The notes under the pieces: model-generated
The model's input: only the letters and a program-made list of their open reading frames with translations
What the model was told of the DNA's origin: nothing
The model's database searches: none
Part shown: piece by piece, positions 1 through 64,000 of the stretch
Position numbering within the stretch: the first letter of the stretch is position 1
Layout: each line of letters starts with the position of its first letter
Assembly (NCBI GenBank): GCA_963810125.1
Contig: CAWEMK010000001.1
Span: forward strand, 86,694-150,693
Direction of reading: 5' to 3'
DNA length: 64,000 bases
Source: an uncultured Alphaproteobacteria bacterium
GTDB taxonomy: Bacteria; Pseudomonadota; Alphaproteobacteria; Rhizobiales; Xanthobacteraceae
Program-made: the position numbers and the translations under genes

Positions 1-725
1 GCGCCACCGCCGTTCGCTTTGCCGAGGAAGGCGCCAAAATATTCGCCGTCGATCGCGATCTCGACAGCGTCACGGAAACCGTCGAGCGCGTGAAAAAAAT
101 CGGCGGCGAGATCGTCACGCATCAGTGCGACGTGACCGGTGCTGCGTCGGTCGACGTCATGGTGAAGACCTGCCTCGATCGTTTTGGCCGCATCGACATC
201 CTGGTCAACAATGTCGGCGGGTCGGCGCATGGCGGCCCGGTTGAATTGAGTGAAGATGTCTGGGACGCGCAGGTCGATTCCAACCTGAAAAGCATCTTTC
301 TCACCCTGAAGCACGTACTGCCGGTGATGGAGCGTCAGAAAAGCGGCGCGATCGTCAATGTCGCATCGACATCCGGCCTGCGCTGGACCGGTTCCGCGCA
401 AGTCGGTTATGCGGCGACCAAAGCTGGTGTGATCCAGCTGTCGCGCGTGGTCGCCGTGCAATATGCGGCGAAAGGAATTCGCGTCAATTCCGTGGTGCCG
501 GGGCAACTCCATACGCCAATGGTCGAAACGCGCCTTGCCAAGCAACGCGCGGGCGGAGATGTCGAAGCGCTGCTGAAATCGCGGCTCGACCGCATCCCGC
601 TTGGCTTTATGGGCGACGGGCAGGACACCGCCAATGCCGCGCTGTTCCTTGTGTCCGACGAGGCACGGTTCATTACCGGAACGGAGATCGTGGTGGATGG
701 CGGCATGGTCGCGCGCTGCGATTAG
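1..725 (+). CDS. short-chain dehydrogenase/reductase (SDR family); 5' end lies outside the window
   Basis: ORF 90..725 stays open upstream to base 3 in the same frame (ATAVRFAEEGAKIFAVDRD...). Classical SDR motifs NNVGG, YAATK (YxxxK) and PG are visible in the translation. Confidence 0.85.
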   Translation, partial: ATAVRFAEEGAKIFAVDRDLDSVTETVERVKKIGGEIVTHQCDVTGAASVDVMVKTCLDRFGRIDILVNNVGGSAHGGPVELSEDVWDAQVDSNLKSIFLTLKHVLPVMERQKSGAIVNVASTSGLRWTGSAQVGYAATKAGVIQLSRVVAVQYAAKGIRVNSVVPGQLHTPMVETRLAKQRAGGDVEALLKSRLDRIPLGFMGDGQDTANAALFLVSDEARFITGTEIVVDGGMVARCD

Positions 726-966
726 GACGCCTTTCGGCTACCGCAAAACGTCGACCACCGTGGCCACCAGCACGATCGACCCCATGCCGGCGAACGTAAT
801 GATTGCCGACGCCCGGCCGACGACAGCACAGCAATTGTTGAATGTGGATCTGATCTGCATGACGCAGGTATAGGCCTCACACGCACAGACCCTGCGTGAG
901 CCGGCTCACACTCATGAAAAAAGAAGGCGTCCGCCGCCCCCGCCCCGTCAACAGTGGTATTCGGCT

Positions 967-1968
967 CTACCGGTTAAGCCACCGCCGCGCGAAGCCGAGC
1001 AGGCCCTGCGGCAGGAAAATGATCATCGCAATGAAGATAAACCCGAGCGGGACGAGATAAGGGAACTGATCGCCGAAGATGCGCGCCATCAGTTCGCGCA
1101 GCAGCTGGAAAAACCCCGCGCCGACGATCGGACCGACCAGCGTGCCGATGCCGCCCAGGACGTTGAAGATCACGGTGTCGCCGGAGGTGATGAAATAGAC
1201 GAAATCCGGCGCGGCGAATTCGTTCTGGATCGCGTAAAGCACTCCGGCAAGCCCGGCGAACAATCCCGACAGCATGACCGACGCGATCTTGTAGCGCTCG
1301 ACCGGATAGCCGATCGCGCGCGTGCGAGCCTCGTTCTCGCGGATCGATTGCAACACCATGCCGAACGGCGATTGCGTTACCCGCCGCAAAATCAAATAGG
1401 ATCCTGTCACCACCGCCAATACGAACCAGTGCATGGTCGAGGACGTAAAGCGTATGTCGACGAGGAATGGAATTGAGAAATGCGGCCGCGTGAAGATCAG
1501 CCCGTTCTCGCCGCCGGTGACCGCCGTCCAGGTAAAGATAATGACATAGAAGATCTGGCTGAAGATCAGCGTGGTGATGGCGAAATAGATGTCGCGCAGG
1601 CGGGTGGAAAAATAAGCCACGAACAGGGCGACGATCGCGGCCCCGATCAATCCAAACGCTATCGCCAGCCAGAGATTGGGCGGGCTAAAGAGCAAGAGCG
1701 CGGCCGCCGCGCCATACATGCCTAGGCCGAAAAACGCCGAGTGGCCAAAGGAAATCATGCCGGTGTATCCGATCAGCAGGTCGGACGACATCGCCAGCAG
1801 CCCCCAGACCAGAACTTCGGTCAGGAAGCGGCGCCAGAATTCCGGCAGCACCAGCGGTGCGACGATCAGCACCGCCATCACAGCGCAAAAGCTGATCCAG
1901 TAAACGGCGGTGTGGCTCAATCCGGCTTTTTTGAGCGGCATTGCTTTATCGAGGGGCGCGGTTGTCAT
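967..1968 (-). CDS. branched-chain amino acid-type ABC transporter permease (LivM-like)
   Basis: 333-aa polytopic hydrophobic protein, last gene of a 5-gene minus-strand ABC operon. Its ATG overlaps the upstream stop (ATGA at 1965-1968). Confidence 0.85.
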   Translation of the reverse strand: MTTAPLDKAMPLKKAGLSHTAVYWISFCAVMAVLIVAPLVLPEFWRRFLTEVLVWGLLAMSSDLLIGYTGMISFGHSAFFGLGMYGAAAALLLFSPPNLWLAIAFGLIGAAIVALFVAYFSTRLRDIYFAITTLIFSQIFYVIIFTWTAVTGGENGLIFTRPHFSIPFLVDIRFTSSTMHWFVLAVVTGSYLILRRVTQSPFGMVLQSIRENEARTRAIGYPVERYKIASVMLSGLFAGLAGVLYAIQNEFAAPDFVYFITSGDTVIFNVLGGIGTLVGPIVGAGFFQLLRELMARIFGDQFPYLVPLGFIFIAMIIFLPQGLLGFARRWLNR

Positions 1969-2852
1969 TTCGGTGTCGGAACGAAAAGACCGGTGGGACG
2001 GAACAGAAGCGTGAGGATCAGCACGACGAACGAGACGATGACCGCCTGCGACGGGTTCACCCAGATCGAGGCATAGGATTCAAGCAGACTGATGAAGATC
2101 GCAGCCGCGATCGAGCCGCCGAGATTGCCCATGCCGCCGACCACCACCACGATGAAGGCTTTGAGCACCCAATCGAGGCCCATGGTGTGGCTGACGCCGG
2201 CGAGCGGCGCGAACAGAACGCCGCTTGCCGCGGCGAGACCCGCCCCGATCGCAAAGACGCCGGTGTAGACCCACGGCACAGGGATACCCATGGCCTGCGC
2301 CATCACGCGGTCCTGCGTGGTCGCCCTGATCCAGATTCCGTATTTGCCGTGTTTCAGGAAAAGCCAGAAGCCGCCGATGATGAGCGCTGAGAGAACTGCG
2401 ATCAGAATCCGGTACCAGGGATATTCGAGATAAAACAAATTGAAATGCGCGGTGATCGGCTCGCTGATTTTCCGCGACACCGGTCCGAACTGCCAAAGCA
2501 CATAGTTTTGCAGGATCAGCGAAATCCCGAAGGTGGCGAGGATCGTGGTCAGGGGGTCGCGGCCGATCAGCGGCCGTAGCGTGACGATCTGCATCGCGGC
2601 GCCGAGGATCGCGACCACCAGCGCGGCCAGCACGAGCGCGAGCCAGAAACTTCCCGTCGCTGTCAGCACGATGACGCCGATATAGGCGCCGAGCATGAAC
2701 AATTCGCCGTGCGCGAAATTTACCACGTCCATGATGCCGAAAATCAGCGTCAGGCCCGAGGCAACCAGCGCCAGGATCATGCCGGTGACGATGCCGTTCA
2801 TCGTCTGGATGATGATCTGGTCGTAGGGAATGGATTGGAAAAACTGGACCAC
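1965..2852 (-). CDS. branched-chain amino acid-type ABC transporter permease (LivH-like)
   Basis: 295-aa polytopic membrane protein with a LivH-like N-terminus (IIQTMNGIVTGMILALVASGLTLIFG). It sits between the ATPases and the second permease. Confidence 0.85.
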   Translation of the reverse strand: MVQFFQSIPYDQIIIQTMNGIVTGMILALVASGLTLIFGIMDVVNFAHGELFMLGAYIGVIVLTATGSFWLALVLAALVVAILGAAMQIVTLRPLIGRDPLTTILATFGISLILQNYVLWQFGPVSRKISEPITAHFNLFYLEYPWYRILIAVLSALIIGGFWLFLKHGKYGIWIRATTQDRVMAQAMGIPVPWVYTGVFAIGAGLAAASGVLFAPLAGVSHTMGLDWVLKAFIVVVVGGMGNLGGSIAAAIFISLLESYASIWVNPSQAVIVSFVVLILTLLFRPTGLFVPTPK

Positions 2853-2855
2853 GCG

Positions 2856-3593
2856 CTACACCCCTAAATATTGCTTGATAACCGGATCGTGCACGTCGAT
2901 TTCAGAGGCAGCGCAGTGGTGGCGCACCTGCCCCTTTTCCATGATGTAGACGCGCTGGCTCGCCGCGAGCGTCAGCGGCACGTTTTGTTCGACCAGCAGG
3001 ATGGCGACATCTTCCGTGTGCAGGATTTCGATGATGTTCTGGATCTGGGAGACCATGCGCGGCATCAGGCCTTCGGTCGGCTCGTCGAGCAGGATGATTT
3101 TAGGTTCAAGCATCATGGCGCGCGCGATCGCGAGCATCTGCTGCTCGCCACCGGAGAGCGTGCCGCCGGCCTGGTTGCGCCGCTCGGCCAACACCGGAAA
3201 ATAAGTGAAGACCTTGTCGAGCAGCGCGCGTTTTTTCTCGTCCGTCACGCCGTCGCGATCGAGCCCGGTGCGCAGATTTTCCATCACGGTAAGCAGACGA
3301 AAGATACGCCGGTCTTCCGGGACATAGCCAATGCCGAGTCGCGCCACCTTGTGCGACGGCATGTCGGTGATCGGATTGCCTTCGAGCATCACTTTGCCCT
3401 GGCTCGGGTGCACCAGGCCCATGATGGTCTTCAGGGTCGTCGATTTGCCGACGCCGTTGCGGCCGAGCAGGCCGACCACTTCGCCGGGCCCTACCGTGAG
3501 CGAGACGCCGTGCAGGATGTGACTCTTGCCGTAATAGGTGTGCACATCCTCGACCAGGACGAGTGGCGCACCGCTCGATGCCATCGCACTCAT
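2856..3593 (-). CDS. ABC transporter ATP-binding protein (LivF-like)
   Basis: Walker A GRNGVGKST, signature LSGGEQQ, Walker B ILLDEP. The start overlaps the upstream stop (ATGA at 3590-3593). Confidence 0.9.
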   Translation of the reverse strand: MSAMASSGAPLVLVEDVHTYYGKSHILHGVSLTVGPGEVVGLLGRNGVGKSTTLKTIMGLVHPSQGKVMLEGNPITDMPSHKVARLGIGYVPEDRRIFRLLTVMENLRTGLDRDGVTDEKKRALLDKVFTYFPVLAERRNQAGGTLSGGEQQMLAIARAMMLEPKIILLDEPTEGLMPRMVSQIQNIIEILHTEDVAILLVEQNVPLTLAASQRVYIMEKGQVRHHCAASEIDVHDPVIKQYLGV

Positions 3594-4384
3594 GTCTTGA
3601 GATAAACCTCCAGCACTTTGGGGTTTTGCTGGATTTCCTCGGGCGTACCTTCCGCCAGGATCGAGCCGTAGTGCAATACCGTGATGCGGTCGGCGAGCTC
3701 CATCACCACGTCCATGTCGTGTTCGACGATCAGAATCGTGTGCTGTTTTGCGATCCGCTGCACCAAACGCAGCGTATCAGCGGTCTCGGCCGCGCTCATG
3801 CCGGCTGTCGGCTCATCGAGGCACAACAGCGCCGGTTCGGTGGCAAGCGCGATGCCGATCTCGAGATTGCGTTGCTCGCCATGGGATAGATTGGCGGCCA
3901 GTTCCTCTGCTTTCGACAAAAGCCCCACGGAGTCGAGCGCGGCCTCCGCCTTTTCCCGGATGTCCCTGAAATCGCTGTGATGCCGAACCATGTTCCAGGC
4001 ATGGCGGCGCGATTGCGCGGCGATGCGGACATTTTCCAGCACCGTCGCGTTCGGCATGATGTTGGTGATCTGGTAAGAGCGCGCGATGCCCTTCTGCGAG
4101 ATCATGTTGGGCGGCAGACCGGTGATCTCCTCACCGTTAAACAGGATCCGTCCAGCGGTCGGCCGCAACACGCCGGTCAGGCAATTGAAGAACGTGCTCT
4201 TGCCGGCGCCGTTCGGCCCGATGATGGCGCGGACTTCGTCGCGCTGAACTTCGAAATTGACCTGGGAAAGCGCGGCCAAGCCGCCGAATCGGACGGTCAA
4301 CAGCTCGGTCTTCAGGATCGGAGCCGACGCAGCTCCCCGGCTGCTCGCCGGGGAGCTTATGTCGGTTACGGCTTGCGCGCTCAC
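3590..4384 (-). CDS. ABC transporter ATP-binding protein (LivG-like)
   Basis: Walker A GPNGAGKST, signature LSHGEQR, Walker B LLCLDEP. It abuts the binding-protein gene. Confidence 0.9.
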   Translation of the reverse strand: MSAQAVTDISSPASSRGAASAPILKTELLTVRFGGLAALSQVNFEVQRDEVRAIIGPNGAGKSTFFNCLTGVLRPTAGRILFNGEEITGLPPNMISQKGIARSYQITNIMPNATVLENVRIAAQSRRHAWNMVRHHSDFRDIREKAEAALDSVGLLSKAEELAANLSHGEQRNLEIGIALATEPALLCLDEPTAGMSAAETADTLRLVQRIAKQHTILIVEHDMDVVMELADRITVLHYGSILAEGTPEEIQQNPKVLEVYLKT

Positions 4385-5686
4385 TTACGTGGTAGCGAAC
4401 TTGCAGGCCGGCGGCACAACTGTCTTCTCACCCGCAACGGTCTCGAGCAGGTGATGCTTGCCGCCTTTGATGTCGAAGATGAACTGGCGGATGAACGCCT
4501 GGTGATCTTCCTTGCGGATGACGCCACCACCCTGCGGGAAGTCATCACCCGCAGGCATCACCAGGCCTTCCAGCGCTTCGATCAGCTTCATCGTGTCCTG
4601 GCGGCCCTCGAACTTCGACTTCTCCATGCCGAGCTTGAGCGCGTTGACGGACTCGTAGTTCGACTGAACGTAGCGGTCCGGCAGCGGGCCCGACGGATCG
4701 ACCTTGGCGAGACGCACCTTGGCTTCGTCGAAGAACTTGTGCAGCGCCGGCGTATCGAGCGCGCCCTCGAATATCGGGATATACCGGTTGATGCCGACGA
4801 AGCCCTCGATCTTGTTGCCGAGCGCCGGCAGGTTGACCGATTCCGCGATCGCGCCGTCGCCCGCCCATTTGTATTTCTTGGTAAGGCCAAGATCGAAAGC
4901 CTGGTTGCCGATGGTGATGCCGTCTTTGCCGAAGAAGATGCCGAACAGCCCGTCGAACTCACCCTGGATCTTCGACAGGAACGGCGTCATGTCGGCGGTG
5001 CCAAGCGGAATGCCGGTGGTGCCGACAACTTCGCCGCCGAGCTTCTTGATCTCCGCCGCATAGGCGTCGCGCGTCGACTGGCCCCACGAGTAGTCGGCAA
5101 AGGCAATGTGCCACTTCTTGCCCATCTTGTTGACGAGATAGGGCGCGATCGCCACGGCCTGCGCGGGAGCAAATTCGTAGGTCCGGAAGCTGTACCGATT
5201 GCATTTCGTGGTGGTCAGCGTGGTGTCGAGACACACGCTGATCATGTTGACGACTTTGTTTTCCTCGAATTGCGGCATGCAGGCGAGGCAGATGTTGGAG
5301 AGGAAGCCGCCGACGTGCACGTCGACCTTGTCTTCGACCAGCAATTTTTCGGTCTTGCGGCGGCCGACGTCCGGTTTGGATTCATCGTCGACGATGATCA
5401 CCTCAAGCGGCCGGCCATTGACGCCGCCGGAACTGTTGATGCGGTCGATCGCCATCTGCAGGCCGACCACCGCGGTCTTGCCGCCCAGCGCGGCTGCGCC
5501 AGAGAGCGGCTGCAAGGAACCGATCTTGTAAGGCGCCGCCGCACCGAAAGCCGCGCGCCATGGCGCCGGCACCAGCATGGCCGCGCCCAGCGCGCCGCCG
5601 CCCCACCCGACCAATGTGCGACGCGTCACCTTGCCGCTGTACCAGATGTCCTGCGCCCAGGCTTCGTCTTTCCATTTTTCAGTCAT
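4385..5686 (-). CDS. ABC transporter periplasmic substrate-binding protein (Leu/Ile/Val-binding protein family)
   Basis: 433 aa. N-terminal twin-arginine-like signal (TRRTLVGWGGGALGAAMLVPAP). YKIGSLQPLSGAAA...INSSGGVNGRPLEVII is typical of type I periplasmic binding proteins. First gene of the operon. Confidence 0.85.
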   Translation of the reverse strand: MTEKWKDEAWAQDIWYSGKVTRRTLVGWGGGALGAAMLVPAPWRAAFGAAAPYKIGSLQPLSGAAALGGKTAVVGLQMAIDRINSSGGVNGRPLEVIIVDDESKPDVGRRKTEKLLVEDKVDVHVGGFLSNICLACMPQFEENKVVNMISVCLDTTLTTTKCNRYSFRTYEFAPAQAVAIAPYLVNKMGKKWHIAFADYSWGQSTRDAYAAEIKKLGGEVVGTTGIPLGTADMTPFLSKIQGEFDGLFGIFFGKDGITIGNQAFDLGLTKKYKWAGDGAIAESVNLPALGNKIEGFVGINRYIPIFEGALDTPALHKFFDEAKVRLAKVDPSGPLPDRYVQSNYESVNALKLGMEKSKFEGRQDTMKLIEALEGLVMPAGDDFPQGGGVIRKEDHQAFIRQFIFDIKGGKHHLLETVAGEKTVVPPACKFATT

Positions 5687-5997
5687 AGCTGTCCCTCCCT
5701 CAGGATGTCATGTGAACGAATTGAAAAGCGCGACGCCCCACGCTGCCGCGCGAGCCGATGACCGCACGCCCCGGCGTGACGGTACAAGACATTACAAATC
5801 CTCCCCTGCCGGCCCTTGGCGGACTCTTGCAATTGATCCCGTAAGCAAACGCGATCCCGCCACAAGTTTCAACCGCAATCTGCCTATGGATGCAGGGCCA
5901 ACTCACATGGTCGTATGCTGCCCGGGAAATGAGCAAGCACGCTCGAATGTCGAGACATCCGATGCTAGGCTTGCTGCGACAAAACTGGACCAAACCA

Positions 5998-6810
5998 ATG
6001 GCCGTTACACCCCTGCGCCGAGACGACAAACCCGCAGCCGGCAGCGGGCTGGCCGCCAGGCTTGCCATTCGCGCCGGACATCGCGCACCGACCGCCGGCC
6101 TCGCACCCGGCTATGTGCAGGGCAATCTCGCCATTCTGCCAAAAGCACTCGCGGCCGATTTTTTGCGCTTCTGCCAACTCAATCCCAAGCCATGCCCGGT
6201 GATCGGCACGTCGGAGCCGGGTGACTGGCGGGTGCCGGACCTCGGCGAAGATCTCGACATCCGCACCGATCTGCCGCGCTATCGCGTCTGGAAAAATGGC
6301 GAGCTGGTGGCCGAGCCGTATGATGTGCGCGAATTCTGGCGCGACGACCTGGTGAGTTTTGTGATCGGCTGTTCGTTTTCGTTCGAGGAAGCGCTGGTGT
6401 CGGAAGGCATCGAGTTGCGGCACATCGTGCGTGGCTGTAACGTTCCGATGTACCGCACATCGATCGCAACGCACGCGGCCGGGCCGTTCCACGGTCCGAT
6501 GGTGGTGTCGATGCGTCCGATGACGCCGAAAGACGCGATCCGCGCCGTCCAGATCACGACGCGCTTTCCGGCGGTGCATGGCGCTCCGGTGCATATCGGC
6601 AAGCCGGAACTGATCGGCATCAAGGATATCATGAAGCCCGATTACGGCGACGCGGTCGAAGTCCGCGACGACGAGATGCCGGTGTTCTGGGCCTGCGGTG
6701 TCACGCCGCAATCGGTGATCGCGACGGTGAAGCCGGATTTCTGCATTACGCATTATCCCGGCAGCATGCTGGTGACGGATCGCAAGAATACCGAATTTGC
6801 GATTATGTGA
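5998..6810 (+). CDS. putative hydro-lyase, UPF0317/DUF1445 family
   Basis: ORF 5890..6810. Family-like N-terminal region ([28 protein letters not shown]...[12 protein letters not shown]). Start placed at Met37 to give 270 aa; the start is uncertain. Confidence 0.65.
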
Positions 6811-6864
6811 GACTTCGTCATTCCGGGACGGCGCGCAGCGGCCGGCGAATGTCCCGGCAATCTG

Positions 6865-7911
6865 CTAGGATGGCAACCCGTGCATTATGATCTGGATGTC
6901 CGGCACAAGTCCGGCTGACAACTGTCGGCGCGCCCGCTCGGAACGCAGGGCAATGCACGCCGCATCCCGCGCTGCGTTCTTGTCGAGCAAGCCCGCCTCG
7001 ATCAAAGCTTGACGGATGCGCGCGATTTCCGCGCGCTCGATCTTGACCAGCGGCGGACGCACCACCGCGCGCGGCAGCTTGCCGAGCAGCACCAGCGCTT
7101 CCTTCATGCGGTTGTGCATGTCGACGAACGGATCGGCATAAAACACGCGCGCCATCGGTTCGATGCGCTCGTTCAGCCGCCTGGCTTCGGCGAGATCATT
7201 GGCCTGCACGGCGCGGAACAGTTTGGCCTGCAAATCGGCGATCACGCTGCCCGAACCCGACAGCAGGCCATTCGGGCCAAGCACCAGCGATGCAAACAGC
7301 CACGAACTATGCGTGGTGAGCACGTTCACCGGCCGCGGCAAATTTTGCAGCGTGCGGATATGCCATTCGTGATGCGGCACGTTGCCGATCCAGTCCTTGA
7401 TGGCGCGGATCGACGGCACCTGCTCGCACATCTTCAGCAAGGTCTCCTTCGGATAGCCTTGGCCGGTTGCGAGCGGATACTGGAACACGATCAGCGGAAG
7501 GTCGGTAGCGTCGGCGATGTGTTTGACATGCGCGAGCGCCATCGCGGGCGACTGGCCGAGCGTGAACGGAGCCGGCGGGAAAACGAGCAGCGCCGACGCC
7601 CCGCCCTGCTCTGCCATGCGCGCGATGCGCGCGGCCTCGATGCTGCCATCGGCCCAGATGCCGTTGACCAACGGCAGCCTGGCGCCAACCTCGTCCTGCG
7701 CAATGTCGAGGATGCGCCGCTGCTCATCGAAGGTGCAGGAGGCAACCTCGGTCGAATGGGCATTGATCGTGATGGCCGAGAGCCCCTCGGTCGCCGCAAC
7801 ATCCCGCAGATGCTTGCGGAAATTTTGCTCGTCGATCGCAAGATCATTGTCGAACGGCAACAGCACCGCCGGGATGACGCCGTGTGGACTATAGGTTTTG
7901 TGCCGTGCCAT
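6865..7911 (-). CDS. dihydrodipicolinate synthase/N-acetylneuraminate lyase family aldolase
   Basis: 348 aa. DapA-family N-terminus (GVIPAVLLPFDNDLAIDEQNFRKHLRDV...ITINAHSTEV). Convergent with the DUF1445 gene. Confidence 0.75.
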   Translation of the reverse strand: MARHKTYSPHGVIPAVLLPFDNDLAIDEQNFRKHLRDVAATEGLSAITINAHSTEVASCTFDEQRRILDIAQDEVGARLPLVNGIWADGSIEAARIARMAEQGGASALLVFPPAPFTLGQSPAMALAHVKHIADATDLPLIVFQYPLATGQGYPKETLLKMCEQVPSIRAIKDWIGNVPHHEWHIRTLQNLPRPVNVLTTHSSWLFASLVLGPNGLLSGSGSVIADLQAKLFRAVQANDLAEARRLNERIEPMARVFYADPFVDMHNRMKEALVLLGKLPRAVVRPPLVKIERAEIARIRQALIEAGLLDKNAARDAACIALRSERARRQLSAGLVPDIQIIMHGLPS

Positions 7912-7959
7912 CGCCCCTCTCCGGTTTCAGGTCGCCGCTCTCGTCCGCGTCCCAACGTT

Positions 7960-9888
7960 CTAGCCGCTGGCGCGCGCTGGTCGGCGCCGTTCGTGGAACC
8001 AGGGGCGATACTTCGCCATCTTTGCGCGCTGCGCCCCCGATGCAAGATGCTTGCAAGTTGCGGCTTCGTCGCTCTTTTCCGCCGCACCCCACCGTAACTC
8101 GACGCAATCGTTCAAATTATAGGCCATCTCCAGTGCCCCCACGCGGTCGAGCACGTCCCTGAGTGCAAGTGTCCAGGGGGACCCATCGGTACGCGTGTAT
8201 GAGAACTTTCGAGCCGAAAGCTCGGACCCGAGAACGCTTTGCAATTCAGCCTTCACATCCGAGACGCTTTTGCCTGCCGGCATCGCGTAGCGCTCGGGAA
8301 GCCGCGCAACCCGATCAGGAAATCCCCGCACCACGTCAATTGCAATCAGCAGACGCAGATCGCGCGCCGGCGTCGCAAAATCCTCCCAGGCGCCGATCGT
8401 CTCGAAGATCGCCGCGCCATCGGGCATGGTCGCCTCGCCGCGCGCGGTGGTCAGGAATTTCCGGCCGTTTTCGACCGACGTTACGCGCGCCTTCACCTGC
8501 TCATCGAGCGCAGCGACCGCCTCCTTCATCGCACGCAAAGGATCGAGCGGCTCCGGCGACATCACGTCATCCATGCGGTCATAGAAATCTTCGACCCCAA
8601 GCTTGCCCTGCTCGAGCGAAAAATCGCCGTACTGCGGATTCTTTGCGATCTCGGCATTGGTCAACCGGCGCAAGCCGCCGCTTTGGTCCTTCACAATCGG
8701 CCGGAAGCGCTTGAACCCGGGGCCCCCGAGCGCGGGGTCCTGCGCGAACAGAAAATTGCCGCGCCAGAAACGCTTGCGCGCGACCGTGCCGTCGGGCTGC
8801 GCATCGACCGCAAAAATAACGCCCGCCGCGTCGCTGGTTTGCGCGATACGCTTTGCGATCATCAACACGTGCCCATAAGGATCGGCGTAGACAGTGCCCG
8901 GTCGCAGCGTCTCTTGCGTCAGCGCTACGGGGTAATAGTCAGTGTTTTCATCGCCCAGCGGCGTGCGTGCCGATCCGGAATGCACCGCGTCGGCGACGGT
9001 CGACTGCACAAAATGGCCGAACGACGCCGCGAGCCCCCCCGATTTCGGCGCGGCTCCGCTCGACGCGGTTTTTTGTTCGTTCGATGAAGCGCGCGCCGCT
9101 TCGAGGTTCTGCGTGCTGAACCACTGGAAGCATTTCGGCGGCTGGCCGCCTCCACCGCGCGAGCACTTCGCGTAGCCGAATGGCAGGCCCATCTTGAATG
9201 CGAAATAGGCGCGCAGGAAATACGGCAGGTCGGCGCAGTCGGGGCGAATGACAAGTCCCATCTGGTCTTCGTTCAGGCCCAAATGGTTGAACAGTGCATT
9301 GCGCGACTGATCACGCAGCACTTCGTGCAATGCCTTCCACGACAGCGTTGCGTCGAGCGGCGCATCAAAGAGTTTCTCGATCCATGCGGAGAAAAGGTTT
9401 TCCGTCGCGCGATTCCACGAATTGTGGATCGGCCAGACGCTTCCCGAAGTTGCTCCGGGCGATGGCGGCCTGTCATCGCGCACAGCAATCTCGCGCGTAA
9501 TCGTGCCGCACCCGGCCGAAGCGCCGGAGAGCGTCACATGCCAGGCCCCGGCGGCGGGCGCCGCAACCTCTGCGAACCAGAAATAGGGCGGCCCGCCATG
9601 GCGATCGCGCGACCGGACGGCGACGCGACCGTCGGGTGCAATCAATGAAAGTTCGCCGTCGAGCGGTTTCTCCGCCGTGAAAATTACGCGCAGCGGCGCG
9701 CCCTTCCACGGCACGACCGGCGACGGCAGGACCGCTATGCCGGCGGCATCGCCACAGGCGCCCGATGCGGTTTGGGCGCGCGCCTCAATGCCGGAAAAAA
9801 GGGGGACGAAAAATGCGCCCGCGATCAGCAGCGATGCCGTCACGGCAGCAGGACGTCGGTGCATTCGAAGCAAGTGAGCTCTCCCCAT
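7960..9888 (-). CDS. large secreted hypothetical protein
   Basis: ORF 7960..9975. An internal Met (9888 or 9864) precedes a clear signal peptide (RRPAAVTASLLIAGAFFVPLFSGIEARAQT). I recognise no domain. Confidence 0.6.
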   Translation of the reverse strand: MGRAHLLRMHRRPAAVTASLLIAGAFFVPLFSGIEARAQTASGACGDAAGIAVLPSPVVPWKGAPLRVIFTAEKPLDGELSLIAPDGRVAVRSRDRHGGPPYFWFAEVAAPAAGAWHVTLSGASAGCGTITREIAVRDDRPPSPGATSGSVWPIHNSWNRATENLFSAWIEKLFDAPLDATLSWKALHEVLRDQSRNALFNHLGLNEDQMGLVIRPDCADLPYFLRAYFAFKMGLPFGYAKCSRGGGGQPPKCFQWFSTQNLEAARASSNEQKTASSGAAPKSGGLAASFGHFVQSTVADAVHSGSARTPLGDENTDYYPVALTQETLRPGTVYADPYGHVLMIAKRIAQTSDAAGVIFAVDAQPDGTVARKRFWRGNFLFAQDPALGGPGFKRFRPIVKDQSGGLRRLTNAEIAKNPQYGDFSLEQGKLGVEDFYDRMDDVMSPEPLDPLRAMKEAVAALDEQVKARVTSVENGRKFLTTARGEATMPDGAAIFETIGAWEDFATPARDLRLLIAIDVVRGFPDRVARLPERYAMPAGKSVSDVKAELQSVLGSELSARKFSYTRTDGSPWTLALRDVLDRVGALEMAYNLNDCVELRWGAAEKSDEAATCKHLASGAQRAKMAKYRPWFHERRRPARASG

Positions 9889-10490
9889 TGCCGTCCCGTG
9901 GCCGTCCCCTGGCCACCCCTTGGCGGCAATTCCACAATATTGCGAAGGCTTTGGCTGAATCGTGGCAGAATCCATCGCCGGGCCGAATTTCAGGATACCG
10001 CATTGGCCGGACTCAGTCAGTGGCTCGCACCGCGATTATGCGAGCGGCCGCCCAGCGATCGAAGGCTCTCGCAGGGTGCATATCCGCGCCGGATCGCCGG
10101 CGACATTCTTTCTTTCGCGCTGCAGCGCGCAATTAGAAGAATGTTGGGCCAGTCTTTATGTATTTTTTTGCTCTATCCGCATTTCTGGCCGACGCGCTCG
10201 GCGTCTATTTTTTCAATAAATTCAATCGTATAGGCAAGATCAGCCGCTGGTACAAAGACACCCCGCCCGCGGAACTTTTTTTTAATTAGCGGATTTAATT
10301 GCTGGCGGGCGCTCCAGCGTGACTTGCTGGCGCGGGCGGGAGGGTCAAGTCTCTGCCCTACATAAGATGAAGAACGAACATGGCATTGCGGCTGCGGTAC
10401 CTGCGGTGGCTGGCCATGTCATTCGGAACTTATCGCCTCTCTGGCGCGTGCAAATGCGCCGGATGACTGTGCGCTATTCGGGAGGGGTTG

Positions 10491-16809
<6,319 letters not shown>

Positions 16810-16822
16810 CCGCGAGGACGTC

Positions 16823-18673
16823 ATGGCTGACGACAAGGTCAACATCCTGCTCGTCGACGATCAACCGGCGAAACTCCTCACCTATCGCGCCATTCTCGGG
16901 GATATTGGTGAAAACCTGTTGAGCGCAAACAACGCCACGGAGGCGCTCGAACTCCTCCTCAAGAATGATGTCGCGGTGGTTCTTATCGACGTCTATATGC
17001 CGGACATTGACGGCTTTCAGCTCGCGGCAATGATCCGAAATCACCCGCGCTTCGAGAAGACCGCGCTGATTTTCATTTCCGCGATTTTGTTGACTGACGT
17101 CGACCGCCTGCGCGGCTACGAAATGGGCGCCGTGGACTACGTGCCGGTTCCGGTAATCCCGGAAGTGCTGCGCGCCAAGGTCAAGGTCTTTGTCGAGCTG
17201 TTCCGCAAGACGCGGCAACTGGAGCAACTCAACCGCGAGCTGGAAGCGCGCGTTGCTGAGCGCACGTCCGAGCTCGCTGCCTCGACCTTGCAACTACGCC
17301 AGAGCGAACGTCTGCGCAGCCTGGCGCTGGCAGCCGGGCAAATGGGCAGCTGGGAATGGAACGTCGCCCGCGGTGCGACGGTCTGGGACCAGGGTCAGTG
17401 CGATATCTTCGGTGTCGATCCGAGTACGTTTGTGCCAACGCTTGACCATGTACGTCCGCTCATCAACCCCGAAGACTTTGAGCTGCTGGTGCGGGCTTTC
17501 CGCAAGGTTTCGAAAGATGCCAATACATTCCAGACGGAATTTCGCGTGCGGCGGCCTAATGGTGAAATACGCTGGTGCACCGGCACGGCCGCGGCGAGCT
17601 TCGACGAAAGCGGCCGCCTGATCTGGATCAGCGGCGTCACCGCCGACATCACCGAACGCAAACGCGCCGAAGAGCGGCAAATCCTGCTGGCTGAGGAAGT
17701 CGACCATCGCGCGCGCAATGTCGTGGCCGTCGTCCAGTCGATCATGCGCCTTACCCGTGCGGACAGCATCGAAGACTATATGGGTGCGCTTGACGGCCGC
17801 ATTGGCGCGCTTTCGAACGCGCACCGGCTATTGGCCGGCTCCCGTTGGGAGGGCGCCGACCTGACGCGGCTTGTTGAAGAAGAATTCGCACCCTATCTGG
17901 CCGGCGGTACCGAAAGAGTCTCGACGCGCGGTCCGATTGTCTTATTGCCTCCCGCCACGGCCCAGACAATTGCCTTGGCCTTGCACGAATTGGCGACCAA
18001 CGCGGCCAAATACGGCGCCCTCTCGACCGACGTGGGGCATGTCGACCTCACGTGGAACAACGACTTCGGAAGACTCGAATTGATTTGGGTCGAGTCAAAA
18101 GGACCCGCCATCACCGCGCCCAATCGGCGCGGCTATGGCAGCCGCGCCATCATCGCCGGCATCGAGCGCCAGCTTGGCGGCACCGTGGAGTTCGACTGGC
18201 AGGAAAGCGGGCTGCGCTGCAAATTGTGCGTGCCGCACGACGACAAGAAGGAGTCGGCCAAGCGTTTGGCGTTCAAACCGCGCCAGCTCGACGGCGCGCC
18301 GAACCAGGCTATCACCGTGGATCCGGCCGATAAGCTTGTCCTGCTTGTCGAAGATGAGCCGCTGGTGTCGATGATGCTGGCCGATATGTTGTCCGCCTTC
18401 GGTCACAAGGTCGACGGGCCCTACAATCAATTCAGCGACGCCATTCTTGCCGCCAAAAGCAACAACCTTCAGGCAGGCATACTCGACGTGAACCTGGGTG
18501 GCGAAAAAACCTACGCCGTCGCCAATATCCTCACCGACCGAAAAATTCCATTCGCCTTCGTGACAGGTTACGGGCCCGACACCATCGTTTCGGAATTTTC
18601 CCATGCGCCCGTCCTGCAAAAGCCTATCGAAGCCGCCAAGCTGCATGCGCTGCTCCAGCAGATTGTGCGATAG
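16823..18673 (+). CDS. response-regulator/PAS/HWE-type histidine kinase/receiver hybrid protein
   Basis: ATG 16823 lies 14 nt after the kinase stop, with gagga as SD. N-terminal REC (ILLVDDQP...IDVYMPDIDGF), PAS region, HWE/HisKA_2 H-box (EEVDHRARNVVAVVQSI), N-box HELATNAAKYGAL, WVESKGP, and a C-terminal REC-like domain. Confidence 0.85.
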   Translation: MADDKVNILLVDDQPAKLLTYRAILGDIGENLLSANNATEALELLLKNDVAVVLIDVYMPDIDGFQLAAMIRNHPRFEKTALIFISAILLTDVDRLRGYEMGAVDYVPVPVIPEVLRAKVKVFVELFRKTRQLEQLNRELEARVAERTSELAASTLQLRQSERLRSLALAAGQMGSWEWNVARGATVWDQGQCDIFGVDPSTFVPTLDHVRPLINPEDFELLVRAFRKVSKDANTFQTEFRVRRPNGEIRWCTGTAAASFDESGRLIWISGVTADITERKRAEERQILLAEEVDHRARNVVAVVQSIMRLTRADSIEDYMGALDGRIGALSNAHRLLAGSRWEGADLTRLVEEEFAPYLAGGTERVSTRGPIVLLPPATAQTIALALHELATNAAKYGALSTDVGHVDLTWNNDFGRLELIWVESKGPAITAPNRRGYGSRAIIAGIERQLGGTVEFDWQESGLRCKLCVPHDDKKESAKRLAFKPRQLDGAPNQAITVDPADKLVLLVEDEPLVSMMLADMLSAFGHKVDGPYNQFSDAILAAKSNNLQAGILDVNLGGEKTYAVANILTDRKIPFAFVTGYGPDTIVSEFSHAPVLQKPIEAAKLHALLQQIVR

Positions 18674-18855
18674 GCCGTAGTCCGCGCGGCATTCAACGCG
18701 GCTTTCAAGTCGACAAATGTCGCCTATAGTAAGCGGTGGCGGGGCCAGTTGCCCCGTCGTTGTCGTCAAGACGGCTGCGGCAATTAAGGTATAGTCGTCC
18801 GGCCCAATCGGGCCATAAAGTCTGAAAGACCAATATAAATCGGGGCCTGGATCTG

Positions 18856-21228
18856 ATGTCTGAGACAAGTCTTTTGCCATCAGACAGGGGCCAGGAACCG
18901 CCCCATGCCATCAAGCCGCGCAATCTCGCGCTCGGAATTGAGCGCATCGGCTTTTATGCACTGTCGCACCGCACACTGTGCGTACTCGCCTTCATTGTGC
19001 TGAGCTTGGCAGCCGCCGTCGGCTTTGCGCGGGTCAAGGTCGACAATTCACTGAGTCAGCTGTTCCGATCAAATACCGATGAATTCCGGACATACGAAGA
19101 AGTCACGCGTCGATTCCCGTCGAACGAATTTGACGTCCTCATCGTGATCGAAGGCGACCGACTGCTGGAACGGGATTCACTGCAAAAACTGCGCGATCTT
19201 GCGATCGGGGTTCAGCTGATCGATGGCACACGGGGACTGATCTCAATATTCTCCGCGCGCGAGCCGCCCGACAACGGGCAAATTCCCCCGCCGCTTTTCC
19301 CCGATCCGCTGCCGCAAGGCGCCGAATACCAGACGCTCGTCAAACGCGTGATGGCGAATGAAATCATTCGCGACAAAATGTTGTCGCCAGATGGCAAGCT
19401 GACTCTGATGGTGCTTGCCCTGGAGCCGGATGCGACCGGCCCCGGCCGGTTGGCGCCCATCATTGGTGATGTTCGCAACGAGTTGAAGGAACATCTCGCC
19501 GGTACCGGCCTGCGAGCCGATCTCTCGGGCGTGCCCGTGATGCAGCTCGAGATTCGCAACGCGATCGAGCGCGACCGGCTGATCTACAATGCGCTTGGTT
19601 TTGCGGTTGGCTGCCTGATCGCGATCCTGTTCTTCCGCCGCATATCGTTCATGATCATCGCGGCCGGCCCGCCATTGATGGCGATCCTGCTGGCTCTCGG
19701 CGCGCTCGGCTGGCTTGGCTTTAGCCTGAATATTTTTCTGAACGTGATGACGCCATTGATCATGGTCATCAGTTTTTCCGACAGCATGCAGATCACCTTT
19801 GCGGCACGCGACCGCCTGCTCGCCGGCGATGACAAAGTCACTGCATTTCGCAATGCGTTGCTCATTGTGGGACCCGCCTGCGTGCTGACGCACGCCACCG
19901 CGGGCGTGTCTTTTATTGCCTTGCAGTTTTCAGCATCCGACCTCATCCGCACGTTCGGCGAAGCCGGGCTGATCGCGACGGCTGTGGCGCTCATCGCGGT
20001 TCTCCTGGGCGTGCCGCTGCTTGGCGTCCTGCTCATTCGCAATGAAGCCGAATTCGTCGCCGCCGTCGGAAACATGGACAATGCGCTGGACGTCTTGCGC
20101 AGGATCTGCCGGTGGATTGCAATCCGCATGGTGACTCGGCCCGGCCTCTACTCATTGATCAGTCTGTTGGTCGTTGGGGGACTGTCGCTCGGCTATACGC
20201 AGCTCCAGGCGCGCTATCGGCTGGCCGAGCAGGTGCCGGACCGCGAACAAGCAGTCCAGGCCAGCCATCGTCTTGACCTCAAACTGACCGGCGCAAATCC
20301 ATTCGACGTTTACATCCAGTTTCCCAAGGGCGCATCGCTCTATTCACCCGAAACCCTGGCGATTATTGCCGATGTGCATTCGCTGCTCGAACACCAACCC
20401 GGCATCGGCAATGTCTGGTCCCTGGATACACTGCGCCGGTGGCTGGCGGAAAAATTGAACAAGTCGGATGTCGAGACGCTCAAGCAATATGTCGACATGC
20501 TGCCACCTTATCTCACGCGCCGGTTTATTTCGGCGGAACAAGATGCGGTGATCGTCAGCGGCCGCGTCCCTGATTCAGACGCCAGTCAGCTGCTTCCGAT
20601 TGTCGATCGGATCGACCAGCAATTGAGCGGCGTGCGCGCGAAATATCCCAGTTACAAAATAGGCGTCACCGGCCTGTCGGTGATTTCCGCCCGCAACAGC
20701 GCGCTGATGATCGATAAATTGAGCAGAGGGCTGACGATCGAAATCGTCTTTGTCGCGGCATTTATCGGCATCGCCTTCTGGTCCCCCGTCGTCATGCTGA
20801 TAAGCATCTTGCCGGGTCTTTTTCCGATCGTTTTTGCAGGAAGCCTGCTGCTGCTTCTGGGCCAGGGGTTGCAGTTCGCAAGCGTTATCGCCCTGACCGT
20901 CTCGTTCGGCCTCGGGCTGAGCGCGACCATTCACTTCCTGAACAGATTGCAGATCGAGGACATCGATCCAGACCCCGCAGTGGGGGTCGAGCGGGCGACT
21001 ATTCTGGTTGGGCCGCCGCTGATCCTGACGTCGGCCGTGCTCGCCTGCGGATTGGCCATGACGGTCCTGTCCAGCCTGCCGTCATTGCGCCTTTTCGGCT
21101 GGCTGAGCGCAATTGCCATGTTAGCGGCGCTGTTTGCCGATCTGTTCATGTTGCGGCCGATCGCGATGTTCCTGAGCAAGATCGTCCGGAGGATATCGCA
21201 GCGATCACTTGTGCAATCGAGAAAATAG
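18856..21228 (+). CDS. RND/MMPL-family transporter (HpnN-like architecture)
   Basis: 790 aa. Two blocks of multiple hydrophobic helices, each preceded by a large soluble loop. The overall layout resembles the hpnN-type gene at 24449..27043. Confidence 0.75.
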   Translation: MSETSLLPSDRGQEPPHAIKPRNLALGIERIGFYALSHRTLCVLAFIVLSLAAAVGFARVKVDNSLSQLFRSNTDEFRTYEEVTRRFPSNEFDVLIVIEGDRLLERDSLQKLRDLAIGVQLIDGTRGLISIFSAREPPDNGQIPPPLFPDPLPQGAEYQTLVKRVMANEIIRDKMLSPDGKLTLMVLALEPDATGPGRLAPIIGDVRNELKEHLAGTGLRADLSGVPVMQLEIRNAIERDRLIYNALGFAVGCLIAILFFRRISFMIIAAGPPLMAILLALGALGWLGFSLNIFLNVMTPLIMVISFSDSMQITFAARDRLLAGDDKVTAFRNALLIVGPACVLTHATAGVSFIALQFSASDLIRTFGEAGLIATAVALIAVLLGVPLLGVLLIRNEAEFVAAVGNMDNALDVLRRICRWIAIRMVTRPGLYSLISLLVVGGLSLGYTQLQARYRLAEQVPDREQAVQASHRLDLKLTGANPFDVYIQFPKGASLYSPETLAIIADVHSLLEHQPGIGNVWSLDTLRRWLAEKLNKSDVETLKQYVDMLPPYLTRRFISAEQDAVIVSGRVPDSDASQLLPIVDRIDQQLSGVRAKYPSYKIGVTGLSVISARNSALMIDKLSRGLTIEIVFVAAFIGIAFWSPVVMLISILPGLFPIVFAGSLLLLLGQGLQFASVIALTVSFGLGLSATIHFLNRLQIEDIDPDPAVGVERATILVGPPLILTSAVLACGLAMTVLSSLPSLRLFGWLSAIAMLAALFADLFMLRPIAMFLSKIVRRISQRSLVQSRK

Positions 21229-21326
21229 AGCTTCAGGACGGCAATTGCGTTGAGTACCGTGAGACCATGGAACGCGGAGTGGCTGTGGTGGTTGTCCTCA
21301 AACCAAAACACGATCGGGTAAAAACA

Positions 21327-21587
21327 ATGTTTGCAAGACTTTGCGCTGTCCTTGGGTTGATTCAGATTTTGGCCGGTCCGGCGCTCGCCGCCAATGAAAA
21401 GCAGCCGGCGCAATCGGGCGGGCTGTTTCAGGGCACTCCCGAGGAGCAGGCCGCCTGCGCCCCGGATTCAACCAGATTTTGTCAGGACGCCATTCCGGAC
21501 ACGTTTCGCGTGCTTGCGTGCCTGCAGGATCACCGTGAAAAACTGAGAAAGGTTTGCCGCAAGGTCCTGGAGGACCACGGTCAATAA
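21327..21587 (+). CDS. small secreted cysteine-rich repeat protein
   Basis: Within ORF 21267..21587. MFARLCAVLGLIQILAGPALA is a signal peptide. The mature part carries the pattern C..D..RFC...L.CL...L..VC. Confidence 0.55.
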   Translation: MFARLCAVLGLIQILAGPALAANEKQPAQSGGLFQGTPEEQAACAPDSTRFCQDAIPDTFRVLACLQDHREKLRKVCRKVLEDHGQ

Positions 21588-21613
21588 CCCGCACAAATGC
21601 CTTCCATGCGGCG

Positions 21614-22249
21614 TCAGGCCGGATGATTTTTATGAAGGGCAAACAGGCGGCGCAGGAAGCTGCGGCTGTCGGGAATTGCGTCGAGATGTTCGGGGCCGCT
21701 TGAGGCGGCCGTCCCGCCCAGATAGCCGCAATTCTTGATGACGGCCCAGTAAACCGGATTCCAGGCCTGCCAGACTTTTTCGGCCTCTTCCAGCAACAGT
21801 CCGACAATCACCTCTGGCACAGGCCCGAACACTTCCGGCAAAGCGTGCGAAAGCTCTACATCCCGCAGCACATTCCATTTTGAAAGCCCGCCCATGATCG
21901 GCGAGCTGATGGAAAACACGACGCGGCCGATACTGGTCTCCCTCACCGCAAACGAGCACATCGCGCACGGCTCGACGGTCGAATAGAGCGTGCAGCCGCT
22001 CAAATCCGCACGGCCCAGAATTTTCTGCGCCTCCGAAATGGCAGCCAACTCTGCATGGTGGGTAATATCGGCGCTCTCAACGACGCGATTGGTACTTTCA
22101 ACGATCAGATCTCCGTCCTTGCAAATGAGCGCGGCAAAAGGCAATTCGCCAAGCTGCGCGCTAGTCGCAGACAGATGAATACATCGCCGCATCATCGCGA
22201 CGTCGGCGTCGGATTGAATCGGGTCGTTTCCGTCGATTTCGGCAGCCAT
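21614..22249 (-). CDS. nucleoside/nucleotide deaminase (CMP/dCMP deaminase zinc-binding family)
   Basis: HAE (HHAELAAI) and PCAMC zinc-binding motifs at the canonical spacing. Lies 29 nt downstream of the P450 gene on the same strand. Confidence 0.85.
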   Translation of the reverse strand: MAAEIDGNDPIQSDADVAMMRRCIHLSATSAQLGELPFAALICKDGDLIVESTNRVVESADITHHAELAAISEAQKILGRADLSGCTLYSTVEPCAMCSFAVRETSIGRVVFSISSPIMGGLSKWNVLRDVELSHALPEVFGPVPEVIVGLLLEEAEKVWQAWNPVYWAVIKNCGYLGGTAASSGPEHLDAIPDSRSFLRRLFALHKNHPA

Positions 22250-22278
22250 TATCGATGAACCAAATCGAGACGCGCGGA

Positions 22279-23670
22279 TCAGCGTCTGCGGACAATCATG
22301 GGCAAGCCGCCCCTTGGCCGCAGCGTGACCTTCAACACTGGCCAGGGCGTAGATCCGGGGGCCATTTCAAGCGTGAAATGACGCATGATCATGGCGACGA
22401 CGATCGACGCTTCCTGGATTGCAAAAGCGGCGCCGATGCAAATGCGCGGCCCGACACCAAACGGAAGGTACGCAAAGCGGTCGATGGAGTTGCGCGCTGC
22501 ACCGAGAAACCGGTTCGGATCGAAACTGTCGGGCGCCCGCCACAACGCGCGATGCCGGTGAAGAACATAGGACGCGATGACGATCATCGTTCCTGCCTTG
22601 ATCGGAACGCCGGCAAGTTCATCCGGTCCGAGCGCAACACGGCTTATGGCGGCGATGGGCGGATAGAGCCTGTTGGCTTCATCGATCACCGCGCGTGTTT
22701 CAACCAGACGATCGGCCAAACCCTCCAACTCCCCATCGAGCTCGCGGTCGGCTTCGGCCTGGACCCGCTCCCGCCACTGCTGCGACTGCGACAACAGGAA
22801 CAGCGACCAGGCAATGCAATTCGCGGTGGTTTCATGACCGGCAGCGATGAACGTTAGGATATTGGCGCGGATTTCGGCTTCCGACAGCGGTTTGCCACTT
22901 TCCGGATCCTTCGCCTCAAGCAGCAGCGAAAGAATATCGCGTGGCGCGTCACCCGGGTTTTGAGCTATCCGCTCGCGGCGCGTTGAAATAATTGAGTCGA
23001 TCGCGGACTCAAACAGGCGAAGCATCGGACGCACCTTCCAGCGGCCGGGGCGCGGAACCACGTCCGGCACTCCCAACATGTCGAAGGGATCGATCCGTCC
23101 GATCGTTTCAAAATACTTCTTCATGGCGACGCGAATGTCTTCGGCATCGCGGCCAAGGCCGTCAGAAAAAATAGTCCGCTCGAGGACTTCCAACGTGACG
23201 CGCGTTGCCTCGACCGCGAGATCCGTGACCTGGCCTTCACATAGCGCAAGACGCTCGACCAGGCGGCTGGCGGCATCGATCATCGCCGTCGAAAAATTCA
23301 TGACGGTTTTGCGCGCAAAAAGCGGCGCTATGGCCCGCCGTTGCATGCGCCAATTTTGCAATTCGGCTGTCAGCAACCCGCCGGTCAACCCGGCTGATAA
23401 AACACGGCGCTGTAACCAGTCTTTCTGATAATTGTCGCAGTTTTCCAGCAGGACACGGCGGATCGCCGCGGGATCGCTCACGACCGCAACTCGCCCCATG
23501 GACAAGCCGCTCATGACGATCGGCTGCTCAAAATGAGCCGCCGTCCACGCTTCAATCGGATTGTCTGCGAGCACGCGGAGCAGCGCGATCGGACCCAAAG
23601 CCTGCGCCCGCGGGACCGGCGCCGGCGGGCTAAGCTCCGCGGGAAAATCGAGCACGTCGCCTCCGTTCAA
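22279..23670 (-). CDS. cytochrome P450
   Basis: Heme-binding loop FGVGPRICIGAAFA, I-helix AAGHETT, ExxR (ETRAVIDEANR). The start codon (TTG 23670 or GTG 23655) is uncertain. Confidence 0.9.
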   Translation of the reverse strand: MNGGDVLDFPAELSPPAPVPRAQALGPIALLRVLADNPIEAWTAAHFEQPIVMSGLSMGRVAVVSDPAAIRRVLLENCDNYQKDWLQRRVLSAGLTGGLLTAELQNWRMQRRAIAPLFARKTVMNFSTAMIDAASRLVERLALCEGQVTDLAVEATRVTLEVLERTIFSDGLGRDAEDIRVAMKKYFETIGRIDPFDMLGVPDVVPRPGRWKVRPMLRLFESAIDSIISTRRERIAQNPGDAPRDILSLLLEAKDPESGKPLSEAEIRANILTFIAAGHETTANCIAWSLFLLSQSQQWRERVQAEADRELDGELEGLADRLVETRAVIDEANRLYPPIAAISRVALGPDELAGVPIKAGTMIVIASYVLHRHRALWRAPDSFDPNRFLGAARNSIDRFAYLPFGVGPRICIGAAFAIQEASIVVAMIMRHFTLEMAPGSTPWPVLKVTLRPRGGLPMIVRRR

Positions 23671-23812
23671 TACCTGGGCCGATTAGAATCGGCTAAATCT
23701 AGACTGCAACCAGAACCACCAATACGTTACCGGAGTTCCATTTCGATGCAATTAGTCGGTAAAACTTGCGGAACAAGGCACGATTTCGGCCATTTCAGAT
23801 GCTAAGGATCGA

Positions 23813-24499
23813 TTGACCCATTTAATATTCCAGGTGCCCGCACACGTGCCAAACAGAACAACCCGAACCACCGGCATAGCAAAGCCGTTCTACGTAGCAT
23901 TGGCTGTCTGGCTTATGGTTGCTGGCGCCGCGACGGCCCAGCCTGCCCGCATTTCAGCGCCTGATCCCACGGGCGAGTGGCTGGTGGCCAAGCAGGTTGC
24001 ACGGATCAGAATTGTGGATTGCGACGGCCGCATGTGGGGCGTGGTCGCGTGGGAAGCTACACCGGGCGTTGACCGCAAAAATCCGGATCCAAATCTGCGA
24101 GTGCGACCGACCTTGGGGATGCCGATCCTGCTCGGCATGGCGCCGAGCCAATACGACAAAAACAAATGGGAAGGCGAGATCTACAATTCGGAGGACGGCC
24201 ACACTTATTCCGCCAATATCAGCCTGCCCGATCCCAATACGCTGAAGGTGCAAGGTTGCTTTCTTGGCTTCCTTTGTGGAGGCGAGAACTGGAGCCGCGC
24301 GGACACGACGGATACGCCCACCGGCACATCATCGCAAAAACCGTCGGCCAAACCGCCGGTCACTCGCAAAACGACCGGCACCGGCGCCCGGCCCGCTTCG
24401 GCCGACAAGACCGCAAGCACACAACCGGAATCAAGCGAAGACGTGTGTCTAAGGGTCCTTGGCCCGGCGGGGCTTACCCATGAGCGCGGGCTGAAATAA
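23813..24499 (+). CDS. DUF2147 domain-containing secreted protein
   Basis: GEWLV...ARIRIVDCDGRMWGVVAW...NPDPNLRVRPTLGMPIL...WEGEIYNSEDGHTYSANISL...LKVQGC matches the DUF2147 pattern. There is a low-complexity T/P/S tail. The start is uncertain (alternative GTG at 23846). The 3' end overlaps hpnN convergently. Confidence 0.7.
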   Translation: MTHLIFQVPAHVPNRTTRTTGIAKPFYVALAVWLMVAGAATAQPARISAPDPTGEWLVAKQVARIRIVDCDGRMWGVVAWEATPGVDRKNPDPNLRVRPTLGMPILLGMAPSQYDKNKWEGEIYNSEDGHTYSANISLPDPNTLKVQGCFLGFLCGGENWSRADTTDTPTGTSSQKPSAKPPVTRKTTGTGARPASADKTASTQPESSEDVCLRVLGPAGLTHERGLK

Positions 24500-27043
24500 C
24501 ACCGCCGCCGCCAGCGTACACACGAGCGACAGCGCGAGCAGCTTGCCCATGCTCGACGTGCCCGGGTGCTGCGACAGCCACAGACTCCCGAACGCCGTTG
24601 CCGTGGTCAACGCGCTCCAGATCACTGCACGGGTCAAACTCGATTGCAGAAGATTCGTCCGGCCGGAACGCCAGGCCATGATGTAGTAGATCTTGAAGGC
24701 GACGCCGACACCCAGCAGCAACGGCAACGCAATGATGTTGGCAAAATTCAGCGGCATGCCGATCAGGACACAAATCTCCAATGTCACGACGCCTGCGAGC
24801 AGCAGCGGCACCAGCGTCAACAGCACATCGCCGAACCGCCGCAGAACGATCCAAAGCAGGATTGCAATCGATATCAGCGCGTAAAATCCTGCTTCCAGAA
24901 ATGCCCTGACGATCGTCCGGCTGGATTCAAGAATGGAAATCGGCCCGCCGGTTGCATTCGGGTAAACGGCAAGGACAGCACGCGCGAACGACCGTAATAC
25001 CTCTGTATCGTTGGTATCGCCTTTGGGCGAGACTTCAACGCGCCCGCGCCCGTCCGGCGTTACCCACTGACTTTTGAGCGCCTCTGGCAAGTTGTCTTTT
25101 GTAACGCGTTGCGCCCCCATGAATCCGCGCAATTGCGCGAGCGCCGTTTCCAGCGGGACAACGAACGCGGTTTGTGCGCGCGCGCGCGTGGGCTCATCGG
25201 CCTGCGCCAATTTCACCGCATCGGCAGCCAGGCGCTTTGCGGCCGCAGCGCCGGGACCAGCAGCATTGCCAGCGATCTTGTTGAGCTGATCGGCCAGCCC
25301 TTTAAGCGCCGCAATATTTTCAGCATCGCTCGGCGGCTTGCCTGAAGCTGGCTGCTGAAGGACCTGGCCCAAGCGCCGGCCTAAATCCTGGATCGCGGCG
25401 AGCTTTTTGTCCTGATCCTGCGGCACAAAGCTGAGCAACGTCGTCGCCTGCAGGACCTGCGGAAGTTTCCGAAGTTGATCGGCCGCTGCCGCCGCATCAT
25501 CGAGGGAGGCTGTCACAACATTGACGGAGTTGATGCCCACGCGCGGGTCATTGCCGAGTTCGAGCAGCGTCGAGATCGACTCAGTCTCTGTACTGCGCAG
25601 ATGAATCGGGTCGAAGTCGAACGTAAGGAAGTAAAGCAATGGCGCGCCAAGAACGGCAACCGCCAGTGTCGTCACGATCACGGGCACTCGATAGGTCTGC
25701 AGAAAATTGTCGACCGGAGCCAGTGCTTGATATCCGACCGCTTCCGGCTCACCCGCAGGATTGAAGACGGTGATCAAGGCCGGCAACAACGTGATACTCG
25801 TGCCGTAGGCAACGAGCATGCCGACACCCGCGATCTGCCCCAGCTCGGAGACACCGCGGTAATCGGTCGGCAAAAACGACAGAAAGCCGGCTGCGACCGC
25901 CGCTGCCGCGAGCGTCAGCGGGACACCGATTTTTTGTGCCGCCTTCTCCAAAGCTGGACGAAGCTTGGGGATGTCGTGACGTTCGGCGCGGTAGCGCACA
26001 CAAAACTGGATCGCAAAATCAACACCAAGCCCAACGAAGAGCACGGCGAACGCGACGGATATCATATTCAATGCGCCCACCATCTTCAGGCCGAGCGCTG
26101 CTGTGATGGCCAGCCCTACAAACAGATTGATGAAAACGGCAACAATGATGCGCGTCGATTTGAGTGCCAACCAAAGGATCGTCAACACGATAAGCATGGT
26201 GCCGATGCCATTGACCAAGGCGCCTTCCTGAACCGTTGCAAACTCCTCGTCGGCCATCGGCACGGATCCGGTCAGCCGCACGCGCGCCTGATATTTTTCG
26301 GCGAGCTGCAAGTCGGATGCAGTCTTGCGAACCGCCGTGCTTGAGGCCAGGCCGGGCTGAAGCGCGGAAAAATCGAGCACCGGACGGGTCTCAATGAGCC
26401 GCCGAATATCACTTGGGCTGGGCTGCTGTCCGCTCAACAAAGCTTGCCACGAAAACGAGGCGGGTTTCCCGGCCAATGCGTCCTCGATGGTCGTCGACGC
26501 CATCGTCAGCGGCCGAGCCATGCCGTCGAGCGTGATCATCTTGTTTTGCACGCCGATGAGCCCCAATGAGAGCGTGCGCGTAAGTCCACGAAGACTCGGA
26601 TCTCCGGCGAGCGTGCCGATCAGCGGAGCAGCCTGCCCTAGCCCCTTCGCGGATTGCTCGACGCTTTCCGTCGGCTGAAACAGCAATCCATTGCGCGCAA
26701 AGAACTCGCTGCCGCCGAGATCGACGACTGAACGGAAAACCTGAGGTTGTGCCATGAGCCGCGCGGACAATTCAGCACCGGCGCGCGCGGCAAATTCTGC
26801 AATCGGCGCATCGACGACCACCAAGGCGGAGCCGAAATGTCCGGGAAAAGCCTTTTCAAATTCGGCATCACGTTTGCGCCAGTCGAGGTCCGGGGAAATA
26901 AGCTTGTTGACGTCAGTATTGATGGCGAAGTGGCGAGCCGAATAGACCCCGGAAACCACAGCGCCAATCAGGGCTAAAGCAATGATCGGCCAAGGGAATC
27001 GGGTGCAGTAACGGACAATCGCTGTAATAATGGACGCAAGCAT
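24449..27043 (-). CDS. hpnN: hopanoid-associated RND transporter HpnN
   Basis: 864-aa RND-like protein (MLASIITAIVRYCTRFPWPIIALALIGAV...INTDVNKLISPDLDWRKRD). It flanks the hopanoid genes and diverges from dxs. Confidence 0.75.
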   Translation of the reverse strand: MLASIITAIVRYCTRFPWPIIALALIGAVVSGVYSARHFAINTDVNKLISPDLDWRKRDAEFEKAFPGHFGSALVVVDAPIAEFAARAGAELSARLMAQPQVFRSVVDLGGSEFFARNGLLFQPTESVEQSAKGLGQAAPLIGTLAGDPSLRGLTRTLSLGLIGVQNKMITLDGMARPLTMASTTIEDALAGKPASFSWQALLSGQQPSPSDIRRLIETRPVLDFSALQPGLASSTAVRKTASDLQLAEKYQARVRLTGSVPMADEEFATVQEGALVNGIGTMLIVLTILWLALKSTRIIVAVFINLFVGLAITAALGLKMVGALNMISVAFAVLFVGLGVDFAIQFCVRYRAERHDIPKLRPALEKAAQKIGVPLTLAAAAVAAGFLSFLPTDYRGVSELGQIAGVGMLVAYGTSITLLPALITVFNPAGEPEAVGYQALAPVDNFLQTYRVPVIVTTLAVAVLGAPLLYFLTFDFDPIHLRSTETESISTLLELGNDPRVGINSVNVVTASLDDAAAAADQLRKLPQVLQATTLLSFVPQDQDKKLAAIQDLGRRLGQVLQQPASGKPPSDAENIAALKGLADQLNKIAGNAAGPGAAAAKRLAADAVKLAQADEPTRARAQTAFVVPLETALAQLRGFMGAQRVTKDNLPEALKSQWVTPDGRGRVEVSPKGDTNDTEVLRSFARAVLAVYPNATGGPISILESSRTIVRAFLEAGFYALISIAILLWIVLRRFGDVLLTLVPLLLAGVVTLEICVLIGMPLNFANIIALPLLLGVGVAFKIYYIMAWRSGRTNLLQSSLTRAVIWSALTTATAFGSLWLSQHPGTSSMGKLLALSLVCTLAAAVLFQPALMGKPRRAKDP

Positions 27044-27268
27044 GGCTATTGAGGCCTTTCGAACCTAACAGAGTCGTCCCCAACTGTGGCCGCAAGCAGG
27101 AAAATCAATGCTTTCCGTTCGGAACCTTTGCTACCCTGATAAATTGACGCAGACTGAGAACATTCAGGACTGAGCCGGCCAGGCCGGAATTGGGCGACAG
27201 AAGATATTCCGTGGGGTTCTGCCAAAGGCACGACCGCTCCGCGTTTGTTGGAGAAAGGTAATTTGACC

Positions 27269-29293
27269 ATGACGGCGCCCAATGAAGACCTACAAGCAAA
27301 ATCAACGATTCCGTTGCTAGAGTCGATCAAGAGCCCAGCCGACCTGCGACTCCTCAATGCACGTGACCTGCAGCAGGTTGCGGACGAATTGCGCGCCGAA
27401 ACCATCAATGCGGTCGCCGTTACGGGAGGACACCTGGGAGCAAGTCTTGGTGTAATCGAACTAACCGTTGCTCTTCACTACATCTTCGATACACCGGATG
27501 ACAAACTGATATGGGACGTGGGCCATCAGGCCTATCCACATAAAATCCTGACCGGGCGCAGGGACCGCATTAGAACGCTGCGGACGGGTGGCGGCCTCTC
27601 CGGTTTTACCAAGCGATCGGAAAGTGAATACGACTGCTTCGGCGCGGCGCACTCTTCAACATCAATATCGGCCGGACTGGGCATGGCGGTCGCGCGCGAC
27701 CTCGCCGGACAAACACACAATGTGATCTGCGTTATCGGTGATGGCGCAATGTCCGCCGGGATGGCCTATGAGGCCTTGAACAACGCTGGCGCGATGAACC
27801 GGCGCCTCGTTGTGATCCTGAACGACAACGAGATGTCGATTGCACCGCCGGTCGGTGCGATGTCGAATTATCTCACACGCCTGTTGTCGAGCCCGATGTA
27901 CATGTCGCTGCGTGATATCGGCAAACAGATTGCAGACCGCCTGCCTAAATTCTTCAAGGAGAAGGCGCACCTCGCCGAAGAACTGGCGCGTGGTTTTGTG
28001 ACCGGCGGCACATTGTTCGAGGAGCTCGGATTCTATTACGTCGGCATCGTCGACGGCCACGACCTCAATCAGTTGCTGCCCGTGCTGGAAAATATCCGCA
28101 ACGCGGACAACGGGCCGTTTCTCGTGCACGTGCGCACGCAGAAGGGCAAAGGCTATGCGCCCGCGGAAGCCTCGAAGGATAAATATCACGGCGTCGTCAA
28201 ATTCGACGTCGCAACAGGCAAACAGCACAAGGGTGCTTCGAATGCGCCGTCGTACACGAAAGTCTTCGGCGAAAGCCTGGTGAAAGAAGCAGCCAAGGAC
28301 GACAAGATCGTTGGTATCACTGCTGCGATGCCGGGCGGCACCGGTATCGATATTTTCGGGAAGGCGTTCCCGGATCGGACTTTTGACGTCGGAATTGCGG
28401 AGCAGCACGCGGTGACCTTTGCTGCGGGCCTGGCGACCCAGGGGTACAAGCCATTTGTCGCGATCTATTCGACGTTTCTGCAACGCGCCTATGACCAGGT
28501 TGTCCATGACGTCGCAATCCAGAGCCTGCCCGTCCGGTTCATGATGGATCGTGCCGGACTGGTCGGTGCCGACGGGCCGACCCATGCCGGCTCGTTTGAT
28601 CTCGCTTACCTCGGCTGTCTGCCGAATTTCGTCCTGATGGCGGCAGCCGATGAGGCCGAACTCGTCCACATGGTTGCGACGGCTGTTGCGATAGATGATC
28701 GGCCCTGCGCGGTCCGCTATCCGCGCGGTGATGGCGTTGGCATTACAATGCCGGAAGCCGGTGTGCCGCTCGAAATCGGCAAAGGCCGGATCATCAAGCA
28801 AGGCAATACGGTGGCGCTGCTCTCGCTCGGCACCCGGCTTGCCGAATGCACCAAAGCGGCGGAAATGCTCGCGGCTCAAGGAATTTCAGCGACTGTCGCC
28901 GATGCGCGCTTTGCCAAGCCGCTCGACCGCGAGCTCATCCTCCAGTTGGCGCGCAACCATGAGCTGCTCATAACGGTCGAGGAAGGCGCCGTGGGCGGAT
29001 TCGGCGCGCAGGTCATGCAAATGCTCAGCGACGCCGGCGCGCTCGATCGCGCGGGCTTCAAGATCCGCAGCATGGTGTTGCCGGATATCTTCATCGATCA
29101 CGACAGCCCGCCGGCGATGTACGCCAAGGCCGGGCTCGACGCGAATGGTATCGTCAAGAAAGTGTTCGACGTTTTCGGATCGCGTCAGGCGCCGGAATTG
29201 CAGCCCGCCGAGATCGCGTTTCTTGCCGAGCGCGCGCAGCGCCGCCGGCAGGCGAAGACGATGAACGGACACGCTAAGGGGGCGGCGGAATGA
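27269..29293 (+). CDS. dxs: 1-deoxy-D-xylulose-5-phosphate synthase
   Basis: [44 protein letters not shown] plus the transketolase-like remainder. ATG 27269 follows ggagaaagg. The stop overlaps the ispH start (ATGA 29290-29293). Confidence 0.92.
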
Positions 29294-30285
29294 AGGTTAT
29301 TCTTGCGAAACCGCGCGGGTTTTGCGCGGGAGTCGTGCGCGCGATCGAAATTGTCGAGCGCGCGCTGGATAAATACGGACCGCCGGTTTACGTGCGGCAC
29401 GAGATCGTCCACAACAAGTGGGTCGTCGACGCACTCAAGGCGCGCGGCGCCCGCTTCGTCGAGGAACTGTCCGAAGTGCCACCGAACGCGATTACGATCT
29501 TCAGTGCGCATGGTGTGGCAAAAAAAGTCCAGAACGAAGCGACGGAGCGAGGGTTGCGGGTGCTCAATGCCACCTGCCCGCTGGTCTCGAAAGTTCACGC
29601 GCAAGGCCGTCACTATCTGCGCAACGGGCGCACGGTCATTTTAGTGGGGCACGCTGGCCATCCCGAGGTCGAAGGCACGCTGGGTCAAATTCCCGGGCCC
29701 GTGCTCCTCGTGCAAACTGAAGCGGATGTTAACGCGCTCGATCTGCCGGTCGATACGCCGATTGCCTACGTCACGCAGACCACGCTGAGCGTGGATGACA
29801 CGCGCGGCATCATTGCTGCGCTCTATCGCCGCTTTAATGACGTCGTCGGGCCGGGCACAGAGGATATCTGCTACGCGACGCAGAATCGCCAAACTGCCCT
29901 GCTTGAACTGACCAAGCTGGTCGACGTGATTTTCGTGGTCGGCGCCAAAAACAGCTCTAATTCGAACCGCTTGCGTGAAATCGGCGTCGAAGCAGGCGTT
30001 CCCACTCATTTAATCGCCAATGGCAGTGAAATTGAGCCGGAATGGTTGCAAAACGTCGAGGTTGTTGGCATTACGGCGGGTGCCTCGGCACCGGAGGTCA
30101 TGGTCCGCGACGTGATCAACACGTTGCGTACGGTCGAGCCGGTGGAGGTCTTCACCCTGCCCGGTCAGGATGAACACATCGAATTCCGGGTTCCGGTCGA
30201 ATTGCTCGACGTGACCAGTTCTCAGCAAATCAGCAAGGATAGCAATCTTGGGCATTCCCCTTCTTCAGAAACTGTATGTCGGTAG
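29290..30285 (+). CDS. ispH: 4-hydroxy-3-methylbut-2-enyl diphosphate reductase
   Basis: [26 protein letters not shown]..., conserved Cys residues, about 330 aa. Confidence 0.92.
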
Positions 30286-31393
30286 CTACGTTGTTCGCCA
30301 GCGTCTGACTGGCCGCAAACGCTATCCGCTCGTGCTGATGCTTGAGCCCTTGTTCAGGTGCAACCTCGCCTGCGCCGGCTGCGGCAAAATCGACTATCCC
30401 GATCCGATTCTGCACCAGAACATGTCGGTGGAAGACGCCCTGCACGCGGTCGACGAATGCGGCGCGCCGGTGGTGTCGATCGCCGGTGGCGAACCGCTCC
30501 TCCATAAACAATTGCCCGAAATCGTTCGCGGCATCGTTGCGCGGAAAAAGTTCGTCTATCTGTGCACCAACGCGCTGCTGATGGACAAGAAGCTGTCGCA
30601 ATATGAGCCGAGCACGTTCTTCACGTGGTCGGTCCATCTCGACGGCGACAAGGAGATGCACGACCACTCGGTCTGCCAGCCGGGCACTTATGACCGTGCG
30701 GTGACGGCAATCAAGCACGCCAAGGAACGCGGATTCCGCGTCAACATCAATTGCACTTTGTTCAACACTGCGCAGGCCGGCCGCGTCGCTGACTTTTTCG
30801 ACACAGCCATGGAGCTGGGTGTCGATGGCATCACCGTGTCGCCGGGTTATGCCTACGAGCGTGCGCCCGACCAGCAGCACTTCCTTAATCGCGGCAAGAC
30901 CAAGCAGCTGTTCCGCGACGTCTTCAAACAAGGCCCAAGCAAGACCAAGTGGTCGTTCAGCCAATCCAGCCTGTTCCTCGACTTCCTTGCGGGTAACCAG
31001 ACCTACCACTGTACGCCGTGGGGAAATCCGACACGCACCATCTTCGGGTGGCAGAAGCCCTGCTATCTGCTCGGTGAAGGCTACACGAAGACCTTCGACG
31101 AACTGATGAACGACACCAACTGGGACGACTACGGCGTCGGCAATTATGAGAAGTGCGCCGACTGCATGGTACATTCCGGCTTTGAAGCATCCGCGGTCCA
31201 GGATGCCGTCGCCCACCCGCTCAAGGCGCTGGGTGTCAGCCTGCGCGGAGTCCGCACCGAAGGTGAAATGAGCCCGGAGATTTCGCTTGCCGGACAACGG
31301 CCTGCGGAATTTGTGTTTTCAAAGCATGTCGAGACCAAGCTCGAAGAAATCAAGAATACGAAGCGCGAACCGGCAATGGTTGAGGCGGACTGA
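30248..31393 (+). CDS. hpnH: adenosyl-hopene transferase (radical SAM) HpnH
   Basis: N-terminus [50 protein letters not shown] with the CxxxCxxC radical SAM motif. The TTG start lies inside the last 38 nt of ispH. Confidence 0.88.
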
Positions 31394-31423
31394 CGCGGTT
31401 CCGGAGTTAAATTAGCGCGGAGT

Positions 31424-31449
31424 GGAACTTACGGACCCTATGGCCCGTT
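31424..31449 (+). promoter_or_regulatory. EcfG (general stress ECF sigma)-type promoter, GGAAC-N17-CGTT
   Basis: GGAAC at 31424-31428 and CGTT at 31446-31449 are separated by exactly 17 nt. The site is 57 nt upstream of the ATG at 31507. It matches the alphaproteobacterial EcfG/SigT/RpoE2 consensus GGAAC-N16-17-CGTT. Confidence 0.4.
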
Positions 31450-31506
31450 ATGTTCGAACCGGACAATTCCACCGGTGTTTGTGGCTACGACCACAGGAAT
31501 TCGGCG

Positions 31507-32625
31507 ATGCGCTGGCGGACCACCATAGCCTTGGGGATGCTCGGCGCAGCCGTCGCCTCCCCTGACCTTGCGCAGGCGCAATTTTCCCCACAGGGCCTCA
31601 TCGGGGGCATTACGCGCCCGTTTCGGCAGATGTTGGGGCATTTAGGCCACTATCCCCGCGGTCACCGCCCTCGCACGGCAGCCGCCGATTCACAGGCAGC
31701 CGCAGCGGCGTCTTCGAATGAGACGTCGGCATCCGCAGGATCGCGGCTTGGCTGGGCCGGCCCGCCGGCCTGGTCGACCGCCTATGAGGACGTTCTCGGC
31801 TTTACCTTCTGGCCGGATGACTATGCGCCCCGGCTGCGCAGTCGCGGGTTTGACGTGATTGCCGACACCATCAGCGGGCATTTCGACACGCCACGTCGCA
31901 CGGACCGTGTCGCAACGACAGGCACTGCCACCGGAAATGACGGCTCGAAGATGGGCTGTAACGATTCAGACACGCAGGCTGTTTGGCCGGCGGCACGCGT
32001 CGAGCAAATCTTGCAGCTCACCGACAGCGAGCATGATGCGCTTGAAAAACTTCAGTCCGCTGTCGTCCAGTCGATGAAGCCCGTCAAATCCGACTGCGGC
32101 GCATCGGCAGAGCTATCGCCCCCGGATCGACTGGGAGCCCTGGTACAGACGATTTGGGCCGTGCGCGACGCCGGAATATCCGTACGTGCGCCGCTCAAGA
32201 CTTTTTACGATAGTCTGACCACCACTCAGAAAAACAGCTTTGCCAGCCGCCGTCCGCAAACCGAACCGCCGCCCGAGGCCAAAGACGCAAATCCCGGCAT
32301 GAACAAACAATATCAGGCTTGCGCTTCGCAAAACGCCGAAAAGGCGGAACGCCTCGTCAAAGAGATTGAAATGCGCGTGCGGCCGACCAAGGATCAGGCC
32401 GCGAGTTTCGAGAATTTCCACAAAGTTTCGTCGGACATGGCGAAGCTTCTGATCGCATCGTGCGTGCAGCCCATCCCTGCAGATCCGATGGCGCGACTGG
32501 ACGACGCCAACGACCAATTGACGGCCATCAATTACGCGGCAACGACCGTACAAATCGCTTTCGATGATTTTTATGCAAAATTGGATGGCGCGCAGAAATC
32601 GCGCTTTGAGTCGCTCAGCCGATAA
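31507..32625 (+). CDS. periplasmic LTXXQ-motif protein (Spy/CpxP-like family)
   Basis: Within ORF 31450..32625. MRWRTTIALGMLGAAVASPDLAQAQ is a signal peptide. An LTDSEHDALEKLQ (LTxxQ-type) motif and helical Q/K/A-rich sequence are present. Confidence 0.6.
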   Translation: MRWRTTIALGMLGAAVASPDLAQAQFSPQGLIGGITRPFRQMLGHLGHYPRGHRPRTAAADSQAAAAASSNETSASAGSRLGWAGPPAWSTAYEDVLGFTFWPDDYAPRLRSRGFDVIADTISGHFDTPRRTDRVATTGTATGNDGSKMGCNDSDTQAVWPAARVEQILQLTDSEHDALEKLQSAVVQSMKPVKSDCGASAELSPPDRLGALVQTIWAVRDAGISVRAPLKTFYDSLTTTQKNSFASRRPQTEPPPEAKDANPGMNKQYQACASQNAEKAERLVKEIEMRVRPTKDQAASFENFHKVSSDMAKLLIASCVQPIPADPMARLDDANDQLTAINYAATTVQIAFDDFYAKLDGAQKSRFESLSR

Positions 32626-32628
32626 ACA

Positions 32629-34587
32629 TTACATGCCGAATGGCACTGCGGCGCTGTTGTTAGCCTTCAGATTGCGGTAGCGCGCGAGTGCCCATAGCGG
32701 AAAGAATTTCCTGTAGCCGTGGTATCGCAAATAGAACACGCGCGGAAAACCCGTGGCTGTGAACCGCTCTTCATCCCAGAATCCATCCGCGAGCTGTGCC
32801 TGCGCCAGGTACCGTATACCGCGCTCGACCGCGGGATGATCGACTTCACCGCTGGCCATGAGCCCAAGCAGCGCCCACGCCGTTTGTGATGCGGTGCTGG
32901 CGGCTGGTTCGTGGCCGCGATACGCGAGCTTGTAGCTCGAGCCATCTTCGCCCCACCCGCCGTCGGAATTCTGAATAGAGATGAGCCAATCGACCGCTCT
33001 GCGGATTTCCGCGGACTTCGGGTCAACGCCGCACGCATTGAGCGCGCAGAGTGACGACCATGTCCCGTAAATGTAATTCAATCCCCAACGACCGTACCAG
33101 CTGCCATCGCGGGTTTGAGTCCTGAGCAGATAATCGACGCCGCGCGATAGTGAGCTGCTCGTTTCGATCGTTTCGCCAAGCTGGGCCAGCATCGAGACGC
33201 AGCGCGCCGTCACATCCTCCGTTGGCGGATCAATCAATGCTCCGTGGTCGGCAAAGGGGATATTGTTGAGATAGTCATAGGTGTTATCGACATCGAACGC
33301 CGCCCAGCCTCCGTTGCGGCTCTGCAGACCTTTCACCCATTCGACGCCGCGCGCGATGGCGTGGTCGTAGCGATCCCCGGCCCCGATACGGCGGGCGCGA
33401 TCCATCGCCATAACAACCACCGCCGTATCGTCGAGATCGGGATAATGCGGGTTGGCGTATTGGAAGGCCCAGCCGCCGGGCCGCACCGACGGGCGGCGCG
33501 TTGACCAATCCCCAACGATATCAAGCACCTGGAGAGGCAACAGCCAGTCCAGCCCGCGCAAGGCGGCGGCGCGTGCAGCGTCATCACCGGCTTCGAGCAG
33601 TGCGTGGCAGGTGAGCGCCGTATCCCAGACCGGCGATACGCAAGGCTGGCAGTAGGCTTCGCGATCCCCGACGACCAGCAACTTTTCGATTGAGCCGCGC
33701 GCGACCGCAGCGTTTGCCTTGTCGCCGAGCACATCAAACATCATCGTCGCATTGGCCATCGCCGGGAATATCGCGCCGAGCCCGTCCTCACCGTTGAGGT
33801 GTTCGACGACAAAACTAACCGCCCGATCAATCGCGCGCTGTCGCAAGCTCTTTGGGAAAAGTTTCACCGCCGGCCGCAAGATCGCGTCGATGCCGCGAAA
33901 CAATGCAAACCATATCCAGCGCTGATGCGGCGCCTTTGCTGCAGGCCCGACCGAGGACGGCGGTTCAAGGAACAGCTCGTCGATACCGATGCCAAGCGAA
34001 TTCTGCGCGCGCGGCCGCAACGCCTGTATGACGAGCAACGGGACCAACACCGTGCGCGCCCAATAAGACACCTTCGACAGATGAAATGGAAACCAGCGCG
34101 GCAGCAGCGTGATTTCAACAGGCATTTCGGGAACGCTGCGCCAGCTCAGCACACCAAAGAGCGAGAGCAAGACACGCGTAAACACATTGCAGTGGACGGC
34201 GCCGCCCCGCGCCAGGATTGCCTCGCGCGCGCGACGCATATGATCGGCGTCAGGCTTGTCGCCGATCATCTTGAGCGCGAAATAGGCTTTCACGCTGGCG
34301 CTCATGTCGAAATCGCCAAGGTGATAAAGAGCCCAGCCGTCATGCGCGCCCTGGATGCGGCGCAGATAGTTCGCGATCTTCTGCTCCAGAACAGAATCGA
34401 TGGGCTCGCCGCGATAGTGCCGGAGCAGCACGTATTCGGCCGGAATGGTGGCATCCGCCTCGAGTTCGAAGACCCAATGTCCATTGCTTTGCCGGCAGGC
34501 CAGCAACGCGCGCGTGGCCGCGGCGCCAGCTCGGTCTGCGTCTGCCTGCGGCGGCAGCCGAGAATCGCCGGCAAAAGCGAGCGTCAT
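32629..34587 (-). CDS. shc: squalene-hopene cyclase
   Basis: DxDDTA motif (YPDLDDTAVVVMAM) and repeated QW-type motifs. ORF 32629..34791 is trimmed to the ATG at 34587, which overlaps the hpnE stop (ATGA 34584-34587). Confidence 0.92.
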   Translation of the reverse strand: MTLAFAGDSRLPPQADADRAGAAATRALLACRQSNGHWVFELEADATIPAEYVLLRHYRGEPIDSVLEQKIANYLRRIQGAHDGWALYHLGDFDMSASVKAYFALKMIGDKPDADHMRRAREAILARGGAVHCNVFTRVLLSLFGVLSWRSVPEMPVEITLLPRWFPFHLSKVSYWARTVLVPLLVIQALRPRAQNSLGIGIDELFLEPPSSVGPAAKAPHQRWIWFALFRGIDAILRPAVKLFPKSLRQRAIDRAVSFVVEHLNGEDGLGAIFPAMANATMMFDVLGDKANAAVARGSIEKLLVVGDREAYCQPCVSPVWDTALTCHALLEAGDDAARAAALRGLDWLLPLQVLDIVGDWSTRRPSVRPGGWAFQYANPHYPDLDDTAVVVMAMDRARRIGAGDRYDHAIARGVEWVKGLQSRNGGWAAFDVDNTYDYLNNIPFADHGALIDPPTEDVTARCVSMLAQLGETIETSSSLSRGVDYLLRTQTRDGSWYGRWGLNYIYGTWSSLCALNACGVDPKSAEIRRAVDWLISIQNSDGGWGEDGSSYKLAYRGHEPAASTASQTAWALLGLMASGEVDHPAVERGIRYLAQAQLADGFWDEERFTATGFPRVFYLRYHGYRKFFPLWALARYRNLKANNSAAVPFGM

Positions 34588-35858
34588 GCGGCGGCTCGCA
34601 ATCTGAAGTTCACCAGATCCGCGGCCCGATACCCCGAGCGGACGGCACTTTCGAGCGTCGCCGGCAGCCCGGTCGCGGTCCAGTCGCCAGCGAGGAATAA
34701 GTTGACCGACGATGTTTCCGCAGCCGGACGCAAGGCATTCTGCTCCGGGGTGGCGGCAAATGTGGCCCGGCGTTCGCGCACGATCTGCCACGGCGGAACG
34801 TCATCCGCGGACAGGCCTGCAACCTTGGCGATGTCACCCCATATGGCCGCCGCCAGCTCCGCGCGCGGCATATCGAACAATCGTCCTGCATCACTGATCG
34901 TTGCCGAAATTTTCCCGGGAAATGCAAATATCCACTCAGTTGTTCCGTTGATGACACCCAGCATCGGCGGCACACGTGCCGGCGGTTCAATGCGAAAGTG
35001 AGCGTTGACGATTCCACGGAAATCGGTCGGTGCGCGCAAACCAGGCATGAGAGCGGTAGCCACATTCGGCGGCACTGCCAAAATGACCGCGTCATCGCTG
35101 CCAAGCTCGACGGAATGCTTTGCAAATTTAAGCGACGACACTCGACCATCGGAAACCTGCAGCGCGATCAACTCATCCTCGAACACAACGGATGCGCCGC
35201 GCTCATGCAGGTGGGCGATCGCAGGCTCGACGAAGACACTCCCCAACCCATCGCGCGCGAGCAATGGCCGGCAGGCCTGGCCACCGAGCGCGAGCGTTTC
35301 GCGGATCAGGGCGCCGGCAAGTTTGGTAGAACCTTCGCGCGGGGTGATGTTGAGCGCTGCGAGCAACAGGGGCTCGAGCAGGCGATCATAGAGCGGTCCG
35401 GAGCAATTCATCACATCGCCAATGGGCTTGTCCGCGGACGTCCAGGCAAGGCGTGCCAGGGGCAGGTAATCGCTGACCGCCGTTTGCGGGACACGCCGCT
35501 CCTTATCGAATACCCACCAGGGAAAACGGCTTTCGCCGAACCGCAAAGTCCATTGCTCGCCGGTTGCGATGTCTATGAAAGAAAACTCCGCTTCTTTCGG
35601 GCCGCTCAATCCTGCCCTCGAGCCGATCGCGTCGGCGTATGACAGAACGGCGTGGTTGCCCGACAGGAGCAAATGCGTGCCGTTGTCGATCAACATTCCC
35701 GTGCCTTGATCGAAATAAGAACGGCAGCGCCCGCCCGCCTGTTTCGTCGCCTCATGGATGGTGACAGCCCGCCCCGCCGCGGCAAGCCTTACGCCGGCTG
35801 CGAGCCCTGCCAGACCCGCGCCGATAATATGCACCCTGCCGATGTCAGACGAACGCAT
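34584..35858 (-). CDS. hpnE: hydroxysqualene dehydroxylase (FAD-dependent) HpnE
   Basis: Dinucleotide fold VHIIGAGLAGLAAG and an amine-oxidase-like remainder. Positioned between hpnD and shc. The ATG at 35858 overlaps the hpnD 3' end by 14 nt. Confidence 0.85.
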   Translation of the reverse strand: MRSSDIGRVHIIGAGLAGLAAGVRLAAAGRAVTIHEATKQAGGRCRSYFDQGTGMLIDNGTHLLLSGNHAVLSYADAIGSRAGLSGPKEAEFSFIDIATGEQWTLRFGESRFPWWVFDKERRVPQTAVSDYLPLARLAWTSADKPIGDVMNCSGPLYDRLLEPLLLAALNITPREGSTKLAGALIRETLALGGQACRPLLARDGLGSVFVEPAIAHLHERGASVVFEDELIALQVSDGRVSSLKFAKHSVELGSDDAVILAVPPNVATALMPGLRAPTDFRGIVNAHFRIEPPARVPPMLGVINGTTEWIFAFPGKISATISDAGRLFDMPRAELAAAIWGDIAKVAGLSADDVPPWQIVRERRATFAATPEQNALRPAAETSSVNLFLAGDWTATGLPATLESAVRSGYRAADLVNFRLRAAA

Positions 35859-36693
35859 GCCGTAACGCAATCCAGATTAAACGCGGTTTGTTGATGCGGA
35901 CGCGGCTCCGCGGCCTCGACCAGCCCCGCGATATCATGCCTTCGAGCATCTGACGATAGACCCCGCCCATAATTTTGGGCGCGCGCACGACGCGTCTCGG
36001 GCAGCGCGACATAATTTCATTCGCTTTCGTGTAGTGTTCGCGCGCCCGCTCTGCGACGGCGATGCAGGTCTCTCCGAGGCGCGGGTCTTCCACAACCGAA
36101 GCCGGATCACTCGACGTGATCCCGGCCTTCCGCAAAGCCTCCTGCGGCAGGTAAAGCCGGCCGATGGCCGCATCCTCATCGATATCGCGCAAGATATTCG
36201 TCAGTTGAAGCGCACGACCGAGGTGAAAGGCCAACGCAACCCCGTCGGCATCATCCATCCCGAAAATGCGCACGGACAGCCGGCCGACCGCGGAGGCGAC
36301 ACGATCACAGTAAAGATCGAGTTCGTCGAAACTTGGCGCCCGAATATCGGCGCGTGCGTCCATTTCCACGCCATCAATCACCGCAAGGAAATCGTCCTTG
36401 CGCAGTGCATAACGGGCGACGGCGCGCGCGAGACCTCCAAGCTTAGGCGGAATGCTTCCGGAATAAAGGGAATCGATATTCTTTCGCCAGACTAACAGCC
36501 CCTCCAGACGTTGCGGGTGCGGCGCGTCGCTGTCCGCAATATCGTCGACCGCGCGGCAGAACGAATAGATTTCAAACATCGCCTCCCGCTGCTCGCGCCC
36601 CAGGATACGCATCGCCAAATAGAACGAGCTGCCGCCCGCGCGGTTGGCGGCCGGCGCAGCACTTTCCGTCACATTTGCAACCTGAACGCTCAT
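35845..36693 (-). CDS. hpnD: presqualene diphosphate synthase HpnD
   Basis: Squalene/phytoene synthase family (SSFYLAMRILGREQREAMFEIYSFCRAVDDIAD). The start overlaps the hpnC stop (ATGA 36690-36693). Confidence 0.88.
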   Translation of the reverse strand: MSVQVANVTESAAPAANRAGGSSFYLAMRILGREQREAMFEIYSFCRAVDDIADSDAPHPQRLEGLLVWRKNIDSLYSGSIPPKLGGLARAVARYALRKDDFLAVIDGVEMDARADIRAPSFDELDLYCDRVASAVGRLSVRIFGMDDADGVALAFHLGRALQLTNILRDIDEDAAIGRLYLPQEALRKAGITSSDPASVVEDPRLGETCIAVAERAREHYTKANEIMSRCPRRVVRAPKIMGGVYRQMLEGMISRGWSRPRSRVRINKPRLIWIALRHAFV

Positions 36694-37568
36694 GGGGTCT
36701 GATAACGGCGCGTCGGTGCGACCGTTCGCAGGAACCGTCGCAGCAAAGCTCGCGTTCCGCCGCTGACAGCCTCAATAGCAGCCTCGCCTTTCGTGAGGTG
36801 AACGCGCGCGCTCAGCGGATCGCGCTCGCGAAGAACATGCAGTAGACGTGTCGCCAGCGATTGAATAACCGAGATTTCACAGCCGAGACGCGTGTCGACA
36901 ACATTAGCCTCAAGACCATGACTCTGGCCTAGCAAAGCGGAAGTGCGCGTTATCAACGCGTCCAGACAAGCTCGCAAAGCCGGACTGGCTTTATCATAAC
37001 CAAGCACTTCGACGCCAATTCCCTGTGCCCCAAGCGCATCAAGCGGGATATAGACCCGGTCGAGTGTCCGATAGTCCACGCCGCAATCCTGCAGGTGGTT
37101 GATAATCTGCAATGCTGCGCACAGGGCGTCCGACGCAGGCCAGGTGTCCGTTGCCTCGCCATGGACGTCGAGCACGAAGCGACCGACCGGCATCGCGGAG
37201 CGCGAGCAATAATCAATCAGATCGTCCCAATCTTTGTATCGGAGTTTGGTGGCATCCTGCCGGAAGGCGTTCAGCAAATCCTGCGCATGACGGGCCGATA
37301 ACCCGCGGCTCTGCAATATTTCCCGCAGCACGACCCCTTCCGGTTCGTCATTGTCGCTGCCGAGCAAGCTGGCCTCGAGACGATCAAGCCGCGCAAGCTT
37401 TTCTGTGCTCGCAAGTGTCGGATGATCGGCAATATCGTCGGCAACCCGGACAAATTCGTAGAACGCCAGAATGACCGGCCGGTGCCGCCGCTTGATCAGC
37501 CAGGATGCGACGGGGAAATTTTCGTCCCGCGCGCCCTTGCCGGACCGAAGTTGAGCGCTGCTGGTCAT
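36690..37568 (-). CDS. hpnC: hydroxysqualene synthase HpnC
   Basis: Squalene/phytoene synthase family (ENFPVASWLIKRRHRPVILAFYEFVRVADDIAD). The start overlaps the hpnB stop (ATGA 37565-37568). Confidence 0.88.
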   Translation of the reverse strand: MTSSAQLRSGKGARDENFPVASWLIKRRHRPVILAFYEFVRVADDIADHPTLASTEKLARLDRLEASLLGSDNDEPEGVVLREILQSRGLSARHAQDLLNAFRQDATKLRYKDWDDLIDYCSRSAMPVGRFVLDVHGEATDTWPASDALCAALQIINHLQDCGVDYRTLDRVYIPLDALGAQGIGVEVLGYDKASPALRACLDALITRTSALLGQSHGLEANVVDTRLGCEISVIQSLATRLLHVLRERDPLSARVHLTKGEAAIEAVSGGTRALLRRFLRTVAPTRRYQTP

Positions 37569-38767
37569 TGCATGCTCGGCGCGTCATGGACGCGCCCCTT
37601 CCATTGGCCCCCGCGCCGGCGGAGGTATTGATAGGCGGAATTGAGCGTGTAGTACAGGTAAAGCGATGCAATTGCCGGCAAGGCCAAACCCCACAACGGC
37701 GACAGGCGATAAAACCGCAGCGTCGGGACAAACGACAGCGCCATTGCCAGCCATACAGCCAAGCCCAGGTAACGTGGCAGCCCGGATGCAAGGATGGCCA
37801 GCATTGGCGCCGCGACAAATGTCAATAACAGGCCAATCGTCGTCGCCGCCAGGAGTAACGGCGAATAACGAAGTTGCGCATAGGCGGAGCGCGAAATCAT
37901 CTGACGGACATCCGAAAAGGCCTCGTAGGGCCGGACGCTTTGCACGCGCTCGGTCAGGCCCAACCAGATTGGTCCCACCGCTTTCAGTTTCGCCGCCAGC
38001 GAGCAATCGTCGATCAGCGCATTGCGGATGCCCGCGATGCCGCCTGCCCGTTCGAGCACATCACTGCGCACGAGGATGCAGCCGCCGGCAGCGGCGGCCA
38101 CGCCCGAATTGGAACGATTGACCCACTGGAACGGAAAAAGCATCTGGAAAAAATAGATGAAAGCCGGAACGTGGCTGCGCTCGGCCAGGCTGGCGCAGCG
38201 AAGTTTTGCCATAAGTGACACCAGCACATACCCGTCAGCCAATGAATGAGCCACCAGCCAAGCAACTGTGTCCGAGGTATGGACGATATCGGCATCGGTC
38301 AGCAGCAGATAGTCTGGACGCAAGGCCTCGGCGGCAGAAATGCCTTCCTTGAGCGCCCAAAGCTTTCCAGTCCAGCCAGGGGCCGGCCCTTTGCTGGTGA
38401 TCACGGTCACATCGCGCTCGGGCGCTGTCGCCGCCGTACGCGCAGCGACGGCTGCAGTGTCGTCGCTACTATCATCGTCGACGACAAAGATTTTGAGAGA
38501 ACCAAGATACTTCTGGCGCAACAGCGACTGGACGCTCGCACCGACAAATTCGGATTCATTGCGGGCAGGAATGATGACGGCAACCGAGGGCCATCGCTCC
38601 GCATTCTGTGCAGGATGCGTGGTGTCTCTTACGTCGCTTCGCCAGAATCCGCCGCGGCCAAAAATCAGATAAATCCAGACCGCCAAGCAAATGAAACCCA
38701 GGACTTCGTTCATGTAGAGAAAAATTTCCGATCGCATTGAGCCTCTACCGCAACACCCGACACACAA
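37565..38767 (-). CDS. hpnB: hopanoid-associated family 2 glycosyltransferase HpnB
   Basis: GT2 signature (VAVIIPARNESEFV...FVVDDDSSDDT...LLTDADIVH) with N- and C-terminal TM segments. First gene of the hpnBCDE-shc string. The start is uncertain (38767, 38737 or 38713). Confidence 0.7.
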   Translation of the reverse strand: MCVGCCGRGSMRSEIFLYMNEVLGFICLAVWIYLIFGRGGFWRSDVRDTTHPAQNAERWPSVAVIIPARNESEFVGASVQSLLRQKYLGSLKIFVVDDDSSDDTAAVAARTAATAPERDVTVITSKGPAPGWTGKLWALKEGISAAEALRPDYLLLTDADIVHTSDTVAWLVAHSLADGYVLVSLMAKLRCASLAERSHVPAFIYFFQMLFPFQWVNRSNSGVAAAAGGCILVRSDVLERAGGIAGIRNALIDDCSLAAKLKAVGPIWLGLTERVQSVRPYEAFSDVRQMISRSAYAQLRYSPLLLAATTIGLLLTFVAAPMLAILASGLPRYLGLAVWLAMALSFVPTLRFYRLSPLWGLALPAIASLYLYYTLNSAYQYLRRRGGQWKGRVHDAPSMQ

Positions 38768-38976
38768 TTTGGTTCAAGCGATCTGGCAACGTGGACAAGA
38801 CAGCGGCTTAACCTGGGTTTGGCAAAATGCCGCGTACCGCTTTCAGGCCCATGAGTATATGGGCTCAAGCGCACCCTCGCAAATGCCTCGAAAAATGGGA
38901 AATTATGACGCCTGCCGCTTGCGGATGATTGAATTACTTCCATCAGCCGTGAGCTCAGGGTCGCGCGGCCGCAAAC

Positions 38977-40155
38977 CTACTTATGGTGAGTATTGGTCGC
39001 CCGCTCGCGCAATCGGTAAAACTGGATGGCGGCTCGCGCGGTTTCCGGCCGTAGTTTTTTAAATCGATCGAGATACTCCCCGGAAACGCCGACCGGCCGC
39101 TGGTCGGCACCCCCCTGCAGGGCAAGCAAGGCGTGAGTCGTCTTCCAGGAAAACTCGATCGACTTTGCGAGGATCAGGATTTGATCGCCGGTATCATGAA
39201 CCAAGGCTCGCTCCACTGCGCCGATCGGCAGATCGGCCAGCAAGCTCAGCGCTTCCGCCGTTTCGTCGAATTTTCCACGCGACGCAAACTCGTAAACGCG
39301 CGCCTCGGTCAGTTCGCCATTCTTGTGCAGCTGCTCGATGTTGGCACGCGCGGCCGGAAAATTGGGCGAATGATCGCGCAACTGGGTCTGAATCTGGTCC
39401 GCCGCGCGCTTGATCATGTCGCGAACCAGATCCGCTTTGCTGCGATCCGCGGTCTCAAATTTGAGCCGCACCGTTTCCGACGCGGTTTCGAACAGCGTCA
39501 ACAAATACTCGCGCGGAATTTCCGGGCGCGACCAAACGAGCAACGCAAGTTCGTCATCGCTTTCGGAGCGTGAGACAAGCGTTGAATAGCCGAATTGGGA
39601 AAACTTGGCCCCGGTATTCGCCGCGGTGCTGATGACGACTTTCTGATTGCCCCGCTCAACAAGAATATCAGTGACATTCTCACTGAGATTTTTGCGCTGC
39701 GAGATCGCCAACAGGTGTTCCTGACCTTTAGTCTTCGCGCCGGTCACCAGCGTATCATCGTCGAGAGATTCAGAGCGCCTCAAAACGGGACCAGCGACGG
39801 CAATCGAGTCGTCCAACGCTAGTGTCCGGCTCGCATTCATTGGGGCATTGGCGATGGCCGAAAGCCTTTCACCGAATGCGACGCGCGCCGAATGCTCAAT
39901 CTCCGACAGCAGGCGGGTCATAACGTCGTCGAACAATAACATCTGCTCGGGATCAAAGTGATCGGAACCGGCGACGAACAAATCCGTGATCCGCCGGAGG
40001 ATCTCGGCCCGCGTACCGATATTTTTCTGCTGGATCGCAACCTCAAGTTCATCGACCAGGGACTTATGGCCTGGCGCAACGTTCTGGTCAGCGGCGGAAT
40101 TTCGATTCCGCCGGTCTGCCGAAAGGCCTGACTGCAATGCGTTGTTATGCGGCAT
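38977..40155 (-). CDS. DUF2336 domain-containing protein
   Basis: ORF 38977..40194. DUF2336-like sequence (LALDDSIAVAGPVLRRSESLDDDTLVTGAKTKGQEHLLAISQRKNLSENVTDILVERG). ATG 40155 or 40164 overlaps the end of the upstream GGDEF-EAL gene. Confidence 0.65.
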   Translation of the reverse strand: MPHNNALQSGLSADRRNRNSAADQNVAPGHKSLVDELEVAIQQKNIGTRAEILRRITDLFVAGSDHFDPEQMLLFDDVMTRLLSEIEHSARVAFGERLSAIANAPMNASRTLALDDSIAVAGPVLRRSESLDDDTLVTGAKTKGQEHLLAISQRKNLSENVTDILVERGNQKVVISTAANTGAKFSQFGYSTLVSRSESDDELALLVWSRPEIPREYLLTLFETASETVRLKFETADRSKADLVRDMIKRAADQIQTQLRDHSPNFPAARANIEQLHKNGELTEARVYEFASRGKFDETAEALSLLADLPIGAVERALVHDTGDQILILAKSIEFSWKTTHALLALQGGADQRPVGVSGEYLDRFKKLRPETARAAIQFYRLRERATNTHHK

Positions 40156-43100
40156 AGTCGACATCTGGAATGTTGTAAGCACGGTGGAAATCAATCTGTG
40201 CCGATGGGCACGGAGGCTGGAACAGGAAGCCCTGCAGCGACGTCACCCCGGCCAGGCGCAAAAGGCGATATTGTTCTACCGTTTCCACACCTTCGGCAGT
40301 GGTCGCAATATCGAGGCTTCGCGCCAAAGTAAGCGTTGCCGCGATAATAGCGGCACACTCGGTGCGTTTCGTCAGGTTTTGGGTGAACGATTTGTCGACC
40401 TTGATTTTGTTAAACGGGAACATCATCAACTGGCTCAGTGACGAATATCCCGTACCGAAATCGTCGAGCGCGACGGCAATGCCGAGGTTCTTGAATTGAT
40501 GCAGAACCGGCAGACACTCCGTCGCGGATTCGATAAGGGCCGTTTCGGTGATCTCCAGCTCCAGCCGCTCGGGCAATAATCCCGACTGCGCCAACGCGCA
40601 CATGACAACGTCGACCAGGTTATTCTTTCTGAATTGCACCGCGGACAAGTTGACAGCCACTTTGATGTCTTTGGGCCAAGACGCAGCCTCCGCGCAAGCG
40701 GTCTGCAATAACCATTCACCGATTTGCGTGATCATGCCGGTCTCTTCCGCAAGCGGAATAAACTGGTCGGGCAGGATTATGCCTTTTGTCGGATGTCTCC
40801 ATCGAATGAGCGCCTCGGCGCCGCAAATCACACTCGTTTTGGTGTCGATAATCGGCTGGTAGTGGAGCACCAGCTCGTCCTGCTGAATGGCGCGGCGCAG
40901 CTCGCTCTCGAGTTCGTGCCGCGCGCTGGCGGCCAGGCTCATTTCCGGGTCGAAGAAACGATATCCATTTCGGCCGGCCGATTTAGCGCGATACAGAGCC
41001 AGGTCCGCCATTTTCATGAGACTATCGGAATTGGCCGCATGCTCGGGCGCCAGGGCGATTCCGATGCTCGTGGCAATATTCACTTCGTTGCCTTCGATAT
41101 TGAACGGCCTGGAAATAACCTCGGTAATTCGGTCTGCAAGCGCAGATGCAGCCTCGCGCTGGTTATTGTCCCGGTCCTGAACGATCGCGAATTCGTCGCC
41201 GCCAAGACGCGCCAGCACGTCGGTTTCCCGAAGCGATGCTTTGAGACGGGCCGCGGTTTCCCGCAGCAATGCGTCGCCGACCGCATGGCCAAGCGTATCG
41301 TTGACGTGCTTGAAACGGTCAAGATCCAGCAACAGTACGGCAAATGGGTCGCCCCGCCTGCGGTGCCGCGCAACAGCTTCTTCGATCTTTTCCATAATCG
41401 CGAGGCGGTTGGCGAGACCCGTTAAAACGTCGTGATGCGCCATGAATGCAATGCGCTGTTCGGATCTTTTCCGCTCTGTAACATCCTCGATAACCACGAT
41501 GAGGTGCCTCGGCGTACCTTGCGTGTCGCGAACAACAATGCGGCTTGTCGCCAAAATTCGCGAGTGGCCAACGGGCATTTCAATTTCGTAGTCACTTGGA
41601 TAGGCGCCAATCGCGCCTGCAAGTGCTTCGCTGTCGGTCGCATCGATCCGCTCGGCATCCTTGGTCCGATAGATATCGAATACGGTTTTTCCGACGACAT
41701 CGCCCCTCGTCACCTTGAGCATCGCCTCAAACGCGCGGTTCACAAGCATAAACTTGCGCGTCACAGCATCCTTCACGACAACCGCGACAGGAACATTTTC
41801 GATAATTGAATTCAGAAATTGTTTTGCTTCACCCAGCTCGCGCTCGGCATGCAGATGCGCCGTGATATCCTGATGAACTGCGACGGAACCGCCGTCGGGC
41901 ATGGCCTTGCGGCTCACCGAAAATGTCCGGCCGTCCCGAAGTTCGTTGATGACGTATCCGGGATCGGGCAGGAAAGCTTCCTCGATCCGATCCCTGATAT
42001 ATTTCTGCGCGTCCTGCGGGCACGAACCGGCCCTTATTCGAGCTTGCAAAATGTCCGGCAGTGTCGTCCCGGGCTTTACGTCTTCCGGATTTAGGCCATA
42101 CATCTTGCTGTAGAGATCATTGGCCAGCACCAGCCTCTGGTCGGCCCCAAACATGCAAATCCCTTGCGGCATGTTTTCCAGAGTTGCATTCAAAAGCATG
42201 TTGGTATGTTCGAGGCTCTGTTTCGCGCGATCCCGCAGGATATGCCCTCGAACGCTGAAGGCCGTTGCGGCCAGAATCAGCAACGTCAGGACGATTGCGA
42301 TGAAATAGCCGGATGTCTTTTGTGCCTCGAGACGGGAAAATATCTCGTGCGACGCAAGGCCGACGGTAATGACAAGAGGAAAGCCGTTGACCGATCGATA
42401 AGCTATCAGTCGTTGAACACTGTCGCTTAAACCGCTCTGCGTATAGTACCACCCGGCTGTCGGCGTTCTTTTGAACAGATCAGCACCAGAAAAGTCCTTT
42501 CCGAGCACGGATAGAGTGTGTCCGCTGGTCGCCCGAACAATTCCATCCAGCCCAATGACCCGGATGTAACCTTCGTGGCCGATGTCGACAGAGTTATAGA
42601 TGCGCGTCAGATAACCTGGATCGAGCGATGCGACGATGGCCCCCCTGAGGGATTGGTCAGCTACTCCAACAGGGCGCGAAAGCTGGATCGACCATTGCGC
42701 GGTCGATTGATTGAAGATTGGTTTGCTGATGACCAGCTTGTCGATCTGCGATACGACATTGCCGCGATCGCGCGCGGTTTCACCGCCATCTCGCTTTGCC
42801 GTTCCGTCGCTGCTGAGTCTTACATCACCGTTGTTGTCGACAATGCTGACTCTTAGATCTTCATATTTGAGCACGCGCGTCGATTTCAGCCATCCGGCCA
42901 AATCAAATTTATTTTTGTCTCGCTCATAGAGCGTCCTGATAATCAACAAAGTACGGTCGATTTCGGTCAATGAGCGCGAAAGGTGTTCCTCCAGAGCGCC
43001 CGCCAGATTTGTGGAATTTTGAATCGCGGCCCGTTCGGCGCTCTCGTGCTCGTTTTTCAAAAAGAAAAACAAAGTCGCCCATACGAGGCTAATCAGGATG

Positions 43101-43195
43101 GTCCCGAATAGCACCGATCGATACTTGAAAAACGGCTGCCATGACTTTTTAAAATTGGTCACGGAGAAAGCCGCGAGGCCATCATTGCCAATCAT
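40145..43195 (-). CDS. membrane sensor diguanylate cyclase/phosphodiesterase (Cache-like periplasmic domain, 2 PAS, GGDEF, EAL)
   Basis: Two TM segments flank a periplasmic domain of about 250 aa. PAS regions are present. GGDEF motif (RLGGDEFAIV) and EAL motif (GAEALIRW...DDFGTGYSSL). Confidence 0.9.
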   Translation of the reverse strand: MIGNDGLAAFSVTNFKKSWQPFFKYRSVLFGTILISLVWATLFFFLKNEHESAERAAIQNSTNLAGALEEHLSRSLTEIDRTLLIIRTLYERDKNKFDLAGWLKSTRVLKYEDLRVSIVDNNGDVRLSSDGTAKRDGGETARDRGNVVSQIDKLVISKPIFNQSTAQWSIQLSRPVGVADQSLRGAIVASLDPGYLTRIYNSVDIGHEGYIRVIGLDGIVRATSGHTLSVLGKDFSGADLFKRTPTAGWYYTQSGLSDSVQRLIAYRSVNGFPLVITVGLASHEIFSRLEAQKTSGYFIAIVLTLLILAATAFSVRGHILRDRAKQSLEHTNMLLNATLENMPQGICMFGADQRLVLANDLYSKMYGLNPEDVKPGTTLPDILQARIRAGSCPQDAQKYIRDRIEEAFLPDPGYVINELRDGRTFSVSRKAMPDGGSVAVHQDITAHLHAERELGEAKQFLNSIIENVPVAVVVKDAVTRKFMLVNRAFEAMLKVTRGDVVGKTVFDIYRTKDAERIDATDSEALAGAIGAYPSDYEIEMPVGHSRILATSRIVVRDTQGTPRHLIVVIEDVTERKRSEQRIAFMAHHDVLTGLANRLAIMEKIEEAVARHRRRGDPFAVLLLDLDRFKHVNDTLGHAVGDALLRETAARLKASLRETDVLARLGGDEFAIVQDRDNNQREAASALADRITEVISRPFNIEGNEVNIATSIGIALAPEHAANSDSLMKMADLALYRAKSAGRNGYRFFDPEMSLAASARHELESELRRAIQQDELVLHYQPIIDTKTSVICGAEALIRWRHPTKGIILPDQFIPLAEETGMITQIGEWLLQTACAEAASWPKDIKVAVNLSAVQFRKNNLVDVVMCALAQSGLLPERLELEITETALIESATECLPVLHQFKNLGIAVALDDFGTGYSSLSQLMMFPFNKIKVDKSFTQNLTKRTECAAIIAATLTLARSLDIATTAEGVETVEQYRLLRLAGVTSLQGFLFQPPCPSAQIDFHRAYNIPDVDYAA

Positions 43196-43392
43196 TTCAA
43201 ATAATTAGTCGAAAGCCCTTGATTTTCCGTTATATGGAACCGTGAGACATCCCCCCGCTTTGAGCCATAAAAAGGTGCGGGCCGCGCGCGTTAATAATTT
43301 ATTTTGCGTTAGTGCACTTTCGATCAACAACCGCGAGGCCGCTCTCGCCAGGCTACGCCGTGCAAAGTTAATCGCAGCAGACCTGCGTTCAT

Positions 43393-44829
43393 GTGACGTT
43401 TAGGATGACGAACGGGCCGATCATTGAAACAGATATCCCGGCGCGGCTCGATCGCCTCCCATGGGGACGCTTTCACACGCTGGTAGTCATCGCCCTCGGT
43501 GTCACGTGGATCCTCGACGGCCTCGAGGTCACGCTTGCCGGCAGCCTGGCGGGCGCTCTGAAAGAAAGTCCGAGTTTGCATTTTTCAAACACGGACATTG
43601 GTTTTACAAGCAGCGCCTATCTCGCTGGCGCCACGCTCGGAGCGATTTTTTTCGGTTGGCTGACGGATCGGCTCGGTCGCAAAAAACTTTTTTTCGTAAC
43701 GCTCGCCGTCTACCTCACGGCGACAGCCGCCACCGCCGCCTCGTGGAATGTCGAAAGTTTCGCGCTTTTTCGTTTTCTCACGGGTGCCGGAATCGGCGGC
43801 GAATATTCCGCCATCAATTCGACCATCCAGGAACTGGTTCCCGCGCGGGTGCGCGGCCGGAATGACCTGATGATCAACGGCAGCTTCTGGATTGGGGCTG
43901 CGCTGGGTGCACTCGGCTCATTGGTTGTGCTCGACCCGCATGTCATCGACCCCGAGCTCGGTTGGCGTCTTGCATTCCTGATTGGCGCCGCCCTGGCCGG
44001 CGTGATTTTCCTGATGCGGCTCTGGATTCCCGAAAGTCCGCGCTGGTTGATAACGCATGGTCACGCTGACGAGGCGGCTCGTGTTGTCGCCAGCATAGAA
44101 AGCCAGTTTCCGGACCTTCCGCCGGAGCACGACCTGCCACGCGTTCGTCTGCGCGCGCGCAAATCAACATCGCTTCGCCTGGTGGCCTTTACCTTGTTCA
44201 AGCAATATCGGCGCCGGACGGTCGTCGGACTAAGCCTCATGGCCTCGCAGGCGTTTTTCTACAATGCCATCTTTTTTACGTACGCGCTTATCCTGACCGA
44301 CTTTTATGGCATCGCGTCGGACCAGGTCGGCTGGTATTTGCTGCCCTTTGCAATTGGAAACTTCACAGGGCCTGTCCTGATCGGACGGTTTTTCGACACT
44401 CATGGCCGCAGGCTGATGATTGCCCTGACCTACGTTTCCTCCGGTGTGCTATTGGCGACAACTGGCTGGCTTTTCGCGCGCGACCTTATTGGCGCCGGGA
44501 CGCAAACGGTGTGCTGGATGGTGATCTTTTTCTTTGCATCATCGGCAGCGAGTTCGGCCTATCTCACGGTCAGTGAGACCTTTCCGCTTGAAATTCGGGC
44601 GCTAGCGATTGCATTTTTTTACGCGGTCGGGACCGGTATCGGCGGCATTATCGGGCCGCTGCTGTTTGGCGCGCTCATCGACACAGGTTCGCGCACGAGC
44701 GTATTTGCAGGCTATTTGATCGGCGCGGTCTTGATGATCGTCGCGGGATGCATCGCCTGGCGCTGGGGCGTCGACGCCGAGCGCAAATCGCTGGAAGCCG
44801 TCGCCCGGCCGCTGACGTTTGTCGATTAA
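43393..44829 (+). CDS. MFS transporter (metabolite:H+ symporter-like)
   Basis: 478 aa with about 12 hydrophobic helices. RLDRLPWGRFH N-terminus and GWLTDRLGRKK loop motif. The start is GTG 43393 or ATG 43405. Confidence 0.85.
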   Translation: MTFRMTNGPIIETDIPARLDRLPWGRFHTLVVIALGVTWILDGLEVTLAGSLAGALKESPSLHFSNTDIGFTSSAYLAGATLGAIFFGWLTDRLGRKKLFFVTLAVYLTATAATAASWNVESFALFRFLTGAGIGGEYSAINSTIQELVPARVRGRNDLMINGSFWIGAALGALGSLVVLDPHVIDPELGWRLAFLIGAALAGVIFLMRLWIPESPRWLITHGHADEAARVVASIESQFPDLPPEHDLPRVRLRARKSTSLRLVAFTLFKQYRRRTVVGLSLMASQAFFYNAIFFTYALILTDFYGIASDQVGWYLLPFAIGNFTGPVLIGRFFDTHGRRLMIALTYVSSGVLLATTGWLFARDLIGAGTQTVCWMVIFFFASSAASSAYLTVSETFPLEIRALAIAFFYAVGTGIGGIIGPLLFGALIDTGSRTSVFAGYLIGAVLMIVAGCIAWRWGVDAERKSLEAVARPLTFVD

Positions 44830-44886
44830 TGAACGGATGATAACAGCTTCGCCACGAGCCGGCCGACGCGCCATCAGAAGATGACT

Positions 44887-45603
44887 TTAGCCCGACGTCA
44901 CAAGATCGCGCAGCGCGTCCGGAGCAAAAATAACGATCCCGCCGCGTTCGAGCTTGAGCCACTTCCGGCGCTGCCAATCCTGCAATTGCTTGTTTGCGCT
45001 TTCCCGCGACACGCCGATCATCTGACTTATTTCACGCTGGGTGACATAAATCTTGGTGCTGGGCCGTGCGGTCGCCGATGGCTGGTAGAGGTGCAAGAGG
45101 ACCTTGGCGAGGCGGTTCGGTAACCCGAGGAAAACAATATCCTCGACCTGCTCGCTCGTGCGGCGCAACCGCGCGCACAGAATATTGATCAATCGTATCG
45201 CGACTTCCGGATCATCCCGCAGTATCGGGATGAAATCGCGGCGCTCGATAACCATCAGTTCACAATTGTCGATAGCAACCGCGTCAGCGGAGCGCTGCCC
45301 TCCGTCGAGAAATGCAATTTCCCCGAAGAGTTCACCGGGGACGACCAGGTTGAAAATTGCGTCTTTCCCCTGTTCGGACGGCGCACTGATTCTCACGGCA
45401 CCGGCTCGAACCGCATAAAGCTTCGAGCCGATATCGCCTTTGTGAAATATGGCTGCGCCTTTTTTTACTCTTGTCGTAATGACACGGGGCGCGATCCGAT
45501 CGATGATCGTATGGCCCAGATCCTTGAAAAATGGGTGGGCGCGAAGCAACGCATGCTTGTCGAATGATTGCGTTTGACTATTCTTGCTTGCGCCCATTGC
45601 CAT
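44887..45603 (-). CDS. Crp/Fnr family transcriptional regulator
   Basis: cNMP-binding fold (GELFGEIAFLDGGQRSADAVA) and a C-terminal HTH (TQREISQMIGVSRESANKQL). ATG 45603 lies within ORF 44887..45633. Confidence 0.85.
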   Translation of the reverse strand: MAMGASKNSQTQSFDKHALLRAHPFFKDLGHTIIDRIAPRVITTRVKKGAAIFHKGDIGSKLYAVRAGAVRISAPSEQGKDAIFNLVVPGELFGEIAFLDGGQRSADAVAIDNCELMVIERRDFIPILRDDPEVAIRLINILCARLRRTSEQVEDIVFLGLPNRLAKVLLHLYQPSATARPSTKIYVTQREISQMIGVSRESANKQLQDWQRRKWLKLERGGIVIFAPDALRDLVTSG

Positions 45604-45967
45604 CTTACATTTCGCCCCACCAGAAGCTCTCAAGACGAAACATACGATAAAATAGCCCGACAGGCAGGCTATCTCGTCAATGAATATTCAAATCTTACTT
45701 TGGCTGTTTAACTCTAACAGTGAAACAATTCGACTAAGTTCTCTAAAATACATCCATTTTCAGGAGCGGTCTGAAATGCACCGCGAATACCCGTATTTCC
45801 GGCCCGGCTGGCCCGCATTGCCATGTGCAGCCGGAATTTCCGGCTGGCCTGCGGGCCTATCGGTCACGTGAGTTAGCCCAACCGTGACGGAACGGACGGT
45901 CGGCCACCATTCACACTGCGTGCATGAGACCGTACAGTAGGCCCCATCCCGGGCTTGGAGGGCAAAC

Positions 45968-47176
45968 ATGGACGGGCCGAAAAAAGTCGCCATCGGTTGC
46001 CAGGGCGGCGGAATGCATGCTGCTTTCGAGGTCGGCGTCCTCACCGAAATCCTCAAGGACATCCGCGACAACAAGCGCATCGAACTTGTCGGCTTGAGCG
46101 GGACCTCGGCCGGCGCCTTGTGTGCATTGATGGTCTGGTACGGCCTTGCTCCGAAGCCTGGAAGCCCCGGCTCTGCCGATGAAGCCATCGAAAAGCTCAA
46201 CGGCTTCTGGGACGACTTCGTTGCGAGCACGGGCGCCGAGACTGCGCTGAATTTTCTGACTTACGGCGCATTTTGGGCGGAAGAGAAAGAGATTCCGGTG
46301 CTTGGCGTAAACGCGCCAATCCTCGGTCTCAATCCGTACGGCGCACTCTTTAAGGCGCTCGCCGCCAGCCTGCCGAGTCTTGGCATACGCAAACAATATT
46401 TTGATCTGGAGGAGATGCTTGCCAAGGCCTGTCCGGATTTCGACCGGATCAACTGGCCAGACTTGACGACGCGCGTGCTGATCGGCGCCTCGGAGGTCGT
46501 CAATGGTTTTGAAACCGTATTTGACTCTGACGTCAATAAGAATACGCAGCACGAAAATAAAGGCATGCACGCCGTAAAAGTTACCAAGGACAGATCTCGT
46601 TACTGGCGCCAGAAATTGCCGCTCACTTTGTCCGGGGTCGCCGCATCAGGAACATTGCCCTCTTTACGGGAAGCCGAACACATCAAGCCGGGCGGCCACT
46701 ACTGGGACGGCCTTTACTCGCAGAATCCGCCCGTGCGCGAGTTCTTCGATCCGCCGGTGCAAAAGCCCTCGCCCTCGGCAGGGCCCAAACATGTGCCCGA
46801 TGAACTGTGGATCATACGCATCAACCCACAGCAATGGCCGGAAGTGCCGTCATCCAACAAAGACATCCAGGACCGCCAAAACGAACTGATGGGAAATCTG
46901 TCGCTGAACAAAGACCTGGATTTTATTATGACGGTGAATGCCTGGACTGAACGCTACGCACGCCAACAATTTGCGAAAGACCACAAGCCGGTGACGGTAC
47001 GCACGATCAAGATGGAGAAAATGACCGCGGACAACCTGTCATATTCATCCAAGTTTGACCGCAGCCGCGCCTTCATGGACGAGCTGCGCAAGGAGGGCCG
47101 CAAGGTGACCCGGGAGTGGCTCGACCGCTGGCACAAAGGCAAGGCCGGCAGCTATCCCGAGGACGCAGCGTATTGA
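45968..47176 (+). CDS. patatin-like phospholipase
   Basis: Oxyanion GCQGGGMHAAF, nucleophile elbow GTSAG, catalytic DG (YWDGLYSQNPP). Strong SD ggaggg lies 6 nt before the ATG. Confidence 0.85.
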   Translation: MDGPKKVAIGCQGGGMHAAFEVGVLTEILKDIRDNKRIELVGLSGTSAGALCALMVWYGLAPKPGSPGSADEAIEKLNGFWDDFVASTGAETALNFLTYGAFWAEEKEIPVLGVNAPILGLNPYGALFKALAASLPSLGIRKQYFDLEEMLAKACPDFDRINWPDLTTRVLIGASEVVNGFETVFDSDVNKNTQHENKGMHAVKVTKDRSRYWRQKLPLTLSGVAASGTLPSLREAEHIKPGGHYWDGLYSQNPPVREFFDPPVQKPSPSAGPKHVPDELWIIRINPQQWPEVPSSNKDIQDRQNELMGNLSLNKDLDFIMTVNAWTERYARQQFAKDHKPVTVRTIKMEKMTADNLSYSSKFDRSRAFMDELRKEGRKVTREWLDRWHKGKAGSYPEDAAY

Positions 47177-47228
47177 ATAATCCGATGATGTCGCCGGGCA
47201 AACGAACCCAAAGGACGATGGTGCTCAG

Positions 47229-47633
47229 ATGCCGAATGAGAAAAAAAGCAGCTCAGACGATATTCAAGGTTTCAAAGACAGCATTTTCAGGAATTTTTCC
47301 TTGCTGGCGTTACCGTGGGTGTCCTTCCAGCGCGACATGCTCGCAATTTTAAAGAAAGGCATTGAAGATACCAGTCATGTCAAACCGGTTCAGAAACTGA
47401 CATTGCTTGAACTGCACGCTCTGATGATGGTCCTGGATCCATCGCGAACGTGGAGAAGCCCCTTTGATGCTGATTTTGAAAAGCGCGTGGAAGATACATA
47501 CAAAGAAGCCTTCCCCAAACTGCTTTCCGGTTCCATTCACTTTATCGAAGCCCAGGAGGCAATCTTGCAGCATATGAGTGACGCACTCATCACGCTAAAG
47601 GATGGCAACAAAACCAAAAGCCCCAGCAAGTAG
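47229..47633 (+). CDS. hypothetical protein (AT-rich orphan)
   Basis: 134 uninterrupted codons in clearly AT-richer DNA (23 of 60 G+C in 47341-47400 by my count). An open frame this long is unlikely by chance at that composition. No motif recognised. Confidence 0.5.
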   Translation: MPNEKKSSSDDIQGFKDSIFRNFSLLALPWVSFQRDMLAILKKGIEDTSHVKPVQKLTLLELHALMMVLDPSRTWRSPFDADFEKRVEDTYKEAFPKLLSGSIHFIEAQEAILQHMSDALITLKDGNKTKSPSK

Positions 47634-47645
47634 AAATATAGCGGG

Positions 47646-47680
47646 TCTCATCTGGCTGAATCGACGCAGATGAGATTTCT
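47646..47680 (+). terminator. Rho-independent terminator-like hairpin
   Basis: Perfect 9-bp stem tctcatctg (47646-47654) / cagatgaga (47667-47675), a 12-nt loop, then tttct. It starts 13 nt after the stop of the orphan ORF. Confidence 0.55.
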
Positions 47681-47743
47681 GCATCAGTTTATTTTGCGTG
47701 CGCACACTGAATTAAAAATGCTTGCGGCGGTCGAGGTGCCAAG

Positions 47744-50700
47744 ATGAGTGATGTACGGCGAAACATTGACCTCGCGATCATCGGTCTTTCCTGTCGATTT
47801 CCTGGCGCGGCCACCGCCGACGAGTATTGGAAGAATTTGTGCGACGGCGTTGAGTCGATCGCTTTTTTTTCAGATCAGGACCTTGTTGCAGCCGGCGTCG
47901 ACCCTGCCCTGGTCGCTAATCCACGGTACGTAAAGGCTGCGCCGATGCTGCGGGACGTCGAGATGTTCGACGAATCGTTCTTCGGTTACTCCCCCAAAGA
48001 CGCCGCACTGATGGACCCGCAGCATCGCTTGTTCCTGGAGGTGTGCTGGGAGACATTCGAAAACGCGGGCTATGACCCGGTTGGCTACCCCGGGAAAGTT
48101 GGTGTGCTCTCGACCGCCGGCGGCGTCGTTACAAGCTATCTTCTGGCAAAATTGCACCACGCAGATTTTCCTGGCCAGACAGCCAGCACTTCGCACATCA
48201 ACAATGACAAAGATTTCCTGAGTACCCGCGTTTCCTACAAGCTGAATCTCAGAGGCCCCAGCTTTACGATTCAGTCGGCGTGCTCGTCGTCTTTGCTGGC
48301 AGTCCACCAGGCATGTCAGATCCTCAGGTTCGATGAGTGCGATATGATGCTGGTCGGAGGCTCGGTAGTACGCGTGCCCCAGATCGAGGGGTATTTGGCA
48401 GAAAAACGAAACGTTCATTCGCTCGACGGGCACTGCCGTCCCTTCGACTCGGTTGGTCAGGGGACTATTTTTGCCAGCGGTGTCGGTGCCGTGTTGATCA
48501 AGCCCCTGCAGCGCGCTGTCGCCGATCGCGACCATATTCTTGCGGTGATCAAAGGGACTGCGGCGAATAACGACGGGTCCGCCAAAAGCAGCTACACCGC
48601 GCCGAGCCTGGGCCAGCAGTCCCAGGCGGTCGTTGATGCCTTGAATTTGGCTGGAGTCAGCGCTGACAGCATTGGCTATGTCGAATGCCACGCCACCGGC
48701 ACGACCGTAGGCGACCCGCTGGAAATCGAAGCCCTAAGCATGGCCTTCCGAAAGGAAACTGGCCGCAAGCAATACTGTGCCATCGGTTCGGTCAAGGCCA
48801 ACATCGGGCATCCGGAACAGGCCGCGGGAATCGCCGGCCTTATCAAAACCGCGCTTGTGCTTCATCACAAAAAGATTCCGCCGAGCATCAATTATGAAAC
48901 ACCGAATCCGGCAATCAACTTCGCATCGTCGCCGTTTTACGTAAACACGAAGCTCCAGGATTTTCCTCGTGCTGACACGCCGCGGCGAGCCGCGCTCAAT
49001 AGTTTGGGAATCGGCGGCACGAATGCTTTCGCCATCCTCGAGGAGGCGCCGCCGCCCGGCGCGATCGCACACCAGTCGCCAGACCAATTTCCGTGCCTGG
49101 TCACCCTCTCCGCCAAAAGTGCTGACGCATTGGTGGCGCGTGTCGAGCAACTTCTGAACTGGCTCAACGACAATCCCGACGCACCGATTGGTGATCTTTG
49201 CTACACCACCAACGTCAGCCGAAGCCAGTTTGCCTTCCGCTTCGCAGCGTCCGCCCGATCAGTAGCGGAGCTGCAGAAGCACCTTGCATCATGGCTGCGA
49301 ACGGCGGCCGATCCGGCGAATTTACGACGCACCGGCAGTGCGCCAATCGCGTTCATGTTTTCCGGCCAGGGATCACAGCATGCGGGCATGGCCGCACGGC
49401 TCTATCGCACACACTCTGTTTTTCGGAATGTCATGGATCGCTGTCATGCCTTGGCGAAATCGGATCTTGAGCACGGCTTGCTCGACGTGATTTTTGCAAA
49501 GGACAGCGATGCGGCATTGGTCAACCGCACCGACTACACTCAACCTGCGCTGTTTGCCGTTGAATATGGCCTCGCCGAGCTCATGAAATCCTGGGGCATC
49601 GCACCCGACGCAGTGATTGGGCATAGCCTGGGAGAGTTCGTCGCTGCCTGTGCAGCGAATGTCATGACGCTCGAAGACGCCATGCGTCTGGTCATTGCTC
49701 GCGGTGCCTTGATGCGCCAATTGCCGAACGGCGGCATGGCCGCGATATTCGCGTCAGAATCCGTGGTGCGTGAGTTCATAGACAAGAGCGCGCCCCGGTT
49801 GGCTGTGGCCGCAATGAATGGGCCCTTGAATTCAGTCGTGTCAGGCGACCGGGATGAATTGAAAGCGCTATTGCAAGAGTTGGACCGACAAAACATTGGC
49901 TATCGGGAATTACAGGTTTCCAACGCTTTTCACTCGGCAAGTACGGAGCCCATTCTTGATGATCTCGAAAATATTGCGAGCCAGATCAAGTACAACCCGC
50001 CCAAATTACCCCTGATATCCAACCTCACCGGCGGGCTGATGTCGGCCGCGCCTGATAAAATCTACTGGCGGCGGCACCTTCGTGAACCAGTGCGGTTCGG
50101 AGACGGGATGCATGCGTTGGATGAGCTCGGCTGCCGGACGTTTGTTGAGGTCGGCCCACACCCGGTGCTGCTGCCAATCGCACAGGCTTGCCTTGGACAA
50201 AAAGCCAGGTCCGCCGGCTGGGCAGCTACGCTCAACCGTCAAAAGTCGGACGCCGACTCAATGTCCGAAATGCTGGCCGCGCTGTATCGCGCCGGCCACG
50301 ACATAAATTGGGCTGCTGTGCATGCCGACGCGTCGTGGCGCCGAATTCCCTTGCCCACTTACCCCTTCCAGCGCAAGCGCCACTGGATCGAAGACAACGC
50401 GATCCGTCCCGAACAAGTACGAACCGTTGCCGAACGACTTCATCCGCTGGTGGGCGCTCGCATAAAATCTACGGCTAATGAGGTCTGTTATGAGGCGCGC
50501 TACGGCGTCCACCAGGCCAGCTTCCTTACCGATCATAGAGTTGCAGGATCCATCGTCCTTCCAACCACGGCCGAACTGGAGGCAGCCACGGTCGTCGGCC
50601 GGATGCATTTCGCAACGTCGCAGATCAGTTTCGACAATGCGATGCATCACCGGGCGATGTCGTTTTTCAACGGCGAAGATCGGACTGTGCGGATGGTGGT

Positions 50701-53700
50701 CACTCCGCTGAAATCCGACAAAGCAAATTTCAAACTGGTAAGCGCGGACACTGACGACCCGAAGGTCTGGCAAACCCACATGACGGGCACGCTGCGCAAG
50801 TCCGAGGCGCCGTCCGGACCGGCATTTTCGGTGAAGCAGGTCCGGGCCCGGTGCCCGCAAACATTGCCTGTTGCCGACTTCTATGACCGGCTTGACCGGC
50901 TTGGGCTCGAATATGGACCGAGCTTTCGCGGCGTGCGGGAATTGCACCTCGGCCAAAATGAGGCGCTAACCAAAGTGCGGCTTCCGGACGGATTTGCAGA
51001 TGCGCAATTCGTGATGCACCCCGCGTTTTTGGACGCATGCCTGCACGCTTATCCTTTCATACTTGATGGTGCGGAGAAGGCCGAAAGAGATCGCCGCAAG
51101 GCCTACCTGCCCGTCTCGCTGGAAGGCTTCCGCTGCTACCAGGACGGGACCGACAATGCATGGGTGCACACCAGACTGCGGAGTGTCGATAAAGACGATA
51201 CGCAGGTGATCGACATTCGGGTTTACGACGAGGCCGAGCGGCCGATCGCAGATCTGGACGGACTGACCGTCCGCCTGTTGCCAATCGATAAAGTGCAACC
51301 CTCGAGCGCACGCACGGACAACTTGTTCTATCGGCCGATCTGGCGAAAGAGCGTTAGAAATTCTACCAGCCCTGAAAAGGCGCACCCGCCCGCGAGCTGG
51401 ATGATCTTTGCCGATGCAAAAGGTGTCGGTGTTGCGCTGGCCGGCAGGCTGGAAGCCGCTGGCCATCATTGCCACCTCGTCTATAGGGACAATGCTTTCG
51501 CCCACCCGGGCAAACGAACATGGACCATCAATGAAAGGCAGCCGCCCGATTTTCGCCGATTGCTGGAGCAATTCGCTGCGAGCGAGACGCTGCGATGCGA
51601 CGGCGTCGTCTATCTATGGGGGTTGGATGCCCCGTCTTTCGACGGCCTGACGCTTGCGCGATTGAAGAGCGGCAACGAGATGATGTGCCGCGGGGCGCTC
51701 GCGATCTTGCAGGCCCTTGCCGATACCCGGTCGACCATTCCGATCGGCGGCGGCCTCTGGTTTGTAACAACAAACACTCAGAAGACAGAAGGCGAGAACC
51801 AGCTTGTTGATCCGGTCCAGGCGCCGCTCTGGGGTTTAGGACGAACCGCTGCGATCGAATATCCGGCCATTTGGGGCGGGCTAATCGACTTGCAACTGGA
51901 TAATGACCTGACGCCCGATGTTGATTTGCTGGCAGCGGAATTGCTCCACCCGGATGGCGAGACGCAGATTGCCATCTCCGCCAGCGGAGAGCGCCATATC
52001 CATCGGCTCGTCACGCAATCGATTGACGCGCTGCCGGCCCAGCAACCGCGGGTGCGCGGGGACGCAACCTATCTTGTGACCGGCGGCCTGGGAATGTTGG
52101 GGCGCCGTGTCGCCCGATGGCTCATCAGCAACGGTGCGAAGCACCTTGTCCTGACGGGTCGAAATGCAAGTCCGGAAGAGGCACAGAAACTATTCAGCCC
52201 GGCAGATACGCTCGGTGTATCAATCAAGCTCGTGGCCGCAGATATTAGCCGCGACGACGACGTCAGCCGCCTCATCCGTACGATCAGCAAAGATGGCCCG
52301 CCGTTAAGCGGCGTCGTGCACTCGGCCGGCATCTTGGATGATGGAATACTGGCTCAACTGGACTGGGATCGGTTTGCGCGCGTGTTCGCTCCAAAAATTT
52401 ATGGAAGCTGGCTTCTGCACGAACACACGAAATCGCTGGAGCTCGACTTCTTCATCTTGCAATCTTCTTTATTGAGCTTGTTGGGCTCTGCCGGCCAGGC
52501 GAACTATAGCGCCAGCAATACTTTTCTTGATTCCTTGGCAGCTCACCGCCGCTCGGCAGGCTTGTCGGCCACGGCGATCAACTGGTCCGCCTGGTCAGAG
52601 GGTGGGTTGGCCACCCGTTCGGGCGCTCGCGGCGAGGAAATGTGGTCGTCGCTGGGCGTGAAATTTATTTCACCCGATCTCGCAATGCAGGGGTTCGACA
52701 GACTGATGCACCGCGATGTGGAGCAGATCGCGGTCGCAATTGCCGATTGGTCCACTTACGCCGGCAGGATGGGCAACCCCCCGTTCCTTTCCGAACTCGA
52801 TCCTGCGGACGCGGGATCTGGATCGTATCAATCAGCGCCGCGAAGGCGCGTTGCGGCTGCCCCTCCGGTTCCGGTGAACGGCGACGCACGCCAGCAGCTT
52901 TTGAGCAGATTGCAACAGCGCATCATGGCGGAGCTTGGCTTCGCTGAGCCGATCGATCCAGACCGGCCATTAAATGAAATCGGGTTGGATTCGTTGAGGT
53001 CGGTGACGCTCGCGAATAATCTGGAGGACGAATTCGGGATACTGATTTCGATCTCGGAGCTCATCACCGGACCGACGATCAACCAGCTGTCGGAACACCT
53101 GTCCGGCCTGTTTGCACAACGCGCAAAGAACGACGCCGCGGAATTCGCTGCGGCGGCGGACTCGGCGCCGGCAATTGCGGCCAATGCTCACGCGCCGGAC
53201 GAAGCGACAATCGAACCTGCTGAAAACGGAAACGGCGCGCTGGATTATTATGATGTCGGAGCAATCGGGGTGACACCGCCGGCCAATGTGTCGGGCAACG
53301 AAGCCGCCGCGGTTACTCAACCAGCCGGTGAGACTGCACCGCGCAGTGCCGGAAAATGGTTGATTGCACCGCGGCCCAATCCCGACGCCAAAGTCCGTTT
53401 GTTCTGTTTTCCCTACGCGGGCGGTGGCCTCGTGTCTTTCCGGTCATGGGCGCAGCTGTTCAATGGCGCCGTGGAGGTGGTGGCAGTCGAGCCGCCGGGA
53501 CGCGGAACCCGCATCAATGAAACGCCCGTCGACGACCTAGATAGTTTTGTCGAGGGCCTTTTGCCTGAAATGGCTCAATGGCTGGACAGGCCATCTGCTT
53601 TTTTTGGCCACTGCCTGGGCGGACTGACAATGTTTGCGACGCTGTGTGCCCTGCCGGATGCTGGCGCGCGCTTCGTCAAGCATGCCTTTGCCTGCGGCGT

Positions 53701-54157
53701 GCGCCCTCCGCATCTGCTGAAGCGCAGGCGGGAGTTCGAGGACAATCTGGTCTACGACATGATGCTGCGCGGGGAATTTGACCTGAGAATTCCTCCTTAC
53801 GCCCAGACCGACGAGATCTTCGCGGATATCATCCGGCAATTCGATACGCCTGCGGCCAACAGGATGCTGGAGATACCGAAGCTGAGGAAGGTTTTGTTGC
53901 CGACAATCCGCGCCGAGTTCGGCATGGCCTATAAATATGAGTATCAGCCTGTCGAGCCCTTCGTCTTTCCGATCAGCAGCTTCGTCGGCGATGCGGACCC
54001 TTGGGTCTCGGAAGAAGACTCCGCAGGTTGGGGCGAGTTTACCCGCGGCGGATTCACCAACCACGTGCGCAAAGGTTCACATTTTCTGATGGCGGATGAC
54101 GGCGAATACATTCTGGAAACAATTAACCGGGAATTTGAAACTTTCGTTGTGCAGTGA
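47744..54157 (+). CDS. type I polyketide synthase, single module KS-AT-DH-KR-ACP-TE
   Basis: KS: Cys180 (TIQSACSSS, 48281-48283), CHATGT, NIGH. AT: GHSLGE (Ser628), NAFHS. DH: HRVAGSIVLP (His931). KR: YLVTGGLGMLG, LDD motif, NYSASN. ACP: GLDSL (Ser1750). C-terminal type II thioesterase-like domain: FCFPYAGGG, GHCLGG, GSHF. Confidence 0.92.
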   Translation: MSDVRRNIDLAIIGLSCRFPGAATADEYWKNLCDGVESIAFFSDQDLVAAGVDPALVANPRYVKAAPMLRDVEMFDESFFGYSPKDAALMDPQHRLFLEVCWETFENAGYDPVGYPGKVGVLSTAGGVVTSYLLAKLHHADFPGQTASTSHINNDKDFLSTRVSYKLNLRGPSFTIQSACSSSLLAVHQACQILRFDECDMMLVGGSVVRVPQIEGYLAEKRNVHSLDGHCRPFDSVGQGTIFASGVGAVLIKPLQRAVADRDHILAVIKGTAANNDGSAKSSYTAPSLGQQSQAVVDALNLAGVSADSIGYVECHATGTTVGDPLEIEALSMAFRKETGRKQYCAIGSVKANIGHPEQAAGIAGLIKTALVLHHKKIPPSINYETPNPAINFASSPFYVNTKLQDFPRADTPRRAALNSLGIGGTNAFAILEEAPPPGAIAHQSPDQFPCLVTLSAKSADALVARVEQLLNWLNDNPDAPIGDLCYTTNVSRSQFAFRFAASARSVAELQKHLASWLRTAADPANLRRTGSAPIAFMFSGQGSQHAGMAARLYRTHSVFRNVMDRCHALAKSDLEHGLLDVIFAKDSDAALVNRTDYTQPALFAVEYGLAELMKSWGIAPDAVIGHSLGEFVAACAANVMTLEDAMRLVIARGALMRQLPNGGMAAIFASESVVREFIDKSAPRLAVAAMNGPLNSVVSGDRDELKALLQELDRQNIGYRELQVSNAFHSASTEPILDDLENIASQIKYNPPKLPLISNLTGGLMSAAPDKIYWRRHLREPVRFGDGMHALDELGCRTFVEVGPHPVLLPIAQACLGQKARSAGWAATLNRQKSDADSMSEMLAALYRAGHDINWAAVHADASWRRIPLPTYPFQRKRHWIEDNAIRPEQVRTVAERLHPLVGARIKSTANEVCYEARYGVHQASFLTDHRVAGSIVLPTTAELEAATVVGRMHFATSQISFDNAMHHRAMSFFNGEDRTVRMVVTPLKSDKANFKLVSADTDDPKVWQTHMTGTLRKSEAPSGPAFSVKQVRARCPQTLPVADFYDRLDRLGLEYGPSFRGVRELHLGQNEALTKVRLPDGFADAQFVMHPAFLDACLHAYPFILDGAEKAERDRRKAYLPVSLEGFRCYQDGTDNAWVHTRLRSVDKDDTQVIDIRVYDEAERPIADLDGLTVRLLPIDKVQPSSARTDNLFYRPIWRKSVRNSTSPEKAHPPASWMIFADAKGVGVALAGRLEAAGHHCHLVYRDNAFAHPGKRTWTINERQPPDFRRLLEQFAASETLRCDGVVYLWGLDAPSFDGLTLARLKSGNEMMCRGALAILQALADTRSTIPIGGGLWFVTTNTQKTEGENQLVDPVQAPLWGLGRTAAIEYPAIWGGLIDLQLDNDLTPDVDLLAAELLHPDGETQIAISASGERHIHRLVTQSIDALPAQQPRVRGDATYLVTGGLGMLGRRVARWLISNGAKHLVLTGRNASPEEAQKLFSPADTLGVSIKLVAADISRDDDVSRLIRTISKDGPPLSGVVHSAGILDDGILAQLDWDRFARVFAPKIYGSWLLHEHTKSLELDFFILQSSLLSLLGSAGQANYSASNTFLDSLAAHRRSAGLSATAINWSAWSEGGLATRSGARGEEMWSSLGVKFISPDLAMQGFDRLMHRDVEQIAVAIADWSTYAGRMGNPPFLSELDPADAGSGSYQSAPRRRVAAAPPVPVNGDARQQLLSRLQQRIMAELGFAEPIDPDRPLNEIGLDSLRSVTLANNLEDEFGILISISELITGPTINQLSEHLSGLFAQRAKNDAAEFAAAADSAPAIAANAHAPDEATIEPAENGNGALDYYDVGAIGVTPPANVSGNEAAAVTQPAGETAPRSAGKWLIAPRPNPDAKVRLFCFPYAGGGLVSFRSWAQLFNGAVEVVAVEPPGRGTRINETPVDDLDSFVEGLLPEMAQWLDRPSAFFGHCLGGLTMFATLCALPDAGARFVKHAFACGVRPPHLLKRRREFEDNLVYDMMLRGEFDLRIPPYAQTDEIFADIIRQFDTPAANRMLEIPKLRKVLLPTIRAEFGMAYKYEYQPVEPFVFPISSFVGDADPWVSEEDSAGWGEFTRGGFTNHVRKGSHFLMADDGEYILETINREFETFVVQ

Positions 54158-54186
54158 GATCTGTTTTCGATTGGTTTAAAGAACTA

Positions 54187-57100
54187 TCAGGTGCGGTAGG
54201 AACTCTTTTCCAGCCTTACCTTGGCGCGAACGAGATCCGCGGTGTCAAATCCTTCGCTGAACGTCTGGTAGATCTCGCCGAGTTGCAATCGGCCCTTGTC
54301 CGCGTCCTTTTGCAGATCGTGCAAATCGCACATGCTCAGGCAAATTTTTAGCTCAAGCGATTTTGCCTTCTGTTCGTGCGCGATCGTAAGGCCTTTGGAA
54401 AAATAATGCTGCGCCTGATCCAGGTTCTGGTTCGATCGCAGGTATGTTTCGCCGAGCAAACGATATATTTCCGCCGCATAGAAGCGCTCGACGTTCTCGC
54501 CTTCGAGCCTCAATTGCACCTGCTCCAGGAATTCGAGCGCCTGCCCATAGCGTTTGTTCTTGATGCATACATCGACCAGCAAACCCAGGGAGTACGAATT
54601 AAACAATAACGCGCCCATCGCCCTTTCTTTTTCCAGGCCTTCCTGAATTTCGGCAATGCCTTTCTCGAATTCGCCTTGCTGGGCGCTTGCCCAGCCCCGC
54701 AAAATCAGGGCCATGGCGCGATAGTGCACAAACTCATGCTCTTCGCAGAGCGCGATGGCCGCGTCAGCCTGGCTTGCCACGATCGCGGACTCGCCGCGCA
54801 GCTGGTGCACGCGCAGGCTTATTGTTCGCGCCATTGCATCGCTGAACGGATGCCGGGCATCATCGGCGTAACGGCGGGCGTCCGCACATTGCCGCAACGC
54901 CTGATCTGGATACCCGAGAAACCAAAGGGCCAGCGCGTCGTATGACCTGACATGAACGCGCGGGTCCTGCGCTGACAGGTCGAAATACGCTGCGGCCTTG
55001 CCGTCCTCGCATAATCCAAGACCGCGCTCCAGCTCGGTGTGGGCGGCGGAAAATTTGCCTTGTGCAAATGAGGTGAACCCGAGGGCTTCGTGGGCAAGAA
55101 CCCGGCAGACTGAATCGTCGATGCTCTCGGCGGATTTCAGCAAATATTCGGCAAGGGCTTGCGCCTCAGGAAGGGCCGCACGCAGGAAATTCCAGGTCCA
55201 CATACCAAACACGGCCGGAAAGGTATGTTCATCAAGTCCGCTCTCCTTGCACAGCTGGAGTGCGCGCGTATACGCGCGCTTGACACTGTCGGAACTCCAG
55301 CCCTTTGTTGTCCGCAGGGAATTGCCGAGCGAAGTTTGAAGCAGCAGCTCGAGCTTGTTGCGCACCATTGGGTCGTCGATGCCGGGAACCAATTTCAATC
55401 CCCGTTCCAGATGACCAACGGCAGCGTTCGCCGATCGGCTCAGCGCGAGGTTACCGGCTTTTAGCCAGAAGTTGATCGCGGGCTCAACGAGACCAGCTTC
55501 CGTGAAGTGGTGAGCCACGATTTCCGGCTGGCTTGCGACGATGTCGGGAAACTTTTCTTCCATCTTGCGCGCGATCTGGCCGTGCAACTGCTGCCGCCGG
55601 CTCTTGAGCAGGCTCTCATAGGCCACGTCCCGCACCAGGGTGTGCTTGAAGCTATAGACCGCTTCCGGTGGCTCGCCATGGCGGAACACAAGTTCAGCCT
55701 CCTCAAGCTGGGCGAGAGCCTGTTTCAATGCCGGTTCTTTGCGCCCAGCCACCTCACGAATGAGGGAATAAGAGAACTCGCGCCCGATCGCTGCTCCGAT
55801 TTGGCCGATCTCTTTCACCGGCGCCATCCGGTCGAGGCGTGCCATCAAGGAGTCCTGGAGTGTCGCCGGAATGGCGAGCGGGAGCAGCGCTCCACCGAGT
55901 TCGATAGCCGTCGCCGTCCTTGACCAGGATGTCTCCTTCAAGCACCGCTTTCGTGAGTTCCTCGACGAACAACGGATTGCCGTCGGTCTTGGCGATAATC
56001 TGGTTCATCACTTCGGAAGGCAGCGCATGGCCGTGGGTTACTTGCGTAACGATGCTTTCAACGTTGCCACGATCGAGGCGGCCGAGCTTTATGACGCCGA
56101 CATTTGGAAGCCCGACCCAGGGCGGTTCGAATTCAGGCCGAAGGGTGAAAAGGGCAAGGGCCGGTATCTGGCGCATTCGATCGATCATGAGATCCAGCAG
56201 CTCGAGGGAGGTGGCATCGGCCCAATGTGCATCCTCGAACAAGAGCAAGATCGGTTTCTGATGCGCCAGCCTTTCGAATTGATCGAGCAATGCCGCCAGC
56301 GTGCGGCGAAGCTGCTGCGCGGGACTGAGCGTCAAGGCCGGATACCGGCCGCTCAATGGGATCGACAGCAGCGCCGCCAGCAGCGGGACTGCATTCCGGG
56401 CTTGCGACCCGGTCTTGCCGAGAAGCGTCTCCAGTCTGTCGAGGCGCTGTTGGGACGTATCGTCCGCCTTGAACCCCGCCGCCCGCTCCAGTTGGACGAT
56501 GAACGGATAAAGCGTGCTGTTGGTGTGGTACGGCGAACACTGGTAACGCAGGACCGTGTGCGGTTCGTCGGCGATGCGCTCTTCGAGCGCCGCCGCGAGA
56601 CGGGATTTGCCAATCCCCGGTTCACCTGAGATCAGCACAACCTGACCCTCACCTTTCCAGGCCAGGTGTTGGCGCTTCTGCAGGAAATCGATTTCCTCCT
56701 CGCGGCCAATAAGATTTGTCAGGCCGGCCGTATGGACCGCCGCAAAGCGGCTCTCGGAGGCCGACACGCCATCAACCGTCCATGCCGCAATCGGCTCGGA
56801 AAAACCCTTGAACGTGTGCGGACCAAGATCGCGCAGAAAGAACCGATCGCCGATCAGCCGCCGTGTGGAGGTGGCGATTACGATTGTCCCCGGCTCCGCC
56901 AGGGCCTGAACGCGGGCCGCCAGGCTTGGCGTATCGCCAACCACAATATTCTCGCGCAAGGCGCCTTCACCACCCACCACCACCACGCCGCTGGCGATAC
57001 CGATCCGGACGGCGAGCGGCTCTTGCGCGGGCGTCTTGAGCTGTGCAACCGCGGCAATAATATCGAGCCCCGCGCGTATGGTTCGCTCGGCATCGTCCTC

Positions 57101-57553
57101 GTGGGCGCGCGGGTAACCGAAATAGGCGAGGATCCCGTCGCCACGGAATTCGGCAAGGAAGCCGTCAGAGGCGAGCGCGATGCGGGCGCAGGCCGCCTGA
57201 AAGGCATCGATTACGGCACCCATGTCTTCCGGATCAAGCCGCGCCGAAAGCGCAGTCGAGCCCACGAGATCGCAGATCATCACGGTCAAGTGGCGTCGCT
57301 CGCCGCCAACCGTCGGGGCGTAGTTGCCAGGCGTATCTTTTGCGGCTTCCCGCGCGGTGGGCGCACCGGGAACGCTGCCCGCCATCATTTTGATGGCCCT
57401 GATGAGCCGTTTCCTGTCGCCCAGCGGGATCCCGAGTTTTTCGAGATCGCCTTCCGTCAACTCAGGCAGCACATCAGTGTCGATAGCGTTCTGGACGAAC
57501 GCCGACTCATACTGTCCGAGTCCCAAAGTTCGCAGCCAGCCGCCAATGTCCAT
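54187..57553 (-). pseudogene. SAM domain-class III nucleotide cyclase-STAND/AAA ATPase-TPR protein, interrupted by a single-base insertion near 55903
   Basis: ORFs 55754..57553 and 54187..55941 overlap in different frames. Removing one base after codon Tyr (ggc tat C gaa ctc) restores ...DGDGYELGGALLPLAIPATLQDSLMARLDR.... N-terminal SAM-like (WLRTLGLGQYESAFVQNAIDTDVLPELTEGDLEKLGI), cyclase (VMICDLVGST, FRGDGILAYFG), Walker A GEPGIGKS, Walker B LLLFEDAHWAD, and a long TPR-like C-terminus. Confidence 0.8.
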
Positions 57554-58078
57554 GGTAGCGCCTTAATCCCGTTCCGGACTCCCGGAGGCTGTCACCAACC
57601 CAAAATGCACGACCTAAGGGCCGCAGCGCGGCTTACCTTGCGTCGTCTGAACAAAACCCGACTGTAGTTAAAGCAGACGCCGGGCGGGGGATCTGATGCC
57701 CCACTAACCGTTATTCTACTTTAAATACCGATTGAACAAAATGAGCCATGCGGCCATCCCGATTCTCCTGAGCGGCTCATTGGGCGTCATTGCTGCCCCG
57801 ATCTGTCGAATTCCACGGATTATTTTAACTTCGGCAACGGCTGGCCGAAACGCACCATTGGTTGCGCAGGCTGGGAATTGTCCCTCGCCTCGCCGGCCGG
57901 TGCGTTGCGCGACCGCATACGACATCCGCAGCGTGGATACCGATAAAGCCCCGCCTCCTTGAAATCATTCCGGCGCGGGCGCGCGACCGGGTTCCAAAAT
58001 TGTTTTGATGCGAGTGTGAGTTAGCTCACCATCGAAAGCATGAGCCGGTGGTACCGACCTTCATAACGGAGGTCGACC

Positions 58079-58252
58079 ATGCGTCACCGTACCCATGCTG
58101 ACCGACAGAGGCCGCGCCGGCATAGCGGCGAAAGCAATAACCGCACCGACACCGTCGTGGCGACGGTCTGGCTTGCGTTCTACGTACTGGCGATCGTCGT
58201 CGCGATTTCATCCCCGGCGATAACGCGGGCCATTGATCTGGCAGCTCGATAG
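58079..58252 (+). CDS. 57-aa small membrane protein (not in the >=60-aa ORF track)
   Basis: ATG 58079 is preceded by ggagg with 6-nt spacing. One TM segment (VVATVWLAFYVLAIVVAISS) follows an Arg/His-rich N-terminus. It ends 8 nt before the next gene. Confidence 0.45.
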   Translation: MRHRTHADRQRPRRHSGESNNRTDTVVATVWLAFYVLAIVVAISSPAITRAIDLAAR

Positions 58253-58260
58253 TCGCGGAC

Positions 58261-58755
58261 ATGCGGGTGAAGACACACCAGATCAGCTACTTTCTCGCGC
58301 TGTGCGAGGAGCAAAGCTTCACCCGTGCGGCCAGGCGCTGCGGTGTCGCGCAGCCGTCGCTGACGCGCGCGATCCAGGAACTCGAAAGCGAGTGCGGCGG
58401 CCCGCTGTTCGAGCGCGGAAAATCAAACGTCAGCCTGACCGGGCTGGGACACCATGTGAAACCCGACTTCGTGCGCATCGATCGCGCCCTCTCCGATGTC
58501 GCACGCAAAACCTCGGAATTCAAAACCCAATCTGAAGTGAAAGTAAATCCTGAAACAAGGGAGACGTACATGCGCGTTGTAGCCGTTACGGTCCTGGCAA
58601 TTGCGATCATCGCAATGGGCCTGGCACTACGTCCAACACCGTCCGCGACAGCGGCGGTAACCGAACAGACGAGCAATCAGGTCGATCCCTATGCGTTACA
58701 GTCGACGACAGACGCCAAGGAACTTCCTTGGCAAGCTCCAGCCAATCTTTTCTGA
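58261..58755 (+). CDS. membrane-anchored LysR-type HTH protein lacking the LysR effector-binding domain
   Basis: Residues 1 to about 85 are a LysR N-terminal wHTH (ISYFLALCEEQSFTRAARRCGVAQPSLTRAIQELESECGGPLFER). A single TM follows (VVAVTVLAIAIIAMGLAL) with a tail of about 45 aa. Total length is 164 aa. Confidence 0.7.
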   Translation: MRVKTHQISYFLALCEEQSFTRAARRCGVAQPSLTRAIQELESECGGPLFERGKSNVSLTGLGHHVKPDFVRIDRALSDVARKTSEFKTQSEVKVNPETRETYMRVVAVTVLAIAIIAMGLALRPTPSATAAVTEQTSNQVDPYALQSTTDAKELPWQAPANLF

Positions 58756-58781
58756 TTCTTTTTTTCTGATCTTACGCGTCG

Positions 58782-58817
58782 ATGGGAGATCGCTTGGAAA
58801 AGTGATCTCCCATTTTC
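58782..58817 (+). terminator. Rho-independent terminator
   Basis: Perfect 10-bp stem atgggagatc (58782-58791) / gatctcccat (58804-58813), a 12-nt loop, followed by ttt. It starts 27 nt after the stop at 58755. Confidence 0.65.
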
Positions 58818-59100
58818 GTCAGCGATACTATGGGTGGAAGTCGAGCAGACGCGCACACATACAATTTACCATTCGGCGATCAATCGAAAACCGGCACGAT
58901 TGGGTGTGAGCCGCTTCACGTAAGCCGCGCGCGGCTTGCGTTATGACGCACCACATCAAGCAGGACACACGGCGATGCTCAGAAACTTTTCCGAAAACTC
59001 CTTCTCCGACCGCGCATCGAATTCCGAAATACGCGGTCCCAATGGAAATGAGCGCGCGCGTGAAACAGTTGCGGAATCACAAATGCTGATGGAGAGAAAA

Positions 59101-59304
59101 ATGTCGTCGCAAACATTCACCTACACCAATGAACACCGCTCCAGTCTCGCGGGCTCGGCGTTGCTGACCTTTTTTCGTCATATCACTGGCGGACTCTCGT
59201 CCTTTGGAGCGTGTTTCATGGACGCGCTTCGCGAATCGCGGCAGCGTCAGGCCAATCAAGTCATTCGGCAATATCAGCACTTGATCGATCGCTCCGATGA
59301 TTGA
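59101..59304 (+). CDS. hypothetical small protein (67 aa)
   Basis: ATG 59101 is preceded by ggagag. It lies in ORF 58936..59304. A hydrophobic stretch (SLAGSALLTFFRHITGGLSSFGACF) is followed by a basic helix. The longer 122-aa form is not excluded. Confidence 0.35.
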   Translation: MSSQTFTYTNEHRSSLAGSALLTFFRHITGGLSSFGACFMDALRESRQRQANQVIRQYQHLIDRSDD

Positions 59305-59603
59305 ACGGCCAAGGACTCCTCGGGCCGAAACCATGATCGCGGCGGTCTCCAGCCTTGTATTCTGCTTATGCAAGCGGCGAGATTTGCCTATTTTTCCGAG
59401 CCTGGCGGTTTCGCCCCGGCTCGGTGGGCAGCTTGTGACCGCAGGATCCCGGCTATCATTGGCATTTCCGGCCTCTAATTGGGCGCCGGTCAGGGTCCGT
59501 GAAACGGTCCTGCTCATGAATGAATTCTTAAACTTCATTACCTACCATCCGGATACCGCCGAATGGAATGGCCCACGCAGGGCCGCTAAAGGCATCACAA
59601 GTC

Positions 59604-59813
59604 ATGTCTTCTAGCGACACAACCGAGAACACTGCGCACTGTCCTCAGTGCCGGACAGTCATGGTGCACGTCGCGGTAACACCGCATCCGGTCGTCCGGA
59701 CCATGCAGCGGAACACTTTCGTCTGCTACACATGCAAGCGAACGCGGACCTATATGTTGCCTGGCACCGTCCAACTCGAAACGCCCGCCAGCGGGGTTGC
59801 ACAGCGCGCGTAA
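59604..59813 (+). CDS. small zinc-ribbon protein (69 aa)
   Basis: Two CxxC pairs (CPQC ... CYTC) at zinc-ribbon spacing, within ORF 59568..59813. Confidence 0.4.
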   Translation: MSSSDTTENTAHCPQCRTVMVHVAVTPHPVVRTMQRNTFVCYTCKRTRTYMLPGTVQLETPASGVAQRA

Positions 59814-59846
59814 GTCATTTCCACTAACGATTATTGCCGACAATGT

Positions 59847-60089
59847 TTGATCGCAGACAAGATTTCTCGCCCCTCGACCCACCTACGCGGCCTCATCAAA
59901 TACGGCGCGGCCGGACAGCAAATGGCGTGTTCGGTTGAAAATCTGACATCGACCGGAGCCGGTCTTCATGTCGGCACGACGTTCGGATTGCCGCGGGTAT
60001 TTCAGTTGAGTATCGATGGCGAGCCGCAGGCCCGGCACTGCCGGGTCGTCTGGACGGAAGGCAAAAGGCTCGGCGTCTCATTTGAGTAG
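59847..60089 (+). CDS. PilZ domain protein
   Basis: 80 aa. Pattern ...SRPSTHLRGLI...CSVENLTSTGAGLHV...RHCRVVWTEGKRLGVSFE is typical of single-domain PilZ c-di-GMP receptors. Probable TTG start. Confidence 0.65.
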   Translation: MIADKISRPSTHLRGLIKYGAAGQQMACSVENLTSTGAGLHVGTTFGLPRVFQLSIDGEPQARHCRVVWTEGKRLGVSFE

Positions 60090-60115
60090 TCGAAACGCCG
60101 ACGGCTACCGCACGC

Positions 60116-60226
60116 TCATCCCATCATCACTCTGGCCCACGCAACGAACGCGTAGAATTGAGCCGGATAGGCGATGAAATAAAAGATCAACGCCGGTGGT
60201 GCCAACAAAAACAGCCATTCACGCAT
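60116..60226 (-). CDS. 36-aa hydrophobic micropeptide (not in the ORF track)
   Basis: ATG 60226 is preceded by aggag with 6-nt spacing. Sequence MREWLFLLAPPALIFYFIAYPAQFYAFVAWARVMMG. Lies downstream of the minus-strand PilZ gene. Confidence 0.35.
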   Translation of the reverse strand: MREWLFLLAPPALIFYFIAYPAQFYAFVAWARVMMG

Positions 60227-60332
60227 TGGCGGCTCCTGCGAACAGAAGCCCATTGTTCAAAATACTTACTTAGAAGTGCATAAAATGATGTATCGAGTTT
60301 TCGCCTAGCGTGATTCAATTTCACGGACAATC

Positions 60333-60575
60333 TTAGTCAAACGTGACGCCGATCTTGGTATCCGTTCTCCAGATCGACCGGCAGGCGCGGCGAACGCCTT
60401 CAATAATGACCTCGAAATTTGAGGGTATTCCATAGGTCGTCGACACCTGCAGGCAGGCCCCGGTGTCCGAAAGGTTGCGGACCGCGCAGTCGAGCTTCGG
60501 CGCCTTCTCGCTCAGAATGATTTGCGCATTCTTGAGGATTCGTTTGCGAAAGATGTCTTGTCGTTTTTCTTGCAC
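60333..60575 (-). CDS. PilZ domain protein
   Basis: 80 aa. RKRILKNAQIIL...CAVRNLSDTGACLQV...RACRSIWRTDTKIGVTFD gives an RxxxR-like motif plus the D/NxSxxG motif. Confidence 0.7.
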   Translation of the reverse strand: MQEKRQDIFRKRILKNAQIILSEKAPKLDCAVRNLSDTGACLQVSTTYGIPSNFEVIIEGVRRACRSIWRTDTKIGVTFD

Positions 60576-60763
60576 AGCCCGGCGCCCAGAATCAGTAATG
60601 CCCTAAGTGACTAGGCACATTGCCCAAAGTCAACAATCCGCCGCGCTGGAACCCACCAAGTCGGGCTCGTCTATATTTGCCGCTCCATGAAATGGGGGGC
60701 CGGATACAGGCCAACGGCTGGCCGTGCCGTTCGGATTACATATCCTATCCTAAAGTCTATCCA

Positions 60764-61435
60764 TCAAGCGGGCTTGTGGCCGAGCGCCGCGAGAGCTTCG
60801 TTCTTTCGTGCGAGCTCCTCTTCCAGCCGTTTGATGTTCTCGAACAGGCGTTCACTGGTCAGCCGCAGAAAATAAAATCCGAATTGCGGGTTCTGGAAAT
60901 AGAGCTCTTTCACCTGCTGGTAGCCCGCCGTCAGCACCTCGCCGTCTTCAAGGCATTCGATCGTCTGCGTTCGCCGGTTGCCCGGGGCGAGGAGACCGAG
61001 GTCGCCGAAGACCTGGCCGGCCGGAATTTCAATTCCAATTTCGGACAGCCGGTACCGGCCGCTCACGCTGTAATACATCGCGTCGGCCACATCGCCCTTA
61101 CGAAAGACAATATCGCCCTTGTGAAAGCTGCGACTTGCCATAAATGGTTTCAGCCAGTCGATCGACGTTTCTCCGTAAGATGCCGCCGCCTCCACGTCGT
61201 GAATCAGTTTCCGCATCTGGTGCAGGCGGACGGTATTCAGGGGTAGAAGAATTAAATTCAAAATCAGCGTCGGGTAAATCCCGCTGAAGAACCCATAGAT
61301 GATGAAGAGCGCATTGCATGTCATGCTCACGACGCGCAGAGGGATCATCGTCTTCATCGCGCACGTGACGATGCTGGATGCGACCGCCGCGTAGCCGAAC
61401 CACATCGGCCATTCGGTGTGCTTGAAAAATTCCAT
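60764..61435 (-). CDS. membrane protein with 3 N-terminal TM helices and a C-terminal cyclic nucleotide-binding domain
   Basis: TM block residues about 10-75 (WFGYAAVASSIVTCAM...LFIIYGFFSGIYPTLILNLILLPL). cNMP-binding fold (FHKGDIVFRKGD...GQVFGDLGLLAPGNRRTQTIEC). C-terminal coiled coil. Confidence 0.75.
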   Translation of the reverse strand: MEFFKHTEWPMWFGYAAVASSIVTCAMKTMIPLRVVSMTCNALFIIYGFFSGIYPTLILNLILLPLNTVRLHQMRKLIHDVEAAASYGETSIDWLKPFMASRSFHKGDIVFRKGDVADAMYYSVSGRYRLSEIGIEIPAGQVFGDLGLLAPGNRRTQTIECLEDGEVLTAGYQQVKELYFQNPQFGFYFLRLTSERLFENIKRLEEELARKNEALAALGHKPA

Positions 61436-62066
61436 ACTTATCCCCCAGGTCGGCTTCGTTCGTCCCAGTCCCCGTCGCCCCCGGCCATCAAGCCGGCATC
61501 AAGCCGTCGAAACCTAACACAGGCATGACCAGGGAAATAAGCACTCCCCGCCTCGTGCCGTCCGAATCGGGACGGATCGCCTGAATTCAAGCCTGCGTGG
61601 TGTAAGCGAAATCCGCGGTCAGCACGTATCCCTGAGGACATATTCCGCCCCCTGCCCCGGCGATGCTTTGGGTCTCGACGGTCGCGGGATTGGCTGCACC
61701 TGCGTTGCGGTCACGACGACGTAATGGTGCACGCACAAAACGCATGCGCGCACACAAAATTCCAAAAATTGTCGTTTTTGACAAAATCACGAGCGCGCTC
61801 GCCCAAGCGCTTTCGTTGCGAATCAATCATTTTGGGGATTCTACGAGTCGTTCAAAGCGCAATGTAAATGGCGCGTACCTGCCAGAACAAGTTAACAAAT
61901 CGGCGGTGCGATGCCAATGGAAAACCAGCTTGCAAAAAAGCTGCTGTGGAAAAAACTGTTTGAGAGTGTCAGATCTCCACCACTGGGGGTCGAATGCAAA
62001 AGCAAATCGTTCCTAACTCACACACCATTCATAACCGCGTCGCCAGGATCTGGCTTCGACTCCGGT

Positions 62067-62546
62067 TTGAAGTTTTCATTGCGGATCGCTGCGGTCTTGC
62101 TGTGCTCGTGTAGCATTTTGACGGAAGCGCGGGCTGAACGGTTTTCAATCAACGACGCGATTTCTCAGGCGGTGCTGACAAATCCAAGCATCGGCGAGGC
62201 CTCGGCAAACCGCCGTGCAACGGAGACCGAACTGCGCCAGACGCAGAGCACTTTGTTGCCGCAGGTGCGGCTGGAAGCGCGTGTCGGCCCCGAACGATTC
62301 ACACAGGACATCACTCCGCCACCTCTCGGCAATGGCCAGTGGTTGAACGGCAAATCGGGATCCGTGGTGGTGCGCCAAATTCTCTTCGATGGCCTCGCAT
62401 CGATCCACGACATCTGGCGCCAGGCTGCGCGCGTGAATGCTGCGTCATTCCGGGTCCGCGAGCGCTCTGAACTGACTGCGCTCGACGCGGCGGAGGCCTA
62501 TATCGATGTCGTCCGTTTTCTGCGCCTCGTTGCGCTCGCCGATCAG
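62067..62546 (+). pseudogene. TolC-family outer membrane factor, N-terminal fragment only
   Basis: Signal peptide (KFSLRIAAVLLCSCSILTEARA) and a TolC-type N-terminus (FSINDAISQAVLTNPSIGEA...LLPQVRLEA...AYIDVVRFLRLVALADQ). The reading frame then runs into unrelated antisense sequence and stops at 62567. Confidence 0.65.
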
Positions 62547-64000
62547 AAGGTGATTGTGCCTGCTTGAGTAGTTGTCGGAAATGAGGGGTCACCCGCATGT
62601 GAGCCTGCGGGCTCACTACCGCGTTGTCCGAGGCCCGCCTCAAATACTGACGTCTCGGGTTGGCCGGCCGGAGGAACGACAATTCCCCCCGGCGCTAAAT
62701 CACCGCCGACAATCGTCAACGTTGCGTGCGCGAGCGAGCCGTCAGCATCCTTGATGGTATAGGTGAAAACGTCGGTTCCACCGCCCACGACGCCGGTATG
62801 CGTATAGCTATAAGAACCATCCGCATTCAATGTCAGGGTGCCAAAAGCGCCTACAACCGCCACACCCACGGTGCCCGGATTGATGCCGCCCGCTGTGCCC
62901 CCAGCAGCGACGCCAACAACTGCACACCGCCATCAGCGCCGGATACATCTGCAAAGCCTGAGGTCGTGCCAGTGCCGGTAATGACATTGCCGGTTTCGGC
63001 CGTAGTTTGGCCTGTCGCAAACGCGTCCGTGTCGGCCACTGCGGTCGGCGCATCATCAGCTATAGTTATGACGAGGTTGGCGGATGGGTTGTGATCGCCA
63101 TCCGAATCGGTCACGACCACCGCAAAGCTTGCGGTCGGAACGCCAAGCGTGTTGTCGAGCAGCGTGTACGAATAGTAATCGCCCTGGATCGCATCGGAGC
63201 GTCGAGGCGAACCAGCCGTCAGAAAGCCCGTCGTCCCGTCGGGGATTGTCGTCGTGTCGCCTACATGCAGCGTTACGCCGCCCAGCGTGACCGAATTCCA
63301 CGCCGTCAGGCGACGTAAAACTAATCGTGCCTGGCCTCGTCGTGGTCTGAAACGCCGGACTTCCAGGATGCGTGCCCGCCAGACTCGCCAGCGCCGCGCG
63401 AGGCCAGAAGCCCCGCCTCAAAGACCTGCGTACCTGCACCGCCGGGCGGCGGAATGTTGATGATTAGCCCGGAACTCGCGATCGTTTGTGCCGGCGTGCT
63501 GAAAAGCTGCGCATGCGCGACAACGCCGAAATCGGCGTCAGTAACCGTGCTGCCGCGCCCAAAAATCCCCGACATCTCCTGTGCCATCAACGCCAGCGGC
63601 GACATGCTCCCGGGCAGAGAATCGATGGAGACATCACGGAAGTCGGCGCCACTCGACGGATCATTGGCGGGCAGAACGGATTGATCGTCGGTGATCGGAA
63701 CACTCTGCGCGAACTGCTCGCCATTGAGCGTGCGTCCGGCACTCAATTCAACATTGAGACTGGCGAGTGGCTTACCCGATAAATCAAAAAACGGTTCGGC
63801 GGTAACGGTGGATTGATTGTCGAACAGGATGACCAGCTTCGTGTCGACATGCACGAGCGTCATCTTCTCGTTCGCAACGGCCGAGAGATCGAGCTTGGCG
63901 CCGGCGCCGTCGTTGAGATCGAGAGTGATTGCCTGATCGCTTTGAGGCTTTGTCACTTTGACAACGTGCGATCGGACGAGATTGGCAAGTTGCGAACTGT
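62547..64000 (-). pseudogene. N-terminal part of a giant type I secretion repetitive adhesin (VCBS/cadherin-like repeats), multiply frameshifted and 3'-truncated; 5' end outside the window
   Basis: The frame is open to base 64000. Sequence continuity needs at least 3 frame changes (near 63380, 63290 and 62930). Typical motifs: GTLTLNADGSYSYTHTG, DVFTYTIKDADGS, VVVTDSDGDHNPSANLVITIADDAP. Confidence 0.65.

What the first reader, a model, noticed from the sequence alone, without database searches (positions are those of the whole stretch)
45968..54157. Orphan lipid cassette: patatin-like lipase, AT-rich unknown gene and a loading-domain-less single-module PKS
The three plus-strand genes begin right where the conserved-looking core ends.
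- The PKS starts directly with KS (residue 8) and has no loading AT, CoA-ligase or starter ACP. All catalytic residues are present (Cys180, Ser628, His931, KR Tyr, ACP Ser1750).
- It carries a malonyl-type AT (NAFHS), a B-type KR (LDD motif) and no ER or MT.
- The KS-AT-DH-KR-ACP order equals that of bacterial iterative aromatic PKSs (6-methylsalicylate and naphthoate synthase type). It also equals any single reducing module that extends a fatty acyl starter.
- A neighbouring patatin lipase could supply or release acyl chains.
- No PPTase, tailoring enzyme or transporter is adjacent.
- A terminator-like hairpin (47646-47680) separates the PKS from the first two genes.
- I cannot predict the product from sequence alone.
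Basis: partly seen in the sequence, partly recalled or inferred. Interest (0 to 1): 0.65.

Follow-up and report, generated by a model that had tools for sequence, protein, structure and literature searches.

The report
Conserved PKS–patatin–cyclase gene cluster
The three genes are real, but they are part of a larger uncharacterised gene cluster, conserved in soil bacteria, in which a one-module polyketide synthase with an unusual cysteine release domain always travels with a lipase-like enzyme and a sensor-type nucleotide cyclase.

Summary
The PKS is KS-AT-DH-KR-ACP-TE, not KS-AT-DH-KR-ACP.

The TE resembles free-standing type II thioesterases (RifR). Its nucleophile is an invariant Cys (GHCLGG, Cys1957) instead of Ser.

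The cassette is not isolated. Across 72 related loci the PKS is linked to a SAM–nucleotide cyclase–STAND ATPase–TPR gene and to a patatin-like gene. In the window's clade (A) it is also linked to the 134-aa protein and often to a Crp-like regulator. The cyclase gene lies at 54187-57553 on the minus strand. The linkage survives at least four different gene orders and occurs in several phyla.

A sister clade (B) adds a loading cassette of PPTase, acyl ligase, SDR and free ACP. The window's clade lacks it within about 10 kb.

In this window the cyclase gene carries a 1-nt insertion. It is the only indel against a 98.9%-identical contig.

No characterised relative was found, so the product is unknown. 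Cultured relatives exist, for example Azospirillum sp. B510.

Verdict: a real, conserved, uncharacterised PKS cluster. It is a new variant of a known kind and of moderate interest.

The parts
44887..45633 (-). Crp/Fnr-family regulator (cNMP-binding domain plus HTH), divergent from the patatin gene. Frequent fifth member of the cluster.
   Evidence: Pfam cNMP_binding E 7e-23 and HTH_Crp_2 E 1e-14. NCBIfam CRP 101 bits, below cut-off. Present within about 10 kb in 15 of 27 clade A loci, in different positions. dN/dS 0.05-0.07.
45968..47176 (+). Patatin-like acyl hydrolase (402 aa), with GGGMH oxyanion motif, GTSAG nucleophile (Ser47) and DG motif at 247.
   Evidence: Pfam PF01734 41 bits against cut-off 27.7. 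Motifs read. Its gene moves to the far side of the cyclase gene in other genomes but stays in the cluster. dN/dS about 0.1.
47229..47633 (+). Family-specific 134-aa protein ('small134'), predicted all-helical, AT-rich. Always immediately upstream of the PKS in the window's clade.
   Evidence: No Pfam or NCBIfam family. Only 88 homologues among 5.8 billion proteins, and 72 representatives among 1.84 billion. Present in 26 of 27 clade A loci. Remote homologue upstream of a Rokubacteria PKS, hhalign 82%, E 1e-5. AF2 model helical at pLDDT 63. GC 46.7%. dN/dS 0.07-0.18.
47641..47682 (+). Hairpin in the small134-PKS spacer (10-bp stem, 12-nt loop); weak terminator candidate or attenuator.
   Evidence: Fold -19 kcal/mol, z -2.0. 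Not found by the terminator scan. Conserved only in the closest relatives; the spacer is 22-50 nt in eight other loci.
47744..54157 (+). Single-module type I PKS, 2137 aa. Domains in window coordinates: KS 47771-48898, AT 49352-50281, DH 50441-51292, KR 51317-52600, ACP 52907-53101, TE 53396-54130.
   Evidence: Pfam domains. Catalytic residues. Full-length homologues at 65-93% identity in 22 loci. dN/dS 0.14-0.17.
53396..54130 (+). Terminal thioesterase domain of type II TE kind with a Cys nucleophile. Triad is Cys1957 (GHCLGG), Asp2085, His2113.
   Evidence: PF00975 E 9.5e-25. Best solved relatives are RifR (E 2e-33), RedJ, the surfactin TE subunit and TesA, plus the Cys-TE of ObiF1 (E 1e-6); no type I PKS TE matched. 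Cys is invariant in all close homologues where the motif was found, and in a clade at 42-47% identity. Also present in Azospirillum sp. B510.
54187..57553 (-). SAM - class III nucleotide cyclase - STAND ATPase (AAA_16) - TPR gene, convergent with the PKS. In this window it is split into ORFs 55754-57553 and 54187-55941.
   Evidence: Pfam. Both halves hit TIGR03903. A single 1121-aa product in 98.9%-identical contigs. Present in 27 of 27 clade A and 16 of 21 clade B loci. dN/dS 0.05-0.14.
55900..55901 (-). One-base insertion (plus strand GAGTTCGA versus GAG-TCGA) that frameshifts the cyclase-STAND-TPR gene.
   Evidence: Alignments. It is the only gap in a 21,210-bp alignment at 98.85% identity. 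The same insertion is in L021.

Best explanation
The finding is the plus-strand half of a conserved, uncharacterised biosynthetic cluster.

**Core genes**
- A single-module reducing type I PKS (KS-AT-DH-KR-ACP-TE).
- A patatin-like acyl hydrolase.
- A cluster-specific small helical protein.
- A SAM-nucleotide cyclase-STAND-TPR protein.
- Often a Crp-like regulator.

**Proposed working**
1. The AT loads malonyl units.
2. The KS condenses them onto a starter that is supplied in trans. In the sister clade the starter comes from a dedicated acyl ligase, SDR and free ACP. In this clade the source is unknown.
3. The B-type KR and the intact DH give a trans-2-enoyl chain. After several rounds this would be a polyenoyl chain.
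4. The chain passes by transthioesterification to Cys1957 of the type II-like TE.
5. It is released by hydrolysis or transfer. The patatin-like enzyme acts as a second acyl hydrolase or transferase that moves the chain onto or off a lipid.
6. The STAND-TPR cyclase makes a cyclic nucleotide that the Crp-like factor reads. Together they act as the cluster's own control module, comparable to a LAL regulator split into sensor, messenger and transcription factor.
7. In this genome the cyclase gene is broken by a 1-nt insertion, so control may be altered.

**Shown:** the domain content, the catalytic motifs, the Cys nucleophile, the conserved linkage, purifying selection and the frameshift.

**Inferred:** the starter, the number of extension cycles, the roles of the TE and the patatin in release, the direction of regulation and the identity of the nucleotide.
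For: **Domains and motifs**
- Domains and active-site motifs are intact.
- The TE is type II-like with a Cys aligned to RifR Ser94 and a RifR-like Asp and His. ObiF shows that such a GXCXG TE takes the chain by transthioesterification (PMC6668435).

**Linkage**
- Counts among loci with enough flanking DNA:

| Partner | Clade A | Clade B |
|---|---|---|
| Cyclase-STAND-TPR | 27/27 | 16/21 |
| Patatin | 20/27 | 19/21 |
| small134 | 26/27 | 0/21 |
| Crp-like | 15/27 | 2/21 |

- The linkage holds in at least four gene orders. These include a fully co-directional order of cyclase, small protein, PKS and patatin.
- It occurs in Xanthobacteraceae, Roseiarcus, Rhodospirillales, Entotheonella, Rokubacteria and a Blastocatellia bin.

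**Loading cassette in the sister clade**
- Clade B has PPTase, FadD-like ligase, FabG-like SDR and free ACP directly upstream of the KS.
- In KS-only scores, KSs from hybrid NRPS/PKS systems come first (ClbC 408, 6mhl 366, 5elp 360 bits). DEBS, CurL and Pik KSs score about 290 and MAS about 250. This fits a KS fed from a separate carrier protein.

**The cyclase as a cluster regulator**
- The cyclase protein matches TIGR03903, a cyclase-STAND family already tied to natural-product clusters. The Entotheonella orthologue scores 723 bits against a cut-off of 706.
- The TPR half hits TPR_MalT.

**Selection**
- All genes are under purifying selection, with dN/dS of 0.05-0.25.
Against: - No characterised homologue was found and no product is known. 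Ten full-text literature searches found nothing on this family.
- In the window's clade no ligase, free ACP or PPTase lies within about 10 kb (0 of 27), nor anywhere in the 64-kb window. Priming is unexplained.
- A C-terminal type II-like TE can be an editing domain rather than the release step, as in CylH (PMC5707447).
- The clade A cyclase domain has Glu for the substrate Lys and Ser for the transition-state Asn. cAMP synthesis, or any activity, is therefore uncertain.
- No CRP-type site was found upstream of the patatin gene, small134 or the PKS at up to 2 mismatches.
- Clade A and clade B patatins are not recognisably orthologous.
- Linkage does not give the direction of regulation.
Confidence: 0.55

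Rival explanations
1. Signalling circuit. The PKS product is not merely regulated by the cyclase. It is the ligand sensed by the cyclase's TPR-STAND part, so that polyketide, cyclic nucleotide and Crp form an autoinducer-like loop.
For: - The PKS and the cyclase co-diverge and stay adjacent in both clades and in both orientations.
- STAND-TPR proteins of the MalT type are ligand-activated (established knowledge). The window's TPR half hits TPR_MalT.
- One round of KS, B-type KR and DH on a fatty acyl starter would give a 2-enoyl acid, the chemical class of DSF-type signals (inference).
Against: - There is no direct evidence.
- Genomic linkage fits plain pathway-specific regulation equally well.
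- The clade A cyclase domain departs from the catalytic consensus.
- In this window the gene is frameshifted while the PKS stays intact.
Confidence: 0.15
2. One-shot lipid tailoring. The PKS performs a single extension of a fatty acyl chain taken from primary metabolism. The patatin then installs the 2-enoyl or 3-hydroxy product into, or removes it from, a membrane lipid.
For: - There is one module with no loading domain and one ACP in the window.
- A patatin is always nearby.
- The cluster sits next to hopanoid genes in the closest relatives.
Against: - The hopanoid neighbourhood is not conserved beyond the closest relatives.
- Several family members carry tandem ACPs (L015, L019, L048). Tandem ACPs are more typical of iterative synthases (established knowledge).
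- The KS is closest to KSs from hybrid NRPS/PKS systems, not to fatty-acyl-extending MAS or Pks13 KSs.
Confidence: 0.15
3. Iterative aromatic PKS of the 6-methylsalicylate or naphthoate type.
For: The KS-AT-DH-KR-ACP order of the first 1800 residues is the same. There is no loading domain.
Against: - A fused TE is present. Those synthases lack one (established knowledge).
- The DH has the full dehydratase motif set.
- No NCBIfam or solved-structure hit points to that clade.
- The sister clade is primed by a ligase-ACP cassette.
- No aromatic-tailoring genes are nearby.
Confidence: 0.04
4. Anti-phage defence module. A STAND-TPR sensor with a nucleotide cyclase output activates a patatin effector, as in CBASS or Pycsar. 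The PKS would be a passenger or a chemical-defence arm.
For: - The cyclase domain gives weak PycC hits, E 8e-14.
- The combination of STAND plus TPR sensor, patatin and cNMP-binding proteins recalls defence logic.
Against: - The PADLOC hits are generic class III cyclase similarity.
- The patatin, small134 and TPR half have no PADLOC hit.
- The patatin has no cNMP-binding domain.
- The cluster is syntenic in a stable chromosomal neighbourhood among the closest relatives.
- A 6.4-kb PKS is always present.
Confidence: 0.04
5. The cluster is decaying or silent in this particular genome.
For: - There is a 1-nt frameshift in the cyclase gene, shared with L021.
- L021 holds only the KR-ACP-TE end of a PKS copy.
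Against: - The 6.4-kb PKS ORF, small134 and the patatin gene are intact with all motifs.
- No other indel occurs in 21 kb against a 98.9%-identical contig.
- dN/dS is low, including both cyclase halves.
- The two cyclase halves remain open and could be expressed separately.
Confidence: 0.07

Closest known systems
Uncharacterised homologous clusters in cultured bacteria: Azospirillum sp. B510 plasmid pAB510d (AZL_RS37570 PKS, AZL_RS29395 patatin); Bradyrhizobium barranii, japonicum and elkanii plasmids; Burkholderia stagnalis
   Same: - Full-length PKS homologues at 41-43% identity over 96-97% of the query.
- Azospirillum has the GHCLGG Cys-TE and a patatin gene overlapping the PKS stop.
- Bradyrhizobium and Burkholderia have ligase, SDR, ACP and PKS as in clade B.
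   Different: - No cyclase-STAND-TPR gene lies next to them.
- There is no small134. The Azospirillum upstream ORF is unrelated.
- Bradyrhizobium and Burkholderia carry an extra alpha/beta hydrolase and a PPTase downstream. My pattern search found no GxCxG or GxSxG motif in their PKSs.
- None has a known product.
Cys-nucleophile thioesterase domains of ObiF (obafluorin) and SulM (sulfazecin)
   Same: - GXCXG motif, RifR-like position of the catalytic Asp, and sequence kinship to type II TEs.
- ObiF1 is hit by the window TE at E 1e-6 (PMC6668435).
   Different: - Those are NRPS TEs acting on beta-hydroxy or beta-amino aminoacyl chains to make beta-lactone or beta-lactam rings.
- Here the TE ends a reducing PKS with an apparently active DH, so a beta-hydroxy substrate is not expected at release.
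CylH C-terminal type II-like TE (cylindrocyclophane); AjuTE and JerTE
   Same: A type II-like TE fused to the end of a type I PKS (PMC5707447).
   Different: - CylH keeps GHSMG with Ser and edits rather than releases.
- The window domain has Cys.
- No downstream type III PKS takes the chain.
TIGR03903 'TOMM system kinase/cyclase fusion protein', and LAL-type (AAA plus TPR plus LuxR) pathway regulators
   Same: - A cyclase-STAND-TPR core linked to a natural-product cluster.
- A MalT-like TPR region.
   Different: - The window protein has an N-terminal SAM domain instead of a kinase. It scores 281 + 229 bits against a cut-off of 706.
- No TOMM genes are nearby.
- Unlike LALs it has no DNA-binding domain. 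A separate Crp-like gene is present.
Bacterial iterative aromatic PKSs (6-MSAS, NcsB, AziB, ChlB1)
   Same: KS-AT-DH-KR-ACP order, no loading domain, malonyl-specific AT.
   Different: - The window protein has a fused TE and a full dehydratase motif set.
- Its cluster context is different.
- The KS clade was not tested.
KS domains of hybrid NRPS/PKS systems (ClbC 8xbl, 6mhl, 5elp; also 4wky and 4oqj)
   Same: They give the highest KS-only scores, 360-455 bits against about 290 for DEBS, CurL and Pik and about 250 for MAS.
   Different: - Those KSs sit in multimodular hybrid lines and take aminoacyl or peptidyl chains.
- Here no NRPS is present. Clade B feeds the KS from a FadD-like ligase and a free ACP.
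- The identification of 4wky and 4oqj as oxazolomycin KSs rests on memory only.

Membership tests
Type I (cis-AT) polyketide synthase, reducing module | KS Cys-His-His triad | tested here: met
   Cys180, His316 and His356. Pfam ketoacyl-synt E 1e-62.
Type I (cis-AT) polyketide synthase, reducing module | Integrated AT with GHSxG Ser, Arg, and a specificity motif | tested here: met
   GHSLGE Ser628, Arg653, and NAFHS (Phe indicates malonyl type). PF00698 E 6e-65.
Type I (cis-AT) polyketide synthase, reducing module | DH HxxxGxxxxP, YGP and DxxxQ/H motifs; KR NADPH site and Tyr; ACP DSL Ser | tested here: met
   His931, LEYGPSF at 1056, LDACLH at 1096, GGLGMLG at 1447, LDD at 1531, Tyr1588 and Ser1750.
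Iterative aromatic PKS (6-MSAS, NcsB type) | Architecture ends at the ACP, with no fused TE | tested here: not met
   PF00975 thioesterase at residues 1885-2129.
Iterative aromatic PKS (6-MSAS, NcsB type) | KS falls in the iterative aromatic clade | not testable with these tools
   No reference sequences of that clade were available. Solved-structure ranking points elsewhere.
PUFA or heterocyst-glycolipid synthases (PfaA type) | Score above the TIGR02813 cut-off; tandem ACP array | tested here: not met
   370 bits against a cut-off of 1010. There is a single ACP in the window.
Type II thioesterase (RifR, RedJ family) | Sequence similarity over the whole alpha/beta-hydrolase core | tested here: met
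   RifR E 2e-33 over residues 3-262 of the domain. No type I PKS TE was hit.
Type II thioesterase (RifR, RedJ family) | GHSxG with a Ser nucleophile; free-standing protein | tested here: not met
   GHCLGG with Cys1957, fused to the PKS.
Cys-nucleophile TE (ObiF, SulM kind) | GXCXG motif with a RifR-like Asp and His arrangement | tested here: met
   Cys1957, Asp2085 and His2113 are invariant and align with the RifR triad positions. The definition comes from PMC6668435.
Cys-nucleophile TE (ObiF, SulM kind) | Forms a strained beta-lactone or beta-lactam from a beta-hydroxy or beta-amino acyl chain | not testable with these tools
   This needs biochemistry. An intact DH argues against a beta-hydroxy substrate (inference).
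Patatin-like phospholipase (PF01734) | Gly-rich oxyanion motif, GxSxG Ser, DG Asp, and a score above the gathering threshold | tested here: met
   GGGMH at 13, GTSAG Ser47, WDG at 246-248; 41 bits against 27.7.
TIGR03903 TOMM system kinase/cyclase fusion protein | Whole-protein score above the cut-off, an N-terminal kinase domain, and a TOMM neighbourhood | tested here: not met
   281 + 229 bits against 705.75. A SAM domain stands in place of the kinase, and there are no TOMM genes. The Entotheonella orthologue passes at 723 bits.
Class III adenylate cyclase (catalytically canonical) | Two metal Asp, substrate Lys, transition-state Asn and Arg | tested here: inconclusive
   Both Asp and the Arg are present. 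Lys is replaced by Glu (AEFRGDG) and Asn by Ser (GDTPSLAAR) in clade A. Clade B keeps Lys and Asn.
CBASS or Pycsar anti-phage systems | PADLOC models for both the cyclase and an effector | tested here: not met
   Only generic PycC cyclase hits were found. The patatin has no hit.

The most novel reading that the evidence does not exclude
The PKS product is the cognate ligand of the neighbouring STAND-TPR nucleotide cyclase. The PKS, the patatin, the small protein, the cyclase and Crp would then form a self-contained polyketide-to-cyclic-nucleotide signalling circuit. This would be a previously undescribed kind of autoinducer system, spread through uncultured soil Alphaproteobacteria and reaching Entotheonella and Rokubacteria. 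The Cys-TE would give the signal its reactive or transferable acyl end.
Probability: 0.15. Interest if true: 0.8.

Novelty: new variant of a known kind. Interest (0 to 1): 0.5.

Why it matters
- Single-module orphan PKSs are common and usually uninformative.
- This one belongs to a family with three recurring, unexplained features:
  - a type II-like terminal thioesterase with an invariant Cys nucleophile;
  - obligatory company of a patatin-like enzyme;
  - tight linkage to a STAND-type nucleotide cyclase, which ties polyketide or lipid chemistry to cyclic-nucleotide signalling.
- The family is abundant in soil metagenomes (Pseudolabrys, Undibacter and other Xanthobacteraceae).
- It has cultured, genetically tractable relatives such as Azospirillum sp. 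B510 and Bradyrhizobium plasmids, so the questions are testable.
- If the cyclase senses or controls the product, this would be a new regulatory logic for biosynthetic clusters.

Tried and rejected
1. The homologue search with the full 2137-aa PKS timed out. The exact-sequence look-up found nothing. I worked from genome scans instead.
2. Is small134 a degenerate ACP replacing the free ACP of clade B? Rejected, hhalign probability 0.2%. A Rokubacteria locus has both a small134-like gene and the ACP cassette.
3. The AlphaFold model of small134 was too poor to search for folds (pLDDT 63, pTM 0.30). A profile search of 1.84 billion representatives found only 72 family members and no bridge to a known family.
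4. A CRP-site search (TGTGA-N6-TCACA, up to 2 mismatches) gave 16 hits against 17 expected. None lies upstream of the patatin gene, small134 or the PKS. Eyeballing upstream regions of small134 in 25 loci showed no shared motif.
5. The defence-system reading was tested with PADLOC. It gave generic cyclase hits only.
6. Rfam found no family in the whole window, so there is no known riboswitch in the PKS leader.
8. A genome scan with the clade B ligase asked whether clade A genomes hold the loader elsewhere.
9. The window was searched for ligase, ACP and PPTase homologues. None was found.

Full report
**1. The observation**

The three plus-strand ORFs exist exactly as stated: 45968-47176 (402 aa), 47229-47633 (134 aa) and 47744-54157 (2137 aa).

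- The first ORF passes Pfam's Patatin threshold, 41 bits against 27.7. It has the oxyanion motif, the GxSxG serine and the DG motif.
- The second ORF has no family in Pfam or NCBIfam. It is AT-rich, 46.7% GC against 59.4% for the window.
The other KS, AT and DH motifs are also present.
Residues 1885-2129 match the Thioesterase family PF00975 at E 9.5e-25.
- The enzyme is therefore KS-AT-DH-KR-ACP-TE. That removes the stated identity of domain order with the 6-methylsalicylate or naphthoate synthases.

**2. The thioesterase**

- By sequence the domain belongs with free-standing type II thioesterases. RifR scores E 2e-33, followed by RedJ, the surfactin TE subunit, TesA and human TE2.
- No type I PKS TE was matched.
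- Its nucleophile motif reads GHCLGG. Cys1957 aligns with the RifR serine. Asp2085 and His2113 complete the triad.
- The Cys is invariant wherever the motif was found among close homologues. It is also invariant in a clade at only 42-47% identity, and it is present in Azospirillum sp. B510.
- The only solved Cys-TE that the domain hits is ObiF1 (E 1e-6). The ObiF paper describes a GXCXG motif, a RifR-like triad and chain uptake by transthioesterification (PMC6668435).
- A caution comes from CylH. Its fused type II-like TE edits rather than releases (PMC5707447).

**3. The cluster is larger than the finding**

The window comes from an uncultured Xanthobacteraceae lineage of the Pseudolabrys and Undibacter kind. 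Relatives were found at 65-93% protein identity. JGI soil metagenome contigs match at 98.85% DNA identity over 21 kb.

Immediately downstream of the PKS and convergent with it lies a gene for a SAM domain, a class III nucleotide cyclase, a STAND ATPase (AAA_16) and TPR repeats.

I compared 72 distinct related loci from two genome scans. The table gives counts among loci with enough flanking DNA.

| Partner gene | Clade A (TE at least 60% identical) | Clade B (41-60%) |
|---|---|---|
| Cyclase-STAND-TPR | 27/27 | 16/21 |
| Patatin-like | 20/27 | 19/21 |
| small134, directly upstream of the PKS | 26/27 | 0/21 |
| Crp-like regulator | 15/27 | 2/21 |
| FadD-like ligase | 0/27 | 19/21 |
| Free ACP | 0/27 | 18/21 |

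The genes keep company through at least four arrangements:
- patatin, small134 and PKS, with the cyclase gene convergent, as in the window;
- small134 and PKS, then the cyclase and patatin genes on the opposite strand (L001-L003 and others);
- cyclase, small protein, PKS and patatin, all co-directional (L095);
- PKS followed co-directionally by cyclase and patatin (clade B).

Hosts include Xanthobacteraceae, Roseiarcus, Rhodospirillales, Candidatus Entotheonella, Rokubacteria and a Blastocatellia bin. This pattern argues for functional coupling rather than chance. The patatin subfamily of the window was PKS-linked in all three contexts I sampled.

**4. The sister clade explains the missing loading domain**

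- In clade B the PKS also starts at its KS.
- It is preceded by a PPTase, a FadD-like AMP ligase, a FabG-like SDR and a free 116-aa ACP with LGLSSLD.
- The ligase-SDR-ACP-KS arrangement is very widespread. Examples are Myxococcus, Corallococcus, Burkholderia stagnalis, Bradyrhizobium yuanmingense, a Streptomyces strain and Lyngbya. Bacillus velezensis has ligase, SDR and KS, but no free ACP was detected there.
- The family's KS is therefore fed in trans from a separate carrier protein.
- In keeping with this, KS-only scores against solved structures are highest for KSs from hybrid NRPS/PKS systems: 4wky 455, 4oqj 445, 8xjy 425, ClbC 408, 6mhl 366 and 5elp 360 bits.
- They are clearly lower for DEBS, CurL and Pik (about 290), MAS (about 250) and Pks13 (about 240).
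- This is a ranking, not a phylogeny.
- The window's clade has none of the loading genes within about 10 kb or in the 64-kb window. How it is primed remains open.
- small134 is not a degenerate ACP (hhalign 0.2%).
- A remote small134 homologue (82%, E 1e-5) sits upstream of a Rokubacteria PKS that also has the loading cassette.
- small134 belongs to a tiny family: 88 homologues, or 72 representatives among 1.84 billion proteins. It is predicted helical at low confidence and is under purifying selection.

**5. The cyclase gene**

- Both halves match TIGR03903, the 'TOMM system kinase/cyclase fusion protein'. This is a cyclase-STAND family already known from natural-product clusters.
- The Entotheonella orthologue passes the cut-off. 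The window protein does not, because it has a SAM domain instead of the kinase.
- Clade A cyclase domains keep both metal aspartates and the arginine. They have Glu for the substrate lysine and Ser for the transition-state asparagine. Clade B keeps the canonical residues. The nucleotide made, and even activity, are therefore uncertain.
- In the window the gene is split by a one-base insertion at 55900/55901.
- This is the only gap in a 21,210-bp alignment with contigs that call the gene as one 1121-aa product. The same insertion occurs in L021.
- A random assembly error is therefore unlikely. This strain probably carries a split or inactivated cyclase gene next to an intact PKS.

**6. The hairpin**

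- A 10-bp stem forms at 47641-47682, at -19 kcal/mol and z -2.0.
- It has no clean U-tract and is not reported by the terminator scan.
- It is conserved only among the closest relatives.
- Elsewhere small134 and the PKS are 22-50 nt apart, which suggests co-transcription.

**7. Mechanism and rivals**

The best-supported reading is a dedicated cluster in which:
- the PKS builds a malonyl-derived, trans-2-unsaturated (possibly polyenoyl) acyl chain on a trans-supplied starter;
- the chain passes to the Cys-TE;
- it is released or transferred with the help of the patatin-like enzyme;
- the STAND-TPR cyclase and the Crp-like factor control the cluster.

The alternatives are listed below.

| Reading | Confidence | Main point |
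|---|---|---|
| Product is the ligand of the cyclase (signalling loop) | 0.15 | Linkage fits it, but fits plain regulation equally well |
| One-shot lipid tailoring | 0.15 | Single module and nearby patatin; KS ranking and tandem ACPs in relatives argue against |
| Iterative aromatic synthase | 0.04 | Disfavoured by the TE, the DH motifs and the context |
| Anti-phage module | 0.04 | PADLOC gives only generic cyclase hits |
| Local decay of the cluster | 0.07 | Only the frameshift supports it |

All cluster genes show dN/dS of 0.05-0.25.

**8. Comparison with the known, and novelty**

- No characterised relative was found by NCBIfam, by solved structures or by ten full-text literature searches.
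- Cultured but unstudied relatives exist:
  - Azospirillum sp. B510 pAB510d, with the PKS carrying the Cys-TE and a patatin gene directly downstream;
  - Bradyrhizobium and Burkholderia replicons.
- The enzyme class is ordinary.
- The combination of a Cys type II-like TE, an obligatory patatin and a linked STAND cyclase is a new variant of a known kind.
- Interest is moderate. It would be high if the polyketide-to-cyclic-nucleotide link proves to be a signalling circuit.

Noticed in passing
window 32629-38767 (minus strand): A hopanoid biosynthesis block: squalene-hopene cyclase, an amine-oxidase-like gene, two squalene/phytoene-synthase-family genes and a GT2 glycosyltransferase. It is followed by DUF2336 (38977-40194), a dCache-PAS-GGDEF-EAL protein (40145-43195) and an MFS transporter (43393-44829). 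This is the 'conserved core' that ends before the finding. The neighbourhood is shared only by the closest relatives.
   Followed up: partly
window 58015-58030: A near-perfect CRP-type palindrome, TGTGAGTTAGCTCACC. Its 14-nt core is exactly conserved in all nine closest relatives. It lies between the cyclase gene and a LysR-like ORF, about 50 nt upstream of an unannotated 57-codon ORF at 58080-58253 that encodes a small hydrophobic protein. It is a possible target of the Crp-like regulator.
   Followed up: partly
window 55900-55901: A single extra base splits the cyclase-STAND-TPR gene. It is the only indel against 98.85%-identical metagenome contigs over 21 kb, and it is shared with L021.
   Followed up: yes
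window 56900-57300 (cyclase domain); loci of clades A and B: PKS-linked cyclases of the window's clade have Glu in place of the substrate-specifying Lys (AEFRGDG) and Ser in place of the transition-state Asn (GDTPSLAAR). The sister clade keeps Lys and Asn. This points to a possible change of nucleotide specificity or loss of activity.
   Followed up: partly
L055, L056, L058, L061, L062, L065, L066: A KR-less variant of the PKS (KS-AT-DH-ACP-TE) exists in clade B. It is still accompanied by ligase, SDR, ACP, patatin and cyclase genes. The free SDR may supply ketoreduction in trans.
   Followed up: no
L015/L044, L019, L048: Some family members carry two tandem ACP domains before the TE. The window has one ACP followed by a 90-residue Ala/Pro-rich linker.
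   Followed up: no
L099-L178: The FadD-like ligase of clade B belongs to a very widespread family (more than 600 genome hits). It occurs either as ligase-SDR-ACP-KS in Myxococcus, Corallococcus, Burkholderia, Bradyrhizobium, Streptomyces and Lyngbya (in Bacillus velezensis as ligase-SDR-KS with no free ACP detected), or as SDR-ligase without a PKS in many Chloroflexota and Acidobacteriota.
   Followed up: partly
L021/L023 (MAG MFD06298.bin.1.142, contig_60874): A second contig of a MAG that also has a full cluster (L020) holds only the KR-ACP-TE end of a PKS copy, next to the frameshifted cyclase gene. It could be a truncated duplicate, strain heterogeneity or a mis-join.
   Followed up: no
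window 58261-58755 and 61911-62567: A LysR-type ORF of only 164 aa (HTH domain only) and an outer-membrane efflux (OEP) ORF of only 218 aa look short for their families. They may be truncated or frameshifted genes.
   Followed up: no

Follow-up and report, generated by a model that had tools for sequence, protein, structure and literature searches.

A cysteine at the nucleophile elbow of a type II-like thioesterase domain fused to a single-module type I polyketide synthase

Thioesterase (TE) domains determine the final product of polyketide and peptide assembly lines. In the window (the whole stretch of 64,000 nucleotides that was analysed, from a contig of an uncultured soil bacterium of the Xanthobacteraceae), a polyketide synthase (PKS) ends in a TE domain whose nucleophile elbow reads GHCLGG. 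The question raised by this locus is whether a cysteine truly stands at the catalytic position and, if so, how the product would leave the enzyme. The ORF list, the translation and Pfam showed that the ORF at 47744-54157 (+ strand) encodes a 2137-aa single-module type I PKS with the domain order KS-AT-DH-KR-ACP-TE. The domains and key residues are as follows:

aa 10-385: KS domain (Pfam)
aa 537-846: AT domain (Pfam)
aa 900-1183: DH domain (Pfam)
aa 1441-1619: KR domain (Pfam)
aa 1722-1786: ACP domain (Pfam)
aa 1885-2129: TE domain, Thioesterase PF00975 (Pfam, E 8.9e-26 to 9.5e-25)
52991..52993, + strand: codon TCG, Ser1750, phosphopantetheine site (GLDSL) of the ACP feeding the TE
53354..54157, + strand: C-terminal TE domain, type II-TE fold with a predicted Cys-Asp-His triad (PDB sequence search, AlphaFold, Foldseek)
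53612..53614, + strand: codon TGC, Cys1957, predicted nucleophile in GHCLGG, aligned with the catalytic Ser of RifR
53996..53998, + strand: codon GAC, Asp2085, predicted triad acid (GDADP), aligned with the D of RifR GDHDP
54080..54082, + strand: codon CAT, His2113, predicted triad base (GSHF), aligned with the H of RifR GGHF

The PKS showed the features of modular or iterative type I enzymes, namely the KS Cys-His-His residues, the AT GHSxG and ACP DSL motifs, and the motifs of the optional KR and DH. The catalytic motifs of all six domains were kept in 46 full-length relatives, and this conservation indicates that all six are under constraint. The module combines a malonyl-type AT, a KR of the B-type (LDD motif) and a DH, with no ER. 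Compared with solved structures, the KS-AT region matched only generic cis-AT PKS modules (8xjy/8xju, 7zma and CurL), and the comparison gave no pointer to iteration or starter. Literature searches turned up no relevant report of a bacterial KS-AT-DH-KR-ACP-TE architecture or of such a PKS in Bradyrhizobium.

The translation of 53354-54157 contained FCFPYAGGG, FFGHCLGG, FVGDADPWV and KGSHFL. The coordinates, frame and residue numbers of the original prediction were right: TGC at 53612-53614 is Cys1957 in GHCLGG, and the C-terminal TE truly has a cysteine at the position normally held by serine. The PDB sequence search matched the domain to RifR (E 1e-32), whose elbow reads GHSMG (GHAMG in the chain of the S-to-A mutant), and Cys1957 aligned with the Ser of this elbow. 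In the AlphaFold model of the domain (pLDDT 91.4), Cys1957 sits at the nucleophile elbow, with strand 81-86 before it and helix 88-99 after it (domain numbering). A misalignment of Cys1957 away from the elbow was excluded by the RifR alignment together with the strand-Cys-helix geometry of the model. Asp2085, invariant among the relatives compared, comes after domain strand 207-212, at the late-strand "position II" of RifR and not the EntF-type position. On this alignment and model, Cys1957, His2113 and Asp2085 occupy the triad positions, as had been predicted. The view of the domain as a type II-like thioesterase (TEII) fused in cis was borne out by PF00975, by the RifR match and by Foldseek, in which RifR, BorB, RedJ and ClbQ matched the 267-aa domain with TM 0.76-0.87 (E 1e-17 to 1e-21 for RifR, BorB and RedJ). 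The profile and the solved TEII structures place the domain in the type II-TE class, from which it departs in two features: the elbow is GHCLGG and not the Ser-containing GHSxG, and the domain is fused after the ACP instead of being a stand-alone protein acting in trans.

Results from the relatives showed that the cysteine is fixed. All 120 close homologues in which the position could be read had it, and an elbow Cys was found at every readable locus among 80 related genome loci. The motif was read at 77 of these and the codon at 76, comprising 62 TGC, 14 TGT and no Ser codon, with the Cys-coding loci spanning 41-96% identity. Chance or sequencing error behind the codon was excluded by this conservation with synonymous TGC/TGT variation across loci, and the free alternation of Ser and Cys among orthologues that the original prediction had named as a refutation did not occur. 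Among 148 representative domains (clusters at 50% identity), 88 synthase-fused domains carried Cys and 31 stand-alone type II TEs carried Ser, and 88 of the 94 Cys domains sat in megasynthases. The tree of the 148 domains required only six parsimony changes for the Cys/Ser state; no Ser was present in the 86 of the 88 fused Cys domains that entered the comparison, and the sister stand-alone clade was 31/31 Ser. The nucleophile was the sole position that separated the two groups fully, a few lid and core positions differing partially; in the search for further residues co-varying with Cys or Ser, none cleanly split the groups. Lids of the Cys group exceeded those of the stand-alone Ser group by approximately 20 residues. 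The clade, of at least 88 representative clusters, was found in Xanthobacteraceae, Bradyrhizobium, Azospirillum, Burkholderia/Paraburkholderia, Entotheonella and others, and the comparison marks the cysteine as a fixed hallmark of a large PKS-fused TE clade. Cys thioesterases had been called rare; this holds for characterised enzymes but not in sequence space, where 88/148 representative domains are both Cys and PKS-fused. No natural PKS Cys TE of TEII type was described in the searchable literature.

Four genes lie around the PKS:

44887..45633, - strand: Crp-family cyclic-nucleotide-binding transcription regulator (Pfam cNMP_binding and HTH_Crp_2), divergent from patatin-orf134-PKS
45968..47176, + strand: patatin-like acyl hydrolase/transferase (Pfam PF01734) with the GTSAG serine present, upstream of the PKS in the same direction
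47229..47633, + strand: orf134, a 134-aa conserved protein, immediately upstream of the PKS
54187..57553, - strand: SAM-adenylate/guanylate cyclase-AAA16-TPR (STAND-type) gene (Pfam), convergent with the PKS

The cyclase-STAND gene adjoins the PKS in 51/81 loci, the 41-48% identity group included; in the window a frameshift near 55900 interrupts it, and in relatives it is a single ORF of 1118-1121 aa. The Crp-family regulator was kept in 16 loci, and the two proteins probably control, or respond to, the PKS pathway. In 25 loci orf134 directly preceded the PKS, and searches of Pfam and NCBIfam assigned its product to no family at a threshold as lax as E <= 1, nor did it match a phasin family. 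The patatin-like gene stayed near the PKS in 23 loci, with a second, very divergent patatin-like family near it in 28 more. In the distant group the patatin-like partner appears to be without the nucleophile serine, which weakens the case for a shared catalytic role. The small proteins and the patatin-like proteins encoded close to the PKSs of Azospirillum and of the distant group had no homology to those of the window that BLASTP could detect.

The window cluster encodes no TE besides the Cys TE. A further stand-alone TEII (GHS[MF]G) lies beside the Cys-TE PKS in each of Burkholderia stagnalis, Bradyrhizobium japonicum USDA 123 and Azospirillum B510, and these separate Ser-type enzymes suggest that the Cys domain does release and not editing. 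The original prediction had allowed for an "editing-type" domain. In the manner of CylH, such a domain would clear a mis-primed or stalled ACP while another protein, e.g. the patatin-like enzyme, releases the product. The fold and the top matches are indeed those of editing TEIIs, CylH is a precedent for a TEII-like editing domain fused in cis (PMC5707447), and a patatin-like (FabD-fold) protein is conserved beside the PKS. However, CylH retains GHSMG against the strict Cys of this clade, the related clusters already hold a Ser-type TEII, and the cassette on a Bradyrhizobium plasmid lacks a patatin gene, the Cys TE and the TEII being its sole release enzymes. An editing function is therefore unlikely.

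Because the KS, malonyl-type AT, B-type KR and DH are conserved and there is no ER, the chain delivered to the TE would be a 2-enoyl acyl chain, or a polyenoyl chain if the module iterates. This bears on beta-lactone release, which the original prediction had raised and in which a (3R)-hydroxyacyl chain from the B-type KR would pass to Cys1957 and close to a four-membered lactone. The LDD motif of the KR is consistent with such a route, and ObiF resembles the domain in its His-Cys elbow, its enlarged lid and the RifR-like placement of its Asp (PMC6668435). Nevertheless, DH His931 and Asp1097, plus the remaining DH motifs, were invariant across the 46 full-length relatives, so that the beta-hydroxyl is predicted to be removed, and ObiF was a weak sequence match, with E 1e-6 against 1e-32 for RifR (ObiF1, 31 bits, residues 11-109 only, PDB sequence search). 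With the DH intact in all 46, beta-lactone formation is quite improbable.

Less probable again is a polymerising or oligomerising domain like PHA synthase (PhaC), whose GxCxG cysteine would act on 3-hydroxyacyl units. The two share an alpha/beta hydrolase fold, the GxCxG elbow, Cys-His-Asp chemistry and the R-hydroxyacyl intermediates expected from a B-type KR, and nothing else. PhaC gave no match in Pfam, in the PDB sequence search (E <= 0.01) or among the top 50 Foldseek matches, so that kinship is undetectable beyond the general fold; size and architecture differ (the domain has 267 aa and a TEII fold), the DH is conserved, and orf134 lacks a phasin family match. The link drawn earlier to PHA synthases thus came down to a shared motif, and we regard this reading as very improbable. 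Dienelactone hydrolase kinship, also considered, had no profile, sequence or fold support either.

We give about even credence to the proposal that the TE is an active Cys-His-Asp release domain of TEII ancestry, which passes a thioester-held (poly)enoyl chain to a nucleophile other than water. The completed chain would move from Ser1750 of the ACP to Cys1957, with His2113 and Asp2085 as the activating residues, and would be bound there as an S-acyl-enzyme thioester. Something other than bulk water would then resolve this thioester; a hydroxyl within the molecule or an acceptor from outside could serve, and the conserved patatin-like protein may provide or share the acceptor. Residue, fold, triad positions, conservation, clade structure and synteny are shown by the analysis; we infer that the domain releases the chain and does not edit, that it does so without hydrolysis, and what kind of chain it receives. 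Against the proposal, a KR and DH that are both active leave no beta-hydroxyl after the last extension and hence no obvious internal nucleophile, unless the starter or an earlier cycle provides one. Cys thioesterases can also still hydrolyse, which counts against it as well.

The alternative to non-water off-loading is plain hydrolysis of the S-acyl-enzyme, whereby the (poly)enoyl chain would leave as the free acid and the cysteine would be a lineage-frozen equivalent of Ser with the same outcome. The TE fold and triad match hydrolytic type II thioesterases, the KR and DH predict no internal nucleophile, and Pfam showed no condensation-type or other acceptor-handling enzyme in the window cluster. 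Yet equivalence with Ser predicts a single-base change from TGC to AGC or TCC somewhere, which was seen in 0 of 76 codons and 0 of 86 domains; the sister stand-alone clade is uniformly Ser, and the characterised natural Cys TEs are all non-hydrolytic (PMC11792885). Ordinary hydrolytic release is possible, if rather unlikely; the Cys-TE group probably releases its product by an unusual route.

The characterised natural Cys TEs found in the literature are all on NRPSs and carry out cyclisation beyond the ability of the Ser version. A PKS-borne Cys clade of TEII ancestry would add new candidate release catalysts for engineering, the Ser and Cys forms side by side in the same clusters are a clean natural experiment, and the locus gives a handle on an uncharacterised metabolite of common soil and plant-associated Alphaproteobacteria and Betaproteobacteria. 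Cultured, tractable carriers exist in Azospirillum sp. B510, Bradyrhizobium japonicum USDA 123 and Burkholderia stagnalis. If the TE merely hydrolyses, the finding shrinks to a family-level sequence curiosity. A wider reading, doubtful at this stage, is that Cys-bearing TEII-derived domains are a widespread, undescribed termination of reducing type I PKSs, which would transfer the (poly)enoyl thioester to a non-water acceptor (lipid, small molecule or internal hydroxyl) and yield an unknown lipid-like metabolite, with the pathway wired to the cyclase-STAND/cAMP-Crp pair and the patatin-like partner.

Among known systems, the stand-alone TEIIs RifR, RedJ, BorB, ClbQ and YbtT have the fold in common with the TE domain (26-32% identity for RifR, RedJ and BorB), along with the motifs CFPxAGG, PGR, GHxxG, GDxDP and GxHF and the position of the catalytic Asp. 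They differ in being separate proteins of approximately 250 aa with a Ser elbow and an editing or hydrolytic role, whereas the domain described here follows the ACP in one polypeptide, carries Cys and has the longer lid. The C-terminal TE of CylH (cylindrocyclophane PKS) is likewise TEII-like and cis-fused, as the C-terminal domain of a type I PKS module, but it has a Ser elbow and was shown to edit and not to release (PMC5707447); here the elbow has Cys and the related clusters have separate Ser TEIIs. ObiF and SulM, correctly named in the original prediction as Cys thioesterases, are cis-fused with a Cys nucleophile, a RifR-like triad, a late Asp and a large lid (PMC6668435, PMC11298585), and in ObiF a His precedes the Cys as it does here (PMC6668435). 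The Cys nucleophile and RifR-like triad fused to a carrier domain are thus found in all three. ObiF and SulM are on NRPS modules with beta-hydroxy or beta-amino acyl peptides as substrates, whereas here the DH is predicted to remove the beta-hydroxyl, so that the substrate would lack the beta-hydroxyl or beta-amine used for 4-exo-trig closure; the elbow is His-Cys-Leu, unlike the Gln-Cys-Asn elbow that SulM combines with a positively charged pocket, and the relationship is distant (Foldseek identity 17% for ObiF1 and 18-19% for SulM). ObiF (beta-lactone), SulM (beta-lactam), the polymyxin TE and BulbE are natural Cys TEs that all cyclise (PMC6668435, PMC11298585, PMC11792885). BulbE most resembles the Pks13 TE; Cys-to-Ser mutation turned BulbE to hydrolysis and lowered polymyxin TE activity 60-fold (PMC11792885). 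BulbE, the polymyxin TE and AB3403 are NRPS type I-like TEs and Pik TE S148C is an engineered laboratory mutant, but the likeness to the mechanism proposed here is that a thioester acyl-enzyme allows attack by a weak nucleophile (PMC11792885).

The PKS gene (47744-54157, +) was translated into a product of 2137 amino acids, in which Pfam placed the following domains:

KS, residues 10-385
AT, residues 537-846
DH, residues 900-1183
KR, residues 1441-1619
ACP, residues 1722-1786
Thioesterase (PF00975), residues 1885-2129

An ER is absent from this layout, as is any loading or docking region ahead of the KS. The C-terminal domain is the in-frame translation of 53354-54157 and carried the motifs FCFPYAGGG, PGRGTR, FFGHCLGG, FVGDADPWV, and KGSHFL. 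The original prediction had Cys in place of Ser in this thioesterase (TE), and its coordinates and residue numbering proved exact when the ORF was translated and the codons were read:

53612-53614, +, TGC, Cys1957
53996-53998, +, GAC, Asp2085
54080-54082, +, CAT, His2113

Alignment with RifR, a type II thioesterase (TEII) of known structure, placed Cys1957 on the catalytic Ser of GHSMG (GHAMG in the deposited S-to-A mutant chain), Asp2085 on the D of GDHDP, and His2113 on the H of GGHF. An AlphaFold model of the TE, with 18 homologues as input (mean pLDDT 91.4), put the Cys in a nucleophile elbow between strand 81-86 and helix 88-99 and the triad Asp immediately after strand 207-212 (domain numbering). 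The top Foldseek matches in the PDB were RifR, BorB, RedJ, and ClbQ (TM 0.76-0.87), with ObiF1, AB3403, and SulM ranked below them; in the PDB sequence search, ObiF1 matched the domain weakly (E 1e-6). Taken together, the RifR alignment, the modelled elbow geometry, and the Foldseek ranking indicate a type II-TE fold with a RifR-type triad arrangement, the nucleophile position being occupied by Cys. The predicted place of Cys1957 in the GHSxG elbow was thus upheld by the alignment and the strand-Cys-helix placement, and the proposed triad partners, the Asp of FVGDADPWV and His2113, both aligned with RifR triad positions. A suggested kinship with PHA synthases gained nothing beyond the GxCxG motif, which is also the sole point in favour of PhaC-like polymerisation, a reaction considered highly improbable here.

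Among the 120 best homologues, down to 44% identity, all motif-bearing sequences read GHC[LVI]G[GA] except two with G[NY]C. For the locus survey, one genome per species was scanned and the best 80 of 359 loci were kept. Of these 80, 77 gave a readable elbow motif and 76 a readable codon; together the two readings covered every locus, and the residue was Cys at all of them and Ser at none (62 TGC and 14 TGT codons at the 76 loci). The orthologue survey proposed with the prediction therefore found the Cys kept throughout, with no alternation between Ser and Cys. The Cys, Asp, and His were invariant in an alignment of 18 sequences and near-invariant in one of 46, the sole departures being one or two misaligned rows. 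Synonymous change between TGC and TGT, with zero one-step changes to Ser across 41-96% protein identity, indicates that the Cys is specifically held by purifying selection.

HMMER was run exhaustively against 1.84 billion representatives and returned 286 proteins at E <= 1e-30; the best 150 were analysed, giving 148 domain units:

Cys nucleophile, within a large synthase: 88 of 148 domains
Ser nucleophile, stand-alone protein of about 250 amino acids: 31 of 148 domains
Ser nucleophile, fused: 6 of 148 domains
Asp, Gly or Asn at the nucleophile (second domain of tandem TEs and two single domains): 14 of 148 domains

With 88 domains being synthase-borne Cys, Cys TEs are common in sequence space; their supposed rarity holds among characterised enzymes only. 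In the neighbour-joining tree of the 148 domains, nucleophile identity switched only about six times, the stand-alone Ser TEIIs formed one clade, and the window TE fell within a clade of 50 representatives, all of them Cys. The nucleophile was the only alignment column that fully separated fused-Cys from stand-alone-Ser domains, and the lid region was longer in the Cys group (median 64 vs 43 residues). Four representatives of other Cys groups were all type I PKSs, with the architectures KS-AT-KR-ACP-TE-TE, KS-AT-DH-KR-ACP-TE-TE, KS-AT-MT-KR-ACP-TE, and a bimodule with ER. Tandem TEII-like C-termini were seen in the representative PKSs P0165, P0166, P0172-P0175, P0180, P0189, P0191, P0192, and P0198; the first domain always had Cys (GHCxGA) and the second had Asp at the elbow (GHDxGA) with the triad Asp and His kept, and the pair looks like a Cys TE and a probable pseudo-TE.

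Across 46 full-length relatives, the KS Cys180 and both His, the malonyl-type AT GHSLGE with xAFHS, the DH HxxxGxxxxP, YGP, and DxxxH, the KR GGxGxxG, LDD (B-type), and YxxxN, and the ACP GLDSL serine were conserved. With no ER, these motifs suggest that each cycle should yield an (E)-2-enoyl thioester; the sequence alone would fit either one round on a fatty-acyl starter or iteration to a polyene. The closest structural relatives of the KS-AT were generic cis-AT modules. Release by beta-lactone closure is quite unlikely, as the DH was intact in all 46 relatives.

The nearest of the best 80 loci (64-96% identity) came from Pseudolabrys, Undibacter, and other Xanthobacteraceae soil MAGs. A distant group (41-48%) included Bradyrhizobium, Azospirillum sp. 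B510, Paraburkholderia mimosarum, P. nodosa, P. tuberum, Burkholderia stagnalis, Trinickia, Entotheonella, and Rokubacteria. The window neighbourhood was as follows:

37565-38767, -, family-2 glycosyltransferase
38977-40194, -, DUF2336 protein
40145-43195, -, dCache-PAS-GGDEF-EAL protein
44887-45633, -, Crp-type regulator
45968-47176, +, patatin-like protein
47229-47633, +, 134-aa conserved protein without a Pfam/NCBIfam family, directly preceding the PKS at 25 loci
47744-54157, +, PKS
54187-57553, -, SAM-cyclase-AAA16-TPR (cyclase-STAND) gene

The first three genes lie upstream of the cluster, and GC drops from about 0.60-0.64 to 0.54-0.57 across the 40-48 kb interval, close to where the PKS region starts. 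The 134-aa protein is apparently helical, its invariant residues including L25, L28, P29, Q34, L38, A64, L65, D70, R76, and Q109. Of 81 loci, 51 have the cyclase-STAND gene next to the PKS, the distant group included. Its relatives are single ORFs of 1118-1121 amino acids; in the window copy, a single frameshift near 55900 (between residues 551 and 552) breaks the gene into overlapping ORFs at 55754-57553 and 54187-55941 (-). Unless this is an error of sequencing, the copy is a pseudogene. Its NCBIfam relative, 'TOMM system kinase/cyclase fusion protein', scored below the model cut-off. Most simply, this protein and the Crp regulator would form a cluster-linked cAMP control circuit. Both locus groups have a patatin-like gene, of two very divergent families: BLASTP detected no homology between the distant-group protein and the window patatin (GTSAG). 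The distant-group protein (L068, a related locus, 10890-12209; L082, Azospirillum sp. B510 AZL_RS29395, 12840-13853) lies next to the Cys-TE PKS and reads MAG[AG]GA at the GxSxG nucleophile-serine site; it may have a patatin fold that is catalytically inactive or serves another purpose.

Directly upstream of the PKS, the distant group has an AMP-ligase, a FabG-like SDR, and a free ACP, often accompanied by a PPTase and a stand-alone TEII and sometimes by a zinc-type reductase. Bradyrhizobium japonicum USDA 123 plasmid pUSDA123-1 (record 35559-45654; QIH92_52840-52865) carries ligase-SDR-ACP-PKS-TEII-PPTase as six genes with a Cys-TE PKS. Two copies of the IS1380-family ISBdi2 transposase flank this cassette, an arrangement suggestive of a composite-transposon-like unit by which the pathway travels on symbiont plasmids. 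Next to the PKS, the stand-alone TEII reads GHSMG in Burkholderia, GHSFG in Bradyrhizobium, and GHSMG in Azospirillum, so a single cluster combines a separate Ser TEII (in trans) with a fused Cys TEII-like domain (in cis). An editing role for the cis domain, demonstrated for the CylH domain (PMC5707447), which has Ser where the window TE has Cys, is rather unlikely, since related clusters already have these separate Ser TEIIs.

The natural Cys TEs with a reported reaction (ObiF, SulM, polymyxin TE, and BulbE) are all NRPS domains and all cyclise, and AB3403 is likewise NRPS-borne and uncharacterised (PMC6668435, PMC11298585, PMC11792885). Together with these precedents, the strictness with which Cys is conserved, the Ser TEIIs that accompany it in related clusters, and the location of the domain at the C-terminus favour, with about an even chance of being right, a release domain in which the chain would be held as an S-acyl-Cys1957 intermediate and off-loaded onto a nucleophile other than water. 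Plain hydrolysis by the Cys TE is a serious but clearly less probable alternative. Cys-to-Ser exchange turned BulbE into a hydrolase and lowered polymyxin TE activity 60-fold, and Pik TE was improved by Ser-to-Cys (PMC11792885). The original observation is confirmed, and its interpretation partly supported.

The searchable literature, covering only a minority of subscription journals, contained no description of a PKS-terminating TEII-type Cys clade, and an earlier report may exist. ObiF and SulM have a RifR-like triad with a large lid (PMC6668435, PMC11298585), and the window TE shares the RifR-type triad arrangement. The Ser-to-Cys change is itself an already known variant; what is new is its context and scale, a TEII-derived, cis-fused, strictly Cys clade ending reducing type I PKSs, with conserved partners and members in cultured plant-associated bacteria.
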